Counted from the first letter of the stretch, positions 1 through 64,000 are shown. The stretch: 64,000 nt of DNA from an uncultured Candidatus Saccharibacteria bacterium (GCA_964567265.1 CAZMLK010000001.1:15832-79831), one strand, 5' to 3'. Notes: generated from the sequence alone by a model not told the origin. A program made the numbers and translations.

Positions 1-315
1 TGTTGCCGCGCGAATGGCTCCGTCAGAGAGCTCCATTTTTTCAGGCACAACAATGAGTTTGTCGTCGTTATCATTTGTGCGGTGGATAATTGCAATACAC
101 TGACCTGTGAAGGTTTCCACCGGATCCTGTATTCCTATTACATATGCATCGAGTTCCTCACCATCTGGGGATTTGGTGTCTGTAATGAAGCCATAATTCA
201 ATTCATAGACAAAGTCATGCTTAGGGTGTTTTGAATGGAGGGGACGATCAATTTTGACTGTCACTATTTTATTTAGAAAATCTGTGGCCACCGTGAATTG
301 ATTTTTTTCATCCAT
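1..315 (-). CDS. ppa: Inorganic pyrophosphatase, C-terminally truncated by window edge
   Basis: Minus-strand translation from ATG at 315..313: MDEKNQFTVATDFLNKIVTVKIDRPLHSKHPKHDFVYELNYGFITDTKSPDGEELDAYVIGIQDPVETFTGQCIAIIHRTNDNDDKLIVVPEK. This matches family I PPase motifs (E. coli NYGYI...DGDPVDVLV...KLVAVP). Not in the ORF track because it runs off the window. Confidence 0.7.
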   Translation of the reverse strand, partial: MDEKNQFTVATDFLNKIVTVKIDRPLHSKHPKHDFVYELNYGFITDTKSPDGEELDAYVIGIQDPVETFTGQCIAIIHRTNDNDDKLIVVPEKMELSDGAIRAAT

Positions 316-393
316 ACAAATTCTTTAATTTTTCAGAGTATAACATAAAAAAACCGGGGCTCTTGGTGAGCCCCGGTTGAATGAAGTGTAATG

Positions 394-1206
394 TCAGGAC
401 GGATCGACAATGACGGTGCACAGATAGTCCCGATGGACTAATATCGCATCTTGTCTAGTGAATGAAGGAGCAGTGCATAGTTCTGGCGGCGGATTCGCAC
501 GAATACAGTAGGGATCACTAAACCCAAGAGGTTCATGATCAGTTCTGCCTTCGAAGTTGGCCCATAGATACGCACGGGAAGGGCAACCGCCTCGGCAACT
601 CTCGAGGTGCTCACAGCCTCTGCACTGACTTGTTAATTCCGGGCGGGCACGTCTTCTCCTGAATGCTTCAAATTCCTTGCTAGCTATGATGCCCTCAAGG
701 TCTTCCGTAAGAAGGTCGCCTACCTTAAAGTCGTGGGCATAGACACACGGACTCACTGGAACCCGACCGTCAGGAGTTATCGAATGAATCCGGAATGATT
801 TGGTACCACAAGGGCAACCCCGTGAATTCTGACTAGTGAAGGTCGACGCAAGTGGTTCCCCCATCTCCACGACCTTACAGGACGTGAAGAGGCGATGGCA
901 GGTTCGGTAGAAGGTCTCCACGTCAGGTACCAGTTCCATGTGGTATGGCTCAGTGGGCTTCATAAAGTTGATGCGTACTAGAGCTTTTTGCGCGCGCGAG
1001 GGGCAGCAATGTTGTGAAAGAGGCATTTTTGTCCACTTTCGAAAGTAGGTGATACGGGCTTTTAAATTGGACTGAAGCCGTTTTTTATTCCTGACCGAGA
1101 GGTTCCAAAGTAGCTTTTCTAAGATAAGCCGCTTATTTGCGTTGCTCACTTCCCTAGAAGGAACTATACATAAAGGATTTCGGAGCGGGCCACACACATC
1201 AAGCAT
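394..1206 (-). CDS. SPASM-domain Cys-rich protein (C-terminal half of a radical-SAM/SPASM maturase; no radical-SAM core present)
   Basis: Contains CRGCEHLESCRGGCP, i.e. C-X2-C-X5-C-X-GGC, the SPASM auxiliary Fe-S motif, plus upstream Cys pairs (CHRLFTSC, CPCG...SPC). There is no CxxxCxxC radical-SAM motif, and the ORF plus upstream DNA are too short to hold a radical-SAM core. The true start is uncertain (possibly the internal MKPTEPYHM). Confidence 0.45.
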   Translation of the reverse strand: MLDVCGPLRNPLCIVPSREVSNANKRLILEKLLWNLSVRNKKRLQSNLKARITYFRKWTKMPLSQHCCPSRAQKALVRINFMKPTEPYHMELVPDVETFYRTCHRLFTSCKVVEMGEPLASTFTSQNSRGCPCGTKSFRIHSITPDGRVPVSPCVYAHDFKVGDLLTEDLEGIIASKEFEAFRRRRARPELTSQCRGCEHLESCRGGCPSRAYLWANFEGRTDHEPLGFSDPYCIRANPPPELCTAPSFTRQDAILVHRDYLCTVIVDPS

Positions 1207-1420
1207 ATCTCACACTATATGCTGGGGAATATTGGAACCACGATCTTTATTTCCGGGACCGCCTGCTTCGTCACCCGGACGAGGTTCAGGAGTATGCATT
1301 ATTGAAAATGGATATTGCTCGCGAGTATCCAGAGAGATCCACTGGGGTGTCCTGAAGGAAAGACTGAGTACATCAATGCAGAGGCCGCAAAGGCTAAAGA
1401 ATTGAGTTCGGAGCAGAGGG
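1158..1420 (+). pseudogene. GrpB-family protein remnant (C-terminal fragment, frameshifted)
   Basis: Plus-strand frame reads YWNHDLYFRDRLLRHPDEVQEYALLKMDIAREYPE, then after a frameshift DPLGCPEGKTEYINAEAAKAKEL. This resembles the GrpB C-terminus consensus (FRDYLRAHPE..A.EY..LK..LA...DR.AYTEAKT.FI). An in-frame stop lies just upstream and no N-terminal part is present. Confidence 0.35.
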
Positions 1421-1481
1421 TGCGTGCATCACGTGTATGGATTTTGCTCACAACTATAGAGTAGTATACTGAAGTCAAACT

Positions 1482-3881
1482 ATGCGAGGAATGAAATTTC
1501 ATATTGCGAAATTTGTGACTTCTCTAACAGTGCTCTTATTGTTTGTAATATCATTTCCACTTTCGGCCCATGCGACAGTGCCGGCGGCGGCACAACTTTT
1601 GGACTCGACTGAAAACCCCTACACCTCAACCGGTGTTCGTGTGACGGTCTCGAATGCAGGCAGTATGTACGGTCTCGCAAACGACCGCACTAGCGCGTAC
1701 ATCATCAATTCGAGCGGAAACATTTATACGGTTCCATTGGCGGCACTCGCTGCTTTGTCGGGAGGTTCGTCGACGAGCACGAACGGTACGGCGCATACGG
1801 TTGGCTGGAGTTCCGGCGGCGCACCAGCATGGCCCAATTCATCACAAGGGAGCATCGTCTACAGTCATGGGTGTGTTTTTATGACGAGTGCAGAAGGAAG
1901 TGGCACCACTCCTGGCACTATAGAACTATATTGCATCGACACGTCGGACTATTCGGTCACCCAGATTACGGTGCCCTCGGATAATCCACTTCCGAACGGG
2001 AATTATTTTGCCTATAGCAATCTTGTTGATTTTCCAGATGGGCGAATAGGTAAGGTCTCGAAGTATGTCGATATGGGCGGCGGCGTGTATCGCTCTACCT
2101 TGCGACTTTACACTGTCTCAGGAACGGGCAAGAATGCCACCCTCACGTGGTCCGAGGACATACAGATGAGTGACACAAACAACTGGGCTGTTGATGAGCA
2201 CGGTCTTGGGACCGACGGTACCTATCTGTACCGTATCCAATGGAGGGACGTAAATCCAAATACAAAAGTATGGCAATTGGCGAGCGGGGCAACGTCGACG
2301 GTCGTATACTCGGGAAATTTCACACGAGCGTTCGATAACATGCACTTCCTTTCTCATAACCATACCGGCAACTACTATCTGATAGGCTACTATTCCCAGA
2401 ACCAATTTTTTATTACAACCTCTGCGGATCCGGGTCCAGGACCCGGCAACCCCCTCACGCCTACATTCGCGACGCCGACGTACTCCTCGACCAGTTTTAC
2501 CGTGCAGGTAAGCAACTACGACAGCTCGTTTACCTGGGTGGTTTCCAGTACTGCGGGGAGTGTGAGCATCAACGGAACCGGCCTCATCTCCGTGACAGGT
2601 CTCTCTGGACAAGGTGCATCTGCAACGATAACTGCTTCGACGACAAAGAGCGGTATACCGGACGGATCCGCTAGTCTTACTGGTACGATACCGGACACGA
2701 CGGCACCCGTACTTTCTTCGATTGCGTCTTCGACAGCAGCAACGACCGCCAGTGTGACGTGGACGACGAACGAAGCCGCTTCAACAAAAATGGTATATTC
2801 CACGGACACTTCATATGCGTCATCTACATCCGAGGCAGATACCGGTACGCGCGTCATGAGCCACAGCAAATCACTCAGCGGCCTAGTTTCTTGCACAACG
2901 TATACGTTTAAAGTTGTTTCTTCAGATGCCTCAGGGAACTATGCGACCTCTTCCGCAAGCACATTCACCACAACAGGCTGCCCTGGCGGCGCGATACCTT
3001 CTTCTTCAACTTCTACCGCAATCACTGTGAGTTCTGCGGCCACGAGTACGGTGACGGATTCGGGTCGCACACTCACCGTATCGACGCCCGTAAACTTTAC
3101 GGCTACGTCCTCCTCGGTCATTATTCAAATCAAAGGACTCTCCTCAAACACCGTGCTTGGCTCAATAGGGAAGCCGGGCAGTCTTTCCAGCGCCGCTAGT
3201 CTGGTATTCGACGTCACCGCACTCATCGACAACGCCACCGTGCTCGACTCGTTTGATTCTCCGGTCACTATTTCCTATACCTATACCGACACTGACATAT
3301 CAGGGCTCAATGAAAGTTCGCTGACGATGTATCACTACCACAGCGGCTCATGGCTTGCGCTCAGTGACTGCTCGGTCAATACCAGCACAAACACAATAAC
3401 CTGTTCGACGTCGAGCTTCTCAACATTTGCGATTTTCGGTACCGCGCAGTCGTCATCATCTAATTCCTCCGTGGGAGGAGCCTCGCTGCCGTGGTGTTCG
3501 AGTCCGTCTGCACCGGGGTGGAATGTAAGCATGTCGGGAGGAGGGTGTCGTAAAGTTGTTCTGGAGACATCAACTGCTGTACCGGAAAATATGGCCGTCT
3601 GCCCGAGATACACATTTGTTCGCTCGTTGCGTCGAGGTATGGTCGGTGAAGATGTCCGAAACTTACAGAAATTGATGAACTGCCTCGGCTTTTCACTCGG
3701 CACAAGCGGTCCGGGCTCACCAGGTAATGAGACTACCATTTTTGTTGGTCGAACCGACGACGCTGTAAAGAAGTTTCAAAATGCATATTCCGCTGAGGTG
3801 CTGGCTCCGATAGGAATCAAAAAACCTACGGGAATTTTTGGTGAACGTTCCCAGAAGAAGGTGAAAGAACTCCTCAATTAG
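1482..3881 (+). CDS. Large secreted cell-surface protein with C-terminal peptidoglycan-binding (PG_binding_1-like) domain
   Basis: N-terminal signal peptide (MRGMKFHIAKFVTSLTVLLLFVISFPLSAHA). Ser/Thr-rich Ig/Fn3-like repeats follow. The C-terminus RSLRRGMVGEDVRNLQKLMNCLGFSLG...DDAVKKFQNAYS is typical of PG-binding domain 1. Confidence 0.7.
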   Translation: MRGMKFHIAKFVTSLTVLLLFVISFPLSAHATVPAAAQLLDSTENPYTSTGVRVTVSNAGSMYGLANDRTSAYIINSSGNIYTVPLAALAALSGGSSTSTNGTAHTVGWSSGGAPAWPNSSQGSIVYSHGCVFMTSAEGSGTTPGTIELYCIDTSDYSVTQITVPSDNPLPNGNYFAYSNLVDFPDGRIGKVSKYVDMGGGVYRSTLRLYTVSGTGKNATLTWSEDIQMSDTNNWAVDEHGLGTDGTYLYRIQWRDVNPNTKVWQLASGATSTVVYSGNFTRAFDNMHFLSHNHTGNYYLIGYYSQNQFFITTSADPGPGPGNPLTPTFATPTYSSTSFTVQVSNYDSSFTWVVSSTAGSVSINGTGLISVTGLSGQGASATITASTTKSGIPDGSASLTGTIPDTTAPVLSSIASSTAATTASVTWTTNEAASTKMVYSTDTSYASSTSEADTGTRVMSHSKSLSGLVSCTTYTFKVVSSDASGNYATSSASTFTTTGCPGGAIPSSSTSTAITVSSAATSTVTDSGRTLTVSTPVNFTATSSSVIIQIKGLSSNTVLGSIGKPGSLSSAASLVFDVTALIDNATVLDSFDSPVTISYTYTDTDISGLNESSLTMYHYHSGSWLALSDCSVNTSTNTITCSTSSFSTFAIFGTAQSSSSNSSVGGASLPWCSSPSAPGWNVSMSGGGCRKVVLETSTAVPENMAVCPRYTFVRSLRRGMVGEDVRNLQKLMNCLGFSLGTSGPGSPGNETTIFVGRTDDAVKKFQNAYSAEVLAPIGIKKPTGIFGERSQKKVKELLN

Positions 3882-3982
3882 TCAGCTCCAAAAAGCATAG
3901 TAGTATTTTTCCGGCTTACCCGAACATCACATAACTTTACTTTGCAACCAATTCGGCTGTCTGGTGGTTAGTAGGTGTATCC

Positions 3983-5521
3983 ATGAATACATTCAGCCAA
4001 CATACGAAGATGCTGCTTCTGGCGGCAGTCTCACTCGCCCTCGGGGTCCTGTGGACGTACCTCTTCTATAAGCAGAATATAGGCCTCAATTTCTCGATCT
4101 TCATGATCCTGGTCGCAGGAGGAGGGGTGCTGCTCTCAAGGATTTTTTCCCGCCAGCTCGGAGGAGGAGTCTATGCGCTTATCGCGGCAAGCCTCTTCTT
4201 TTCATCGATGGTATTCGTTCGCTCGAGCGAGCTCCTCTCTGTCTTCAATGTTCTCGGAAGCTTGTCCCTCTTTCTTCTTGTTGGAAGCGTCCTTGGCGGC
4301 AAACAATTGCGCTCGTTCCTGCCGATCGATTACGTGAAAGTATTCTTCCTCCCGCTCCGTTTTCTCGCCCCATTCTGGGTAACATTCTCAGATATCATTT
4401 CCCTGAACCGGATCGCGAAAGAGGGGACGCGAGCGCGGGAGATACTCCGCGGGAGCCTCATGGCGGCAATCGCGCTCGCGGCGTTCGGCCTCCTGTTCGC
4501 ATCGGCCGATACGGGATTCGCGAATCTATTTTCAAAAGTATTCTCTTTCTCGATCAATCAAGATTTCTTCAATACAACACTCCTTGCGGCAATCGTCACG
4601 GCATTCTTCATCGGGACATTCGGCTTCATCTTCAACACGCTCCACGCGGATGAGGGAGCGCGACCTGAAGGAGGGAAGCGGCGGCTCGGCGCGCTCGAGA
4701 CCACGATCCTTCTCGGTTCCATAAACGCGCTCTTCCTCGTATTCATCCTTCTCCAGATATCGTATCTCTTCGGAGGCGTTGCCCATCTCGTGGATCAGGG
4801 CCTCACCTATGCGGACTATGCGCGCGAAGGATTCTTCCAGCTGATCGCAGTCGCGATCCTCTCGTTCCTCATAATCGCCTTCGCCGAATGGCAGATCATC
4901 AAAACCGACAAGGGGCATTTCCATTCGTTCAAGCTCTTGAGCGGAGCGCTCGTGGCGCAGGTCATCCTCATCCTCGTGTCCGCATTCTCTAGGCTTTCAC
5001 TGTATGAGCATGCATACGGCTTCACCACCATCCGACTCTACAGCCATGCGTTCATGATCTGGATCGGCTTCGCGCTCTTCCTCCTATCTGTCCATATCTG
5101 GAAGAATGGGAGGCAGGAAGCCCTCGCGTTCCAGGTCTTCTGTGCCGTGGTCCTGTTCCTCTTCGGGATGAACGCGATGAATCCCGATGTATTCATCTCA
5201 AAGAAAAATATCGACCGCTATCACGAAACGGGGAAGATCGATGTCGGCTACCTGAGTACGCTCTCGGATGACGCGCTCCTGTACACCATTCCGCTCCTCG
5301 ATGATCCGAACGAAGAGGTGCGAAAGAGTTTCGCGAACGCATTGTACTCCCGCGAATGCGGCACGGCCGGATGCGGCGAGATCCGCGCACATTCGTGGAA
5401 GTCAGAGCGTCTCTCGCATACGAACACGGAAAGCCTGCTCGCCTCGCGGAGAGCCATGCTGGAAGAGAACAAGGATTGGTCCACGACGACGCCTTCGAGC
5501 ACGGTTCCTGACAACCGATAA
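3983..5521 (+). CDS. Polytopic integral membrane protein (DUF4173-like)
   Basis: About 12 predicted hydrophobic helices throughout. No catalytic motif recognised. Confidence 0.55.
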   Translation: MNTFSQHTKMLLLAAVSLALGVLWTYLFYKQNIGLNFSIFMILVAGGGVLLSRIFSRQLGGGVYALIAASLFFSSMVFVRSSELLSVFNVLGSLSLFLLVGSVLGGKQLRSFLPIDYVKVFFLPLRFLAPFWVTFSDIISLNRIAKEGTRAREILRGSLMAAIALAAFGLLFASADTGFANLFSKVFSFSINQDFFNTTLLAAIVTAFFIGTFGFIFNTLHADEGARPEGGKRRLGALETTILLGSINALFLVFILLQISYLFGGVAHLVDQGLTYADYAREGFFQLIAVAILSFLIIAFAEWQIIKTDKGHFHSFKLLSGALVAQVILILVSAFSRLSLYEHAYGFTTIRLYSHAFMIWIGFALFLLSVHIWKNGRQEALAFQVFCAVVLFLFGMNAMNPDVFISKKNIDRYHETGKIDVGYLSTLSDDALLYTIPLLDDPNEEVRKSFANALYSRECGTAGCGEIRAHSWKSERLSHTNTESLLASRRAMLEENKDWSTTTPSSTVPDNR

Positions 5522-5534
5522 ATTTATTGGTACC

Positions 5535-5891
5535 ATGCAGGATATGAAAAAATTCTTTGTGCTGTATCGCGTGCCGGTCGAAGTAATGGCCGAGTGGAAG
5601 AAGAACACCTCGCCCGAGGAGATGAAGGCCCAGAGCGAGGCCATGGGAGAGAAGATGATGGCGTGGATGGCGAAGAATGAAAAAAGCATCGTTGATAAGG
5701 GGCTGCCGCTCGGGAAGAATACGCGGCTCACGGCAGCAGGTGCTGAGGCGGTCTCAAACGATCTCAACTATTACACCGTCGTCGAAGCCGAGTCGCCTGA
5801 AGATGTCGCCCAGATGTTCAAGGAGAATCCGCATCTCGATATCCCGGGCGCATACCTCGATGTGATGGAGGTGCCCCACGTGGGAATGTAG
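5535..5891 (+). CDS. Hypothetical small soluble protein
   Basis: Internal ATG at 5535 (MQDMKKFFVLYRVPVEVMAEW...) lies in frame within track ORF 5268..5891. The upstream part of that ORF overlaps the preceding gene, so the shorter start is preferred. Confidence 0.45.
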   Translation: MQDMKKFFVLYRVPVEVMAEWKKNTSPEEMKAQSEAMGEKMMAWMAKNEKSIVDKGLPLGKNTRLTAAGAEAVSNDLNYYTVVEAESPEDVAQMFKENPHLDIPGAYLDVMEVPHVGM

Positions 5892-5949
5892 TCCCGGTGT
5901 AAGGTGCCACGGGACTCTGCGTCCTCTAATACATCAGCTTCTAATATTC

Positions 5950-6540
5950 GTGTATATGACAGGTAAAAATGCATTGGTTGCCGCGGGTTCGGTCCTCGTC
6001 ATCGTCCTGCTCGGGTATTTCTTCTTTGCCGGACGTGCATCAAACGAGCTTCCAGTCGATCTGGATCCGACGCCGCAGACCGTCACCCTCTCAGGGACGA
6101 TGGAATGCCTGCCGCATCTGAATACCGACGGGCCGCAGACCGAGGAGTGCGCATTCGGGCTCAAGACCGATGACGGCGTCCACTACGCGGTCAATTTCGG
6201 AGAAGGGGCCGATGCAGCAGTGCTCTTCCAGGGCGGCGCGCATATCACCGCAGACGGATTCGTCGTCATCAAGGAAGCGCTCAGCTCCGACCAGTGGGCG
6301 AAGTACGACATGAAGGGGATCTTCACGATCACGAAGATGATCGACCCGGCTCCGACACCGGGCGGTGCCGCAGGGAAGCTCGACATCAATACCGTGTGCC
6401 GGAGCGCGCTCGCATACATGACCTTCCCGGACGCGGCAAGCGCGGACGCATTCGTCGCAGCTTGCGTCGATGGCAAGCATCCTGAAGTCATCGAGCGGTA
6501 CAAGAAAGACATGGGCCTCGGCGACGGCGCCGCGATCTAA
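5950..6540 (+). CDS. Hypothetical membrane-anchored protein
   Basis: Single N-terminal TM helix (ALVAAGSVLVIVLLGYFFFAG), then a Cys-containing soluble domain. Confidence 0.5.
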   Translation: MYMTGKNALVAAGSVLVIVLLGYFFFAGRASNELPVDLDPTPQTVTLSGTMECLPHLNTDGPQTEECAFGLKTDDGVHYAVNFGEGADAAVLFQGGAHITADGFVVIKEALSSDQWAKYDMKGIFTITKMIDPAPTPGGAAGKLDINTVCRSALAYMTFPDAASADAFVAACVDGKHPEVIERYKKDMGLGDGAAI

Positions 6541-6606
6541 GGAATCAAACCACTCGCATGTGAAAAGGACCTTCCGCGTGAGCGGAAGGGCCTTTCGTTC
6601 CTTCTT

Positions 6607-8037
6607 TCAATTCAAGAGCGCCGCGGCGTCCTCGGCGAGACGGCAGCTCTCGCCTTGGCATGCCGCAAGGAGCTTCGTTCTGGCTTCAAAATCGGCGAGG
6701 ATTGCGGGCGATGCATATGCACTGAGATTGCGCATCTGGAACGGGTCGCCGGGGCCGTAGAGTTCCCGGTCACCGTTGTGATGGCTGATGGAAAGCCATC
6801 CGTCGATGGTGCGCACGGCATCATAGCGGCAGGCAGGCTCGCTGCTGTTTTCCTCGCAGAACCGGCGGACGATGAGGAATTGCTTCCGTCCTGGAAGTGT
6901 CGGGTCGCGGAAATACGGAAGCATGCTCCTGCCGTCAAACGCACCATCTTCGCTTTCGACACCTGCCATGTCGAGGATGGTCGGCACCAGATCCGTAAGA
7001 AGAACAAGGTGTTTTTGCGGGACCTGCGCCGGTATCGATGTCCCTTCGCACAGGAACAGGAAGGGCACCTTGCTGTCATCGTCGTATGCGGTCGTCTTGC
7101 CGTATCGATCGCCACGCGCGACCTGGTGGAAGCCGTGATCGGACGTGATGATGAGACAGTAGGGACGGCCTCGATCTGCCCATTGGCGGTGGAGCAGATC
7201 CTGTATCTGGCCGATTGCGAGATCAACCGACGGAAGCGTCTCCGCGCGGTCGCGCGCGTGCAGGGTTGCGGCTTCAAGATATGCTGCTTCGTCGGCGATT
7301 TTGTACGGTTCAATCTCGAGCCACTTTGGCGGATGATCGAGCAGTACTCCGGTTTGTGGCGGAAAAGGAATGGCGAGGTTCTCGAATCGCCGGGACCCCG
7401 GCGGCCGCATATGCTGGCCTGAGTGCGGAGCGACGAAACCGATATTCACGAATACCGGCTCGTCGCGGATGGCCCGCATGCGATCCAACACGTTCCGAGC
7501 AACGAAGTCCGTGTGATAGGACGATTCCTGCCACTCCGTCCCATTTTCCGAAACCATGAAGTCGTAATATTCAGGGCCCATGACAATTGAATCCGTCCAT
7601 CCGGGGAGCGGTCCCGTTGATGGCGCGTGCCCGATATCGCCATTCATGAGCTTGCCAACCTGGATTGTTTTCCACCCGGCGTGGAGAAGACGATTCGCGA
7701 TCGAATTTGTCTCGCCATCATGTGCGCGGAATGCTGCGTAGCCGCCACCCGGTCCGGTGTTATTCAGAACGCCGGTACGGAGAGGACCTCTTCCCGTCAG
7801 CAGCGCCGCGCGAGAGGTGGAGCAGATCGTCGCCTGTGTGAACGCTTCAAAATACATCCCCGCGTTCGCGATCGCATCCAGGTTCGGGAGATCTCCGCGC
7901 GAACGGAGATAGTCGAATGTCCTGGTGTCAAGATCATCGAACGTGATAAGGACAATGGTCGCCGCGTCACGGGGTAGCGCTGATGCGGATGGAGGGAACA
8001 GGCAGAGTGCTGCAAGAACCAGTGCGATGATACGCAT
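6607..8037 (-). CDS. Sulfatase family protein with atypical C-S-T-S-R active-site motif
   Basis: Signal peptide MRIIALVLAALCLFPPSASA. ITFDDLD metal-binding start, CSTSRAALLTGR at the formylglycine position, and the sulfatase ITSDHG motif. Confidence 0.75.
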   Translation of the reverse strand: MRIIALVLAALCLFPPSASALPRDAATIVLITFDDLDTRTFDYLRSRGDLPNLDAIANAGMYFEAFTQATICSTSRAALLTGRGPLRTGVLNNTGPGGGYAAFRAHDGETNSIANRLLHAGWKTIQVGKLMNGDIGHAPSTGPLPGWTDSIVMGPEYYDFMVSENGTEWQESSYHTDFVARNVLDRMRAIRDEPVFVNIGFVAPHSGQHMRPPGSRRFENLAIPFPPQTGVLLDHPPKWLEIEPYKIADEAAYLEAATLHARDRAETLPSVDLAIGQIQDLLHRQWADRGRPYCLIITSDHGFHQVARGDRYGKTTAYDDDSKVPFLFLCEGTSIPAQVPQKHLVLLTDLVPTILDMAGVESEDGAFDGRSMLPYFRDPTLPGRKQFLIVRRFCEENSSEPACRYDAVRTIDGWLSISHHNGDRELYGPGDPFQMRNLSAYASPAILADFEARTKLLAACQGESCRLAEDAAALLN

Positions 8038-8239
8038 GACCCGATTCCTTCTTTTGTGATGAACAGAAGGTCGCCGGGCGGCGACCCAGATACTATCTGG
8101 TACGGTACACCGTATTTACATGTCGTCAACAGAGCCGCCAGCGAGCAAAACCCATGACTGTATCCGCTCCGCATGCTCTCAATAAGTGCAAATATCTACA
8201 ATCATTCTGTTTTCATGTGGCTCGTATATACTTACACTC

Positions 8240-9163
8240 ATGAAAAAAATACTTGTCACGATCATCGTCCTCTTGGTCATTATCCTCGGCGGCTGGTGGC
8301 TGCTCAAATCAAAGCCTGTTGCGGATCCGATCACGATGCCGCTTGCGACCCATACGGTCTCATATTCCTGTAACGGGGGAAGTAGCATCGATGCGGTCCT
8401 TTCCGAGGGTGTCGCCGCGACATCGACGACGCCTGATCAGCCGCCGACCCCGACCGGCAGCGCCGAGGTCAAATTGAGCGACGGACGAACGCTCACGCTC
8501 CCGCAGACCATTTCCGCGAGCGGCGTGCGCTACGCGAACGCAGATGAATCGTTCGTTTTCTGGAGCAAGGGGAACGGGGCATTAGTGCTCGAGAACAATG
8601 TCGAGAAAAGCTATATCGGCTGTGTCGTCGTCGCTCCGCTTCCTGCAGGCAGCACGCTCACGCGTGTCTACTCGAACGGTCCGGAAGGGTTCTCGCTTCG
8701 CCTGCCTGAAGGAGCCGGCACATCCACGAACTTCACCGTCGATGAGACATTCAAGAACCAAATTGCGCCAAAGAAGATCATCGGCGGCACCAAGTTCATG
8801 ATTCCTGCGTCAGTCGCTGAGGGAACAAATCTGAGTACGGATTCCTATCTCAGCGTCGAGAGCATCCCGCAAGCTCCTGCATGTACCGCTGATCTTTTCT
8901 TCGACGGAACGCATCCGACAGTTGAAGAGACCGATAATCGCACGACCTACTCAGTCGCATCCTCGACGGGCGCCGGCGCAGGGAACCGCTACGAAGAAAC
9001 CGTCTATGCGCTTCCCGGAACGAATCCCTGCTTGGCTGTCCGCTATCTCGTCCACTACGGCGTTCTCCAGAACTATCCGGCGGGCACGGTCACGGAATTC
9101 GACAAGCAGGCGCTCCTCGACCAGTTCGACCAGATACGGCGCACGCTGGTCGTGAACCAATAA
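8240..9163 (+). CDS. MliC (membrane-bound lysozyme inhibitor of C-type lysozyme)-like domain protein with C-terminal extension
   Basis: N-terminal TM anchor, then SYSCNGG...LSDGRTLTLPQTISASGVRYANADESFVFWSKGNGALVL, matching the MliC consensus (Y.C...SASGARY...W.KG.EA.L). The ~200-aa C-terminal part is unrecognised. Start chosen at MKKILVTIIV (ATG 8240). Confidence 0.55.
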   Translation: MKKILVTIIVLLVIILGGWWLLKSKPVADPITMPLATHTVSYSCNGGSSIDAVLSEGVAATSTTPDQPPTPTGSAEVKLSDGRTLTLPQTISASGVRYANADESFVFWSKGNGALVLENNVEKSYIGCVVVAPLPAGSTLTRVYSNGPEGFSLRLPEGAGTSTNFTVDETFKNQIAPKKIIGGTKFMIPASVAEGTNLSTDSYLSVESIPQAPACTADLFFDGTHPTVEETDNRTTYSVASSTGAGAGNRYEETVYALPGTNPCLAVRYLVHYGVLQNYPAGTVTEFDKQALLDQFDQIRRTLVVNQ

Positions 9164-9183
9164 TTGAAATATCTCGCGAATTT

Positions 9184-9777
9184 GTGAAAGAGACTATTGC
9201 TATCATCGCGGCATTTCTCGCGATAGCGGGGAATGTCCCCTATCTGCGTGAAATCGTGAAGGGGCGTGTGAAGCCGCATCCCTACACCTGGCTCGTTGGG
9301 ACCATCGTCTCCGGGATCATCGTGTTTGGGCAGATTGCAAAGGGAGCCGGGGTAGGCGTCTGGCCGACCATTGCATCCGAGGTATTCACGCTCATCATTT
9401 TCCTTTTCTCCCTCAGATTCGGATTCAAGGGGATTACCAAATCCGATACCTTCTTCCTCGTGCTCGCGCTTTCCGGTGTGGTCCTCTGGGTATCCACCAA
9501 GGATCCGACACTCTCTGTCATTATCGCTGTTGGTATCGATCTCATCTCACTCGTCCCTACATTCAGGAAGACCTGGACGCATCCGAAGACCGAGGCCCCG
9601 ATACTCTTTATCGCAAACACCCTGCGCCACACGCTTGCTCTCTTGTCCCTCGAAACCTACAATATCGCGACAATGCTTCATTCGATCGTGATGATCGGTA
9701 CCAATTCCGCGCTTGCTGGGATTATCCTCCTCAGGAAGCAGACAAGAAGGACCACTGCCGCCCGCCTTCATTTTTGA
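9184..9777 (+). CDS. Hypothetical integral membrane protein (about 6 TM helices)
   Basis: Hydrophobic helices throughout. No known motif. Confidence 0.5.
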   Translation: MKETIAIIAAFLAIAGNVPYLREIVKGRVKPHPYTWLVGTIVSGIIVFGQIAKGAGVGVWPTIASEVFTLIIFLFSLRFGFKGITKSDTFFLVLALSGVVLWVSTKDPTLSVIIAVGIDLISLVPTFRKTWTHPKTEAPILFIANTLRHTLALLSLETYNIATMLHSIVMIGTNSALAGIILLRKQTRRTTAARLHF

Positions 9778-9789
9778 TAGACTAGGGGC

Positions 9790-10701
9790 ATGAACAAAAT
9801 ACTATTCGGGGCTGGGCTCCTGATGTTTGCGGGATTGGCATTGTTTGGCTACGCATATCTTAATAAGCAGCATGCGGGCGTGATTGCGGAAACGCCGGTA
9901 TCGGATTTCCGTGATGCGACCTATGTGATTGATGGCAAATCAGTGACGCTCAAAAATGGCGTCTCGGAGGTCGAGGCAGCACCGGGGAGCGCGTCTAAGA
10001 TCGTAACCAAGTATTTCGGGAACGAAGTGCGCCACGATCTCGATGGCGACGGCACCGAGGATGTCGCATTCATCCTGACGCAGCAGACAGGCGGAAGCGG
10101 CACGTTCTACTACGTGGTCGCGTCACTGAACCGCGCGAACGGATTCGTGGGTACGCAAGGATTCCTCCTCGGGGATCGCATCGCCCCGCAGACGACCGAA
10201 ATGGGAACGGGGACGATCGTCATCGTGAACTATGCGGACCGCAAGGCGGGTGAGGATTTCTCAGTACCTCCGTCGGTCGGAAAGAGCGTGTGGCTGTTCC
10301 TCGACAAGGATGCGCTCCAGTTCGGAGAAGTCGAGCAAGACTTTGAAGGCGAGGCCGATCCCGCGAAAATGTCACTCGGGATGAAGAGCTGGACCTGGAT
10401 ACGCGCGCTCGGCAGCGACGGAAAGGAGGTGCTCCCGAAGCAGACGATGGCATTCACGCTCGATATTCTCGGTGACGGCAAGTTCTCCGCAACCACCGAC
10501 TGCAACCGTCTTGCGGGCGATCTCGCGACAAAGGGAACGAAGATCTCATTCAGCAATATGATCAGCACGAAGATGTTCTGCGAAGGCTCGCAGGAATCAT
10601 TCTTCTCGACCCTCCTCGGGGATACAGACAGCTACCAGTTCACCTCGAAAGGAGAGCTGATTCTCACACAGAAGGGCGGTGGTACGGCGACCTTCAGATA
10701 G
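9790..10701 (+). CDS. Membrane-anchored protein with C-terminal META/HslJ-like domain
   Basis: N-terminal TM helix. The C-terminal LGDGKFSATTDCNRLAGDLATKGTKISFSNMISTKMFCEGSQESFFSTLL...YQFTSKGELILTQ matches META (DUF306/HslJ) architecture. Confidence 0.55.
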   Translation: MNKILFGAGLLMFAGLALFGYAYLNKQHAGVIAETPVSDFRDATYVIDGKSVTLKNGVSEVEAAPGSASKIVTKYFGNEVRHDLDGDGTEDVAFILTQQTGGSGTFYYVVASLNRANGFVGTQGFLLGDRIAPQTTEMGTGTIVIVNYADRKAGEDFSVPPSVGKSVWLFLDKDALQFGEVEQDFEGEADPAKMSLGMKSWTWIRALGSDGKEVLPKQTMAFTLDILGDGKFSATTDCNRLAGDLATKGTKISFSNMISTKMFCEGSQESFFSTLLGDTDSYQFTSKGELILTQKGGGTATFR

Positions 10702-10708
10702 CCTTCGA

Positions 10709-11221
10709 ATGGCAGCACTTCTCAAAAAAGCGAGTGATCGGGCGGACTACCCATTCCTTAGCGTTCTCCCGGCGAAGAACGGCCTCGGCATCTTTGCAAA
10801 AAAAGATTTCAAGCCGAGTACGCGATTGTTCGAAGTGAAGGGTGTATTCATCTCAGGCGACGAGGACGAAGACATTGACGAGGAGACGCGTGCGAACGCG
10901 TATCGGTATGACGAAGAACGCTATTTGAGCCCCAAGGGTCGGATTGGCGATTTCCTCAATCATTCCTGTGCGCCGAATGCGGCTGTCAGAAAAATTGGGA
11001 GGAAGCTTTTTGTCGTGAGTGTGGTTCCGATCAGAAAGGGCGAGGAAGTATTGATAGACTACGCAACCATACTTGCTGCGGACGATTCGTGGGAGATGCT
11101 GTGCAAGTGCGGAAGCATCGACTGCCGCGGTGTCGTGAAGCAATTCCGCAAGCTGCCGAAGAAACTCCAGCGTGCATACATCGAGCGCTCCATGGTTCCC
11201 GAATATGTCGCGAACGCGTAG
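10709..11221 (+). CDS. SET-domain protein (putative lysine methyltransferase)
   Basis: NHSCAPN (SET signature), then an invariant Tyr region (EVLIDYA) and a post-SET Cys cluster (CKCGSIDCRG). Start taken at MAALLKK because the longer ORF overlaps the upstream gene. Confidence 0.75.
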   Translation: MAALLKKASDRADYPFLSVLPAKNGLGIFAKKDFKPSTRLFEVKGVFISGDEDEDIDEETRANAYRYDEERYLSPKGRIGDFLNHSCAPNAAVRKIGRKLFVVSVVPIRKGEEVLIDYATILAADDSWEMLCKCGSIDCRGVVKQFRKLPKKLQRAYIERSMVPEYVANA

Positions 11222-11338
11222 GGCGCTGTTTCCATACCATAAAAAGAAAACGCATCCGGCCCGGAGGGCGCGGATGCGTTTGCGTTGCAAACGGCATCGC
11301 TGTTTGCAACGCATGTACCACATGTCGTGGCAGAAGGA

Positions 11339-12736
11339 TCAGTGCGAGGTGACGAGGGCGTTCATGCGACTCCTTAGCTTTGCAAGTTCACGTTGCTGTG
11401 TCGTGGTGAGTGTTCCGAGAAGTAGGTTGGGACCATCGCTGGTGTTCCGTCCTTTGATTCTGAAGAATTCTTCCGCGCCGGTGTATCTCTTGATGAGCTT
11501 GTATCCCGAGGGGTCTGTGATTTCTCGCGTGTACCCGGAGTTTGGATTTCCAGCCGGAAAGTATTCCGAGTACACGTTTTGGTGCACTTCTCCGGTAGTC
11601 GAGTTGTCCAGTACAGGAACTAAGCTCACCCCATCAAGCGTTACTCCTGGCGGAACCACGCTCGCTGGGCTGACGCCTGCGAGTCCCAGGAACGTGGGGT
11701 AGAGATCGACACCGCTGACGATCCCTCGATAGATGCGTCCAGGAGTGGCGACGCCTGCGCCCGCAATGAATGCAGGTATTTCGATACCGGGGCCATACGG
11801 TGAGCTCTTTCCGTACGCACCATACGGAGATGCCATAACCTGTTTCGACGTGCCATTGTCTCCGATGAAGATGACGGTCGTTGTCGAGAGATCGACCCCT
11901 TTGAGAAGCCGTCCGATTTCGGTATCCATGGCTTCAATCATGCGCTCGAAGATCGCGCGATTACCCGTACCCGACTTGGGTCGATTGAGCAGGCTTGTCG
12001 GCGGCTCCTGATATGGTGAATGTGGCGCATTGAAGGCGAGCCAGAGGAAGTACGGCCGCCCCTGTGTTTTCGCCGACTTGATGACGCCGAGCGCGGCATC
12101 AACCTGGGTTGTGGTGGCATAGCCGGGCGATTTCACAGTCGTGACAGCCGGGTTATTCTCCGATGCCTTCACGTAGTTGTAGACATCATAGTAGTTTCCA
12201 AGAGCGCCTCCTGACACAGTCGTGGTGTAGAGGGGAAAGCCCCAGCGTTCAGAGAGATCGTACGGCTTTTTCTCGTACCCGATGTGCGATTTGCCGACGA
12301 GCGCAACGACATACGGAACTGGCAGATGAGCATTTGCCGCCGCGAACGCTTTCGCGATCGTAAAGGCGTCTGCGCTCAGCGGCGGCGTCGGCCGCGTGCT
12401 GTCTATCCATGCGCCGATATGCTGGTTGTCACGAAACGCGTACCTGCCGGTCATGATGCTCGCACGCGTAGGCGAACATTCCTGGTATCCCCACATTCCT
12501 GTGAAGATGACACCTTGGTTTGCTAATGCCGATAGGATCGGCGTTGGCGCGGCAGCAGGGACTGTATTCGTCCGTCCGTCCGTCGTGGGTACCCATGGGG
12601 CCATATCGACGCCCATATCATCGGCGATGATGAAGAGGATGTTCCGCGGGGCTGCCCCTGCGGCTTGTATGCCTGTCAAAGACCAGAGCGCGGCGACAAA
12701 CATCGCCGCCGCTGCTTTCAGTAAATGCCGTAGCAT
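11339..12736 (-). CDS. Sulfatase (Cys-type, canonical C-S-P-T-R formylglycine motif)
   Basis: Signal peptide. IADDMG, CSPTRASIMTGRY and NAPHSPY motifs are typical of arylsulfatase family members. Confidence 0.85.
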   Translation of the reverse strand: MLRHLLKAAAAMFVAALWSLTGIQAAGAAPRNILFIIADDMGVDMAPWVPTTDGRTNTVPAAAPTPILSALANQGVIFTGMWGYQECSPTRASIMTGRYAFRDNQHIGAWIDSTRPTPPLSADAFTIAKAFAAANAHLPVPYVVALVGKSHIGYEKKPYDLSERWGFPLYTTTVSGGALGNYYDVYNYVKASENNPAVTTVKSPGYATTTQVDAALGVIKSAKTQGRPYFLWLAFNAPHSPYQEPPTSLLNRPKSGTGNRAIFERMIEAMDTEIGRLLKGVDLSTTTVIFIGDNGTSKQVMASPYGAYGKSSPYGPGIEIPAFIAGAGVATPGRIYRGIVSGVDLYPTFLGLAGVSPASVVPPGVTLDGVSLVPVLDNSTTGEVHQNVYSEYFPAGNPNSGYTREITDPSGYKLIKRYTGAEEFFRIKGRNTSDGPNLLLGTLTTTQQRELAKLRSRMNALVTSH

Positions 12737-12929
12737 TCAATGCTCCTTGCGTTCGCGGTTCCCACTATTGGGGACCGTCCGGTGGGGACTATAACACGTT
12801 TTTTGATTTTTGTCATTATTCGTACAAGCGATGTATTCGCTCTTCGGAATCCATCCACAGCATTCTCAGATTCCGCGCGAAGACCTGGTGGTATACTGAA
12901 CACGTAAAATTATAAAAATAAATTTTCAC

Positions 12930-12995
12930 ATGGCCAAAGGAAACGACGCTCGGAAGAAGGAGGCGAAGAAGCCGAAGAAGGGGGGAAAGAAATAA
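12930..12995 (+). CDS. Tiny lysine-rich ORF (21 aa: MAKGNDARKKEAKKPKKGGKK)
   Basis: ATG preceded by an AT-rich promoter-like stretch (tataaaaataaattttcac). It is followed immediately by a strong hairpin terminator. A similar tiny K-rich ORF lies at 44940. Confidence 0.25.
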   Translation: MAKGNDARKKEAKKPKKGGKK

Positions 12996-13007
12996 TCGTC
13001 GTCGTGT

Positions 13008-13052
13008 GCAAACTCCCCCGAAAGCTCCCAAGGAGCTTTCGGGGGAGTTTGC
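13008..13052 (+). terminator. Hairpin terminator after tiny K-rich ORF
   Basis: gcaaactcccccgaaagctccc-aagg-agctttcgggggagtttgc, a perfect ~20-bp stem. Confidence 0.55.
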
Positions 13053-13066
13053 TATACTACAAGGGT

Positions 13067-13477
13067 ATGCTCACCTGGACACAGTACGCACTCGTGTATC
13101 TTATAAGCGTCCCGATATTCTTCGCGATCGACATGGTCTGGCTCGTCGTTGTCGCGAAAACCTTCTATCGGTCGCATCTCGGAAGCCTCCTTTCTGATAC
13201 GGTGATCTGGCCAGTGGCCATCAGCTTCTACCTTCTCTTCCTCCTCGGCCTCCTCATCTTTGCCATCGCTCCCGCGATCGAAGCCAGGGACGTATATCGC
13301 GCGCTTCTCATGGGTGCGCTCTTCGGTTTCTTCACCTACGCGACCTACGACCTTACGAATTGGTCCACGCTTGCAAACTGGCCGTGGCAAGTCGCGCTCG
13401 TCGATATGGCGTGGGGAACGGTGCTCTCCGCATCGGTCGCGTTTGGTACCTACCGGCTCGCGATGCTTTTCATGTAG
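13067..13477 (+). CDS. DUF2177-like small membrane protein
   Basis: Four hydrophobic helices. Start at MLTWTQYAL. Confidence 0.5.
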   Translation: MLTWTQYALVYLISVPIFFAIDMVWLVVVAKTFYRSHLGSLLSDTVIWPVAISFYLLFLLGLLIFAIAPAIEARDVYRALLMGALFGFFTYATYDLTNWSTLANWPWQVALVDMAWGTVLSASVAFGTYRLAMLFM

Positions 13478-13481
13478 CATT

Positions 13482-14252
13482 ATGTCCATACTTGAGTCCG
13501 CGTTCCTGGTCCTGTTCCTCTACATGAGTGCGCTCTGCATCGTCGCGCTCGCGCGGAAGAATAACGGCATCGCGGATATCGGCTACGGCGTCGCGTTCAT
13601 CGTGCTCATCGGCTCGGCACTCCTCCTCGGGGGAGCGCCGAACGGATACGCGCTCGCGCTCGCGATCCTTCCGCTTATCTGGGGCACGCGCCTCGCGCTC
13701 CGCATCTTCCTCAAGAACCACGGCAAGCCGGAGGATTTTCGATATGCCGCGTGGCGCAAGGCGTGGGGCAAGAATTTCGCGGCGCGGAGCTTCTTCCAGA
13801 TCTATATGCTCCAGGGCGCGGTCGTCGGCGTGGTCGCGCTTCCCGTGCTGCTGTCGCTGGTGTATGGGGCCTTAAACCCGAATCCGCTCCTCTTCATCCT
13901 CGGCCTTATCCTCTGGATCGTCGGATTCTTTTTCGAGACCATGGCGGATTTCCAGCTTGACCGCTTCATCTTCAATCGCGAACATGCGGGACATGTCATG
14001 ACCGAGGGATTGTGGCGCTACTCGCGGCATCCCAACTATTTCGGCGAGAGCCTGATGTGGTTTGCGATTGCCGTTGCCGCCTCCGGACTCTCCGCGCTCC
14101 CATTCCACGGCTTCATAAGCCCGTTCCTCATCACGTTCCTCCTCCTCAAGGTCTCCGGCGTCCCCATGCTCGAGAAACGTTTCGCCGGCAATCCGGAATG
14201 GGAAGCCTACAAGGCGCGGACGTCCGTATTCATACCTCTTCCGCCGAAATAG
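13482..14252 (+). CDS. DUF1295 / steroid 5-alpha-reductase-like membrane protein
   Basis: LWRYSRHPNYFGE motif near the C-terminus and multiple TM helices. Start at MSILESAF (ATG 13482), in frame with track ORF 13260. Confidence 0.65.
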   Translation: MSILESAFLVLFLYMSALCIVALARKNNGIADIGYGVAFIVLIGSALLLGGAPNGYALALAILPLIWGTRLALRIFLKNHGKPEDFRYAAWRKAWGKNFAARSFFQIYMLQGAVVGVVALPVLLSLVYGALNPNPLLFILGLILWIVGFFFETMADFQLDRFIFNREHAGHVMTEGLWRYSRHPNYFGESLMWFAIAVAASGLSALPFHGFISPFLITFLLLKVSGVPMLEKRFAGNPEWEAYKARTSVFIPLPPK

Positions 14253-14343
14253 CCGCGCGCATTCCGGAACAAAATTGGACCATTGACCAGTTGGCCGGCG
14301 GGCTCCTTTTGCCTATAGTGTACAGACTTATCCATAGTCTCAA

Positions 14344-15051
14344 GTGCACGTAATGAAAAAAATACTCATCGGTCTCGCTGTCGTCCTGGTCTTGCTTGGT
14401 GCCGCATTCGTATTTGCCGGCCCGAAGCAGGCTGCTGTTGAAGTCTCGACCACGCCGACGACCACCCCGGAGGCAGCTCCGACCGAAGTCGCCGTTACCG
14501 AAGGAACGTATCGCGTTGATCCTGCCGAAAGCACGTTCGAATGGGCAGCAAAGAAGCCGCTCATCGAGGGATACATTGATAGCGGCAGCATCGGCATCAC
14601 CGATGGTACCGTGAATGTCGGCACCTCGACTGCCGATGGCGTCTTCTCGCTCGACATGAATACCCTCAAGGTCGGTCTCACTGCAAAGAAGCCGGGACAG
14701 GAAGAGGCGCTTGAAAAGCACCTGAAGAGCGCCGATTTCTTTGATGTCGCGAAGTACCCGACCGCATCCTTCACGATCAAGAGCGTCACGCCCGCAACCA
14801 CGACGACCGCGGCGCTCACGTACGTGATCACGGGTGACCTCATGATGAAAGGCAAGAAGAACTCGATCTCGTTCCCGGCAAAAATTTATCTCGCTGGCGA
14901 CGTTCTCCATGCGGAAGCGGCGACCGAGATCGATCGCACCAAGTGGGGCATCACCTACGGATCCGGGAACTTCTTCAAGTCGCTCGGCGATAACCTGATC
15001 GACGACATGGTCGCGATCTCGTTCTCCGTGGTGGCGCCGAAGGTCCAGTAA
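14344..15051 (+). CDS. YceI-family periplasmic protein
   Basis: Signal/TM anchor. YRVDPAESTFEWAAKK...GDLMMKGKKNSISFPAKI pattern matches YceI-like lipid-binding proteins. Confidence 0.7.
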   Translation: MHVMKKILIGLAVVLVLLGAAFVFAGPKQAAVEVSTTPTTTPEAAPTEVAVTEGTYRVDPAESTFEWAAKKPLIEGYIDSGSIGITDGTVNVGTSTADGVFSLDMNTLKVGLTAKKPGQEEALEKHLKSADFFDVAKYPTASFTIKSVTPATTTTAALTYVITGDLMMKGKKNSISFPAKIYLAGDVLHAEAATEIDRTKWGITYGSGNFFKSLGDNLIDDMVAISFSVVAPKVQ

Positions 15052-15071
15052 TCACGCCGAGAGGATTTTAG

Positions 15072-15110
15072 GAAAAGCGCGCGGCCCCGTATTGGGGCCG
15101 CGCGCTTTTC
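15072..15110. terminator. Bidirectional rho-independent terminator between convergent genes
   Basis: aaaagcgcgcggcccc-gtat-tggggccgcgcgctttt, a GC stem flanked by A and T tracts. Confidence 0.7.
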
Positions 15111-15125
15111 CACATGCGGAAACCA

Positions 15126-15815
15126 TCACCTCGGATGCCCGAAGTCCTCGGTCGCATAGAGCGTGTCACGCTCCTCGGCAATCCCGATGCCTTCCTCTGA
15201 AAAGAGAGTGCTCAGGATATTTTCGCGGTGGCCGGGACTCGCCATCCACCCGGCGACGATATTCGCGGCGATCTTTTCCGGTGACAATTTAAAAGAGGTG
15301 TGGATGAGATAGATGTTCTCGCCAACCGCCCCCCATGCATAGCCGCCCTTGGTGAGGCGGCAGCCTGAGTTACAGGCATCCTTGTCGGAATGCGAGAAAT
15401 AGCCCTTCTGGAGCATGTCCTCGCTGTGCGCTCTCGCGATGCCCGCGAGCTTGGCATTGTACGCGAGTACCGGCAGATTATTTTTAACGCGCTCGGCATT
15501 GATGCCTGTATGGACTGCGGCCTCGATTGCGAGGATGGTGTCAGAAGGAAGGGCGGTATCGATACTCGAGGTCGCCCTCAGCGAAACATTACCGAGCCCG
15601 CTCCGTGTGGTCGATGCGGCGAATGCGTTCACTTGCTTCTTCGGAGCTGGCGGAACGGCTGCCGGTTTCGCCTTTGCAACAACTGAACTTGTCGCGGCCG
15701 CGCTCGCAGTCGAGGTGGCGATCTCGGCGTCATGCTTCACGAACCCTGCAAAGGCAAAGAGTCCAATCAACGAAGCCAGAAATAGTTTGAGCGGCAAGGG
15801 GAGTGCGAACAGCAT
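15126..15815 (-). CDS. CAP/SCP/PR-1 domain secreted protein
   Basis: N-terminal hydrophobic anchor. HTGINAERVKNNLPVLAYN...AHSEDM...GYFSHSD...GENIY...GWMASPGHRENIL matches CAP-domain motifs. Confidence 0.7.
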   Translation of the reverse strand: MLFALPLPLKLFLASLIGLFAFAGFVKHDAEIATSTASAAATSSVVAKAKPAAVPPAPKKQVNAFAASTTRSGLGNVSLRATSSIDTALPSDTILAIEAAVHTGINAERVKNNLPVLAYNAKLAGIARAHSEDMLQKGYFSHSDKDACNSGCRLTKGGYAWGAVGENIYLIHTSFKLSPEKIAANIVAGWMASPGHRENILSTLFSEEGIGIAEERDTLYATEDFGHPR

Positions 15816-15840
15816 ACGTCTCTAGTATGGCACGTCTCGG

Positions 15841-16170
15841 TTAGAGATGCTTCTCTCCGAATGCTCGCATGGATTGCATCACCGGAGAGAGCGCGCGACC
15901 TTTCTCAGTAAGGCTGTATTCGACGCGGGGCGGCTTCTCGGCGAATTCCGCGCGATGGATGAGTCCGCTTTCCTCAAGCGCGTGGAGCTTCTTCGTGAGC
16001 GTGCGGGAGCTCGTGCCGGAGAGCGACGCTTCGAGGTCACCGAACCGCTTCGGCCCGGCGAGGAGATCGCGGACGATGAGGAGCGTCGAAGAATCACCGA
16101 TGATATCGGCAGTCTTCGCGAGCGGGCAATTCCCGCAGACGGCTTTCTGTTGTTTCTTGGTGCGGAACAT
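15841..16170 (-). CDS. HxlR-family transcriptional regulator
   Basis: CPLAKTADIIGDSSTLLIVRDLLAGPKRFGDL...RTLTKKLHALEESGLI...RVEYSLTEKG. Divergent from the LUD gene. An alternative start lies at 16218. Confidence 0.75.
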   Translation of the reverse strand: MFRTKKQQKAVCGNCPLAKTADIIGDSSTLLIVRDLLAGPKRFGDLEASLSGTSSRTLTKKLHALEESGLIHRAEFAEKPPRVEYSLTEKGRALSPVMQSMRAFGEKHL

Positions 16171-16321
16171 AGGAAGGGGATCACGTCCGTAAAGATGGCA
16201 AAAGTGTCGCATATCCACTTTACAAAGTAAAGAGGATGTCGTCGAGTACTGTTATACACTGTACAAAGTAAAGTAACAAGTCTATGGTAAGGGAACCTAT
16301 TATTTTTCATTTACAGGCAAT

Positions 16322-16939
16322 ATGTCATTCGACACACTCGCTTCGGCGGAAACTGTAGAGAAGACCGCCGAGGCGATTCGCGCCCGCGGACTCGACGTTA
16401 TTTCGGTCGCCACGAAGGCGGACGCACTCGCGAAGATCAAGGAGCTTATTCCCGCGGGTGCATCCGTCATGAACGGGGCCTCGCGGACACTTGAAGAGGT
16501 CGGCTTTATCGACTATTTGAAAGCGGGGGAGCACGGCTGGAACAATCTCCATGCAAATATCCTTGCGGAAACCGATCCTGCGAAGCAGGCGGCGCTCAGG
16601 AAGCAGTCCGTCATCTCCGACTTCTATCTCGGCAGCGTGCACGCGGTCGCCGAGACCGGCGAGCTCGTCATCGCTTCTAATACCGGAAGCCAGCTGCCGC
16701 ATATCGTCTTCACATCGCCGAATGTCATCTTCGTCGTGAGCACGAAGAAGATTGCTCCTTCGCTTGCAGATGCGCTCGCGCGACTCAATGAGCATGTCGT
16801 CCCGCTCGAGGATGTGCGCATGAAGGCTGCGTATGGCGTCGGAACCATGGTCTCGAAGATCGTCATCTTCCAGCACGAGCATTCGATGATGAAGCGCAAG
16901 GTACAGGTCCTCTTTGTGAATGAAGATCTCGGCTTCTAG
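16322..16939 (+). CDS. LUD-domain protein (LutC/YkgG-like, DUF162)
   Basis: ~205 aa with GELVIASNTGSQL...VFVVSTKKI motifs typical of LUD domain. Confidence 0.6.
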   Translation: MSFDTLASAETVEKTAEAIRARGLDVISVATKADALAKIKELIPAGASVMNGASRTLEEVGFIDYLKAGEHGWNNLHANILAETDPAKQAALRKQSVISDFYLGSVHAVAETGELVIASNTGSQLPHIVFTSPNVIFVVSTKKIAPSLADALARLNEHVVPLEDVRMKAAYGVGTMVSKIVIFQHEHSMMKRKVQVLFVNEDLGF

Positions 16940-17000
16940 CATATCCACATTGCGCTCATGCAAGACTTTGTGTGCCAGCTGATACAATAGAGAAACGCTC

Positions 17001-17684
17001 ATGCAGTATTTCTTTGCAGAGACTCCAGAAACGGGCATCGATGCGCTCGCGACCACACTCGCAGATTCCTTGGAAAAGGGACTGCGAGTGTTGTGGCTTT
17101 TGCCTGGAGGGTCGAATGTCGAGATTGCTGCGAGCGTGATGCGGACGCTTGAGGCACGGGTCCCGAAGACGACGCTCAAGAACCTGACGGTCGGCCAAGT
17201 GGATGAGCGGTTCGGTCCGGTCGGGCATCCCGACTCGAACTGGAGGCAACTCATTGATGCCGGCTTCCCGTTCGGCGATGTCGTCGCGATGCCCATTCTG
17301 GCGGGGGAGAGTCTGGAGGAAACTGTCCGGCGTTACGGAAACGTCATAGAAGAGGCCTACGGGGAAGCAGGTCTCATCGTCGGACAATTCGGCATCGGGG
17401 CGGACGGGCATATCGCGGGCATGCTGCCGCATTCGGCGGCAGTCAATGATACGAATCCTGCCGCTGCATATGTTTCGGATCCCTACACGCGCTTCACACT
17501 GACACCTCGTATGCTGCTCGGCATCGATGTTGCCTACGTATTCGCATTCGGCGCCTCGAAGAAGGATGCGATTGATGTGTTGAGACAGAAGGAGCTGTCA
17601 TTCGATGAGCAGCCTGCACAGATTTTGAAAAAAATGCGAAGGGTATTTTTCTATACTGATCAGATAAAGCCGCAGGAGTCCTGA
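17001..17684 (+). CDS. pgl: 6-phosphogluconolactonase-like (NagB/Pgl family)
   Basis: GIGADGHIAGMLP matches the Pgl/DevB motif G(M/I)G.DGH.AS.FP. LLPGGS N-terminal motif present. Confidence 0.65.
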   Translation: MQYFFAETPETGIDALATTLADSLEKGLRVLWLLPGGSNVEIAASVMRTLEARVPKTTLKNLTVGQVDERFGPVGHPDSNWRQLIDAGFPFGDVVAMPILAGESLEETVRRYGNVIEEAYGEAGLIVGQFGIGADGHIAGMLPHSAAVNDTNPAAAYVSDPYTRFTLTPRMLLGIDVAYVFAFGASKKDAIDVLRQKELSFDEQPAQILKKMRRVFFYTDQIKPQES

Positions 17685-17768
17685 TGGATACCGTTCGGCG
17701 TGGAGAGTTTCATCCGGCTGATTGCTGTGATATAGTCCCCGGCAGGTACTGAGCGGGAAGAGGGGGAT

Positions 17769-18041
17769 ATGGAAGCAATCGATGCGGTCTTTCGAGAAAA
17801 TTGCAAAGGCATGCTGGATGGCAGGAGAATGACGCCAGAGAAGTATGCAAGAAGTATCGCGAACTGCGATTTGGTGCGTGCGCGAATCGACTCCCTCAAG
17901 ATCACGCATCCGGGGGAATGGGTCGGCGCGCTTGACGGCGAGCTCTACTTCGCCCAAAACCTCGCTGACCTTTTGGGACAGGTGCGGGCGCGCGAAGCGG
18001 GTAGCAGCATGCTGTACTGCCAACTGATTGGAGCGGAGTGA
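17769..18041 (+). CDS. Hypothetical small protein
   Basis: 90-aa ORF on the same strand as its neighbours. The longer antisense ORF 17598..18215 looks non-coding. Confidence 0.35.
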   Translation: MEAIDAVFRENCKGMLDGRRMTPEKYARSIANCDLVRARIDSLKITHPGEWVGALDGELYFAQNLADLLGQVRAREAGSSMLYCQLIGAE

Positions 18042-18119
18042 AGTTTGAGACTGGGAGCGCCTCTTCGGAGGCGCTCTTTCGTATACCGATAGGTCCCGCT
18101 TCGAGGTACCATTGGAGAA

Positions 18120-18383
18120 ATGGAATACGTCGCATATTTGCTTCGCTGCGCAGACGGAACGCTGTATGCGGGCTCGACGCCGGATATCGAGAAGCGTCTC
18201 CATGAGCACAATCATTTGAAATCCGGCGCGCGGTATACGAAAGCGCGGCGTCCGGTCGTGTTGGTATATTCTGAACGATGCGAGACGCTGTCGGCCGCAC
18301 GAAAACGGGAAGCGGAATTGAAACGGCTCACGCGCGCGGAGAAATTGGCGCTCCTGCCGCCTCTCCTGCGACGAAGCCGGTAG
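18120..18383 (+). CDS. GIY-YIG nuclease-family small protein (YhbQ/UPF0213-like)
   Basis: YVAYLLRCADGTLYAGSTPDIEKRLHEHN is a GIY...YIG core with the conserved Arg/Glu/Asn. Confidence 0.7.
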   Translation: MEYVAYLLRCADGTLYAGSTPDIEKRLHEHNHLKSGARYTKARRPVVLVYSERCETLSAARKREAELKRLTRAEKLALLPPLLRRSR

Positions 18384-19626
18384 TCCAGCAGAGCTGGAGG
18401 CTGTAGCCGCCCGACGGGCGATCGATGTCGAGGATGTCCCCGACGAGATAGAGGTTTGGAAAGAGACGCGAGCGCATGGTCTTGAAGTCCACCTCGGAAA
18501 GTGCGACCCCGCCGCTCGCGATGATCGCCTTGTCGAGGCCGAGGAGACCGCTCACATGGAGGGGCATTGCTTTGAGGATATTGATAAGCGCCACGCGCTC
18601 CTCGCGCGTGATCGAGTGGCAGAAGGTGTCGGGATCGATCCCGGCAAGCTCGAGCACGACCGGCGAAAGGGCGGAAGGGAGGAGCTCGCCGAGCGCGTTC
18701 TTGATCTTCTTGTTGTTCGCATGCTCGCGGAGGATTCCCTGGAGCTTCGCATTCAGTTTTTCGGGACCGAGGTCCGGAAGGAGATCGACTGAAAGCGTAA
18801 CCTCGCCATATTTGAGGAGCTCGCCGATATCCGCGCTCATGTTGAGGATGGTGGGGCCGCTCGCGCCGACATGCGTGAAGAGGAGTTTTCCTTTCGCGCT
18901 GTCGTACTTCATCCCGTTCTGGAATACGCTGATCTTCACCGACGCGAGCGTGATGCCCGCGAGCTTCTGGATCCACGGATCGGAAAGGGTAATCGGCACG
19001 AGCGCCGCTTCGCCTTCTTTCACGCGGTGGCCGAGATCCGAAAGCCAGGTGAATCCGTCTCCTGTCGAGCCGGTTTCTGGACGCGACTTGCCGCCGGTCG
19101 CGAGTATATATGAGTGCGCAGAAAGCACCTCGCCGCCCTTCAGTCGGATGCCGGTGATCGCATCCCCTTCTTTCACGAATCCGGTAACGGGGGAGTTGGA
19201 CTGTACGGTTACGGATGTTTCGGCAAGGCGTGTGACCAATACGTCCCAGACCGACTGCGCTCTCTCGGTCTTCGGGAAGGCGCGCTTCGCGGCCTCGATC
19301 TTCGTCTCCATGCCGTGGCTGTTGAAGAATTCGAAAGTGTCAGCAACGCCGAATTGCGAGAACGCGGAAAACAGGAACTGGTCGTTCTTCTCGTCCTTGG
19401 TGTTGAATTTCGAAAGGAATACGCGGCTATCCATTTCCGCGTTGGTCACGTTGCAGCGCCCGCCGCCTGTGATGAGGAGCTTCTTGCCGAGCGTGTCGTT
19501 CTTCTCGAGCAGAAGCACGCGGAGGCCGCGTCCTCCGGCAGTCTGTGCCGCCATCATGCCGGCCGGCCCGCCGCCGATCACGATCACGTCCCAGGCCGCT
19601 TGCTGTTTTTTTGCATCAGTCGTCAC
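18328..19626 (-). CDS. HI0933-like NAD(P)/FAD-dependent flavoprotein (BaiN/aminoacetone oxidase family)
   Basis: N-terminal DVIVIGGGPAGMMAA Rossmann motif, GGGRCNVTN, and the GGYSLQ C-terminal motif. Confidence 0.8.
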   Translation of the reverse strand: MTTDAKKQQAAWDVIVIGGGPAGMMAAQTAGGRGLRVLLLEKNDTLGKKLLITGGGRCNVTNAEMDSRVFLSKFNTKDEKNDQFLFSAFSQFGVADTFEFFNSHGMETKIEAAKRAFPKTERAQSVWDVLVTRLAETSVTVQSNSPVTGFVKEGDAITGIRLKGGEVLSAHSYILATGGKSRPETGSTGDGFTWLSDLGHRVKEGEAALVPITLSDPWIQKLAGITLASVKISVFQNGMKYDSAKGKLLFTHVGASGPTILNMSADIGELLKYGEVTLSVDLLPDLGPEKLNAKLQGILREHANNKKIKNALGELLPSALSPVVLELAGIDPDTFCHSITREERVALINILKAMPLHVSGLLGLDKAIIASGGVALSEVDFKTMRSRLFPNLYLVGDILDIDRPSGGYSLQLCWTTGFVAGEAAGAPISPRA

Positions 19627-19753
19627 CCGGCAATCCTAGCACACCAGAACACGAAAAACGGCAAAAATCACTTTTTTGTGCTAGAATCGAGTTTCATCGT
19701 CTTCTCCTTCCGGCATGAGGCCGCATATGGGCGGGGTATGATGCTACATATAT

Positions 19754-21205
19754 ATGGCACGCGGCGAAGTCATCCTCAGGTTCGAAAAGGTCTCGTTTGA
19801 ATACGGGGTCAACAAGCCCATCCTTCAAGAGGTTGATTTTTCGCTGCGTCGCGGTTCGAAGGTGACCCTCATGGGCCAGAACGGTGCGGGAAAAAGCACC
19901 ATTTTCGAGATGATCACCGGCGAGCGTGTGCCGGAAGAGGGCATCATCCACATCCAGTCAGGGCTCACGATCGCAACCGCGCGCCAGGTCATTCCGCGCG
20001 AGGACCTGGATCTCACGGTGCGCGACTTCTTCCAGAAGTGCTTTGCGCATACCGTCTACGACATCGATCCAAAGATTGATGCGATTCTCGAAGTCGTGAA
20101 TCTCCATGCGCCGCATGATCGCATCATTCGCTCGTTCTCGGGCGGCCAGCAGGCCCGCCTCCTTCTCGCATCCGCACTCATCCAGGATCCCGACCTGCTC
20201 CTCCTCGACGAGCCGACCAACAATCTCGACCATGCCGGCATCGAGCATCTCACCGATTTCCTCAAGAAATACAAGAAGAGCGTCATCGTGATCTCCCACG
20301 AAGCCGACTTCCTGAACGCGTTCACCGAGGGCGTGCTCTATCTCGACGTGTTCACGAAAAAAATCGAGCAGTATACCGGAAACTACATCGACCTCCTCGC
20401 GGAGATCAGCGCTCGTGTTGAGAAAGAGAACCGCAAGAACGCGCAGCTCGCGAAAGAGATCCAGGAGAACAAGGATAAGGCGAACTTCTTCGCGAACAAA
20501 GGTGGCGGCATGCGTCTCGTCGCGAAACGAATGCGCGAGAAGGCTGAGGCGCTCGAAGAAGAGAAAGTGGATGTGCGCAAAGAAGACCGCACCATCCGCT
20601 CCTTCGTGATCCCATGCCAGCCGGATTTGTCCGGTGAGCTCGTGAATATTTCTTCCTGCCATATCATCAAGAACCATAAGCCGGTGGTCCGGAAGGTGAA
20701 GGTCTCGCTCGCGAAGAACCAGCATCTCCTCATCAAGGGACCGAACGGCATCGGGAAGTCGACGCTTCTTGAAGCGCTCGCGCACGAGACCGAGAAGGGC
20801 GCGGTGATTACTCCGGGCACCAAGGTCGGCTACTATCGCCAGGATTTCTCGACGCTTATTTTTGAAAATACGGTGTACCAGGAACTCGCGTCCGTCATGG
20901 ATCGCGAGAATGAGGAGACCTTGCGCGCGGTCGCCTCCGGATTCCTCCTCAAGGACGAGGTCATCAAGACGAAGATCGGTCTCCTCTCGGAAGGGCAGAA
21001 GGGGTTGGTCGCATTCGCGCAGCTCGTCCTCCTCAAGCCCGGACTCCTCATCCTCGACGAGCCGACCAACCACATCAACTTCCGCCACCTTCCGGTCATC
21101 GCCGAAGCCCTCGACAAGTACCAGGGCGCGATGATCCTGGTATCCCACGTTCCTGAGTTCGTGAAGCAGATCCGCATAGACGAGACGCTGGATCTGGAGA
21201 AATAA
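19754..21205 (+). CDS. ABC-F family ATPase (tandem ABC domains, no TM domain)
   Basis: Two Walker A motifs (GQNGAGKST, GPNGIGKST), two signatures (LSGGQQARLLLA, LSEGQKGLVAFA) and two Walker B motifs (LLLDEPTN, LILDEPTN). Confidence 0.8.
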   Translation: MARGEVILRFEKVSFEYGVNKPILQEVDFSLRRGSKVTLMGQNGAGKSTIFEMITGERVPEEGIIHIQSGLTIATARQVIPREDLDLTVRDFFQKCFAHTVYDIDPKIDAILEVVNLHAPHDRIIRSFSGGQQARLLLASALIQDPDLLLLDEPTNNLDHAGIEHLTDFLKKYKKSVIVISHEADFLNAFTEGVLYLDVFTKKIEQYTGNYIDLLAEISARVEKENRKNAQLAKEIQENKDKANFFANKGGGMRLVAKRMREKAEALEEEKVDVRKEDRTIRSFVIPCQPDLSGELVNISSCHIIKNHKPVVRKVKVSLAKNQHLLIKGPNGIGKSTLLEALAHETEKGAVITPGTKVGYYRQDFSTLIFENTVYQELASVMDRENEETLRAVASGFLLKDEVIKTKIGLLSEGQKGLVAFAQLVLLKPGLLILDEPTNHINFRHLPVIAEALDKYQGAMILVSHVPEFVKQIRIDETLDLEK

Positions 21206-21334
21206 TCTGGAGGACACGCAGAAAAAAGCGGAGACGCTTTGCGTCCCCGCTTTTTTCTGGACAGCTATTTAAAATATGGCATCATGTTTTGCGGACCGCA
21301 TTTCGCGGAATCCGCCAATACGGAAGAGTGACCA

Positions 21335-22495
21335 ATGCGTATCACCAGGTTTTTTCCGGCAATGTCCACGGTGCTCATTCTTTGTTTCGGGGTCGCATCA
21401 TCTGTGCATGCCGCAGATCCCATCTTTACTGATGTCATCGGCTCCACCGGCATGTCGTATACCGGGGGCACTGAAGGGGATGGATCCGTCCTCGGCTTCA
21501 ATGGGAAACGGGTTGTTCTCCTGTCCCGACATGGAGGTGCTCCGTGGAAGGGGTTCTTTCTTGGCAAGGCAATACCTGACTTCGCCTTCGCATTGCCGAC
21601 ACGAGATCGCCACGGATGCACCGCTGCGGATCTCGCAGGTCTGGATGCGAGCGGCAATCTTACGGGTCCGGATGGCAAGGACGATCTGTTCTGCCAGATC
21701 GGAGCGTGCCAGGGGACCTGCACGAAAGCCTATCCGAAGGAGCTCTGGATTCAGACTCCGACGGGCTTCATTGATAAGGCATCTGCCGCGCGTGTCGATG
21801 ATCCGCATGCACGGGGACGTGACTCCGCATCCTATCGCTTGCCTGACGGTACGCGTATCCTTGTGACCGCGAATGAGACTTCATCGCTGTTTCCTCAGTT
21901 GTCCGTGCACAAGGTGTATCACGTGCACGGGGGCGTTTTCTCTCCGATTCAACTCGTCGGGATACAGCCGGTTACGAGCGCGTTCCAATGCGTAGTCACG
22001 GTGCCGCATGGCAGCGGCTATCCGGACTTGTTCTTTTGCCAAAACAATAAGGCGACCGCATATCGCTATAACGGCAGCGCATATGCGGTCACGGATGCAT
22101 ACCCCGGGATCGCAGCTCGAGACTTGGCGGTTTCGGGAAATGATGTCATTGCAACGACTGCCACGGGCGTTTTTATTCTCCGTGCAGGGAAGTGGGCAAA
22201 AATCGCTGCGCTTGTCGACGGTGCGCGCGTAACCACCGGCGATATGGATTGCAACGGCACTCCGGATATCATCGTCACGGTCGCCAAGGGGGGAGGCAAT
22301 CACCACAAGGTGTTTCTTAACAATAGTGGCGGCACATACCGTGCTGTGGCGCTTCCCGCAGGCAACGGTACGAATGGCGACACGCCCACGTTCGTTCCAA
22401 ATTGGGACGGGAAGGGACACCCTGCCGTTGGGATCACGAACGGCATGTGGGGTTCCGGCGCTGACCAGTGGATTACGAGTTCCTGTACGCGCTGA
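21335..22495 (+). CDS. Secreted protein with FG-GAP/VCBS-like repeat
   Basis: Signal peptide MRITRFFPAMSTVLILCFGVASSVHA. GDMDCNGTPDIIV motif. Confidence 0.5.
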   Translation: MRITRFFPAMSTVLILCFGVASSVHAADPIFTDVIGSTGMSYTGGTEGDGSVLGFNGKRVVLLSRHGGAPWKGFFLGKAIPDFAFALPTRDRHGCTAADLAGLDASGNLTGPDGKDDLFCQIGACQGTCTKAYPKELWIQTPTGFIDKASAARVDDPHARGRDSASYRLPDGTRILVTANETSSLFPQLSVHKVYHVHGGVFSPIQLVGIQPVTSAFQCVVTVPHGSGYPDLFFCQNNKATAYRYNGSAYAVTDAYPGIAARDLAVSGNDVIATTATGVFILRAGKWAKIAALVDGARVTTGDMDCNGTPDIIVTVAKGGGNHHKVFLNNSGGTYRAVALPAGNGTNGDTPTFVPNWDGKGHPAVGITNGMWGSGADQWITSSCTR

Positions 22496-22601
22496 CCGAG
22501 CAGAAATATATAAATATAGAGACATGATGGTTCGCGGCAGGGGATTTCCCCTGCCGCTTTTCTTTTCGGAACGCAGGGTGCCGCTTGAGCGCGCATCTGT
22601 T

Positions 22602-23402
22602 ATGCTTGAGAGACTGCTCATGGATGCTCCCGAACGACAAAAGAAGGATCTTAGCGTGTTCTTCGCAAGCGTATTCTTCGTGCTGGGCTTCTCGCTCGTA
22701 TTCTCGCTGGTCGGGGTTCTCCTCCAGACCGTGCTCGCGAATGTCTCGTATGAGGCGCAGATGTGGCTCGGACGGATCGGAGGCGTCGTGATCATCCTCT
22801 TCGGACTCTTTCTCCTCGGGCTCGTGACTCCGGAATTTTTAGAGCGTGATCACAAGATCGCGGTCAAGACGAGATTCAAATCCGCCTATCTCACCTCGTT
22901 CGTGTTCGGTGCCGCGTTCGCGGTTGGCTGGACGCCGTGCGTCTCGGCCGCGCTCGGCGCCATCCTCACGCTCGCCGCGACGAACGCGGGAAGCGCATTC
23001 TTCCTCCTCGCTGCGTACACGCTTGGCATCGGCATCCCGTTCCTGCTCGTCGGCTATTTCACGAGCCAAGCGGAGGCGCTCATCAATCGTGCAGGCAAGT
23101 GGCTCGAATATTTCCAGTATGTCTTCGGCGCCTTCCTGATTGTGATCGGCATCCTCATCTTCACGGGAGAGCTCAGCCGCATCGCGAATTTCCAAGTGCT
23201 CACCGGTTTCCTTACTTCCCTGAATATTGGCACGTCGGCAGGCGGGAACATCTCGTCGCTCAGCCTCATCAATATCGGAATCGCGTTCATCGCCGGGCTC
23301 GGTTCGTTCTTCAGTCCCTGCATCCTGCCCATCATTCCCGGCTTCCTCTCGTATCTCGCGTCGACCGCAGTCCCGAAAAAAACAGAACACACAACAACAT
23401 GA
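22602..23402 (+). CDS. ccdA: Cytochrome c-type biogenesis protein CcdA (DsbD transmembrane-domain family)
   Basis: Conserved GWTPCV and FFSPCILPIIPGFLSY Cys motifs within 6 TM helices. Start at MLERLL (ATG 22602). Confidence 0.75.
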   Translation: MLERLLMDAPERQKKDLSVFFASVFFVLGFSLVFSLVGVLLQTVLANVSYEAQMWLGRIGGVVIILFGLFLLGLVTPEFLERDHKIAVKTRFKSAYLTSFVFGAAFAVGWTPCVSAALGAILTLAATNAGSAFFLLAAYTLGIGIPFLLVGYFTSQAEALINRAGKWLEYFQYVFGAFLIVIGILIFTGELSRIANFQVLTGFLTSLNIGTSAGGNISSLSLINIGIAFIAGLGSFFSPCILPIIPGFLSYLASTAVPKKTEHTTT

Positions 23403-24538
23403 CCGGAACGAAACGAAATATAACGCTTGCCATCGTCGTTGCTCTGATTGTCGGGAGTATCTGGTATCTGCAGTCGGGTAAGCCGGATCGAATCACGTCG
23501 GATGGTGCCGATGTTGCTGCAACGACCACAACGGCGAACGCGGCGGAGAAGGCTGCGAAGTATTCGCGCGCAAAGGAGCTTGCTGGCATCACCGGCTACC
23601 TCAATACTGAGCCCTTCAAGCTCGCGGATCTCATCGGCAAGAAAGTGATCCTCCTCGACTTTTGGACCTACAGCTGCATCAACTGCCAGCGCACGATCCC
23701 GCATCTCAAGGAATGGTATGCGAAGTACAAGGATAAGGGGTTCACCATTGTCGCCGTGCATACACCTGAATTCGATTTCGAGAAAGATATCGCGAACGTA
23801 AAAAAAGCGGTGGTGGATGCAGGTATCGAATATCCAGTCGTCCTTGATAGCGACTACGGGACATGGAGCGCGTACAATAACCGCTTCTGGCCGCGCGAAT
23901 TCCTGATCGACATCGATGGCTTCGTGGTCCACGACCACATCGGCGAGGGCGGCTACGATGAGACCGAAGCGACCATTCAGAAACTGCTCAAGGAGCGCGC
24001 GATCGCCCTCAGTGATCCGGTCACCATCACGGACGCCGTCACGTCGCCGAGCCGGGATGACATCCAGGCTTCGAGCCCTGAAACGTATTTCGGCTCGGCG
24101 AGGAACGAGACATTGGGGAACGGGGTTCCGGGGCTCGCGGGCACGCAGACGCTTCTTGAGCCGGTGACCGTGAAGCCGAATACGCTCTATTTGATCGGCA
24201 CCTGGGATTTCAATCCGGAATATGCAGCCACGTCCGCGACTGTCGGTACCGCCGCAGTCGGGGCTGACCGCATCAACTACCGCTACCAGGCGAAACGAGT
24301 CTACCTGGTCGCGGGCTCGCAGAAGAAAGCGGCTGATATCGAAGTCATGCGTGACGGGAAACCGATCGAGGAACGCGTGAAAGGAAAGGACATCTTCTAC
24401 AAGAATGGGAGGAGCTACGTGAAAGTCAGCGGCACGACGCTCTACACCGTCATCGAGGACCAGGCTGAAGGAGATCACTTTCTCGAATTCATCGTCAGTG
24501 ATCCCGGTGTCCAGATATTCACATTCACCTTTGGATAA
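23399..24538 (+). CDS. TlpA/ResA-like thiol:disulfide oxidoreductase (thioredoxin fold) with long C-terminal extension
   Basis: ATGA start/stop overlap with ccdA. N-terminal TM anchor. WTYSCINCQ CxxC motif inside a thioredoxin-like core. ~180-aa C-terminal domain of unknown function. Confidence 0.7.
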   Translation: MTGTKRNITLAIVVALIVGSIWYLQSGKPDRITSDGADVAATTTTANAAEKAAKYSRAKELAGITGYLNTEPFKLADLIGKKVILLDFWTYSCINCQRTIPHLKEWYAKYKDKGFTIVAVHTPEFDFEKDIANVKKAVVDAGIEYPVVLDSDYGTWSAYNNRFWPREFLIDIDGFVVHDHIGEGGYDETEATIQKLLKERAIALSDPVTITDAVTSPSRDDIQASSPETYFGSARNETLGNGVPGLAGTQTLLEPVTVKPNTLYLIGTWDFNPEYAATSATVGTAAVGADRINYRYQAKRVYLVAGSQKKAADIEVMRDGKPIEERVKGKDIFYKNGRSYVKVSGTTLYTVIEDQAEGDHFLEFIVSDPGVQIFTFTFG

Positions 24539-24560
24539 CTTAATAGCGTAAGAAAAACGT

Positions 24561-24956
24561 ATGGATAGAGAACACATGCCGAAGACGGACGAGGAGTGGA
24601 AGACGGTGCTGACGCCAGAACAGTATGAAGTCATGCGTGGCGGCGGGACGGAGGCGCCGTTCACAGGAAAATACGTGCACGAAAAGGAAGACGGCATGTA
24701 CACGTGCGCGGCCTGCGGGAATCCGCTATTTTCATCGGACACCAAGTTCGATTCGGGAACCGGCTGGCCGAGCTTCGATGAGGCTCTCCCTGGAGCAGTC
24801 GAGCATCGTCAGGACAATTCCCACGGGATGGTTCGGACGGAAGTCGTCTGTACGAAGTGCGGCTCGCACCTTGGGCATCTTTTCGACGACGGGCCAACCG
24901 ATACGGGAAAGCGGTACTGCCTGAACTCGGTCTGCCTCGATCTGGAGGGAAAGTAA
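24561..24956 (+). CDS. msrB: Peptide-methionine (R)-S-oxide reductase MsrB
   Basis: CAACGNPLF...GWPSF...[31 protein letters not shown]: zinc-binding CxxC pairs plus the catalytic Cys/His motif. Confidence 0.85.
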
Positions 24957-25082
24957 CTTTTTTCCAGGGGGCAAAAAGAAGAGAAAAACGAAAAGGGTCG
25001 CGCTTCGCGCGACCCTTTTCGTTTTTCAAAAATGTGGTATAGTCTTCCCAGTATTCAGCACCCTGACCTTGAGGAGACGGCC

Positions 25083-25421
25083 ATGCACTGTGGTCGGCCA
25101 AAACGTAAACTCGAAGCGCGCGTGCGTACCATCGAGACCGTCCAGACGACAATTGATTTTGCGCTCTTCATCGAACGCGCACTCAAACGGAACCCCTCTG
25201 AAAGCCTTCTCCAGGAACTCTCCGAGTTTCCGTTGCCCGGGAGCATCCTTCGCGCAATGAGGCGCCGATGCCGCGGACGTCGGGCAGCACTCATCCGGCT
25301 GGTAGAGATTGCGAATGATTCGCTTGAGCTCCAGCGCACCCTTATGCACTTCCTTGCGCCAGGGTACCGACTTCGCGATGATCAAACCGCCGTACCTGCA
25401 TTCCTCAATCGTGCCGCTTGA
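25083..25421 (+). CDS. Hypothetical protein (Arg-rich)
   Basis: Followed directly by a plus-strand intrinsic terminator. The competing antisense ORF 25026..25427 would start inside that hairpin. Confidence 0.3.
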   Translation: MHCGRPKRKLEARVRTIETVQTTIDFALFIERALKRNPSESLLQELSEFPLPGSILRAMRRRCRGRRAALIRLVEIANDSLELQRTLMHFLAPGYRLRDDQTAVPAFLNRAA

Positions 25422-25426
25422 CGACA

Positions 25427-25466
25427 CCGGCCGTACTCGCTTGAAGCGAGTACGGCCGGTTTTTCA
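25427..25466 (+). terminator. Rho-independent terminator
   Basis: ccggccgtactcgcttgaagcgagtacggccgg followed by ttttt. Confidence 0.6.
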
Positions 25467-25486
25467 TTTCATCTAAAATCAAGACA

Positions 25487-25828
25487 CTAGATATCCTTCC
25501 CGTTGTACGGAGTAAGCGTCAGGGAATCGAGATCCACGCCGTCGAGGCAGCGGACATTGATGGCCGCCTTCGGAAAGGTGACACCTTCTGCAAATGACTG
25601 CGTGCCGCAGATGCGGCAGAACAGATGGCGAATCGTTTTCTTATTGAACAGATATTCCACCAGCTGATCTTCTCCCCTCAGAAGGGTGAACACGTCCTTG
25701 TCTACGAAGTTGAGCAGGAGTCCTTTCTTCGAGCAATGCGAGCAGTTGCACACGAGCACTTTTTCCAAACTGGTTTCGACTTCATATCTCACCGCTCCGC
25801 AGTGGCATCCGCCAGTGTATGTTTTCAT
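25487..25828 (-). CDS. GFA-family (glutathione-dependent formaldehyde-activating / CENP-V-like) zinc protein
   Basis: GGCHCGAVRYEV...CNCSHC...CRICG are the characteristic GFA Cys ligands. Confidence 0.75.
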   Translation of the reverse strand: MKTYTGGCHCGAVRYEVETSLEKVLVCNCSHCSKKGLLLNFVDKDVFTLLRGEDQLVEYLFNKKTIRHLFCRICGTQSFAEGVTFPKAAINVRCLDGVDLDSLTLTPYNGKDI

Positions 25829-25938
25829 GGCGACATGATATCACTCTCCCGCAGTGATTGTCATGAAGCGGGCGGGGCGACGGAGTTCGGGGATAACTGC
25901 ATTCAATCCAAATCAAAACGACTGCTATACTTTCGGCA

Positions 25939-27054
25939 ATGGCAAAAACTACTACGCCGAAGTGGAGCTTTATTTCTAAATATAATTTGAAGGCTGAGAA
26001 TGCGCCGAAGATCGCGGTCGTTGCGATCATCGGCATGGCGGTACTGGTATTCGTCGTTTCGTTGGTGAGCGCTTCCATCCATGCGCTCTTCGGAGAGAGC
26101 GGGGTAGCAATGGTTGAGCCGATGATGGGCGGTACGGGCATGGGATTCTCGAAGGGCGGATACGATGAGTACGGCGGGGGGTATGCTGAGCCGTCGTATG
26201 CCGACGACGGCGGCGGATACGGCACTGACATGATGCCCTCGCTTTCCACCCGCAATGTGGCAGGCATTGCGCCCATGCCTCCGATATACTACGGCGGCAC
26301 TTCCGGGAATACGGCAGAGCAGTACGAAGTCACCGATTACAGCGCCTATATCGAGACCGGGAATCACGAAGGCGCATGCGGCGCGCTCTCTGACCTCAAG
26401 CGGGAAGACTACGTCATCTTCGAGAACGCAAGCGAGTCGGACACCGGCTGCTCATACATGTTCAAGGTGGAGCATGCCCATGTGGAAGAGATCCTCGCGG
26501 CGCTCAAGTCCTTGAATCCAAAAGATCTCTCGACCAATACCTATACGATCAAGAGCGAGCTCGATGACTTCACGAACCAGACGGAGATCCTCGAGACCAA
26601 GGCGGCATCGATCGACAAGACCTTGAAGGAAGCGCTCGCAGCGTATGACGAGATCGCGAAGCTCGCGTCGAAGACTCAGGATGCGGAGAGCCTTGCGCGC
26701 ACTATCGAGAGCAAGATGCAGCTCATCGAGCGCTTGACCATGGAACGCGTGCAGATCAACGAGCAGTTGAAGATGCTCGCGCGCTCAGAGGCAGATGAGA
26801 TGGATCGATTGCAATACGCGCGCTTCAACGTGAGCGTCTACGAGAATGCCTACGTCGACTTCTCCGGTATCAAGGATTCGTGGCGGTATGCGATCCAGGA
26901 CTTTTTCTTGATTGTGAACGAGTCGTTGCAGAACGCGACCATCTATCTCCTCGCAGCGCTCTTCGCCCTCATCCCGTACGTATTCGGTTTCTTCTTGCTT
27001 CTCCTCGCGGCGAAGTACGGTTGGCGGAGCGTGCGATATCTGTGGAAGCAGTAG
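25939..27054 (+). CDS. DUF4349-like membrane-anchored protein with coiled-coil
   Basis: N-terminal TM, a Gly/Tyr-rich low-complexity segment, a coiled-coil region, and a C-terminal TM (IYLLAALFALIPYVFGFFLLLLAA). Confidence 0.45.
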   Translation: MAKTTTPKWSFISKYNLKAENAPKIAVVAIIGMAVLVFVVSLVSASIHALFGESGVAMVEPMMGGTGMGFSKGGYDEYGGGYAEPSYADDGGGYGTDMMPSLSTRNVAGIAPMPPIYYGGTSGNTAEQYEVTDYSAYIETGNHEGACGALSDLKREDYVIFENASESDTGCSYMFKVEHAHVEEILAALKSLNPKDLSTNTYTIKSELDDFTNQTEILETKAASIDKTLKEALAAYDEIAKLASKTQDAESLARTIESKMQLIERLTMERVQINEQLKMLARSEADEMDRLQYARFNVSVYENAYVDFSGIKDSWRYAIQDFFLIVNESLQNATIYLLAALFALIPYVFGFFLLLLAAKYGWRSVRYLWKQ

Positions 27055-27070
27055 GGTTCGAGCAGGTAAC

Positions 27071-27115
27071 GAAAATCCGCGCCGTCTCCCAAAAGGGAGA
27101 CGGCGCGGTTCGTTC
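27071..27115. terminator. Bidirectional terminator between convergent genes
   Basis: ccgcgccgtctccc-aaaa-gggagacggcgcgg followed by ttcgttct. Confidence 0.55.
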
Positions 27116-27126
27116 TGGGTACGAAT

Positions 27127-27597
27127 TCATCGTCCCCGATACGGCGGAACTCCTTGGTCCGGAAGCCAGAGCCCTTCCGGCGGCGCGCCCGTCTGGTAGA
27201 ACACGTCGATGGGGATGCCGCCGCGCGGATACCAGTATCCGCCGATGCGGAGCCAGGTCGGCTTGATGCATGCGGCAATCCGGAGGGCAATCATGATGGT
27301 GCACCCTTCGTGGAAGCTTCCATGATTCCGGAACGAGCCCAGAAAGAGTTTCAATGACTTGCTCTCGAGAAGCGCTCGGTCGGGAACATAGTCGATAACG
27401 ATGTGCGCGAAGTCGGGCTGGCCGGTTACGGGACAGAGCGAGGTGAACTCAGGACAGCTGAAGCGTGCGAGGTACGCCGTGCCCGGATACGGATTAGGCA
27501 CACTTTCGAGAATCGCTGCCTCGGGCGATGAGGGGATGCTCGACGCGTGCCCCAGCTGAACGAGATCTGCTGGAAGTATCTTTTCGGTCGATTGCAT
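27127..27597 (-). CDS. queF: NADPH-dependent 7-cyano-7-deazaguanine reductase QueF (YkvM-type)
   Basis: [15 protein letters not shown] and [14 protein letters not shown] signature motifs. Start at MQSTEKIL (ATG 27597), preceded by an AGGAAG ribosome-binding site. The track ORF is N-terminally over-extended. Confidence 0.85.
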
Positions 27598-27704
27598 TAC
27601 TTGCTTCCTTTGCTGGTGCTTGCAGGATACTAACACAGAAGGTTTACCTGTCCACGGGCGCGGGCCGTCGCGCCGAACAGCCGGAAAAGTGCTAGGCTTT
27701 CGGT

Positions 27705-28133
27705 ATGAAACAACTGTTCCAGAAACATAAGCAGCGGCTCTTATATATCGCACTCGGGGCGTCGCTCATGTGGGCCTTCCTCAGCATCCTCCTCTTCTTC
27801 AGCGATTACCGACGGCTCCATCAGGGGGGATTCCTCCCCGGTCCACGAGGGTGGGGGCACCCGCACGGCCGCCCGGCGGCGGGACCGGCTGAGATCGATC
27901 ATCTCCAGGCATGGGTCACCTTCTCCTTCGTCAATCATATGTTCAATCTCCCGCCCGAATATCTAGAAGGAGAGCTCGCGATCACGGGAAGCACCTATCC
28001 AAACATGACCATCGCGGAAGCGGCCAAAGAGGAGGGGATTCCCGCTGACGTTTTCCTCAAGAAGGTGCAGGAACTGCTCCGGGCAACGATCACGCCGCCG
28101 CCGCTAACTGCGACGACGACCCCGACACCGTAA
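27705..28133 (+). CDS. Hypothetical membrane-anchored protein
   Basis: One TM helix and a C-terminal Pro/Thr-rich tail. Confidence 0.4.
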
Positions 28134-28765
28134 TGGAGGCAACGATCACATCCATACTTGGTTCGCTGCTCTCATTCCTGCTCCTCTATAAGTACGCAGC
28201 GCTCTTCGTCATCGGCTACATCGCCGCGCTTGCCGTTCCTATTCCCTCGAGCACGACGCTGGTCGCCGCGAGTGCATTCGCTTCGCAGGGGTATTTCAGT
28301 TTTCCACTCGTGCTTCTGACCGCCTTCAGCGCGAACGTGGCAGGGGATGCGACCGGCTACCTGATCGCAAGATGGTACGGAGCAGGATTCCTCCATAGGA
28401 TCGGTCTCAGGCGCGTGATCACCTCGAAGACGTTCGCGAAGCTGGAAGACTACATCCTCAGTTTCCCGCAGACCGTCATCTACTTCACGCGCTTCATGAC
28501 CGAGGCCGGGCCGGCGGTGAACATCCTTTCAGGCCTTACCAAGGTGCCGTACCGGACATACTTCCTTTTCGAGATGCTGGGCGAGGCATCGTATGTCCTC
28601 CTCTATGGCTTCGCGGGATATTATCTCGGGGGCGAATGGGAGAACAATGTGGGATTCCTCGCAAAGGGCGCTATGGTGATCGTGTCCCTCGGTGTCACCC
28701 TGAACGTGGCTCAGTGGGCGCTGTATAAATCGAGGGACAAGAGGGCTTCGCGTGGGGTGAAATAA
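28133..28765 (+). CDS. DedA/VTT-domain membrane protein
   Basis: FVIGYIAALAVPIPSSTTLVAASAFAS...GDATGYLIARWYG is a DedA-type motif. Confidence 0.7.
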   Translation: MEATITSILGSLLSFLLLYKYAALFVIGYIAALAVPIPSSTTLVAASAFASQGYFSFPLVLLTAFSANVAGDATGYLIARWYGAGFLHRIGLRRVITSKTFAKLEDYILSFPQTVIYFTRFMTEAGPAVNILSGLTKVPYRTYFLFEMLGEASYVLLYGFAGYYLGGEWENNVGFLAKGAMVIVSLGVTLNVAQWALYKSRDKRASRGVK

Positions 28766-28790
28766 ACATGATGAGTGCACAGTACTACCG

Positions 28791-29369
28791 ATGAGCAGCA
28801 TACCCATGAAAGCAGAACTCACTGATGAGGCGATCGCAACAGCGGTTCAGGGAGGCGATGCCGAGTCATTCGGCGTCCTGATGGAACGCTATGAGCCGAA
28901 GCTTACCCGCTATGCACGGCGGTTCGTTGCGGATCCGGATCGCATCACGGACCTGGTCCAGGATGTCTTCATCAAGGCATACACCAATATCCAAAGCTTC
29001 GATGCGACACGTGCCTTCTCGCCCTGGATCTACCGCATCGCGCACAACGAATTCGTGAACGCGGTCAAGAAACGGGTTTCCGAGAAGCTGTTCGCGCTCG
29101 ATTTCGACCTCATCCTCCCGCAGCTCGCAGCGCCGGAAAGCACCGACTCGGAATCGCATCGACGCGAGGAGAAGGAGATGTTGGAGAAGTGTCTTGATCA
29201 GATTCCAGCGAAATATCGCGAGCCCCTCGTGCTGTATTATTTCGAGGAGATGGAATACCGGGAGATCAGTGAAATCATGCAGATCCCGACGAACACTGTC
29301 GGCGTCCGGCTCCAGCGAGGAAAAGTAATTTTGAAAAAGATTATCAGCGAGAACGGCGGACGCACCTAG
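28791..29369 (+). CDS. RNA polymerase sigma-70 factor, ECF subfamily
   Basis: Region 2 (DLVQDVFIKAY...FSPWIYRIAHNEFVN) and region 4 (YREPLVLYYFEEMEYREISEIMQIPTNTVGVRLQRGK). Confidence 0.85.
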   Translation: MSSIPMKAELTDEAIATAVQGGDAESFGVLMERYEPKLTRYARRFVADPDRITDLVQDVFIKAYTNIQSFDATRAFSPWIYRIAHNEFVNAVKKRVSEKLFALDFDLILPQLAAPESTDSESHRREEKEMLEKCLDQIPAKYREPLVLYYFEEMEYREISEIMQIPTNTVGVRLQRGKVILKKIISENGGRT

Positions 29370-29380
29370 AACACACGGCA

Positions 29381-30160
29381 ATGCACTTGGAAGATATCCA
29401 CAAAGAAAAAATAGGACGGACCGTGCAGGAGCAGGTTCTCGAGACCATCCGGAGAGGCGAGCTTGCGATGCGGCCCAAGTGGCATTTCGTGCTCCGCGGC
29501 ATTTTGATGGCGCTCGGCGGCATCATCCTCTCGCTCCTTCTCCTCTACCTCGCGAGCTTCATTCTCTTCGCGATCAACAAGAGCGGCGTCATATTCGTGC
29601 CCGCGTTCGGCGGTAACGGCTGGTATTCCTTCTTCTGGTCCTTGCCCTGGCTCCTCATATTCCTCACCGTCCTCTTCATCGCGATTCTCGAGATACTCGT
29701 CCGCAAATATTCATTCGGGTACCGCCAGCCGCTCCTGTATTCAGCGCTCGGCATTATCGGCATCGGAACGTTCGCCGCCTATGGCATTGCCGCGACGCCG
29801 TTCCATCAGAGTCTCTTCGATTTCGCGGAAAAGTACGAAGTGCCGTTCGCGCGCGATTTCTATCGGGGATACGGCGCGCCGGAGATCCATGACGTGCATC
29901 TCGGTCGTATCGCATCGACGACTGAGAACGGATTCACCATCATCGGACGACGGGGAACACTCGAAGTCGTCATTACGCCGAATACCCGGTTCCCGTACGG
30001 ACTGGATTTCGTCGAGGGGGATATGGTAGTCGTGTTCGGCGAGATTGATGATCGGATCATCACCGCAGTCGGTATTCGGACCGCGCCTGATGATTTGCCG
30101 ATGGGGCCGCCCCGTGGCGAACGGCATCGCATTCCGATCGGCACACCGGCGATCCGGTAA
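29381..30160 (+). CDS. Putative anti-sigma factor / membrane protein co-transcribed with ECF sigma
   Basis: Starts 12 nt after the sigma-factor stop. Cytoplasmic N-terminus, four TM helices, then an extracytoplasmic C-terminal domain. Function assigned by position only. Confidence 0.45.
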   Translation: MHLEDIHKEKIGRTVQEQVLETIRRGELAMRPKWHFVLRGILMALGGIILSLLLLYLASFILFAINKSGVIFVPAFGGNGWYSFFWSLPWLLIFLTVLFIAILEILVRKYSFGYRQPLLYSALGIIGIGTFAAYGIAATPFHQSLFDFAEKYEVPFARDFYRGYGAPEIHDVHLGRIASTTENGFTIIGRRGTLEVVITPNTRFPYGLDFVEGDMVVVFGEIDDRIITAVGIRTAPDDLPMGPPRGERHRIPIGTPAIR

Positions 30161-30167
30161 GTGCGAT

Positions 30168-30238
30168 CAAAGACGAACTGAAAATCGCAAGCATTCGCTT
30201 GCGATTTTCAGTTCGTCTTTGATTTTTTCCTAGAAACG
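30168..30238 (+). terminator. Strong rho-independent terminator
   Basis: caaagacgaactgaaaatcgcaag-cattcg-cttgcgattttcagttcgtctttg followed by attttttt. Confidence 0.8.
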
Positions 30239-30379
30239 TGTTCGGAAGTATATGCATGAAAGACGCGCGCGCTCGTCTTGTAGTAATTCATGGAGGGCAA
30301 GAGCTGGCCAATGCGCAGGGAATTCCCATTGGCTCGCATGCGCTCCCATCAATTATTGGGCAACTAAGAAACTATTCGT

Positions 30380-30862
30380 ATGGACAGCATTGGAACACGT
30401 AAATTTAGCAGGAGGATGATGGCGCTCGGAGCGATCCCAGTCCTCGGACTCGGGCTTCTCTCGGGAGGCGCGGCAGTCTCAGCAGCAGGATTCCTCGGCA
30501 GCGAGGCGACTCCGCAGGAGATCGCGACGCGCCAGCAGACGATGTTCGACAAGCAGGCATCCTTGCTCGGCATCAGCGTTGATAAGGTCAAGGACGCGTG
30601 GGCTGCGGGGAAGACTCTGCAGGAACTCGCGGCTGAGAACGGCATCACGGAAGCGCAGCTTCAAGAAAAGCTGGTTGCGGAACGGACCGCGGCGATGAAG
30701 GCCCAGATCCAGGCACTGGTTGATCAGGGCATCGTGACCCAAGCGCAGGCTGACCAGCGGCTGGCCTACATGGCTGCCAATCCCGGTAAGGCGAAAGGCA
30801 TGATGGGTCCGGGTGGTCGCGGGCGCGGGCACCATGGAATGATGGGCGGAGACGAGCTCTAA
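30380..30862 (+). CDS. Secreted helical protein with Tat-like signal and Gly/His/Met-rich tail
   Basis: FSRRMMALGAIPVLGLGLLSGGAAVSAAG is a twin-arginine-like signal. Helical repeats (QEIATRQQ..., QAQADQRLAYM) follow. C-terminal GMMGPGGRGRGHHGMMGG. Confidence 0.5.
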   Translation: MDSIGTRKFSRRMMALGAIPVLGLGLLSGGAAVSAAGFLGSEATPQEIATRQQTMFDKQASLLGISVDKVKDAWAAGKTLQELAAENGITEAQLQEKLVAERTAAMKAQIQALVDQGIVTQAQADQRLAYMAANPGKAKGMMGPGGRGRGHHGMMGGDEL

Positions 30863-30869
30863 GAGTACA

Positions 30870-30926
30870 GAAGACCCCAAAACGCACATGAACCCCTCTG
30901 GGGTTCATGTGCGTTTTGGGGTCTTC
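30870..30926 (+). terminator. Long hairpin terminator
   Basis: gaagaccccaaaacgcacatgaacccc-tct-ggggttcatgtgcgttttggggtcttc. Confidence 0.65.
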
Positions 30927-31001
30927 ATCTCAGCTCCATATGGATATTTGTAGAATGGGACGGAAGCCTTATGAGCGTAACGAAAGCGTAACGAAACAGC
31001 A

Positions 31002-31196
31002 ATGCCAAGATACGGTCCGAAGGCGGGAGAGATGGTGGGAAAGGCGATGCATGCGTTCAAGCGCGGGACGCTTCATTCTGGCAGGAATAAGGCGCCCGTA
31101 CACAGCCGCGAACAAGCGATCGCGGTCGGCCTCTCGAAGGCCAGGGCAATAGGAGCTATGGTTCCGAAGCAGCGGAAGCGCGCTCCTGGTCGCTGA
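31002..31196 (+). CDS. Small basic conserved protein (64 aa)
   Basis: MPRYGPKAGEMVGKAMHAFKRGTLHSGRNKAPVHSREQAIAVGLSKARAIGAMVPKQRKRAPGR resembles small conserved basic proteins of unknown function. Confidence 0.45.
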   Translation: MPRYGPKAGEMVGKAMHAFKRGTLHSGRNKAPVHSREQAIAVGLSKARAIGAMVPKQRKRAPGR

Positions 31197-31231
31197 GTCG
31201 AAGAATCGTTTTATACGTTAACTCTGTATCT

Positions 31232-31384
31232 ATGCTCGTCACAATCGCAGCAGTGCTCTTGATTCTCTGGTTGCTCGGCGTCGTCGGCGTCTATTCAATC
31301 GGATGGTTCATCCACGTGCTTCTCGTAATCGCCGTCATCATGTTCCTCATACGGATCATCCAGGGAAGGAACCCGATCCAGTAA
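31232..31384 (+). CDS. Lmo0937-family small membrane protein (50 aa)
   Basis: MLVTIAAVLLILWLLGVVGVYSIGWFIHVLLVIAVIMFLIRIIQGRNPIQ, two hydrophobic helices typical of the lmo0937 family. It is below the track's length cutoff, so it was found by eye. Confidence 0.6.
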   Translation: MLVTIAAVLLILWLLGVVGVYSIGWFIHVLLVIAVIMFLIRIIQGRNPIQ

Positions 31385-31435
31385 CCTTGCTTCAGAGGTT
31401 GGTCGCGGGGATCGTTCGCCTATGAACGGGACCGC

Positions 31436-31476
31436 CAATGCGCACGCTCCTACACACCGGGAGCGTGCGCATTTGT
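31436..31476 (+). terminator. Hairpin terminator
   Basis: caatgcgcacgctcc-tacacacc-gggagcgtgcgcatttg. Confidence 0.55.
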
Positions 31477-31714
31477 GCAGGAAGCGGATATTCAAGCGCG
31501 TGATTTTTTATGAAAAGTTCATCTTGAAGCGGACTGTGCGTCCGAGCATGAAGATGTGCATGCATGAGTTCACGCAAAACTCATGAAAAAGGCATTAAGC
31601 AATATATACGAGTTGAGGGGAAGAAGAGGGAGCGCATACAATTGCGAAGCGGCTTCGCGATCGTTCCATGGGGGAACAGACCGACCGTCCTAGCAACTAA
31701 CACGATTGATACCC

Positions 31715-32581
31715 ATGCATTACTTCAGACGCATGCATGCGCATGCACTCCGCATCGCAGACATCAGCTCACGCCTCTTGTTCATCGCCTTCGCGCTTGC
31801 GCCGGCATACGCATTCGCGTACACGCCTGCTGCGCCCGCTGATCCTGATTTCATCTACTCGTTCAATATGCCCGGCACGCTCTACGCCTCGGAATACATG
31901 CAGAATACGACCAGTCCGTATTTCTGGATCAGTTCCGGCGGCCGGATGATTATTGAGAATGGCATCGGGAAGACCATCCAAGGAAGGCTTCCGACCGGTG
32001 ACATTTCTCAGGTCGACTATGCGCGGGTCAATCCGCTCGATACCGATGGCGGGCACTATCCGCAGAATACATTCCGGCTTGTAACACGGAATACCTGGGG
32101 CAATGGCGAGGAAAGCGTCCAGTTCCGCGTCACCGCGCAGAACCTGACGAGTACCCCGAACCGCGATGGCTATAGCGGCATCTTTCTGTTCAGCCGCTAC
32201 AAGGATAAGGACAATCTCTATTACTCAGGAATCCGGGATGACGGGCTTGCCGTGCTCAAGAAGAAGATTGGCGGCGAATATTACACGCTCACCTATGCGC
32301 AAGCATTCGGCACGTGGGGCGCATACGATAAGTTCTCGAATCCGAGCCTCATCCCCTCATGGCAGTGGATCGGGCTCAAGACTCGTACCACCAACCTCTC
32401 GGGAGGCAAGGTGAAAATCGAGCTTCTCGTCGACCGCGCGAATACCGGCAACTGGCAGCCGCTCGTCTCGTATGTAGATAGCGGTGTCGGAGGTGCGGCA
32501 TTCACCGGAGCAGGATCAGGCGGCATCCGTACCGACTACATGGATGTGCAGTTCGATGAATTCAGATTCAAGTCGCTGTAG
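31715..32581 (+). CDS. Secreted hypothetical protein (beta-rich, possible glycan-binding)
   Basis: Signal peptide (MHAHALRIADISSRLLFIAFALAPAYAFA if the start is 31733). No catalytic motif recognised. Confidence 0.5.
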   Translation: MHYFRRMHAHALRIADISSRLLFIAFALAPAYAFAYTPAAPADPDFIYSFNMPGTLYASEYMQNTTSPYFWISSGGRMIIENGIGKTIQGRLPTGDISQVDYARVNPLDTDGGHYPQNTFRLVTRNTWGNGEESVQFRVTAQNLTSTPNRDGYSGIFLFSRYKDKDNLYYSGIRDDGLAVLKKKIGGEYYTLTYAQAFGTWGAYDKFSNPSLIPSWQWIGLKTRTTNLSGGKVKIELLVDRANTGNWQPLVSYVDSGVGGAAFTGAGSGGIRTDYMDVQFDEFRFKSL

Positions 32582-32597
32582 GAATGGCTGTTGATGC

Positions 32598-32644
32598 CGC
32601 AAATCAGAAATGCCCGCGCGTACGCGCGGGCATTTCTGATTTGG
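32598..32644 (+). terminator. Hairpin terminator
   Basis: caaatcagaaatgcccgcgcg-tacg-cgcgggcatttctgatttg, a 21-bp stem. Confidence 0.6.
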
Positions 32645-32738
32645 CAAGCGCGAGGTACCTCGTGGTACACTGATTTCCAATCCGCGCCACGAACTGGTTT
32701 TGTAAGAAACACGCCGCTAATCGTCATCGCTTCTATCT

Positions 32739-33974
32739 ATGCGCACCATCATACGATCCTCTCTGGCTGCATCGACAGCGACTGCAGCCCTTTCGCTGGT
32801 TGTCTTTTTCGGCGTCGCGACAGACGCGCACGCGGCGACGCTCAAAGCGACCCCTCTTGAGATTTCCGGTTGGATTCCGTACTGGCGCGCAGCGACCGGC
32901 ACTGCAGACGCGATCCAGCATCTCGACACCTTCAAGGAGATCAATCCGTTCGTCTATACGATGAAGAGCGACGGCACTGTTTTTGACGCCGGCCATATGG
33001 ACCAGGAGCCTTGGCTTTCCCTCGTCGCTGCCGCGAAAGCGAAGAAAGTCCGCGTCATCCCGACCATCATGTGGAGCGATGGCGAGACCATCCACCGCAT
33101 CCTCAGCAACCAGACGACACGCATCGCGCTCGAGGATGAGATTACCGCGCTCGTGAAAGCGAAGGGGTACGACGGCATTGACATCGACTTCGAAGGGAAG
33201 CTCGCCGAAACCAAGCCCTACTTCTCGACATTCCTCCGCGGCCTCTACCAGCGGATGGGGAACAAGTGGGTGATGTGCACCATCGAGGCGCGCACCCCAT
33301 TGGATTCACGCTTCACCGTCATCCCGAAGGACATTCAGTTCGCGAACGACTACAAGGAAATCAACAAGTACTGTGACCGTGTGCGCATCATGGCGTACGA
33401 CCAAGGCACCATCGATCTCAAGCTGAATGAGACCGAAGTCGGCCCGTATATCCCCGTCGCTGACCCGCTCTGGGTAGAAAAGGTGATGCTCCTCGCTTCA
33501 AAAGATATCGCGAAGAAGAAGCTCGTCATCGGCATCCCGACGTACGGCTACGAATATGATCTCGTGCCGATGCGCGAGGATGGCTTCAGCTACAACCGTC
33601 AGTGGGCATTCAACCCGCGCTATGCGACGGAACTCGCCGCGTCCCAAGGCATCACGCCAATGAGGAACAGTGCCGGGGAACTCAGCTTCATCTATTTCCC
33701 AACGCCGACAAGCCCAATCCCGACCACTGATTCCGGATTCGCGACTGACACGAACCCGACCCCGAATGTCGTGCCGCTTGGCGTCGAATCGCCGGCAGCA
33801 GTCGTCTCGGCCCAGGTCGTGGCGAACATGCCAACGATGCGCATACTCTGGTGGAGCGACGCGAATGCAATTTCTCAGAAGGTGGCACTCGCGCGCAAGC
33901 TTGGGCTGCGCGGCGTCGCGATCTTCAAGATCGACGGCGGCGAGGATCCGCTCATGTGGAACGTTCTCAAATAG
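32739..33974 (+). CDS. Glycoside hydrolase family 18-like secreted protein (chitinase/YaaH-like)
   Basis: Signal peptide. GYDGIDIDFE is the GH18 catalytic DxxDxDxE motif. WIPYW and MAYDQ motifs. Confidence 0.75.
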   Translation: MRTIIRSSLAASTATAALSLVVFFGVATDAHAATLKATPLEISGWIPYWRAATGTADAIQHLDTFKEINPFVYTMKSDGTVFDAGHMDQEPWLSLVAAAKAKKVRVIPTIMWSDGETIHRILSNQTTRIALEDEITALVKAKGYDGIDIDFEGKLAETKPYFSTFLRGLYQRMGNKWVMCTIEARTPLDSRFTVIPKDIQFANDYKEINKYCDRVRIMAYDQGTIDLKLNETEVGPYIPVADPLWVEKVMLLASKDIAKKKLVIGIPTYGYEYDLVPMREDGFSYNRQWAFNPRYATELAASQGITPMRNSAGELSFIYFPTPTSPIPTTDSGFATDTNPTPNVVPLGVESPAAVVSAQVVANMPTMRILWWSDANAISQKVALARKLGLRGVAIFKIDGGEDPLMWNVLK

Positions 33975-33983
33975 GACCACTTC

Positions 33984-34223
33984 GTGCACCATCCTTTCGA
34001 AAAATTATTCGACGATGCTCTCCGGAAAAGCACCGACGGCGAGAACCTCATCGCTGATGTTGCCTTCGACCTCAAGGGGAAGGGCTATCAGCCGTCCGAG
34101 ATCTATCTCGCGCTTCGGCATTTCGAGCATGGACTCATCCAGGACCGCGACATCGCGCTCGCGAAGGCGGCGCTCGAGGAACTTGCGCCATTCGCTGAAG
34201 ACGCAAAGGAGGAAGTAGAATAG
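33984..34223 (+). CDS. Hypothetical small acidic protein
   Basis: 79-aa ORF in a co-directional gene string. No motif. Confidence 0.35.
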
Positions 34224-34228
34224 AAGGC

Positions 34229-34828
34229 ATGCCGGATACGATGCAGTGGTATGAGCGCATTTCCATGAGGAGCTATCTCCTTATCGGAGGTGCGCTCATA
34301 TTGCTATCTGCACTCACGCTCTTCCTCATGGGGCGCATACCGATATGCGCGTGCGGCTACGTGAAGCTGTGGCACGGCGTCGTGGTGAGCTCAGAGAATT
34401 CCCAGCATCTCACCGATTGGTACACTTTTTCCCACATCATCCACGGCTTTCTCTTCTTCGCGCTCCTCGCGTTCCTTGCGCGGTACATCCCGCCCCTCAA
34501 GAGTCTCGGACTCCGCTTCGTCCTCGCCGTCGGCATCGAAGGAGCGTGGGAGATTCTCGAGAACAGCAGCGTCATCATTAATCGTTACCGTGAAGCGACG
34601 ATCGCGCTCGACTACTTCGGCGACAGCATCATCAACTCAACTTTCGATATCCTGGCGATGTGCCTGGGATTCTATCTCGCGCGCAGGCTTCCCATTTGGC
34701 TCACCATCATGCTCGCCATCCTCATGGAGATCGGTGTCGCCTATGTCATCCGGGACAATCTCACGCTGAACATCATCATGCTCCTGTATCCGCTCGAAGC
34801 CATCAAGGTGTGGCAGATGGGAGGATAA
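34229..34828 (+). CDS. DUF2585 / UPF0314-family membrane protein
   Basis: [11 protein letters not shown] motif and multiple TM helices. Confidence 0.55.
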
Positions 34829-34889
34829 CCTGGGCATTCCCTGGTCCAGTTCATTGGTATACTACCCATGAATAGTTAATTCCTGATCC

Positions 34890-36317
34890 ATGTTCCAAAA
34901 AATAGCGAAATCCGCACTGCTTTTTGCCGCACTGATTCCCTCGCTCGCGTTTGCAGATGCGCCGGTCATCACGTCATTCACCTCGAGCGCGTCATCGCAG
35001 CCGAGCGGGTACGCGATGGTATTTTCGTGGACTGTCTCGGGAGGGAACGGCCAGAACATCCTGTTCTCCTGCCCGACTGGCGTGACTGTCAAGAATGCCG
35101 ATACGAATGTCGCGGTACCCTGCAACAGCAGCCAGGCGATTGGCGGCCCGTACGACTACGGGCAAGCCGGGTTTACGATCGTGAACGTGAGCGGGTCAGC
35201 GAAGACCATGAAAGTGAGGATTACTCCTCGGGATTCGAGCGGGACGGAAAGTGCGGCTGGCGCAAAAGAGCTGTATGTGACCATAGGCGCAGTGCCGCAG
35301 CCGATTACTGACTTCACGGTTACGCCGGCAAGCATTGCCGATGGCGATTCGATCACGCTTACGTGGACTGGTGTCGCCGACATCACCGGCACGAACATCA
35401 TCATCGACTGTACGCCTGGCGTGAAGTTCAGCTCGAGCGGCTCGACACTCTCGTGCGGTGTGCCTGCATTTGCAACCGCACAGCCCGCATCGGGCTCGGT
35501 GCTTATCGCCGTATCCAATGCAAGCTCCGGAAGCATGCAGTTCAGTGTCCGCATCCTTCCTGTGGTTGAGGCGGGCGTGTACGATTCGACGCATGGGCTT
35601 TCGAAGCAGGTTACCGTTGCTGGGAAAGCACTTGCGCCCGTGCCCACGCTCACCGCGTTCTCGAGCTCAAAGACGACGATCGTGTCGGGCGAGCCGGTGT
35701 CCCTCTACTGGAATTCAGCAAATACGATCGGGACGAACTTCATATTCCCATGCAAGGAGGGCGTGACCGTTTCGCTCATTTCGGGTTCCGCGACAACGAC
35801 TGCAAAATGCGGCACGATCGCATCGAATACCGCCTTCGCCGCAAGCGGCACGACAACGATCGCAATCTCGAGCACTCTGGCATATCCGCCGTCGATGCCA
35901 GTCTCACTTCTCGCGCAAAACCCGGATGGCACCTACGATGGCGTCCGCACCAAGACGGTGACGCTTTCATTTGCACCGCCGATCGGTGCGCCGCCTGCGA
36001 GCACTCCTCCTGCCTCGGCGCCGCCGGTAACCGGGACGCCTCCTGCCGGAGGCGTCCCGGTCGTCCGTCCGTTCCAGTTCACGACCTCTCTCCAGAAGGG
36101 CTCTCGGGGATCACAAGTGAGTGCGCTCCAGGCCTACCTCGCCGTTGAGCCGCAATTGTATCCGGAAGGGTTGGTGACCGGCTATTTCGGGGCTGCGACT
36201 GAGGCGGCGATCAAGCGATTCCAGATTCGATACGGCATCACGACCGTCGGCGGAGCAGGGTACGGTCTTGTGGGTCCGAAGACACGTGCAAAATTGAATA
36301 CGCTCGACGTCTTCTAG
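34890..36317 (+). CDS. Secreted Ig-like repeat surface protein with C-terminal peptidoglycan-binding domain
   Basis: Signal peptide MFQKIAKSALLFAALIPSLAFA. Repeated Ser/Thr-rich beta domains and a Pro-rich linker. C-terminal LQKGSRGSQVSALQAYLAV...AIKRFQIRYGI matches the PG_binding_1 motif. Confidence 0.65.
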   Translation: MFQKIAKSALLFAALIPSLAFADAPVITSFTSSASSQPSGYAMVFSWTVSGGNGQNILFSCPTGVTVKNADTNVAVPCNSSQAIGGPYDYGQAGFTIVNVSGSAKTMKVRITPRDSSGTESAAGAKELYVTIGAVPQPITDFTVTPASIADGDSITLTWTGVADITGTNIIIDCTPGVKFSSSGSTLSCGVPAFATAQPASGSVLIAVSNASSGSMQFSVRILPVVEAGVYDSTHGLSKQVTVAGKALAPVPTLTAFSSSKTTIVSGEPVSLYWNSANTIGTNFIFPCKEGVTVSLISGSATTTAKCGTIASNTAFAASGTTTIAISSTLAYPPSMPVSLLAQNPDGTYDGVRTKTVTLSFAPPIGAPPASTPPASAPPVTGTPPAGGVPVVRPFQFTTSLQKGSRGSQVSALQAYLAVEPQLYPEGLVTGYFGAATEAAIKRFQIRYGITTVGGAGYGLVGPKTRAKLNTLDVF

Positions 36318-36340
36318 ACGCCGAATGCTACAATCGTGGC

Positions 36341-37660
36341 ATGACCGCGCCGAAACCGCTTGCCATCATCGTCTTCGGCGCGACCGGAGATCTCTTCGGG
36401 AAGAAGCTCGCGCCCGCGCTTTTCGGGCTTTTCAGGCGCGGGTTGCTGCCGGAGCACGTTCGTATCATCGGGCTTGGCAGGCGGATGCTCTCTGATCAGG
36501 AATTCCAGACTTCCATAACCGCCGCACTTTCGATACTCGAGACACGGCCAGAAATAGTGACTGCGTTCGGGAGTCTGCTCTCGTACGTGCAAGGTGACAG
36601 CGTTGATGTCGAAACCTATCAGAAGGTACTCTCATCTATAGCTGAATCAGACGCGCGATTCGGTGCCGTCTCCGACAAGCTCATCTACCTTGCCGTCGCT
36701 CCCAAGCTCTATCCCGACATTCTCCGCAATCTCGCGCACTCAGGGCTTGCGAAGGCGGCCAGCGATTCTGCATTCGCACGCATTCTGATCGAGAAGCCGT
36801 TCGGCGGGAGCCTCTCGGAAGCCGAAGACCTGACTTTCCTTATTGATTCCGCGCTCCAGTCGGATGCGATCTTCCGCGTGGATCACTATCTCGCGAAAGG
36901 GCCGCTTGTCGATCTTGTCCGTTTCCGCAGGGAACATCCTGAGCTCGAAAAATATTTTCAAGGTGACGCGATCTCAAGAATCGAAGTCAGATTCCTTGAA
37001 TCGGCAACCGCAGCTCGCAGGGGAGCTTTCTACGACACGGTGGGCGCCTTCCGTGATGTGGGACAAAACCACATGCTCCAGATGCTCGCTGCCGCCCTTG
37101 TCCCTGTGCCTGCCGGTCATGCAAGCGCCGAGATGCAGGCGCTCCGCGCTCGATTCCTCGCCTCGCTTTCCGTTGCGGATGGTGAGCATGCTGCTGCGCG
37201 TCGTGGCCAATACGACGGATATCTTGATGAGTCTGGAGTCCGGGCGTCATCGGATACTGAGACGTATTTCAAGATGCAACTCCGCTCAGCACTCCCGGCG
37301 TTCAGGGAAGTGCCGATCATTCTTGAGGGAGGGAAAGGGATGTCCGAGCCCGAAGTTTCGGTGAAGATGTTTTTCAAGGGGTCAGGTGGGCCCCTTACCT
37401 GCACGCTCCAGCCTATCGAGGCGCTTACGATTCCAGACGCCTTCGGCGGTTCCGCGACGGAATTCATGCGTGCGAACCGATGCGAAGGGCCGGGTGCGTA
37501 TGAGCAGGTGTTTCTTGCGGCGCAGGCCGGCGACCAGGAATTCTTTGTAGGGACCGAGGAGGCGCTCGCTGCGTGGCGGCTTACGGATGCCATCCTCGAA
37601 TCGCTGCGCGGCGTCCCGCTTGAACGCTATCCGGCCGGCAGAGCGCCGGTCACTCGGTGA
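36341..37660 (+). CDS. zwf: Glucose-6-phosphate dehydrogenase-like (divergent, short)
   Basis: N-terminal IIVFGATGDLFGKKLAPALF (NADP-binding). EKPFG motif. RVDHYLAK corresponds to the G6PD active-site RIDHYLGKE. Confidence 0.65.
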   Translation: MTAPKPLAIIVFGATGDLFGKKLAPALFGLFRRGLLPEHVRIIGLGRRMLSDQEFQTSITAALSILETRPEIVTAFGSLLSYVQGDSVDVETYQKVLSSIAESDARFGAVSDKLIYLAVAPKLYPDILRNLAHSGLAKAASDSAFARILIEKPFGGSLSEAEDLTFLIDSALQSDAIFRVDHYLAKGPLVDLVRFRREHPELEKYFQGDAISRIEVRFLESATAARRGAFYDTVGAFRDVGQNHMLQMLAAALVPVPAGHASAEMQALRARFLASLSVADGEHAAARRGQYDGYLDESGVRASSDTETYFKMQLRSALPAFREVPIILEGGKGMSEPEVSVKMFFKGSGGPLTCTLQPIEALTIPDAFGGSATEFMRANRCEGPGAYEQVFLAAQAGDQEFFVGTEEALAAWRLTDAILESLRGVPLERYPAGRAPVTR

Positions 37661-37669
37661 TACACTGGG

Positions 37670-38257
37670 ATGCATATGATCGAGCTCTTCCGCGGCATGA
37701 ACTTTTCGGTATTCCATTTTTTCAATGGCTTCCTCGGGGTATCGATGGCGCTCGACATCCTCATACTTTTCTTTGCGCAGTACGCGGTATTCGTAGTCGG
37801 GCTTGTCGTGATCCTCTCCTTGCTTCGCGACCATCGTCTCGACAGCGGCGCGCGGTTCCGCCGGAACGCGGCGCGCATACTCCTCACGATGGGGACGATC
37901 GTCGTCGTGACCGAGGTGATCCGTAGCCTCTATCATCATCCCCGCCCGACGATTATCCTCGATATCCCGCATCTCTTCCTCGTGAACTCCTTTTCGTTCC
38001 CGTCAGGCCACACCATCTTCATGCTTGGCCTCGCGACTGCGGTCTATTATTACGATCGGAGGCTCTCGCTCCTGCTCGCGTTCACAGGCTTTCTGGTCGG
38101 CGTGGCCCGTATTGCTGCCGGCGTGCACTATCCTTTTGATATCCTCGGCGGCATCTTCTTCGGCATCCTGTCCGGCATCTTTGTCGAATACCTCCTGAGG
38201 CTTCTGGCGCCCCCGAAGCAGAAGAGGGGGGTAAACGGAAAAGGAATCCGTACATGA
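37670..38257 (+). CDS. PAP2-family phosphatase (undecaprenyl-diphosphatase-like)
   Basis: FPSGHT and AGVHYPFD are PAP2 motifs 2 and 3. TM helices. Confidence 0.75.
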   Translation: MHMIELFRGMNFSVFHFFNGFLGVSMALDILILFFAQYAVFVVGLVVILSLLRDHRLDSGARFRRNAARILLTMGTIVVVTEVIRSLYHHPRPTIILDIPHLFLVNSFSFPSGHTIFMLGLATAVYYYDRRLSLLLAFTGFLVGVARIAAGVHYPFDILGGIFFGILSGIFVEYLLRLLAPPKQKRGVNGKGIRT

Positions 38258-39318
38258 TCAATTTCCTAGCGACATTCGCCTCCCTGCTCGTGTTGTTGCT
38301 CGGCGTGCCCGCACTGGCGCTATTCGTGCTTGACCGGGCGCTCCGCGCGTCTGGATATCGAGGTCCGCATTCTGATCATTTTGATGGCGTCCGGTTCTAT
38401 AGCTACGGCCCGCTTCCTCCGCAGCCGCCGGCAGAAGGGCAACGCTCGATACTCGCCTGGATGCTGGCACGGAAGGCGAATCCATGGACCGATCGGGAAG
38501 TCAGCCAGTCAAAGCCGATCGATCGGATACATGGCGGGAATCTAGTCGTCACCTTCATCGGCCATTCGACCGTCCTTATCCAGACGGAGGGCCTGAATAT
38601 CCTCACTGATCCGGTCTTTGTGAAGCGGGCGAGCCCGTTCACTTTCATGGGCCCGCGTCGCTACACCCTCCCCGGCATCCGCTTCGAGGATTTGCCGCCG
38701 ATCGATGTCGTCCTCCTTTCGCACAATCATTACGACCACATGGACGTGCGGACGCTTCGAAAGCTTGATGCGTCGTTCCGTCCACGTTTTTTCACGCATC
38801 TGGGGAATGCAGCACACCTGGAGCGGAAGGGGATCCGCGGTGCGACTGATTTCGATTGGTTCGACCGTCAGCAAGTTTCTGGCGACGTGTCCGTGCGTTC
38901 CGTCCCGGCGCAGCATTTTTCTGCGCGCGCGCTTTCGGATCGCAACAAGACACTGTGGGGCGGGTTTGTCATCGAAGCGCCCCATGGCAACCTTTATTTC
39001 GCAGGAGATACCGGCTTCGGGCCGTTCGTCGAAAAGATCCGTGACCAGTATCCGGATGGATTCCGGATGGGGCTCTTGCCGATCGGAGCATTCAAGCCAG
39101 AATGGTTCATGGGCCCTGTGCATGTATCGCCTGACCAAGCGGCCTCAATGAAAGAGATCCTCGGCATCAAGAATGCGATCGCGATCCATTTCGGAACCTT
39201 CAAGCTTGCCGATGATCGCGAGGATGAGGCGGTTATCCGGCTCGAAGAGCTCCACGCTGCTGGAAAAACGGAGCAGTTCCGTGTCTTGGGGAATGGCGGG
39301 TCGGTCCAGATTCCATAG
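38254..39318 (+). CDS. MBL-fold metallo-hydrolase (NAPE-PLD-like)
   Basis: VTFIGHSTVLIQ...LLSHNHYDHMD metallo-beta-lactamase motifs. ATGA overlap with the upstream PAP2 gene. Confidence 0.75.
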   Translation: MINFLATFASLLVLLLGVPALALFVLDRALRASGYRGPHSDHFDGVRFYSYGPLPPQPPAEGQRSILAWMLARKANPWTDREVSQSKPIDRIHGGNLVVTFIGHSTVLIQTEGLNILTDPVFVKRASPFTFMGPRRYTLPGIRFEDLPPIDVVLLSHNHYDHMDVRTLRKLDASFRPRFFTHLGNAAHLERKGIRGATDFDWFDRQQVSGDVSVRSVPAQHFSARALSDRNKTLWGGFVIEAPHGNLYFAGDTGFGPFVEKIRDQYPDGFRMGLLPIGAFKPEWFMGPVHVSPDQAASMKEILGIKNAIAIHFGTFKLADDREDEAVIRLEELHAAGKTEQFRVLGNGGSVQIP

Positions 39319-39364
39319 TCGCGGCCCTGATCGACAGGTCGTCCGATTGTTTTATACTGGGAAG

Positions 39365-40084
39365 ATGCACCACCATCACACACGCGGCATGACGCCGATC
39401 GGCATCGCCCTCCTGCTCGCAATCATCATCCTGGGAGGCTCGGTTGCCTACCTCTATTTCAAGGCAAATAAGGCGGAAACGCCGCCTCCTGTCGAACCCG
39501 TCGCGACGACCACCACTCCTATTGTTACGGATCCTACTGCTGATTGGGTCACGTATACCGCGACGTCTACCTATGGATTCAGCCTCAAGTATCCGCCTGA
39601 GCTCGCGACTACCTCGACTTTCGTCGCGCATCAGCACGTGACATCGGGCTGGCGCCAAGAAGCAGGAAACGAGGCAAAGGCGAAGACTACGGGTGAGCGG
39701 ATTGTCAGCATCATTGTCGATTCGAAAAAGAACGCGCCGGGAGAAGAAGGGTACTACGTCGCCGTCGAGGTTCGCATCGGTGCGAGCTCGAACGCGAATG
39801 CGGTGAAGCATTGCCTCGAGAAGGCTGCGGATGAGGATAATGGTGTCGCCGCCGTGATTGGCGGGACGTCATTCACCAGATTCGACCGCGTGAGCGCCGG
39901 CATGAGCCAGTTCGGCAATGTTTCAAGCTACCGTGCCCTCAAGGATGGTAAGTGTTTCGCGATCGAGTCGATCGTTGCCGGCGGCGGGACGAATCCAGAG
40001 GATCCGAGCCACGATGCTGCACTCCTCGATTCTGACCAGAAGCTTGCGGAGGCGATCGTGCAGACGTTCAGGTTTGTCGAGTAA
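39365..40084 (+). CDS. Hypothetical membrane-anchored protein
   Basis: N-terminal TM (IGIALLLAIIILGGSVAYLYF), a Thr/Pro linker, then a soluble domain. Confidence 0.45.
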   Translation: MHHHHTRGMTPIGIALLLAIIILGGSVAYLYFKANKAETPPPVEPVATTTTPIVTDPTADWVTYTATSTYGFSLKYPPELATTSTFVAHQHVTSGWRQEAGNEAKAKTTGERIVSIIVDSKKNAPGEEGYYVAVEVRIGASSNANAVKHCLEKAADEDNGVAAVIGGTSFTRFDRVSAGMSQFGNVSSYRALKDGKCFAIESIVAGGGTNPEDPSHDAALLDSDQKLAEAIVQTFRFVE

Positions 40085-40182
40085 GGGAGCATCCTTCAAA
40101 GTCAAAGCGTCCATTGGTATTTTGTCCCCGTGAACTCGTACGCGTATACTGGTACTGCCCCTATCAAAATTATACACACGTC

Positions 40183-40512
40183 ATGAATACCGCGATGAAA
40201 TACGTCCTTGGCGTCATCGTCCTCGTCGCCATCGCAGGCGGGGCGTATGCCTTCAGGAAAACGCCGCCCGCGCCGCAGGAAAAACCGCAGGAAACCGCGC
40301 CCGTCGCTGAAGCGCCGAAACCGGCAGCTCCTCAGGTACACGTTCCTGCCGCGACAGCATCAATCGATGATCTTACGGCTGCGCTCGAAGCGGAAGGCTC
40401 AGCGGAATCAACGCTTGCATCCTCGAGTGATGCGGACAAGGCATTTGTCACCGCCGATGCGGAAACCGTTACCAGTTTCGATCAAACCTATGATGAAAGC
40501 CTCTTCCAGTAA
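40183..40512 (+). CDS. Small membrane-anchored Pro/Ala-rich protein
   Basis: MNTAMKYVLGVIVLVAIAGGAYAF anchor. Confidence 0.4.
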   Translation: MNTAMKYVLGVIVLVAIAGGAYAFRKTPPAPQEKPQETAPVAEAPKPAAPQVHVPAATASIDDLTAALEAEGSAESTLASSSDADKAFVTADAETVTSFDQTYDESLFQ

Positions 40513-41263
40513 TCTCGCCGCAAAGGCAGCCGCAGGTGCCTTGATGCTCGGAGTCCTCGCGCCCTCGCTCGCGCTCGCAGAAGCGACCGCGCCGGCCACA
40601 ACGGCAGCTGGCACAAAAACCTTCTGTGCACGCATCGCAGATATTGATGCCAAGGTGCTTGCAGGGATGGGCGACCGTACCCGCGCCTACGAAGCGAAAA
40701 AAGCGGAACGCACGGAAAAGATGGCGACGAATCGCGCCGAGCGTGATCAAAAGCTTGCCGCGACGCGTACCGCCTGGGATCAGAACCGCGCTGAACGATA
40801 TGCGAAGCTTGATGAGCGCGCGACGACCACTGCTCAAAAAGCTGCGGTCGCGACCTTCAAGAACGAGCTCGAGGCTGCGGTGGTTGCACGAAAAACTGCA
40901 ATTGACGCAGCTCTGGTGACCTATCGGAACGGGCTCGATCAGGCGATCCAGGCTCGAAAGACCGCAATTGACGGCGCGCAGACGACACTGAAGACATCGG
41001 TGACGGCCGCGCTTGAAAACGCAAAGACGGATTGTGCCGCAGATAAGGATCCGAAGACGGTTCGCGTGACGGCGCTTGGTGCGATCAAGGCTGCTCGCGA
41101 TGCCTATGCGACGACGGTGAAGGCTCAGGAAAAAGTCGGAACAACGCTTGACGCATTGACCAACGCTCGGAACACGGCTATCAAAAAGGCGATAGATGAC
41201 GCCAAGGCGGCGCGCGAGCGTGCGGTCCTCAAACTCAAGGCCGCATTCAAGGAGACGACCTAA
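40490..41263 (+). CDS. Secreted Ala/Lys-rich helical-repeat protein
   Basis: Signal peptide MMKASSSNLAAKAAAGALMLGVLAPSLALA. Repeated RKTAIDxAxxTxxxxL heptad-like units. Confidence 0.5.
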   Translation: MMKASSSNLAAKAAAGALMLGVLAPSLALAEATAPATTAAGTKTFCARIADIDAKVLAGMGDRTRAYEAKKAERTEKMATNRAERDQKLAATRTAWDQNRAERYAKLDERATTTAQKAAVATFKNELEAAVVARKTAIDAALVTYRNGLDQAIQARKTAIDGAQTTLKTSVTAALENAKTDCAADKDPKTVRVTALGAIKAARDAYATTVKAQEKVGTTLDALTNARNTAIKKAIDDAKAARERAVLKLKAAFKETT

Positions 41264-41361
41264 TTTCCTCTTGCGGGGATAGCAGACACGGAAAATCGGC
41301 CGCTCGGCCGATTTTCCGTGTCTTTTCGTGACAATCTTGCACGTGTGGTATTATTCTCGGA

Positions 41362-43086
41362 ATGTACTCTCTGCATATGCTCCCGCGCACCCTCCGATCC
41401 GTGTTTCTCGCCTTCCTCATCATCGCGCCTATTCTCTTCGGTGGAGCATCATCAGCGCTTGCTGCGACCAACCTTATTCAGAACCCTTCACTTGAAAGCG
41501 GCACGAATGCTCCTGATTCCTGGCAGCAGGGCACCTGGGGAACCAATAGCACCGTCTTTTCCTATCCCGTCGCTGGTCGTACTGGTGCGAAAGCCGTGCA
41601 GGTGACGGTCTCCAGTTGGACTGATGGTGATTCGAAATGGTTCCCGAACGATGTCTCGGTGACAGCGGGGAAGCAGTATACGATCAGTGACTACTACACC
41701 GCGAATGTCGGAACCGCGCTCACGATCCGGTACCAGCTTGCAGACAATTCCTATCAATATGCGTATCTCGGCGCCGTGCCGGCAGCCGCGACCTGGCAGC
41801 AGTTCTCGGCAACGATCACCGTTCCTGCGAATGTGGTTCGCGCAACGGTCTTCCATGTGCTCCAAAGCACCGGCACGCTGACCGTGGATGATTTTGTGTT
41901 CGAGGAGAATGCAGGAACCACCCCCGCACCAACGCCTACTCCGACACCTACACCTACTCCCTCAGCTATTCTCAACCCTGGCTTTGAAACGGGGAGCGGA
42001 GCGACCCCCGACGGTTGGACGCGCGGTGAGTGGGGCGACCTTACTGCAACGTATGGGTATCCGGTCGCGGGTTCCGGAAGCGCACGTGCGGCCTCGGTGA
42101 CTTTGAGCCGCTATGTTTCCGGCGATGCCAAGTGGATATTTACGCCGATTGCCGCCACTCCAGGGAAGGTGCTCAGATTCTCAGATTCCTACACTTCCAA
42201 TATTCCTTCGAACGTCACGCTCCAGATTAAGAAGTCCGATGGGTCCTTCCAGTACTTCTGGATCGGAGACGCGCCCGCGAGCGCAAGTTGGACGACGTTC
42301 CAGGGCCAGTTCACGGTTCCCGCTGGTGCGGTTGAGCTGACCATCTTCCATGCGATCAGCGCCGTCGGCACCCTTACCGTCGACAATTTCGCTCTTGCTG
42401 ATGCCTCAACCCCAGCTCCCGCTCCGACGCCGACCACTGTCGGCATGGTCACGCTCACGTTCGACGACAGTTACGCGAACCAGTTCCAAAACGCGGTCCC
42501 GAAGCTGAATGCGGCCGGCATCAAGGCGGGGTTCTACGTCATCACCGGCGAAGTGGGGAATAGTGGCTCGATGACCTGGGCCCAGCTCACTCAAATGAAG
42601 AATGCCGGCCATGAGATCGGCTCGCATACGGTGACGCATCCGCATTTGCCCCAGCTTTCAACGGCAAATGCTAGGGCTGAGCTGGTGAATTCGAAAAATA
42701 CTCTCATCTCGAAAGGTTTCAATCCGGAGACGTTCGTCTACCCGTATGGAGAATACACTGCGTCAGTGAAGCAGTTGGTGAAGGATTCGGGCTATATCGG
42801 CGCCCGGAGCGTCGACACAGGATTCAATGTCCCCTCAAGCGACAAGTATCTCCTTATGGACCAGCATATCGAGAACACGACGACGCTCGCGACCATCAAG
42901 TCCCAGATCGATCAGGCGATCGCGCAAAAGAAATGGCTTATCTTCGAGCTTCATGCGCAGCTGGTGAATTGCGGAAGCGAACAATACTGCAATACCCCGA
43001 CCCTTCTCCAGGGGATGATTGATTACATCAAGCTGAAGGGGGTGAAGACGGTCACACTCTCTGAAGGACTCAAATTGATGCCCTAA
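41362..43086 (+). CDS. Polysaccharide deacetylase (CE4/NodB) with two N-terminal carbohydrate-binding modules
   Basis: Signal peptide. Two ~150-aa CBM_4_9-like repeats separated by a (TP)n linker. C-terminal NodB motifs TFDDSY, HTVTHP and YPYGEY. Confidence 0.75.
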   Translation: MYSLHMLPRTLRSVFLAFLIIAPILFGGASSALAATNLIQNPSLESGTNAPDSWQQGTWGTNSTVFSYPVAGRTGAKAVQVTVSSWTDGDSKWFPNDVSVTAGKQYTISDYYTANVGTALTIRYQLADNSYQYAYLGAVPAAATWQQFSATITVPANVVRATVFHVLQSTGTLTVDDFVFEENAGTTPAPTPTPTPTPTPSAILNPGFETGSGATPDGWTRGEWGDLTATYGYPVAGSGSARAASVTLSRYVSGDAKWIFTPIAATPGKVLRFSDSYTSNIPSNVTLQIKKSDGSFQYFWIGDAPASASWTTFQGQFTVPAGAVELTIFHAISAVGTLTVDNFALADASTPAPAPTPTTVGMVTLTFDDSYANQFQNAVPKLNAAGIKAGFYVITGEVGNSGSMTWAQLTQMKNAGHEIGSHTVTHPHLPQLSTANARAELVNSKNTLISKGFNPETFVYPYGEYTASVKQLVKDSGYIGARSVDTGFNVPSSDKYLLMDQHIENTTTLATIKSQIDQAIAQKKWLIFELHAQLVNCGSEQYCNTPTLLQGMIDYIKLKGVKTVTLSEGLKLMP

Positions 43087-43201
43087 ATCAGGCCACAAAA
43101 ATCCTTCATGAGGAAGTAACGAAAGGCCCCAGGAGCCGTCTCCAATAGAGGCGGCTTTTGTGTTACAGTAGACCCCTAATGTTTAAAATACTAAGCATTC
43201 T

Positions 43202-44170
43202 ATGAATAAAAATGCACTGTTGGTTGCTGGATTGATTGCGTTCCCGCTCCTTGCAGGCGCTCACGACGGCGTAGACGATGGTGATGCGTCAGTCAGTGCC
43301 ACTATAAACGGCGGCACCATCCAGGTCCGTACCGAGTCAGGCATCCAGAATATCCAGATCGACAACGTCGAGGTAAAGAACGGCAAGGTGGACGTGAAAA
43401 GCACCGTGAACGGGAAGACCGTCGAAAGCTCGACGACCCTGAGTGGTGCTTCCGGGAAGTCGGAGACGACCGTTACGGTCGATGGAAAGACGCAGGTATT
43501 CACGACCGCATTCCCTGCCTCCTTTTCCTCGATGACGACCGACGGGACCGAAGTCCGGATTGACGGCAATATGATCACGATTACCGGCAAGGGGGCAGAA
43601 GGGCACTCGATGTCGAAGGTCGAATTTCTCAACTCATTCAGCACAACCTCGGCCTCAGGCACGATCCTCCTCAAATCAAAGGGCGATTCCGCGAATGCGC
43701 ACGTGCTCCATGGTGCTGAAGTCCGTTCGAATACGGCGCTGAAAGCTCTCGTTGATGCAGGCGCCCTCACTCTCGAGCCTGCCTCCGTCCAGTCTGATGA
43801 CGACCTCGCGCTCTTCGTCGCGCGCCGCATGCAGGACGACGATCGCATTACCGATACCGCATTCGCGTCGGGGAGCGTCGCGGTCAACTATACCGGCTCC
43901 GGCAAGCTGTTCGGCATCTTCACCGTGCCTCTCCGCTACGTGGTGAGCGGGGATACAGAGATGGAGGACAGCGTCGACGTCTCGCTTCCGTGGTGGAGCA
44001 TCTTCGCGAAGAAGCCGATCGCGAATGCAGACCTCAAGGCCGCCGTCGAGACCAAATTCAAAGCAGATGCTGCAGCGCTCGCCAATGTCTCCGCGAAGCA
44101 GGCAGCGCTCTTCGCTGCACTCTCAAGCTCACTCAAGGCCAACGCCGCAGTCTCGGCGGAAGCCCATTAA
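43202..44170 (+). CDS. Secreted hypothetical protein
   Basis: Signal peptide MNKNALLVAGLIAFPLLAGA. No recognised domain. Confidence 0.5.
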   Translation: MNKNALLVAGLIAFPLLAGAHDGVDDGDASVSATINGGTIQVRTESGIQNIQIDNVEVKNGKVDVKSTVNGKTVESSTTLSGASGKSETTVTVDGKTQVFTTAFPASFSSMTTDGTEVRIDGNMITITGKGAEGHSMSKVEFLNSFSTTSASGTILLKSKGDSANAHVLHGAEVRSNTALKALVDAGALTLEPASVQSDDDLALFVARRMQDDDRITDTAFASGSVAVNYTGSGKLFGIFTVPLRYVVSGDTEMEDSVDVSLPWWSIFAKKPIANADLKAAVETKFKADAAALANVSAKQAALFAALSSSLKANAAVSAEAH

Positions 44171-44185
44171 CAAAAGATTTCAGTC

Positions 44186-44641
44186 GTGTATTTTGTGCGT
44201 ATGGAACCAACACAGAAAAAAGGATTTGGCAGATGGATCGCAGGAGGAATCGTTCTCGGCGTGCTTATCTATGCCGCGTACGTGCTCCTCATAAAAGTTC
44301 CGGCCGCGAACGGCGATACAGGCGTCCTTACCGGACAGGTGACGGTCGAGGGCATTTGCGGAGGCCCGGATACCGCATCCGGCACTCCCTGCGTGACCTC
44401 TCCGGATGATGTCCGCTCGCGGATCGTTATCGTATATGCGGCCACCGTCCTCAAGCGAGAAGTCGCGCGAGCGAACCTGACGCCGTTCGGCGAGTATCGT
44501 TTCGAGTTGCCCCCAGGGCAGTACACGGTCGACATCGCGAAGAACGGCGCGGACTCCTCGAAGGCGCTTCCGGCAACAGTCTCGGTTGATTCCAAGAAGA
44601 CGACCACTCTGAACTTCACTATCGATACCGGTGCACGATAA
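44186..44641 (+). CDS. Membrane-anchored carboxypeptidase-regulatory-like (CarbopepD_reg) domain protein
   Basis: TM anchor, then GQVTVEGICGG...RFELPPGQYTVDIAK beta-sandwich pattern. Confidence 0.45.
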   Translation: MYFVRMEPTQKKGFGRWIAGGIVLGVLIYAAYVLLIKVPAANGDTGVLTGQVTVEGICGGPDTASGTPCVTSPDDVRSRIVIVYAATVLKREVARANLTPFGEYRFELPPGQYTVDIAKNGADSSKALPATVSVDSKKTTTLNFTIDTGAR

Positions 44642-44659
44642 TCCCCACTCCGGTGCGGA

Positions 44660-44702
44660 AAAAATAAATGAGCAGGCGCACGCCTGCTCATTTATTTTTT
44701 CC
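44660..44702 (+). terminator. Rho-independent terminator
   Basis: aaataaatgagcaggcg-cac-gcctgctcatttattttttcc. Confidence 0.7.
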
Positions 44703-44939
44703 AGGCTGCGTCGAATACGAACCGCGGATATTTTTTTGAAAAAAGTTTTCCACAAAAACAGTTATCCACACGTTCCCATGAAAGAAGAATGCTCGTATCA
44801 TTACTGGTAGCTCACGAGCTCTTCGGGGAAGGTGGTCGTCTCTCTCAGAGTTCATCGAAAAGAGCAGCGACGGCGCGCTTCGGCTGGATGCAGGGACACT
44901 TTGGTTCTCCTGCACGATTCCGAAAACGCCACACACAAC

Positions 44940-44984
44940 ATGGCAGCAAAAAAGAAGGCAGCAAAGAAGAAGGCAAAGAAATAG
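44940..44984 (+). CDS. Tiny lysine-rich ORF (14 aa: MAAKKKAAKKKAKK)
   Basis: Followed about 20 nt later by the hairpin terminator at 45005..45052. It resembles the K-rich ORF at 12930. Confidence 0.2.
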   Translation: MAAKKKAAKKKAKK

Positions 44985-45004
44985 TCTTCTTCTCGAAGGA
45001 TCTA

Positions 45005-45052
45005 AAAGAAATCGCCCGAACGTGTCTCACGCTCAGGCGATTTCTTTTTTTG
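45005..45052. terminator. Hairpin with T-tract, shared by tiny ORF (+) and AI-2E gene (-)
   Basis: agaaatcgcc-cgaacgtgtctcacgctca-ggcgatttct followed by ttttttt. Confidence 0.55.
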
Positions 45053-45071
45053 AGGTATCTGCCTTCTCGCT

Positions 45072-46121
45072 TCAGGTATTGAGAGACAATTCCTTCTGGT
45101 ATTTCTTCTCGAAGAAGTCCCAAAGCGTGAGGCAGAGTGCTGCGATGATCGGACCCACGATAAAGCCTGAAATGCCGAATACCGCGAGGCCGCCCACCGT
45201 CGACAGGAGTACGACCGCATCCGGAAGGCCGGTGTCGCGCCCGACGACGAATGGGCGGAGGAGGTTGTCGACTAGGCTCACGAGGACGATGCCGCCGAGA
45301 AGGACAAACAGTCCCTCCCAAAGGAAGCCGGTAAGTATGAGGAAGACTCCGGCGGGGAACCAGATGACCCCGGCGCCGACTCCAGGGATGATCGAAAGGA
45401 CGGCCATCGCCGTGCCCCAGAGGATGGGAGAGCTGATACCGACCAGCGCGAAGATGGCCGCTCCGATTGCTCCCTGGGCGATGCCGATGAGGATGGTTCC
45501 CTTGATGACTGCGCGCGTCGTCGCCGTGAATTTCTTGAAGAGCTCGTTTTCGTATGCATCGCCAAGCGGGATGATACGCATTGCCTTCGCCCGGAGTGCC
45601 TGCCCGTCCTTGAAGATGAAGAAGAGGAGGTACAGCATGATGAAGAGGTCGATGAGGATGGTGAGCGTGACCTGGCCGACGGATACCAGCGAGCCGGCGA
45701 GCCAATTCGACAATTCACCCGAAAGGAGCCGGACCTTGTTCTCGATCTGCCATGCCTCGACACCGAATTTTGCCGTATACGGGGAAATCTTGTTGATGAC
45801 GTCCGTGACGCCGCTTGCCGCGTCGAATCCGCTATCAGAGATGCGGCCATAGAGCTCGAATGCCTCAGAGACGACTAATGAGCCGATCACGAGAAGCGGG
45901 ATCAGTACGAGCGCGAGTATCGCGAGGATAGTTATAGTCGAGGCTGCCGAAGGAAAGTGCACGCGTTTCAGGAACCATTCGTATGCAGGGTAGAAAAGAA
46001 TACCGAGCACGAGCGCCCAGAACACCGGTGCGATGAAGGGGAGGATGATGTAGAGGAAGGCGACCGTTGCGAGGGTCAGGATGCCGAAGAAGAAAATTTG
46101 CTGGATGGTCGAGAATCGCAT
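45072..46121 (-). CDS. AI-2E family transporter (PerM/YhhT-like)
   Basis: Eight TM helices. Conserved GLPDAVVLLSTVGG...GFIVGPIIAA C-terminal motif. Confidence 0.8.
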   Translation of the reverse strand: MRFSTIQQIFFFGILTLATVAFLYIILPFIAPVFWALVLGILFYPAYEWFLKRVHFPSAASTITILAILALVLIPLLVIGSLVVSEAFELYGRISDSGFDAASGVTDVINKISPYTAKFGVEAWQIENKVRLLSGELSNWLAGSLVSVGQVTLTILIDLFIMLYLLFFIFKDGQALRAKAMRIIPLGDAYENELFKKFTATTRAVIKGTILIGIAQGAIGAAIFALVGISSPILWGTAMAVLSIIPGVGAGVIWFPAGVFLILTGFLWEGLFVLLGGIVLVSLVDNLLRPFVVGRDTGLPDAVVLLSTVGGLAVFGISGFIVGPIIAALCLTLWDFFEKKYQKELSLNT

Positions 46122-46266
46122 AGATGGCTACAGTATAGCGCTTTCCGGCTTTGAGCGGAACGAATCGACTCCCGTGCCGGAAAGAGCTGGTCTTCGTAGG
46201 GTGCAATCCACAGGAGATTATACGAATTGCAGCATGTGTTGACTGTATACTGGGGATGAAGATTTC

Positions 46267-46785
46267 ATGACTCCCCCAGCAAATAACCAGCCGCCAGTAC
46301 ATGACTCGCCTGCGCACACGCAGCGTAGCAATGTATCCATTGCCGGCCTGTGCGTCTCTGCATGCATACTTGCGCTCATCGGCGCTTATTTTTTTGATGC
46401 AGGCGTCTTCATGGAGGCATGGCTCCCCAAAAGGACCACGGCGCATGCCGCTCCGCAGCCTCCGGTACCGGGAAGCGTGACGAATATCAAAACCGAAGAC
46501 ATTGTCGCGCTTGCGGTCGGAACAACGGTAGATCTCCCTGGTATCGATCTCCGTCTGACGCTACGTGCGCTCGATGATGCCCGGTGCGAGGATCCGGAAG
46601 CTGATAGCTGCAGCGAAGACGGGCAGTTGTCGGTGAAGGGGGATGCGGAGCGTACCTCGAACGGGGAGCGGGTGCCGTTCTCGTTCGTAACCGGGGTGGA
46701 GACGAGTGTATCGGTGTTTGGGTACGTGATCGAGCTGGTCGGGGTCAGTACGCCGCTCGAGACCGTGTATGTTCGGCGACGGTAG
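46267..46785 (+). CDS. Hypothetical membrane-anchored protein
   Basis: TM helix IAGLCVSACILALIGAYFF, then a soluble domain. Confidence 0.45.
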   Translation: MTPPANNQPPVHDSPAHTQRSNVSIAGLCVSACILALIGAYFFDAGVFMEAWLPKRTTAHAAPQPPVPGSVTNIKTEDIVALAVGTTVDLPGIDLRLTLRALDDARCEDPEADSCSEDGQLSVKGDAERTSNGERVPFSFVTGVETSVSVFGYVIELVGVSTPLETVYVRRR

Positions 46786-46840
46786 GGCAGTGAGCGGAAA
46801 TCAATGCATTTTAATATAAGGCGGAATCGTAATAACTATC

Positions 46841-48817
46841 ATGTATACAAAAGTCCATGCGAAGGTCGTTGAAAACCCTATAAAAAGCGCAATCCTCGGT
46901 TTGCTTTCGGTCGCCGTCTTCTCATACCTCATTCTGTCGAACCAGGCCGCGCAGACGGAGGCATCGCTGACGCCCTTCCAGACAACACTTGCGCAAGGGT
47001 TGGCGCTCCCGACCGCGATGGAGTTCGCGCCGGACGGAAGGCTGTTTATCTCTCAGAAGAGCGGCAAGCTCCGCGTCTTCAAAGATGGTGCGCTCCTTGC
47101 CACGCCAGCACTCACGATTCCAGTGACAAGTACGAGCGAGCGAGGGCTCCTGGGAATCGCATTCAGTCCGACATTCGCTCAGGATCAATATATTTACCTC
47201 TACTACACGCGCGCCGGCACGGTCGTCAAGAACCGAGTAAGCCGCTTTACCTTTGATCCTTCGAATCCTGACGTTCTCATGCCGGGGAGCGAATTCGTGA
47301 TCGTTGACGATATCGCCTCGGATGCCGGCAACCACAACGGAGGCGCGATCCATTTCGGCCCAGATGGCAAGCTGTACATCTCTATCGGAGACGGAGGCCG
47401 GTACCATACGACTTCGCAAGAGCTCAATACGCTTTCCGGAAAAATCCTTCGAGTGAATGCCGACGGCACTATCCCGGAAGACAATCCCTTCGTAGGTACG
47501 CCGGGCGCTCGGCCCGAGATCTGGGCGATGGGTCTCCGGAATCCATTCACCTTCGCGTTCGAGCCGGGGACTGGGAAGATGTACATCAATGACGTCGGCC
47601 AGCAGACATGGGAGGAGGTGAATCTCGGTGCTCCTGGTGCGAACTATGGCTGGCCAACGTGTGAGGGTTTCTGCACCAGCACTTCGACCCCATTCCAGAA
47701 TCCCGTATTCGTATATGGTCATGATCTGAAATCGGGCGGCGCGGCAATTACGGGTGGCGCGTTCGTTACAGGAACGAATTTCCCCTCTGAAAAATCAGGA
47801 AGCTATTTCTATGGCGACTACGTGCTCGGCGGCATCCGCGAGTATTCAGCTGGCGGCGTGCAGTCAATGTTCTTCCCGTCCGCGCATGGTCCGAGCGACG
47901 TGAAATTCGGTCCGGACGGGATGCTGTACTGGATTTCGGTGCTCGACGGAACATTGAATCGGATCGCGTACCCGAGCGGAACCGTGAATAACGCGCCGGT
48001 CGCGGTCGCGAATGGAACGCCCCTCTCCGGAGTCACGCCGCTTACAGTCGCTTTCAGCGCCGCATCAAGTACCGATGCTGAAAATGACCCGCTCACGTAT
48101 TCTTGGGATTTCGGAGATGGATCCGCGCTGGGAACCGGTGTCACATCAAGCCACACCTACTCGGTACCTGGTGTCTATATCGCCACGCTTACGGCAAATG
48201 ACGGCACCAATGCATCCGTGCCCGCGACCGTCAGTGTTTCTGCAGGAAAACTCCCGAGCGCAAAGATTCTGAAACCCGTGAGCGGCGCGCGCTACCGCGC
48301 ATTCGACAAGATTACCTATACGGGACAGGCGACCGACACCGTGACCAACCTGCCGCTTCCGGATTCGGCATACAGCTGGACCATCGTGTTCCATCACGAT
48401 ACCCACACGCACCCGTTCTTGGGACCGATTACTGGAACAACGACCGGCACCTTCGCAATCCCGGCGACAGGAGAACAATCCCCAAACACGTGGTACAGTA
48501 TCCACCTGACCGCGACGAACTCCTCAGGCCTCACCAAGGAGGTCATTCGCGAAATAAAACCGCGGACAGTTCTGATTTACCTGAAGACGGTTCCCGCAGG
48601 GCTCGCGCTCACACTCGACGGACAGCCGTCCTCAACGCCGAGCTCCTTCTACAGCGTGCAGAAGTTCAAGCATACGCTCCTTGCACCTTCGACGCAGACG
48701 ATCAACGGCAAGACCTACAAGTTCAAGTCATGGTCTGACGGCACAGCCCGGTCACACACGTTCCAGGCTCCGACCAGCAACGCCACGTACACCGCAACCT
48801 ATGTCCTGGTGCCATAG
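46841..48817 (+). CDS. PQQ-dependent sugar (glucose/sorbosone) dehydrogenase-like beta-propeller protein with PKD domain
   Basis: TM anchor. MEFAPDGRLFISQKSGKLRV, ERGLLGIAF and HNGGAIHFGPDGKLYISIGDGG motifs of the soluble GSDH family. PKD motif WDFGDG...HTY...Y.ATLTANDG. Confidence 0.75.
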   Translation: MYTKVHAKVVENPIKSAILGLLSVAVFSYLILSNQAAQTEASLTPFQTTLAQGLALPTAMEFAPDGRLFISQKSGKLRVFKDGALLATPALTIPVTSTSERGLLGIAFSPTFAQDQYIYLYYTRAGTVVKNRVSRFTFDPSNPDVLMPGSEFVIVDDIASDAGNHNGGAIHFGPDGKLYISIGDGGRYHTTSQELNTLSGKILRVNADGTIPEDNPFVGTPGARPEIWAMGLRNPFTFAFEPGTGKMYINDVGQQTWEEVNLGAPGANYGWPTCEGFCTSTSTPFQNPVFVYGHDLKSGGAAITGGAFVTGTNFPSEKSGSYFYGDYVLGGIREYSAGGVQSMFFPSAHGPSDVKFGPDGMLYWISVLDGTLNRIAYPSGTVNNAPVAVANGTPLSGVTPLTVAFSAASSTDAENDPLTYSWDFGDGSALGTGVTSSHTYSVPGVYIATLTANDGTNASVPATVSVSAGKLPSAKILKPVSGARYRAFDKITYTGQATDTVTNLPLPDSAYSWTIVFHHDTHTHPFLGPITGTTTGTFAIPATGEQSPNTWYSIHLTATNSSGLTKEVIREIKPRTVLIYLKTVPAGLALTLDGQPSSTPSSFYSVQKFKHTLLAPSTQTINGKTYKFKSWSDGTARSHTFQAPTSNATYTATYVLVP

Positions 48818-48839
48818 ATGTCTCGATCAGATGAATACA

Positions 48840-48902
48840 GACGCCGCCCCTTCTGGGGCGGCGTCTGTGCGTATAAAAAAAGACCAGCGCGGAGCGCTGG
48901 TC
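48840..48902. terminator. Two adjacent hairpins between convergent genes
   Basis: gacgccgcccc-ttct-ggggcggcgtc, then aaaaaaa-gaccagcgc-gga-gcgctggtc. The second has a T-tract on the minus strand. Confidence 0.65.
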
Positions 48903-48917
48903 AATGGTGACTACCCG

Positions 48918-49598
48918 TCAGGGAACCTGGAATGCGTACGTCACTTCATCGAGTGTCGCTTTCGTGAAGTCGCCGTTACCCGCGGATCCGATGAAGAAGT
49001 CGCGGATCGGGTTGATGGCCCCGATCACAATGGATTTTGAGCCCACCTTCGTGCCATCGATCCACGTCTCCACTCGATTAGTGTACTTGTAGCATTGGAC
49101 CAAGTGCCAGGCGCCGTCGGTTACGACTGGCCCGACCTTGAGGTCATAGTGCCCGGCACTTCCGCTGAAGCCGCAATCGACCTGCCCGCTCTCTACGACC
49201 TCCATCTTCACGGACGAAGTGCCTGGGTCAGTGCTCGATCCGTACTTTATAAGATCGTAGTCGATGGGAGCGGCCGGCCGGCTGGTGCCTTTGAAGCGCA
49301 GGCTAATGCGGATGTTCCTCGTGCCTGCCTTCAATCGCGGTACGTTCAACACCTTCACGGTACTCGTCGTGCCGTTGAACCGGTAGGCTGTGCCTGCGAA
49401 TCCCGCCACACCGACCTTCACGTTCGTGACCGTCCCGGTATGACCATGCCCGGATGCATCAATCGCGACGGTAGTACCAGGGCGCTCATCGAAGTGATAC
49501 TGCGCTTCGAGTTTCCATGGATTTGCCGCCTCCACCTTGCTTACCGAGAAAAGGAGAAGCAAGGCAGGTGCCCATAAGGGGTGTTTGCCGAAGTGCAT
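48918..49598 (-). CDS. Secreted LamG/concanavalin-A-like lectin-domain protein
   Basis: Signal peptide MHFGKHPLWAPALLLLFSVSKVEA. DGAWHLV and WIDG motifs typical of Laminin_G_3. Confidence 0.55.
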   Translation of the reverse strand: MHFGKHPLWAPALLLLFSVSKVEAANPWKLEAQYHFDERPGTTVAIDASGHGHTGTVTNVKVGVAGFAGTAYRFNGTTSTVKVLNVPRLKAGTRNIRISLRFKGTSRPAAPIDYDLIKYGSSTDPGTSSVKMEVVESGQVDCGFSGSAGHYDLKVGPVVTDGAWHLVQCYKYTNRVETWIDGTKVGSKSIVIGAINPIRDFFIGSAGNGDFTKATLDEVTYAFQVP

Positions 49599-49671
49599 GC
49601 GGATTCCTCCAAATGCTGCCGTCAGCGCAGCTGCGCGACTGGTCGCTTTCTATAATATATACCTATCAGTG

Positions 49672-49941
49672 TCAATGATTAGGTCTGGTTCGTCCCCCGT
49701 CGCTTGGATCCAGGAATCCGGGGGGAATCAGTCGCTCCAAGAGATACAGGATGCCGAAAATGACCGTGATATCATCCAGTTCTCCCAAAAAGGGGATGAA
49801 GTCAGGGATGAGATCGAAAGGAAAGAAAAGATAGAGGATGCCGACGATAGGCAGCACCTTCACGAATAGTGGCGCCCTCGGATCTCGAATGATTCGAGGA
49901 TAGAGCCGGATGAGGGTGAAGGCCCGTCTGAGGAATTTCAT
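49672..49941 (-). CDS. DUF1232 (YkvA-like) small membrane protein
   Basis: DLIPDFIPFLGELDDITVIFGILYL matches the DUF1232 core. Confidence 0.6.
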   Translation of the reverse strand: MKFLRRAFTLIRLYPRIIRDPRAPLFVKVLPIVGILYLFFPFDLIPDFIPFLGELDDITVIFGILYLLERLIPPGFLDPSDGGRTRPNH

Positions 49942-50034
49942 CCGGCTACTATGCCAAATGCTAGATGCGGTTTTGATGAAAGAGAAAAGGCCTCACGCAT
50001 GCGCGAGGCCTTGCGACCGACCAGCCTGTGTCGA

Positions 50035-50346
50035 TCAGGATTGAGTTTGGGACTTGACGCAAGCAGCGACAAGCTTGGCCACGTCGTCCATTATTTTAGA
50101 TCGGAACAGGGGATCATTGAGGAGGGCTTCGGGTAGAATCATCACGTTTTGTTCTGATGCAAAAGTTCTAACCTGCCCAGGGTCATTTGCCCATACAGAA
50201 CCAACTGTAAGCGCATCGTGAACCTCCCCGAGGGTGGTGATTGTCATGCAACTGGGGGAACTATCTACCGTCTGCGCTAGGCCGGTGCCAATTTGAGTGG
50301 CGGTAAGGGCGACGGCCCCAGCAAAACGCCGCATCCAAGGCTTCAT
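50035..50346 (-). CDS. Small secreted Cys-containing protein, paralog A (103 aa)
   Basis: MKPWMRRFAGAVALTATQIGTGLAQTVDSSPSCMTITT...LVAACVKSQTQS. Signal peptide and two conserved Cys. GGAG ribosome-binding site 8 nt upstream. The track ORF 50035..50673 reads through the upstream paralog. Confidence 0.55.
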   Translation of the reverse strand: MKPWMRRFAGAVALTATQIGTGLAQTVDSSPSCMTITTLGEVHDALTVGSVWANDPGQVRTFASEQNVMILPEALLNDPLFRSKIMDDVAKLVAACVKSQTQS

Positions 50347-50384
50347 CTTTACTTCTCCAAAGTATTTCAAGACGATATGCCAGG

Positions 50385-50420
50385 AAATACAATACATATT
50401 ATATCTGTATATGTCAATAA
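50385..50420 (-). promoter_or_regulatory. Sigma-70-type promoter for paralog A
   Basis: Minus strand reads TTGACA (50417..50412), a 17-nt spacer, then TATTGT (50394..50389) preceded by TG (extended -10). Confidence 0.5.
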
Positions 50421-50506
50421 TTCGGTAGGTAGGGGGAAATAGGAAAGGCCTCGCGTATGCGCGAGGCCTTGTGACCGACAGGGTGATCGGTCTCAGTGAC
50501 AAGTGG

Positions 50507-50812
50507 TCAGGGTTGGGACTGAATCTGGCCGCAGAGCGCGACAAGCTTGAGGGCTTCGGCTCTGAATTCGGTCCTGGCCTTCTCATCTCCGAGGATGCTC
50601 TCGCTGAGGACAAGGACATCGCTACGGGACAGGTAGCTAAGGGTGCGGTCGAGACTATTCGTACCCCCAACATTGACTATGGCATCAATATCCGATGGCG
50701 TTACCATCTTCACGCAGCTAGGGGCTGAGGCGTCGGCCTGCATTACCATCCCACCAGCAAAACCGGCCGCAGTTGCCCCTACCAGGGAAAGTACTGCCAT
50801 CCAAGGCTTCAT
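50507..50812 (-). CDS. Small secreted Cys-containing protein, paralog B (102 aa)
   Basis: MKPWMAVLSLVGATAAGFAGGMVMQADASAPSCVKMVT...LVALCGQIQSQP. Same architecture as paralog A. Confidence 0.55.
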   Translation of the reverse strand: MKPWMAVLSLVGATAAGFAGGMVMQADASAPSCVKMVTPSDIDAIVNVGGTNSLDRTLSYLSRSDVLVLSESILGDEKARTEFRAEALKLVALCGQIQSQP

Positions 50813-50850
50813 CTTCACTTCTCCGAAGTGTTTCAGGGCGATATGCCAGG

Positions 50851-50886
50851 AAACATAATACATATTATATATTTATATGTCAAGTG
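50851..50886 (-). promoter_or_regulatory. Sigma-70-type promoter for paralog B
   Basis: Minus strand reads TTGACA (50883..50878), a 17-nt spacer, then TATTAT (50860..50855). GGAG ribosome-binding site upstream of the ATG. Confidence 0.5.
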
Positions 50887-51182
50887 ATTGTGATGGGGAA
50901 TTGAGCTCAGTATTAGCCCTTGCAACGCCCATGCACCTCGGGGTTTTGTGAAGGCCCCTTCATTAAGGGGATTGGCCACCAGTCACTAAGGGGGGATTGT
51001 CCCACGGTCACTAATTCACTTCGCTCATAAGTGCCGCTGGATGGATGAGTCACGGTGAAAATGATTTGGGGAATCATTTTCACCTAAGCCGCAAGCGGCG
51101 ATTTCGCCTCGGTGAATGACGTCAAATCCTGTTTTGTGAATCAGGGGATGTAAAGAAAGTAATATCAATGACGGATTTTTGA

Positions 51183-51232
51183 AAAAAACTCAAAAAGGGA
51201 AGACCGACCGTTGATATAATCTCGGGTCGGTC
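51183..51232 (-). terminator. Rho-independent terminator (minus strand)
   Basis: Minus strand reads gaccgacc-cgagattatatcaac-ggtcggtc followed by ttcccttttt gagttttttt. Confidence 0.6.
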
Positions 51233-51251
51233 TGAAGGTTCTGCTGCCGCG

Positions 51252-51602
51252 CTAGTGGTGCAAGTCGTAATTGCCGATGTCCGTCCACGAAGCCTCCGTA
51301 GGTAGACCTCGTTTGCGTGCCTCGCGCTTCCGGTCCAGCTCGTTGTCGTAATTGCCGATGTCCGTCCACGAAGCCTCCGTAGGTAGACCTCGTTTGCGTG
51401 CCTCGCGCTTCCGGTCCAGCTCGTTGTCGTAATTGGCGATGTCCGTCCATCGGGCCGTTTCCGGCAAGTTGCGAGCCGCAGCGCTGCAGGTTCGACTGGA
51501 CTCGTCGTCAGTGATTCCGGAGCATTCGACCTGGAAATAGCTGGTCGCACCCACGACCACGAGGATGAAGCTCGTGAGTAGTCCGATGAGAATTCGGGGC
51601 AT
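51252..51602 (-). CDS. Small secreted repeat protein (116 aa) containing an in-frame 27-aa tandem repeat
   Basis: N-terminal hydrophobic segment MPRILIGLLTSFILVVVGATSY. NYDNELDRKREARKRGLPTEASWTDIG is repeated twice, plus a degenerate third copy. Confidence 0.5.
   Translation of the reverse strand: MPRILIGLLTSFILVVVGATSYFQVECSGITDDESSRTCSAAARNLPETARWTDIANYDNELDRKREARKRGLPTEASWTDIGNYDNELDRKREARKRGLPTEASWTDIGNYDLHH
51264..51452. repeat. Perfect 81-bp tandem duplication (2 identical copies + diverged third copy)
   Basis: gtcgtaattgccgatgtccgtccacgaagcctccgtaggtagacctcgtttgcgtgcctcgcgcttccggtccagctcgtt occurs at 51264 and again at 51345 with no mismatches. A third copy starts at 51426 and diverges after ~25 bp. 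Confidence 0.85.
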
Positions 51603-51889
51603 GTCAGTTACTCAATACTGTGGACACTGTGATGATTGTAGCATGAATAAATACTTTGTCAATACCCACAATCTCCAGAGGAGATTGTCTTCCCGCCATA
51701 GATTCGCTTTGCTCGTACGCGCCTTGTGACCCCGACTCGAACCGAGGTTCTTCCTTAGAGGACGGTACACCTTGCAGACATATTTAGTTAAGGGATCAGT
51801 CACGAGTCACTAAGGATTGTTCGTCGCAGGCTCCTCAAACCCTAAGTGCTCGCGACCCCGTCTCAAAACTAAAAATGTGTGGACAGCAT

Positions 51890-51935
51890 ACGAAAAAGTT
51901 GAAACCGCCTCGAAGCATGGATGCTTGAGGCGGTT
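51890..51935 (-). terminator. Rho-independent terminator (minus strand)
   Basis: aaccgcctcgaagcatggatgcttgaggcggtt hairpin, with a T-tract on the minus strand (ttcaactttttcg). Confidence 0.6.
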
Positions 51936-51950
51936 ACGTTGCTGAGAGGG

Positions 51951-52175
51951 TCACCTATCTGTGGGGTAGCCATCCATGAAGCGAGGCAGTTCAGATGATC
52001 CCGCTGGAGCTATGTAGTTGTAGCACCAGCACTGGATATCCCCTCCATCATCTGGCTGTATGTGGAGCTCATCGCGATGCTTATCCCAGGAGGTGACGAT
52101 GCCGGTTGTGGAGATGAGTTGCACACGTTTCCCCACGCATTCTTTGCGAGGCGGAACACATTTTGTTGAACACAT
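51951..52175 (-). CDS. Small Cys-rich protein (74 aa)
   Basis: MCSTKCVPPRKECVGKRVQ...DIQCWCYNY has six Cys. Start at internal ATG 52175, preceded by a TTGACA-N17-TAAGGT promoter (52244..52216). Confidence 0.4.
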   Translation of the reverse strand: MCSTKCVPPRKECVGKRVQLISTTGIVTSWDKHRDELHIQPDDGGDIQCWCYNYIAPAGSSELPRFMDGYPTDR

Positions 52176-52288
52176 GATTACACCTGTAACCTGTAGTTGA
52201 TACGAAACTAAGTGGACCTTAGCATTTTTTATATGTATTGTCAATAGCACGAAACCGCCCGAACGGCGGTTTCGTCATTGTAAATGTG

Positions 52289-52678
52289 TGGAGATGGGGG
52301 GATCGAACCCCCGTCCGAACTGGGGCGGGATCGCGATCTACGAAGCGTAGTCACCTTTGTTCCTTTAGGCCGTGCTGGTCGAAGGTGACCAAATGCAGCA
52401 CGTGCCGAGCTTCCTTAATTTAGGTTCCGTGCCAAAGCGCTCATGGAACCGATTTCAGTTTTTATGACACCGTCATCACCCTACTGAACGACGGATGATG
52501 GGATGGCTTATGCAGTTGCGTAAGCGAACGCGAAGTCATTCATCTGGAATGGAGACAAAACTGACTTTGCGCGTGCGAGAGTGTTCTTTGCACTTGTTGT
52601 TTCCAGATTTTTAGGAAGGTCTGGACTTCCGCTTCGCCCGACAATCCGTAAGACCAATCCGTCGAAACTGACATCCCC
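52289..52678 (-). ncRNA. ssrA: tmRNA (ssrA), ~390 nt, directly downstream of smpB
   Basis: 5' end GGGGATGTCAGTTTCGACGGATTGG (compare E. coli GGGGCUGAUUCUGGAUUCGACGGGAUUUG). 3' end TTCGGACGGGGGTTCGATCCCCCCATCTCCA, a tRNA-like T-arm plus an acceptor strand complementary to the 5' GGGGATG. An internal ORF ends ...NDFAFAYATA-TAA, a plausible degradation tag. Confidence 0.8.
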
Positions 52679-52742
52679 GCTTCCTGCATTCAGGAGAATG
52701 CAGGAAGCGGGAACCACCTACGGTTTCGATGACGTCGTACGG

Positions 52743-53189
52743 CTAGCGCGCTTTCATCTCTCGGTCCAGATCGCGTTTCGTATCCCTGGTCTTCAGAGTC
52801 TCGCGCTTGTCGAATTTCTTCTTGCCGCGCACGATGGCAATCCGGGCCTTGATGTAGCGGCCCTTACTATACATTGAAATTGGGACGATTGTCAACCCTT
52901 TGGCGCCCTCTGCACCCAACACCTTTTCGAGCTCTTTCTTCGAGAGAAGGAGTCGCCGGGTGCGGTCAGGTTCATAGCTTGTCGGGGCATTCTTCGGCTG
53001 GTGGGCAGGAATCGAGGCGCCAATCAGATAGGCCTCGTTCCCGCGGATGATGACCCGGGCGCCCTCGAGCGTCCCATGTCCGCCGCGGACCGACTTCACC
53101 TCGAAGCCGAACAGCTCGATACCCGCCTCGAATTCCTCAAGGATTTCATAGTTGAAATGGGCTTTTCGGTTCTGGACGAAGGTCGTCAT
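52743..53189 (-). CDS. smpB: SsrA-binding protein SmpB
   Basis: NRKAHFNYEILEEFEAGIELFGFEVKS...GKKKFDKRETLKTRDTKR, a full-length match to the SmpB family. Confidence 0.9.
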   Translation of the reverse strand: MTTFVQNRKAHFNYEILEEFEAGIELFGFEVKSVRGGHGTLEGARVIIRGNEAYLIGASIPAHQPKNAPTSYEPDRTRRLLLSKKELEKVLGAEGAKGLTIVPISMYSKGRYIKARIAIVRGKKKFDKRETLKTRDTKRDLDREMKAR

Positions 53190-53285
53190 GGCTCTACCTT
53201 AGCATGCCGGGGAGGACGCCGCATAAGGGTTTTTCGGTCTCCTCGAGACCCTGTTTCCTCCATGATTTGCTATACTATTCCCATT

Positions 53286-54320
53286 ATGGATACATATACA
53301 CTCAAGAAAACGATAGACAAATTAATGGAAATGCCGAAAGGAATCCTTGCGGCCGACGAGAGCAACCGTTCGATGGATAAGCGGCTCGATGCGGAAGGGA
53401 TAGAGACGAGTGTCGAGATGCGTCGGGATTACCGCGAGCTCCTCCTCGGGGTCGATAAGCTCGAAGACTCGATCAGCGGCGTCATTTTCTATGACGAGAC
53501 GCTTAGGCAGAATCATTCGAACGGCACGCCGTTCCCGAAGTTTCTTGATATGAAGGGAATCGTGCCCGGCATCAAGGTTGATACCGGTACCACCAATCTT
53601 CCATTCTTCCCTGAGGAGAAGATCACCGAAGGTCTTGACGGGCTCGCGCTCCGACTCGTCGACTACAAGCATCTCGGCGCGGAGTTCGCGAAGTGGCGGG
53701 CCGTCATCACGATCGGGAACGGCATCCCGACGGATACGTGCATTCTTGCGAACGCGACGGTGCTCGCGCGCTATGCGGCCCTCTGCCAGGAGGCCGATAT
53801 CGTCCCGATGGTCGAGCCGGAAGTATTGCTTGATGGAAAACACAACATCCAGATGACGGAGGAAACACTTTCCCGCACGCTTGATGTCATCTTCCAGGAG
53901 CTCAGGCGCTACAAGGTCTCGCTGCCGCATACGATCCTCAAGACGGCCATGGTACTCCCTGGGAAAGACTGCAGCGATCAGGCAACCGACGAGGATATCG
54001 CCGAGCGCACCGCGCGCGTCCTCAAGGAACATGTACCTGCTGATATTGGTGGCGTCGTCTTCCTTTCAGGCGGACAGGGCCCGAAAGAATCGACTGCACG
54101 TCTCCAGGCGATTATGAAAAAAGGTCCCTTCGCGTGGCCGCTCAGCTTCTCGTATTCACGCGCGGTGCAGATGCCCGCCCTCCATATATGGAAGGGGAAA
54201 GCTTCGAATGTCGAGGCCGCACGCGTGGCATTCATGGACCGTGTGCAGATGAACGTGCTCGCCCGAAAAGGCGAATACGATGCCGCGAAGGATGCCTACG
54301 GAACCGAGCAAGAGGAATGA
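53286..54320 (+). CDS. fba: Fructose-bisphosphate aldolase, class I
   Basis: GILAADESNRSMDKRL (class I FBA N-terminal motif GILAADES). IVPMVEPEVLLDG contains the Schiff-base lysine region. Start at ATG 53286, alternative 53262. Confidence 0.8.
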   Translation: MDTYTLKKTIDKLMEMPKGILAADESNRSMDKRLDAEGIETSVEMRRDYRELLLGVDKLEDSISGVIFYDETLRQNHSNGTPFPKFLDMKGIVPGIKVDTGTTNLPFFPEEKITEGLDGLALRLVDYKHLGAEFAKWRAVITIGNGIPTDTCILANATVLARYAALCQEADIVPMVEPEVLLDGKHNIQMTEETLSRTLDVIFQELRRYKVSLPHTILKTAMVLPGKDCSDQATDEDIAERTARVLKEHVPADIGGVVFLSGGQGPKESTARLQAIMKKGPFAWPLSFSYSRAVQMPALHIWKGKASNVEAARVAFMDRVQMNVLARKGEYDAAKDAYGTEQEE

Positions 54321-54332
54321 TGTCGCCTCAAT

Positions 54333-54917
54333 ATGTTTGATTTCGACAAAGCCATCGAATTCACGCGGCTTCTTGAGCGCTTCCAGAAGGTGCGACGCGT
54401 CGCATATGTTTCCGGGGAAGATCGGATGGAGAACGACGTCGAGCACAGCTACAAGCTCGCCATGATGGCGTGGTACTTGGTCGAGCGCGAGCAGCTTCCG
54501 CTCGACACGTCGCTGGTCGTCAAATACGCGATGGTCCACGATCTCGTCGAGGCGTATGCGGGCGACACGGATGCCTGGGACGCGGAAGGGCAGAAGACCA
54601 AGCACGAGCGGGAAGAAAAAGCCCGCCTCCAGCTTATTGCGGAATTCAAGGAATTCCCGGAGCTGCACAGCCTTATCGAACGCTACGAGAACAAGACTGA
54701 CGAGGAGGCCCGATTCGTGTATGCGCTCGACAAGCTCTTTTACATGTTCACCGAATACCTCGCCGAAGGTCGGACAATGCGGAAGCAGAATCTCGAATAC
54801 GGCATGGAATTCAAATTGAAGGAGGAAAAAACGCGCGTTCATGAGCAGGTGCACGCCTGGTGCCTTGAGGTGTTCAGGCGCCTCGATCAGGAGCGTGATC
54901 GGCTATGGGGGAAATAG
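54333..54917 (+). CDS. HD-domain phosphohydrolase (YfbR-like)
   Basis: VEHSYKLAMMAWYL...MVHDLVEAYAGD is an HD motif (H...HD...D). Confidence 0.7.
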   Translation: MFDFDKAIEFTRLLERFQKVRRVAYVSGEDRMENDVEHSYKLAMMAWYLVEREQLPLDTSLVVKYAMVHDLVEAYAGDTDAWDAEGQKTKHEREEKARLQLIAEFKEFPELHSLIERYENKTDEEARFVYALDKLFYMFTEYLAEGRTMRKQNLEYGMEFKLKEEKTRVHEQVHAWCLEVFRRLDQERDRLWGK

Positions 54918-55092
54918 CTGCTTGATAAAAGACAGGGAAGTGTCATGCTAGGGGCGTGCAGAAAGGGATGCGGGAAGCCTGTGGCACCTCGGAGCCCGAG
55001 ATTCCTGTATCCGCTGTTTCTCATGCGCGCGTGGCCTCCGGGACTCCAGGAGGTATGCGATGGACAATTAATACCGTAACCGTTCTGTTTTT

Positions 55093-56259
55093 ATGAAAAC
55101 GATTCTGAAATTATTTGGGATCTCGATGCTTTTTTTGGTCGTTGCGAATACCGCAGACGCATCCACCTACTTTGCTGGAGAGAATTACACGCTTCCGGCA
55201 GGGCAGTCAGTCTCTGGCAACCTGTATGCAGGTGGAGGGAATGTGGCGATTCTCGGTTCGGTTTCAGGGGACGCGGTCGTCGGCGGTGGCAAAGTGCTCG
55301 TGAATGGCCCTGTCTCTGGGGATATCCTTGCGGGTTCGGGCAATATTGATATTCTCGCGCCTGTGGGCGGCGATGTCCGCTCCGCGAGCGGAGATATCAC
55401 TATCGGCGCCAATGTCGGCGGGGACGTGTTTGTCGCAGGTGGCACGGTCCAGATTCTTGCAGGCACGGTCGTGAATGGTGATGTCATGGTCGCCGGCGGC
55501 ACTATCACCATCGACGGCACCGTAAATGGCAACGTGACCGTCTATGGTGGTGAAGTCTCGCTTGGCGGCGCGATTAAAGGGAACGCGCATCTTCGAGGTA
55601 ATCAGAAGCTGACGATCGGGACAGGCGCGACGGTCGGCGGCACCCTCCTCTACGAATCCCCGTCATCACTGGATATCACCGAGGGTTCAGTCGCGGGTGG
55701 TGTTACGTACAAGTCGACTGCAAAGCAGGACGTCAATAAGGGGGCAATGGCAGCCCTTGCAGTTTTCCTCGGTACGCTCTTCCTGATCGGACTTGGGGGA
55801 ACGGCGCTCGGAAGCGTCTTCTTTGCGACGGCGTTCCAGAAGGATTCGCTGGAATTGATGGAATATGCGGTCACGCGTTTCGGTACCGCAGTATTGGTCG
55901 GGCTTGTGTTCCTCGTAATCGTACCGATTGCCGCGATTCTGATGATGTTCACGATCGTTGGCATCGTGCCTGCGGTGTTCGTGCTCCTTACGTACATCCT
56001 CTTCCTCATGGTTGCGAAGGTATATGCATGCATCCTTGTGGGTGCATTTCTCTCGCATCGCTTTAAGGGAAGTATCCACGTGAACTGGAAGTGGGCGCTT
56101 CTTGGTACGGTACTGCTTGCCCTCGTGACTTTCGTACCGGTTCTTGGTCCAATCGTCGGATTCCTGTTCACACTTGCAGCGCTCGGCGCGCTTGCTGAGC
56201 GGCTTCGGAACCGCTGGAAGACACGGAACGATGGTGAAATGAAAATGGAAATCTTGTAA
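55093..56259 (+). CDS. Membrane protein with N-terminal beta-helical (bactofilin/DUF4097-like) repeat ectodomain and C-terminal 4-TM domain
   Basis: Signal peptide. More than 10 repeats of the G(D/N)V.V.GG type (GDAVVGGGKVLVNGPVSGDILAGSGNIDI...). Hydrophobic C-terminal half. Confidence 0.55.
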   Translation: MKTILKLFGISMLFLVVANTADASTYFAGENYTLPAGQSVSGNLYAGGGNVAILGSVSGDAVVGGGKVLVNGPVSGDILAGSGNIDILAPVGGDVRSASGDITIGANVGGDVFVAGGTVQILAGTVVNGDVMVAGGTITIDGTVNGNVTVYGGEVSLGGAIKGNAHLRGNQKLTIGTGATVGGTLLYESPSSLDITEGSVAGGVTYKSTAKQDVNKGAMAALAVFLGTLFLIGLGGTALGSVFFATAFQKDSLELMEYAVTRFGTAVLVGLVFLVIVPIAAILMMFTIVGIVPAVFVLLTYILFLMVAKVYACILVGAFLSHRFKGSIHVNWKWALLGTVLLALVTFVPVLGPIVGFLFTLAALGALAERLRNRWKTRNDGEMKMEIL

Positions 56260-56269
56260 GAGGGAAGTT

Positions 56270-56313
56270 GAAAACACCCCGGCCCGCGCAAGCGGGGCCG
56301 GGGTGTTTTCTTG
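56270..56313 (+). terminator. Rho-independent terminator
   Basis: aaaacaccccggcccgc-gcaa-gcggggccggggtgtttt followed by cttg. Confidence 0.7.
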
Positions 56314-56342
56314 AATAAGCAAATGAGCGTCCGGTAGTGGTG

Positions 56343-56376
56343 TATATAAAACGAAAGGCTCTACAAAATGTAGAGC
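56343..56376 (-). terminator. Minus-strand rho-independent terminator with no annotated upstream CDS
   Basis: Minus strand reads ggctctaca-tttt-tgtagagcc followed by tttcgttttatatac. Confidence 0.5.
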
Positions 56377-56567
56377 CGGGACGATGGGGTGGGGGTGAGA
56401 TTCAAAAGTGAGAATCTCGAAGGAACTGGGTGGTTAGTTGGGGAGGGAGTGGATTGGATGCTCAAGAAGTGAACGGCTTTGGTTGTGGATGAAAGTTCAT
56501 CCGAACTGAAGCGTCGCTTCGAGTGTCCAAAGGACTCTCTATAACTAACTTCCTATAGGGTACTCCT

Positions 56568-57284
56568 ATGCTAGAATCCTGTCAAGCGTTTTCTATGAGA
56601 AAAAAGATACCTGTGGATAACTCAAAAGACCTCTTTTTGACGAGAAAAAAGAGGGCAGGGGAGCTGCTTCGGAAACTGAAGCAGTTGTTCCCCAATGCCG
56701 ACATGATCCTCGAGTACAGTAACCCGTGGGAGCTGGTCGTGGCTGTGCAGCTCTCGGCGCAGTGCACGGATAAGAAAGTGAATGAGGTCACAAAGACGCT
56801 CTTCAAGAAGTACCCCGCTCTCGAGGACTACCTCACTGCCCTTCCCCGCGAATTCGAGAGGGATATTTTCCAGACCGGATATTATCGCAACAAGACGCGG
56901 AACATCCTCGCGGCAGCGAAGGTGCTCAAGGAGAAGTACGATGGCCGACTTCCCTCTTCTGTACGAGAACTTCTGACGATTCCGGGTATCGGCCGGAAGA
57001 CAGCGAACGTCGTGCTCGGCAACGCCTATGGCATTGCCGAGGGTATCGCCGTCGATACCCATGTGCACCGCTTCGCCGTGCGCTTCGATCTCACTGACCA
57101 TCCGAGGAATGTTGTAAAGATCGAGCAGGACCTGATGAAGCTGATCCCGAAGAAGGAGTGGTTCCGCTTCACCTACCTCGCGATCGAATATGGCCGCAAA
57201 ATCGCTCCATCACGGACGTATGATATTTCAAAGGACCCTCTGATTAAGATCTATCCTCCTGCCGGACTGCGGTTCAAAAAATAA
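56568..57284 (+). CDS. nth: Endonuclease III-like HhH-GPD DNA glycosylase
   Basis: LVVAVQLSAQCTDKKVNEVT, LLTIPGIGRKTANVVL (helix-hairpin-helix) and VDTHVHR (catalytic Asp). The C-terminal 4Fe-4S Cys cluster is absent. Confidence 0.75.
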   Translation: MLESCQAFSMRKKIPVDNSKDLFLTRKKRAGELLRKLKQLFPNADMILEYSNPWELVVAVQLSAQCTDKKVNEVTKTLFKKYPALEDYLTALPREFERDIFQTGYYRNKTRNILAAAKVLKEKYDGRLPSSVRELLTIPGIGRKTANVVLGNAYGIAEGIAVDTHVHRFAVRFDLTDHPRNVVKIEQDLMKLIPKKEWFRFTYLAIEYGRKIAPSRTYDISKDPLIKIYPPAGLRFKK

Positions 57285-57508
57285 TGCAAACGACAGGTTC
57301 CTTCCATCCATAAGTGAATGTGTTGTCACATGAGCTCACCATCTTCACAGAATGGCGGCATTCAAGAAGTGGCGTACAATGGATGCATGAGAGATTACGC
57401 GAAGGTCGGCGGCAAGAACGGTGCGCCTGGATACCGGACGCCGTCCCGGTTCATCCACCGTCGACCGATTGACGTGCAGTATTTGAAGGCAAAGTCATCC
57501 AATTCCCC

Positions 57509-58204
57509 ATGGAGAAAAAGCGCAAAGTAGCCATCTTCGATATCGACGGGACGATCTTCCGTTCCTCCCTCCTCATAGAGCTCATCGAGGAATTCATCAC
57601 ACAAGGGGTATTCCCCGCATCGACGAGGGATGAGTTCGATCGGCAGTACCGGAAATGGCATGAACGGAAAGGCAGCTATGACGAGTATATCGACGCGCTC
57701 ATCACGTCGTTCCTGAAGCACATCAAAGGCGTGCGCTATGAAGACATGACCCTGGTCTCGAAGCTCGTGATCGGACGCGAGAAGGACCTTGTGTATCGCT
57801 ATACACGGGATCTTGTCGGCGAGCTCAAAGAGAAAGGCTACTACCTCCTCGCGGTCTCGCAGTCGCCGAAGATGGTCCTTGACGGCTTCTGCAAGAGCTG
57901 GGGCTTCGACAAGGTGTATGGACGCATCTACGAGGTCGGCCCCGACAATCGGTTCACAGGCAATATCGAGGATTTGCACCTGATCGCGAATAAGGCGAAC
58001 ATCGTGAAGCGTGCAGTCGAGAAGGAAGGTTTGACGCTCGCAGGATCGATCGGCGTCGGCGATACGGATGGTGACATCCCGTTCCTCGAGATCGTCTCGA
58101 AGCCGATCTGCTTCAATCCAAACAGCACCCTCTATCGCCACGCGAAACGCAACAAATGGAAAGTGATCGTCGAGCGGAAGGATGTTGTGTATGAAATCGA
58201 TTGA
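57509..58204 (+). CDS. HAD-superfamily hydrolase, subfamily IB
   Basis: Motif I FDIDGTI and motif IV GVGDTDGDIPFL. Confidence 0.7.
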   Translation: MEKKRKVAIFDIDGTIFRSSLLIELIEEFITQGVFPASTRDEFDRQYRKWHERKGSYDEYIDALITSFLKHIKGVRYEDMTLVSKLVIGREKDLVYRYTRDLVGELKEKGYYLLAVSQSPKMVLDGFCKSWGFDKVYGRIYEVGPDNRFTGNIEDLHLIANKANIVKRAVEKEGLTLAGSIGVGDTDGDIPFLEIVSKPICFNPNSTLYRHAKRNKWKVIVERKDVVYEID

Positions 58205-58421
58205 ACCGGCTTCGGGGGTCATGGTAAGGTAACTATTGGTTCGTTCTTTTCGATATTCCCCAAGAACCACTGTCGGACCTATGTCTGATGGCGGCGTCTG
58301 GGATTTTTTTTCGTCTCGTCTCCAGCCCGATTGATGTCGGCGGAGGTGATCAACAAAAGCGCCCAGAAGACGAGGCGCTTTTGTTGTTTTCGGGCAGATA
58401 GTTGCTGCTATACTTATATGC

Positions 58422-59648
58422 ATGCAACTCACGCGCCGCTCGTTATTCCTCACGTGCATCCTTGTGGTCGTCGTGGCGGGAGTCGTCTGGGCCGCGCCGC
58501 TGGTCATGAGGACGCTTACGGGCGTCCTGCCGCTCTTGTCGCGCGCACATATTCCGCTCCTGCCCGGTACCGAGAATGCGGCCATTATCGTCCCTGCGCT
58601 CACGATTCCCGCCCCGTTCGCTATCCAGGTCTTCGCGAAGGATCTCGGCGATCCGCGCGTCATGGTACGAGATCCTGCCGGAAAGCTCGTGGTAAGCCTC
58701 CCAACCGAGGGCAAGGTCGTGGCGCTTCCCGATGTGAATGCCGACGGCGTCGCGGATAATGTTATCGTGGTCGCGGAGGGACTCAAGAAGCCGCACGGCA
58801 TCGCGTTCCACGACGGGAAGATCTACATAGCGGAAACCGACCAGGTCGCGGCCTATGACTATGACGAAGAATCGTTCCGCGCGACCGGAAAGCAGAAGAT
58901 CGTCGATCTCCCGACCGACGGCTACAATCAGCATTTCACCCGCACGCTCCATGTCCTCAAAGAAGCGAGTGGAGACCGGCTTCTCGTATCGGTCGGCTCT
59001 TCCTGCAATGTCTGCCATGAGAATGATCCAAAGCGCGCCTCGATACTCTTGATGAATTTTGACGGCACGAACGTGACCACCTTCGCAAAAGGCCTCCGCA
59101 ACTCCGTATTCATGGCGACGAATCCTTCGACGGGCGCGCTCTGGGCCACGGAGATGGGCCGCGATCTCCTCGGGGATGACATTCCTCCAGACGAAATCAA
59201 TATCATCAAGAAGGGAAAGGACTACGGCTGGCCGATCTGCTACGGCAAGAATATCCATGACACGGCATTCGACAAGAACACCTACATCCGTGCTCCCTGT
59301 ACCGAACCCTACGAGCAGCCCTCTGTAATCGATATCCCCGCGCATTCCGCGCCGCTCGGGCTCGCATTCGTTCCCGAGGAGGGCTGGCCGGCTGCATATC
59401 AATTCAACCTCTTCGTCGCGTACCATGGTTCGTGGAATCGGAGCGAGCCGACCGGGTACAAGGTCGTGCGCTATAAGTTCGCTGAGGACGGCACGTTCCT
59501 TGGCGTCGAGGATTTCCTGACGGGATTTTTCAAGGATGATGAGGTGCTCGGCCGGCCGGCGGATATACTCATCGAGCCGAATGGTATGATGTTCGTATCA
59601 GATGACCGCGCAGGCATGATTTATCAAATCACGCTCAGCTCGAAATAA
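58422..59648 (+). CDS. PQQ-dependent sugar dehydrogenase (sorbosone dehydrogenase family)
   Basis: TM anchor. KPHGIAFHDGKIYIAETDQV and GWPICYG motifs of the GSDH/SGL beta-propeller family. Confidence 0.7.
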   Translation: MQLTRRSLFLTCILVVVVAGVVWAAPLVMRTLTGVLPLLSRAHIPLLPGTENAAIIVPALTIPAPFAIQVFAKDLGDPRVMVRDPAGKLVVSLPTEGKVVALPDVNADGVADNVIVVAEGLKKPHGIAFHDGKIYIAETDQVAAYDYDEESFRATGKQKIVDLPTDGYNQHFTRTLHVLKEASGDRLLVSVGSSCNVCHENDPKRASILLMNFDGTNVTTFAKGLRNSVFMATNPSTGALWATEMGRDLLGDDIPPDEINIIKKGKDYGWPICYGKNIHDTAFDKNTYIRAPCTEPYEQPSVIDIPAHSAPLGLAFVPEEGWPAAYQFNLFVAYHGSWNRSEPTGYKVVRYKFAEDGTFLGVEDFLTGFFKDDEVLGRPADILIEPNGMMFVSDDRAGMIYQITLSSK

Positions 59649-60382
59649 TGCCTGGTTCCATGAAGACATTTCTTATCATTTCTATCGTACTCGCGCTCTT
59701 CGCGGTACTCGGGGTCTACCAGCTCTTTATCCGCGAACCGGCGGAGCTTATACGAACCACGACTGCCTTCGAGCGGAAGACCGAGGGCGGCACGCCGCGC
59801 ATCCTCATTGTCGGCGATAGCACGGGGGTGGGCGTCGGCAGCAGCGCGCCGATCCTCTCGATCGCGGGACGGCTCGGGACGACCTTCCTCCGCGCCTACA
59901 TCGAGAATCACGCGGTCTCGGGCGCGCGGACGGCAGAAGTCGTCGAGCAGTTCAAGGATACGCCGATCCACTCATTCGATATCGTTCTCATACAGGTGGG
60001 CGCGAACGATGTGACGCATTTCACGAAACCAGACGAGCTCCGCGCGAGCATCGCTGCGCTCCTTGTGCGCGCGCATGATGTTGGGGCGCATGTGTTCCTG
60101 ATGACAAGCGGCAGCGTCGGGCATGCACCGCTCTTCATCTATCCCTTCAGCAAGATATTCACGAATCGCTCGCTCCTGGTCCGCGACATCTTCACGGAAG
60201 AAGCCGATAAGGTACAGGCGCACTATATCGATCTCTACCAGCCCCGCGAGGATGATGTCTTCCTGACCGATCCGAAGAAATACTTCGCAGCGGACTCATT
60301 TCATCCGAGCGAGGAAGGCTATGGCGTCTGGTACGAGCAGGTGAAGCAGGCCCTGATTGCCGAGAAGCTCCTCCGGCAGTAA
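59648..60382 (+). CDS. SGNH/GDSL-family hydrolase
   Basis: ILIVGDSTG (block I GDS) and DSFHPSEEGY (block V DxxH). N-terminal TM anchor. Confidence 0.7.
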   Translation: MPGSMKTFLIISIVLALFAVLGVYQLFIREPAELIRTTTAFERKTEGGTPRILIVGDSTGVGVGSSAPILSIAGRLGTTFLRAYIENHAVSGARTAEVVEQFKDTPIHSFDIVLIQVGANDVTHFTKPDELRASIAALLVRAHDVGAHVFLMTSGSVGHAPLFIYPFSKIFTNRSLLVRDIFTEEADKVQAHYIDLYQPREDDVFLTDPKKYFAADSFHPSEEGYGVWYEQVKQALIAEKLLRQ

Positions 60383-60385
60383 TCT

Positions 60386-61201
60386 GTGCCGATGGAACGT
60401 TCGGTTGCCGCATTCAAGAAGCAGGTTTGGAATTATTATCGGAAACACGGCCGCGGGCAGCTGCCGTGGCGCCAGACTGCTAATCCGTACCACGTGCTCG
60501 TGTCCGAGATCATGCTCCAACAGACGCAGGTGGATCGCGTGATCCCGAAGTACGAGGCATTCCTCCGAAAATTCCCAAGCACCCGAGTGCTTGCGAAGGC
60601 GCCTCTTGCCGATGTCCTCAGGGAGTGGCAGGGACTCGGATACAACCGCCGCGCAAAATTCTTGCATGAGGCTGCGAAGGCAGTAGAGAGCCGGCATGGC
60701 GGAGCCATGCCGGCTGATCTTCCATCCCTCCTTGTGCTTCCAGGCATCGGGCCGTATACCGCGGGCGCCGTCATGGCATTTGCATACGATAAGCCCGTCG
60801 TCTTTCTCGATACCAATATCCGGAACGTATTCATCCACCACTTTTTTCCAAAAAAACAGAACGTGCATGATCGGGAGCTCATGCCGATCATTGGCTCTGC
60901 ACTCGACAGGAAGCGGCCGCGCGAGTGGTACTCCGCGCTCATGGACTACGGGACGCATTTGAAAGCCACCGGGCAGGGAAAGAACGCGCGGAGCGCCCAC
61001 TATGCGAAGCAGTCGAGATTCAGCGGGTCCGACCGCGAGATCCGCGGCCGGATGCTCACGCTCTTGTCTGAGAAATCAGTACCCGAGGATTTGCTCCTCA
61101 AGCATGGAAGCGCTGACCGATTGCGCGCGGAAGCGCAGCTTCAGAAGCTCCTCAAAGAAAAAATGGTCAGCCGTAAAGGGAAGACCATTCATCTCGGATA
61201 G
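60386..61201 (+). CDS. MutY-like A/G-specific adenine glycosylase (HhH-GPD), lacking recognisable Fe-S loop
   Basis: LPWRQTANPYHVLVSEIMLQQTQVDRVIPKYEAFLRKFP is a canonical MutY N-terminus. LVLPGIGPYTAGAVMAFA is an HhH motif. Confidence 0.7.
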   Translation: MPMERSVAAFKKQVWNYYRKHGRGQLPWRQTANPYHVLVSEIMLQQTQVDRVIPKYEAFLRKFPSTRVLAKAPLADVLREWQGLGYNRRAKFLHEAAKAVESRHGGAMPADLPSLLVLPGIGPYTAGAVMAFAYDKPVVFLDTNIRNVFIHHFFPKKQNVHDRELMPIIGSALDRKRPREWYSALMDYGTHLKATGQGKNARSAHYAKQSRFSGSDREIRGRMLTLLSEKSVPEDLLLKHGSADRLRAEAQLQKLLKEKMVSRKGKTIHLG

Positions 61202-61215
61202 TACGAAGGATCGCA

Positions 61216-62382
61216 TTAATCGCGCGGCAGATGCACGGCGATCGCGACGCCGGCGGTCATGAGAAGTGCGGTCAGGATGAACATCCCTGAAAAGCCGAAG
61301 AGCGGAAGCACGAATGCGGCGACGATCGGAGTGAGGACGTAGCCGCCGGGGCGGAGCATGCGGAAGAGGCTGATCTGCTCCGCGTCCTTGCCGCCGACCC
61401 GCCTGAAGAATGCGCTTTCCGAAACCACTTCGACAATGGATGCGCCTGTGTGCGCCGCGAGGAGGACGATACCCCAGAGCGCGATATTCGCATGCCCGAG
61501 GAACGCGAGCGCGCAGGCACCGCCGGCGAGAAGGAGGAAGCCGAACGCGAAGAGCCGCCGCTCACCGAAGTGATTGATCACGCGTCCGATCGGCAGCTCG
61601 AAAAGTACCAGGGGCACGAGCATGATCGAGAAGATGGTCCCGATTTCCGGCCACTCGAATCCGATCTGGAGGAGATAGAGCGGGAGGTAGATGACGGTGA
61701 CGGAGAAGAAGATGCGGAGGAGCGTGTGGAGCACGAATACCGTTCGTGCTCCAGGAGTCTTCGAAAGCTCACGGAATGCGCCACTAATCGACGGCCGCGG
61801 ATACTCCTGATCATTGAACTTGCGGAAGCGGAGCGATATGAGGAGGACAAAGGGGATGAGGCAGGCGGCCGCGATCGCATATGCCGAGAAATAGCCGAAT
61901 GAGTCGATGATGAGGCCGCCGAGGATGGGTGAGAAGAAGAGCGCGGCGTTCGCGCTCGTGAGCGTCGCGCCACGGACCGCGCCTGTCATGCGTTCCTCCT
62001 CGACCGTGCTCTCGATGAAGATGTCCATCGTATAGAGGAGGAGGATGGTGAGGGACCAGTAGCAGATGAAGAGCGCGCCCGCGCCGCCGAGCGAGGTCGC
62101 AGCGCCGAAGGCGAGGACGGTGTAGATCTCGAGCGATGAGAAGATGATGGCGAGCGCGAATGCGCCGAACCACCGGAGGAGGTAGGGCACGATGAGCAGC
62201 ATCCCGACCGCCGAGGCCGCGCCGAGCATGTAGAGGAATCCGACGTCGGAGGTGTTGCCGAACTTCGCGAGGAAGCTCGAGTTTATGAAGATCGCGGAGA
62301 AGATATGGAGCGCGAGGAAGAAATTGGCGCCGAAGAGAACCCGGATCGGACTCGACCGGGTGATGCGTATCGCGGTGTCCAT
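61216..62382 (-). CDS. MFS transporter
   Basis: Twelve TM helices with MFS loop motifs. Confidence 0.75.
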   Translation of the reverse strand: MDTAIRITRSSPIRVLFGANFFLALHIFSAIFINSSFLAKFGNTSDVGFLYMLGAASAVGMLLIVPYLLRWFGAFALAIIFSSLEIYTVLAFGAATSLGGAGALFICYWSLTILLLYTMDIFIESTVEEERMTGAVRGATLTSANAALFFSPILGGLIIDSFGYFSAYAIAAACLIPFVLLISLRFRKFNDQEYPRPSISGAFRELSKTPGARTVFVLHTLLRIFFSVTVIYLPLYLLQIGFEWPEIGTIFSIMLVPLVLFELPIGRVINHFGERRLFAFGFLLLAGGACALAFLGHANIALWGIVLLAAHTGASIVEVVSESAFFRRVGGKDAEQISLFRMLRPGGYVLTPIVAAFVLPLFGFSGMFILTALLMTAGVAIAVHLPRD

Positions 62383-62417
62383 AGCTCTCTCAGTGTAGCA
62401 TCGAGGAGCAGTGTATT

Positions 62418-62472
62418 AAAAAGAGAAACCGCCCGCAGAGTGCGGGGGTTTCCCTCGCACTCTGCGGGCGGC
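62418..62472. terminator. Bidirectional hairpin terminator
   Basis: ccgcccgcagagtgcg-ggggtttccct-cgcactctgcgggcgg. Confidence 0.6.
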
Positions 62473-62483
62473 AATTGAAGGAA

Positions 62484-62750
62484 TCAGTCTACAAGGACGT
62501 CAAGTCCAAAAACGTCACCTGCGTACCGAGTAAGGCTACTGACCAGTTTGTTAGGGCAGGTGACCGCAATAGTATAAACGCCGTCATCATTGACCGGCAC
62601 ACCGCCTACGTTCTGGACGAACGCTTCGACACGCCCTGACCTTGGGTACAAGCATCGCATATGCTCTGCACATACGAATAGGTCCCGATGAGTGAGATTT
62701 GATGCAGTCGGGATTCGGCATCGAATCGTAAGTGTTGTGGGCTCAGGCAT
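62484..62750 (-). CDS. Small Cys-containing hypothetical protein (88 aa)
   Basis: Start at MPEPTTLTIRCRIP (ATG 62750). A strong promoter TTGACA (62822..62817)-N17-TAAATT (62799..62794) and a GGGAG ribosome-binding site lie upstream. The track ORF is over-extended. Confidence 0.45.
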   Translation of the reverse strand: MPEPTTLTIRCRIPTASNLTHRDLFVCAEHMRCLYPRSGRVEAFVQNVGGVPVNDDGVYTIAVTCPNKLVSSLTRYAGDVFGLDVLVD

Positions 62751-62793
62751 TTGAAACTCCCATTTGCTTGGAACCAGAAGAAAATCTCCAGAG

Positions 62794-62822
62794 AATTTAA
62801 CACGATAATTGTATATTGTCAA
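62794..62822 (-). promoter_or_regulatory. Sigma-70-type promoter
   Basis: Minus strand reads TTGACAatatacaattatcgtgtTAAATT. Confidence 0.5.
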
Positions 62823-62880
62823 TAACACCAAACCCGGCACGCTTCGCGTGCCGGGTTTGGTGTCGGTGTGGAAAGCGGAG

Positions 62881-64000
62881 TTAGACGCCGAGCACTACCG
62901 GAATCACGATCGGATGCTTGTTGGTCTTCTGGAAGAGGAATGAGCCGACCTGGTCGGTCATGTTCTTCTTCACGTACTCGAAGTTGATTGGGTTCATGCC
63001 CTCGGTCGTATCCTCGACCGCCTTCTTGGCGATGAGGCGCGTCTGCTGGAGCATATCCTGCGATTCGCGGAGATAGATGAAGCCGCGGGAGATGATGTCC
63101 GGGGACTTCTTGAGTTTGCCGGTCTTCAGGTTCACCATCGCGATGATGACGAACATGCCGTCCTGCGCAAGCATCTGGCGGTCGCGGATGACGACCTCCT
63201 GCATGTCGCCGACGGCGAAGCCATCCACCATGCGGATGTTCGACGGCGCCTTCTCGGCGAGGACGGAAATCTTCTCGCCTTCGTTGGTGATCTCGATGAT
63301 GGTGCCGTTGTCAGGGACGACGACATGGTCGCGCGGCATGCCGAGCGAGACCGCGAGCTCAGCGTGGAGCTTCAGGCGGTAGTGGTTGCCATGCACCGGC
63401 ACGAAGAAGCGCGGCATGATCTTCTTGTGGAGCCATTCGATCTCGCCGCGGTTGCCGTGGCCGGTCGAGTGGATGTAGACCTCGCTCGTGCGGTAGTGCA
63501 CGATCTTGGCGCCCTGGCGCGCAAGGTTATCCTTCAATTTCTCGACTGACTTCTCGTTTCCGGGAATGATCGAAGACGAAAGGAGCACCGTGTCGCCCTC
63601 CTTGATCGAAAGGCTCTTGTGGACCTTGTTGGCCATGCGCATGAGCGCGGCGAAGTCTTCGCCCTGCGCGCCGGTCGCGAGGACGACGATCTTGTCGGCA
63701 GGGTAGCGGTCCACGTCCTGGGACGGGATGATCGTGCCTTTCTTCGGCGTGAAGATGCCGGCGATCTCCGCGATCTCGACATTGGTCTTCATGCTCCGTC
63801 CTTCGAGGACGAGCTTCTTCCCGTACTTCTCGATGATCTTGATGATGCCGATGATGCGCTCGAGCTGGGACGCGAAGGTGCCGATGATGAGGCGCCCGTG
63901 GATATCGCGGATGATCTTGTCGAGGTTTTCGTTCACGAGCCACTCAGGCGTCGAGAAGCCCGGGTTCTCGATGTTGGTCGAGTCGCAGAGCATGAGGAGC
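62881..64000 (-). CDS. rnj: Ribonuclease J (C-terminal portion; N-terminus beyond window)
   Basis: HVSGHGNRGE-like (HSTGHGNRGEIEWL), FVPVHGNHYRL and MVDGFAVGDM motifs of the RNase J beta-CASP domain, plus the C-terminal domain. Confidence 0.85.
   Translation of the reverse strand, partial: LLMLCDSTNIENPGFSTPEWLVNENLDKIIRDIHGRLIIGTFASQLERIIGIIKIIEKYGKKLVLEGRSMKTNVEIAEIAGIFTPKKGTIIPSQDVDRYPADKIVVLATGAQGEDFAALMRMANKVHKSLSIKEGDTVLLSSSIIPGNEKSVEKLKDNLARQGAKIVHYRTSEVYIHSTGHGNRGEIEWLHKKIMPRFFVPVHGNHYRLKLHAELAVSLGMPRDHVVVPDNGTIIEITNEGEKISVLAEKAPSNIRMVDGFAVGDMQEVVIRDRQMLAQDGMFVIIAMVNLKTGKLKKSPDIISRGFIYLRESQDMLQQTRLIAKKAVEDTTEGMNPINFEYVKKNMTDQVGSFLFQKTNKHPIVIPVVLGV

Follow-up and report, generated by a model that had tools for sequence, protein, structure and literature searches.

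The four TTGACA promoters upstream of small cysteine-containing proteins in this Paceibacteria (CPR) genome are probably genuine sigma-70 (RpoD) housekeeping promoters, each serving its own monocistronic unit, and not parts of a regulon dedicated to cysteine proteins. The stretch analyzed, hereafter the window, is 64 kb long, and all features described below lie on its minus strand. The sites are located at 50389..50417 (paralog A), 50855..50883 (paralog B), 52216..52244 (the gene named sixC), and 62794..62822 (c88). As originally predicted, each combines an exact TTGACA, a 17-nt spacer, and a TAnnnT box (TATTGT, TATTAT, TAAGGT, and TAAATT, respectively), and the hexamers abutting the 3′ side of the −35 are TATACA, TATAAA, ATACAT, and ATATAC. 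The −10 boxes of sixC and paralog A are far from the consensus.

The statistical support for these sites is strong in the window. The pattern TTGACA-N17-TANNNT has five matches, compared with 0.16 ± 0.42 in shuffled sequences, and when 44 upstream regions were scored with a position-weight matrix, the promoters of A, B, sixC, c88, rep116, and the transfer-messenger RNA (tmRNA) ranked as the six best of the window, with scores of 13.8 to 17.7 against a 99th percentile of 11.7 for random 150-nt pieces. Within the window the motif is not common before unrelated genes, and these promoters are exceptional. Since 64 kb of a genome of ∼622 kb was covered, this rarity applies to roughly one-tenth of the total. 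The sites were originally counted as four, but that count includes both A and B, which go back to the duplication of a single unit, and there are therefore three independent promoters. The list was also incomplete, given that comparable TTGACA elements are found at 51662 (rep116), 52895 (tmRNA), 49675 (LamG), and 56585 (a non-coding RNA candidate).

Several of the features that define RpoD-type promoters were observed at these sites. The −35 is exactly TTGACA at all eight positions, and the four original sites have a 17-bp spacer, within the 16- to 18-bp range, with a −10 box that carries A2 and T6. In the four leaders, 40 to 43 nt separate the −10 box from the ATG, a plausible and near-uniform spacing. 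Moreover, the conservation is beyond the neutral rate, with hexamers unchanged in the relatives L085 and L087, save that the c88 −10 box reads TAAGGT in L087, whereas third codon positions differ by 36 to 49% between the window and the relative of ∼85% identity. For sixC and paralog A, L085 and L087 offer no ortholog for this comparison. Consensus extended −10 promoters of the sigma-70/sigma-A type from Escherichia coli and Firmicutes share with these sites TTGACA, a spacer of 16 to 18 bp, TAnnnT, an upstream TG (TGn or TRTG), and an AT tract directly after the −35, as is general among bacterial spacers (PMC12641261). They differ in that the promoters described here are a small minority in a mostly −10-only, seemingly leaderless genome, where some of their −10 boxes, such as TAAGGT, are unusual.

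The indication that this consensus belongs to the lineage comes from tmRNA. The tmRNA gene (ssrA, 52286..52678) was identified with ARAGORN and Rfam (114 bits), and its putative promoter, TTGACA-18-TATAGT at 52866..52895, lies inside the smpB codons L-T-I-V-P-I-S-M-Y-S. The Leu codon of this promoter is TTG in 42/42 Paceibacteria species, and the full TTGACA is present in 34 of the 42. In this genome the promoter is retained against codon bias, with a joint probability of 2.8 × 10⁻⁴. Its maintenance within coding sequence clearly points to TTGACA/TATAAT being native to the lineage. A fifth match to the TTGACA-N17-TANNNT pattern opens a region (56348..56585) that continues with a non-coding RNA candidate of ∼200 nt and a terminator. 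This candidate is ∼96 to 97% identical to L087, where the neighboring genes are ∼85% identical, and has a folding z-score of −8.2 and no Rfam match. The site at 49647..49675, a probable LamG promoter, has an exact TTGACA and a non-canonical −10 (TAGAAA at 17 nt, which lacks the T6, or TATAGA at 15 nt); 35/36 nt are identical in L085.

By contrast, most genes of the genome appear to be leaderless and without a −35. In the window, nearly all genes lack a Shine-Dalgarno sequence, and most have a TGn-extended −10 box only 4 to 11 nt from the start codon, an arrangement indicative of leaderless mRNAs. With gene starts taken from our own open reading frame (ORF) calls, TAnnnT is enriched at −18 to −12 (16 observed versus 6.8 expected; P = 0.0016). 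The same arrangement was observed for smpB in 54 Paceibacteria species, where TAnnnT starts at −12 to −10 in most (36 hits), mostly at exactly −12, and a Shine-Dalgarno sequence is found in only 1. This resembles group C of GeneMarkS-2, which has frequent leaderless transcription, as in Actinobacteria and Deinococcus, and in which first genes have a Pribnow box 6 to 10 nt ahead of their start codon and no Shine-Dalgarno sequence (PMC6028130). Both in the window and for smpB, a −10 box at 6 to 10 nt from first-gene starts is accompanied by rare Shine-Dalgarno sequences. The category fits the genomic background and not the TTGACA units themselves, and no report of such a pattern in Paceibacteria was found in the literature searched. 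The TTGACA units, a minority in which a −35 appears together with a leader and a Shine-Dalgarno sequence, stand out because the default of the genome is the −10-only promoter with leaderless mRNA. They look alike because all of them approach the lineage's own consensus, which would also drive tmRNA and the conserved small-RNA candidate.

From this anatomy, a common mode of operation can be proposed. In each unit, the promoter is followed by a leader of ∼33 to 36 nt with a Shine-Dalgarno sequence, then by a small ORF, and finally by an intrinsic terminator. The RNA polymerase holoenzyme would read TTGACA and TAnnnT 17 bp apart, assisted by the AT-rich spacer and also by the TGn of an extended −10 in the case of sixC, c88, and rep116. 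Transcription would start ∼7 nt 3′ of the −10 box, ribosomes would load at the Shine-Dalgarno sequence, and transcription would end at the hairpin past the stop codon. The likely outcome is high, and probably constitutive, expression.

Paralogs A and B are a tandem duplicate of what appears to be a cassette for a secreted protein, in which the flanks are conserved and the core has diverged. Paralog B (50507..50812) encodes 101 amino acids (aa) with a signal peptide recognized by eye, two conserved Cys, and a hypervariable middle, and is followed by a terminator at 50435..50470. Paralog A (50035..50346; terminator at 49977..50012) encodes 103 aa that are 31% identical to B. In contrast to this divergence, the 86 nt spanning promoter, leader, and first 5 codons are 90% identical, the promoters match at 26/29 nt, that of A being a duplicate of that of B, and the terminators are 89% identical. 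In L085, which lacks the second copy (paralog A), the promoter core of paralog B is identical at 25/29 nt with both hexamers unchanged, and its leader at 38/42 nt.

The c88 promoter has the best score in the window (17.7) and a gTGt extended −10. Its gene (62484..62750) encodes 88 aa with four Cys and no signal peptide, and an intrinsic terminator (62418..62473; hairpin and T-run) is conserved in L087. In this relative (∼85% identity) the −35, the following ATATA, and GTGTTAA are all conserved. The ortholog, P0004, is 62 to 63% identical, syntenic between RNase J and an MFS gene, and retains 4/4 Cys. The substitutions per codon position (0.28/0.19/0.49) follow the pattern expected of coding sequence. 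A ribosome-binding GGAG or GGGAG at 8 to 9 nt had been assigned to every unit; in c88 the GGGAG is present but 6 nt before the ATG, and sixC has no GGAG, its ribosome site being AGGTG at 5 nt from the ATG.

The sixC protein (51951..52175; 74 aa, no signal peptide) had been described as having six Cys, and five were counted. Its promoter has a TGc extended −10, and its −10 box shares the 10-mer ATGCTAAGGT with the −10 box of smpB. An intrinsic terminator, a hairpin with a T-run, was read in the sequence at 51895..51935. Among 1.84 billion representative proteins, a single homolog was found (P0005; 45 to 46% identical; E = 8 × 10⁻⁷), which belongs to another CPR genome with very different DNA composition. 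Since P0005 contains no Cys, these residues are not a trait of the sixC family.

The genes behind these promoters are lineage specific and evolve fast. The stretch directly 3′ of tmRNA, which contains sixC, rep116, and paralog A, is strain variable, all three genes being absent from L085. The rep116 gene (51252..51602) encodes 116 aa with an N-terminal hydrophobic helix and perfect 81-bp tandem repeats, behind a promoter at 51635..51662 (TTGACA-16-TACAAT, TGc extended −10; score 16.9). Two copies of an 11-bp direct repeat, TCCACACATTT, enclose the sixC cassette, a proximal copy at 52282..52292 that overlaps the tmRNA 3′ end and a distal copy at 51873..51883 just past the sixC terminator. The window contains exactly these two instances of the 11-mer (0.03 expected), and the bases after the distal copy (TTTAG) resemble the unoccupied site past tmRNA in L085. 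Between two strains that otherwise share ∼99% identity, the cassette has no single-nucleotide polymorphisms (SNPs). The repeat of the tmRNA end on both sides suggests that the sixC unit arrived by site-specific insertion.

Genomic islands are found at the 3′ end of ssrA in other bacteria, such as CP4-57 of E. coli and VPI-1 of Vibrio cholerae. These share with the present stretch the position directly 3′ of tmRNA, the recurrence of the tmRNA 3′ end as a direct repeat at the distal border (found here for the sixC cassette only), strain-variable content, and atypical composition. In contrast, the stretch described here measures only ∼0.4 to 1.8 kb, its repeat only 11 bp, and it consists of self-contained promoter-ORF-terminator units. 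The interval from tmRNA to the conserved flank contains only small ORFs, DUF1232, and LamG, with no integrase, recombinase, or other mobility gene. L085 supplies the version lacking sixC, rep116, and paralog A, but its site is rearranged and contains a copy of the tmRNA end in inverted orientation, which means that the empty site is not clean. Integron gene cassettes are likewise small, single-gene, strain-variable units set side by side. They are, however, promoterless, end in attC, and lie next to intI, whereas here every unit carries a promoter and a terminator of its own, and neither attC nor intI was seen at the locus.

A wider reading, which we regard as speculative and rather unlikely, is that this CPR lineage has two expression architectures. 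A leaderless core without −35 elements would coexist with full-consensus, leadered transcription of stable RNAs and of mobile promoter-ORF-terminator mini-cassettes, which would accumulate both next to the tmRNA 3′ end and in other intergenic locations and be inserted by a recombinase encoded elsewhere. If this reading is true, the mini-cassettes move between strains, and the accessory proteins that they provide are fast evolving and either secreted or Cys rich.

The original prediction favored a single regulator that binds TTGACA(A)TATACA and co-switches the small Cys proteins as a stress or secreted-peptide regulon. We consider this quite improbable. The shared extension reduces to the 5-mer ATACA within an AT-rich tract that varies between orthologs. 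ATACA does fall within 2 nt of a common offset in the three independent spacers (shuffling P = 0.004 with the position constraint and 0.04 without), but the motif was defined post hoc, with three promoters picked from at least seven similar ones, and AT tracts at this position are generic. It is also not kept, since c88 of L087 reads ATATAAATATA, paralog B of the window has TATAAATA, and the motif lies 2 nt out of place in L085. With ATACA not conserved in the orthologous promoters of L085 and L087, a shared operator is not supported. The targets are three unrelated orphan families in which no known domain was found. Only A and B appear secreted, being the only ones among these proteins with signal peptides. 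Moreover, the sixC homolog is devoid of Cys, no regulator gene lies nearby, and the same promoter type precedes tmRNA, the RNA candidate, LamG, and rep116. All the proteins are nonetheless above the genome mean in Cys (6.8% in sixC and 4.5% in c88 versus 0.71% genome-wide), and this, together with the ATACA offset and the uniform distance from −10 box to ATG, leaves some room for common control.

The housekeeping reading must also be set against foreign origin, by which the whole set would come from donors with canonical −35, −10, and Shine-Dalgarno signals, and origin alone would explain the difference from the background. For part of the set this agrees with the data. In addition to the absence of sixC, rep116, and paralog A from the ∼85% relative and to the repeat and SNP-free sequence of the sixC cassette, the small ORFs have a GC3 of 0.50 to 0.63 compared with 0.71 for native genes, with codon scores that fall at about the 5th percentile of native gene pieces or lower, and the relative holds a different private cassette with TTGACA-18-TATATT. 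As an account of the whole it is unlikely, given that c88 and paralog B are syntenic in the relative with their promoters kept, and that the tmRNA promoter points to a consensus native to the class. Viral, metagenome, and protein searches returned no donor, only the one CPR homolog of sixC, and the locus has no integrase gene. Finally, some units, especially sixC, might be small regulatory RNAs with incidental ORFs, in line with the low codon scores, the omission of sixC and c88 by the gene caller behind the public contigs, and the shared promoter type of the RNA candidate. This is highly improbable in view of the coding substitution pattern and conserved Cys of c88 and the protein-level homolog of sixC in a genome of very different composition. 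Indeed, the annotated frame is the best of six in every unit, and Shine-Dalgarno-like sites stand at the correct distance.

The genome from which the window comes is that of a Patescibacteria (CPR) member of the Paceibacteria / Parcubacteria group, with a GC content of 56% in the window. The SmpB protein reaches at most 61 to 66% identity with proteins from species-level genomes, which are without exception Parcubacteria-type MAGs, and a 621,860-bp NCBI contig carries the record of one window protein. The smpB gene (52743-53189) and the tmRNA gene (52286-52678) lie on the minus strand, and the 2 kb directly 3' of the tmRNA holds three of the four promoters of the original prediction.

All four of these minus-strand promoters, heading the paralogues parA (50417-50389) and parB (50883-50855), sixC, described as encoding a six-Cys protein (52244-52216), and c88, encoding an 88-aa Cys protein (62822-62794), have an exact TTGACA, a 17-nt spacer, and a TAnnnT. 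TTGACA-N17-TANNNT occurs 5 times in the window, against 0.16 expected, and 8 of the 12 copies of TTGACA alone on both strands fall on the minus strand within 49.6-62.8 kb. A position-weight scan of 44 upstream regions placed c88 (17.7), rep116, the gene of a 116-aa repeat protein (16.9), parB (16.9), the tmRNA (15.5), parA (14.5), and sixC (13.8) at the top; the next gene scored 13.4, and random pieces had their 99th percentile at 11.7. Together, these counts and scores show that the promoter signal is real and exceptional in the window. The set of sites was nevertheless incomplete, given that equally good ones precede rep116 (51662), the tmRNA (52895), the gene of a LamG protein (49675), and a non-coding unit (56585). 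The sites also do not amount to four independent cases, since parA and parB are one duplicated unit, and the sixC protein contains five Cys, not six.

A Shine-Dalgarno site is missing from most other window genes. Among first genes, many carry TATACT, TATAGT, TACACT, or TAAGGT, often after TGn, with the hexamer ending 4-11 nt ahead of the start codon, and TAnnnT at positions -18 to -12 of the window genes is found 16 times versus 6.8 expected (P = 0.0016). For smpB, TGcTAAGGT stands 6 nt ahead of the ATG. In 54 other Paceibacteria species, TAnnnT upstream of smpB peaks sharply at -12 (36 hits in the -12 to -10 bin), and a Shine-Dalgarno site was seen in only 1 of the 54. This pattern is the signature of GeneMarkS-2 group C, defined by frequent leaderless transcription (PMC6028130), and suggests that leaderless mRNAs may be the default in the CPR class of the host; our literature search found no report tying leaderless expression to Patescibacteria or Parcubacteria. 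Unlike most window genes, parA, parB, c88, and the LamG gene each have a -35 box, a leader, and a strong Shine-Dalgarno site. The first two of these features are also present at sixC, where the ribosome-binding site is only AGGTG and not the GGAG originally read, and at rep116, where there is no clear Shine-Dalgarno site.

It had been proposed that the set might have arrived from a donor with canonical sigma-70 signals. The tmRNA promoter, TTGACA-18-TATAGT (52866-52895, minus strand), is embedded in the smpB codons L-T-I-V-P-I-S-M-Y-S, a combination of codon choices with a joint probability of 2.8e-4 in the host genome. Its Leu codon is TTG in 42/42 Paceibacteria species with GC contents of 31-55%, which represents conservation at synonymous sites. 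In these 42 species the -35 hexamer is TTGACA in 34 and the -10 hexamer TATAAT in 30, the spacing is always 18 nt, and the mature tmRNA 5' end follows 127-284 nt downstream of the promoter. Because this promoter has been kept within smpB codons across species, canonical signals need no foreign donor, and the TTGACA/TATAAT-type consensus is native to the lineage. The tag peptide predicted for the tmRNA is AKNTLARAKSVLSPFQMNDFAFAYATA, which at 27 aa is unusually long.

The donor reading nevertheless has partial support. In L085, a locus of a relative with ~85% nucleotide identity, the tmRNA is followed by an inverted copy of its 3' end and some TTAGTGAC-type repeats, and then directly by one B-like gene, with no sixC, rep116, or parA. 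The sixC cassette (51890-52285) is bracketed by an 11-bp sequence, TCCACACATTT, found at the tmRNA end and again after the sixC terminator, the only two copies in the window versus 0.03 expected. In the loci of two strains that are ~99% identical elsewhere, this cassette has no SNPs, where the expectation is ~3-4 per strain. Elsewhere, the relative carries a private cassette of its own (5800-6110 of its locus L087), in which a 55-aa ORF with a hydrophobic tail is preceded by a TTGACA-18-TATATT promoter and followed by a terminator; at the matching position (57285-57508) the window has ~100 nt of unrelated sequence. The absences, the bracketing, the SNP-free cassette, and the private cassette argue that part of the set was recently gained or lost, while c88 and parB are older residents. 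Within the ~0.6-Mb genome, the tmRNA 3' end would be a hotspot of strain variation.

The variable stretch 3' of the tmRNA contains no integrase gene. An integron-like cassette array was rejected, as each unit has a promoter of its own and neither attC nor intI is present, and a likeness between the AT-rich spacers and XerC/D dif sites, noted by eye, was dropped for want of a real match. At 214-332 of L085, the last ~27 nt of the tmRNA are repeated in inverted orientation just after its terminator hairpin, which may be a trace of recombination at the site. In the window, the TTAGTGAC-type repeats (CTTAGTGACTnGTGACTnATCC) occur only between cassettes, and a perfect palindrome of 29 nt, GTGAAAATGATT-CCCC-AAATCATTTTCAC, without a counterpart in L085, interrupts one TTAG/GTGAC junction; these features lie at 50969-51014, 51793-51814, and 51055-51083.

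The other proposal was a co-regulated set of small Cys proteins sharing an extension 3' of the -35 box. ATACA lies within 2 nt of the same offset in three independent spacers (shuffle P = 0.004, or 0.04 if the position is left free), a motif picked post hoc out of at least seven similar promoters. It is not kept in orthologous promoters, which read TTGACAATATAAATATAGTGTGTTAAGGT for c88 in L087 and TTGACAAGTATACATATAATATGTATTAT for parB in L085; the conserved elements are the -35 box with the AT-rich tract that follows, the TG region, and the -10 box. According to a cross-species study, exactly such a spacer layout is general, and the spacer can alter promoter strength up to 600-fold (PMC12641261). 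Since orthologues do not conserve ATACA and the layout is a general one, we conclude that the extension probably belongs to a strong core promoter rather than forming an operator. The Cys content of the small proteins exceeds the genome mean of 0.71% throughout, and is marked only in sixC (6.8%) and c88 (4.5%). The promoters head unrelated small accessory genes and stable RNAs, and the finding does not hold as a Cys-protein regulon. The four sites appear to be ordinary strong sigma-70 promoters in kind, unusual only against the leaderless background; all statements on transcription of the window units are drawn from sequence.

In the paralogues parA and parB (49960-50910), promoter, leader, and terminator agree at ~90%, and the coding bodies between them have a protein identity of only 31%. 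The 86 nt that start with the -35 box and reach codon 5 match at 90%, the terminators match at 89%, and the sequences upstream of the -35 box are unrelated. The conserved flanks point to recombination, or to strong selection acting on them around a secreted protein that is diversifying. Three sequences of this family are known in all; by eye they have a signal peptide at the N-terminus, two of their Cys are conserved, and the middle is hypervariable. A predicted leader hairpin enclosing the Shine-Dalgarno site in both genes, with one compensatory change, was discarded as regulation, being not significant versus shuffles and disrupted in L085. The AlphaFold models of parB (pLDDT 49) and c88 (pLDDT 58) were too low in confidence for a fold search.

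A syntenic orthologue of c88 in L087 is 62-63% identical with all four Cys kept, and the differences fall mostly at third codon positions; c88 is a real gene. A single homologue of sixC was found among 1.84 billion representatives, in another small-genome assembly (45-46% identical, E 8e-7). It has no Cys, and its gene has a TTGAAA-17-TATAAT promoter upstream and its own terminator downstream. Scans of the small proteins against Pfam, PHROGs, and NCBIfam gave no match, tblastn against 80 Paceibacteria smpB loci gave no homologues, and word-indexed protein searches returned only self, a paralogue, or one orthologue, and nothing for sixC. Viral contig scans had no match for parA/parB or c88; a phage ORF match to sixC (shared HIQPDDGG) was weak and seed-biased and was not relied on. 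A metagenome scan with the LamG protein gave one match of 27% identity, of no use. Within rep116 (51264-51449) are two perfect 81-bp tandem repeats and a partial third, exactly where public assemblies of the organism break.

The small ORFs have atypical codon usage, with codon scores between -0.13 and 0.11 (native mean 0.36) and a GC3 of 0.50-0.63 (native 0.71); for every one, the annotated frame is the best of six by codon score. Two of the four ORFs, sixC and c88, are uncalled in the public contig carrying them. Members of the CPR / Patescibacteria are mostly uncultured, and little is known of their promoter and translation-start rules. Should the contrast between leaderless genes and full-consensus promoters hold genome-wide, gene finders for such genomes should expect leaderless starts, and the rare full-consensus promoters would flag highly expressed small RNAs and accessory genes missed by callers.

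Rfam at a permissive threshold found only the tmRNA. A 554-nt gap in a crude ORF map (31152-31706) has no ORF of at least 70 aa, no tRNA, and no Rfam match. An unannotated small-RNA candidate of ~200 nt (56348-56585, minus strand), with no Rfam match, no copy in 80 other Paceibacteria loci, and no ORF of at least 40 aa, is preceded by TTGACA-17-TACCCT and followed by an intrinsic terminator. It is ~96-97% identical in the relative, compared with ~85% for neighbouring genes, and has a folding energy of -60.7 kcal/mol (z = -8.2) and two C-rich single-stranded stretches.
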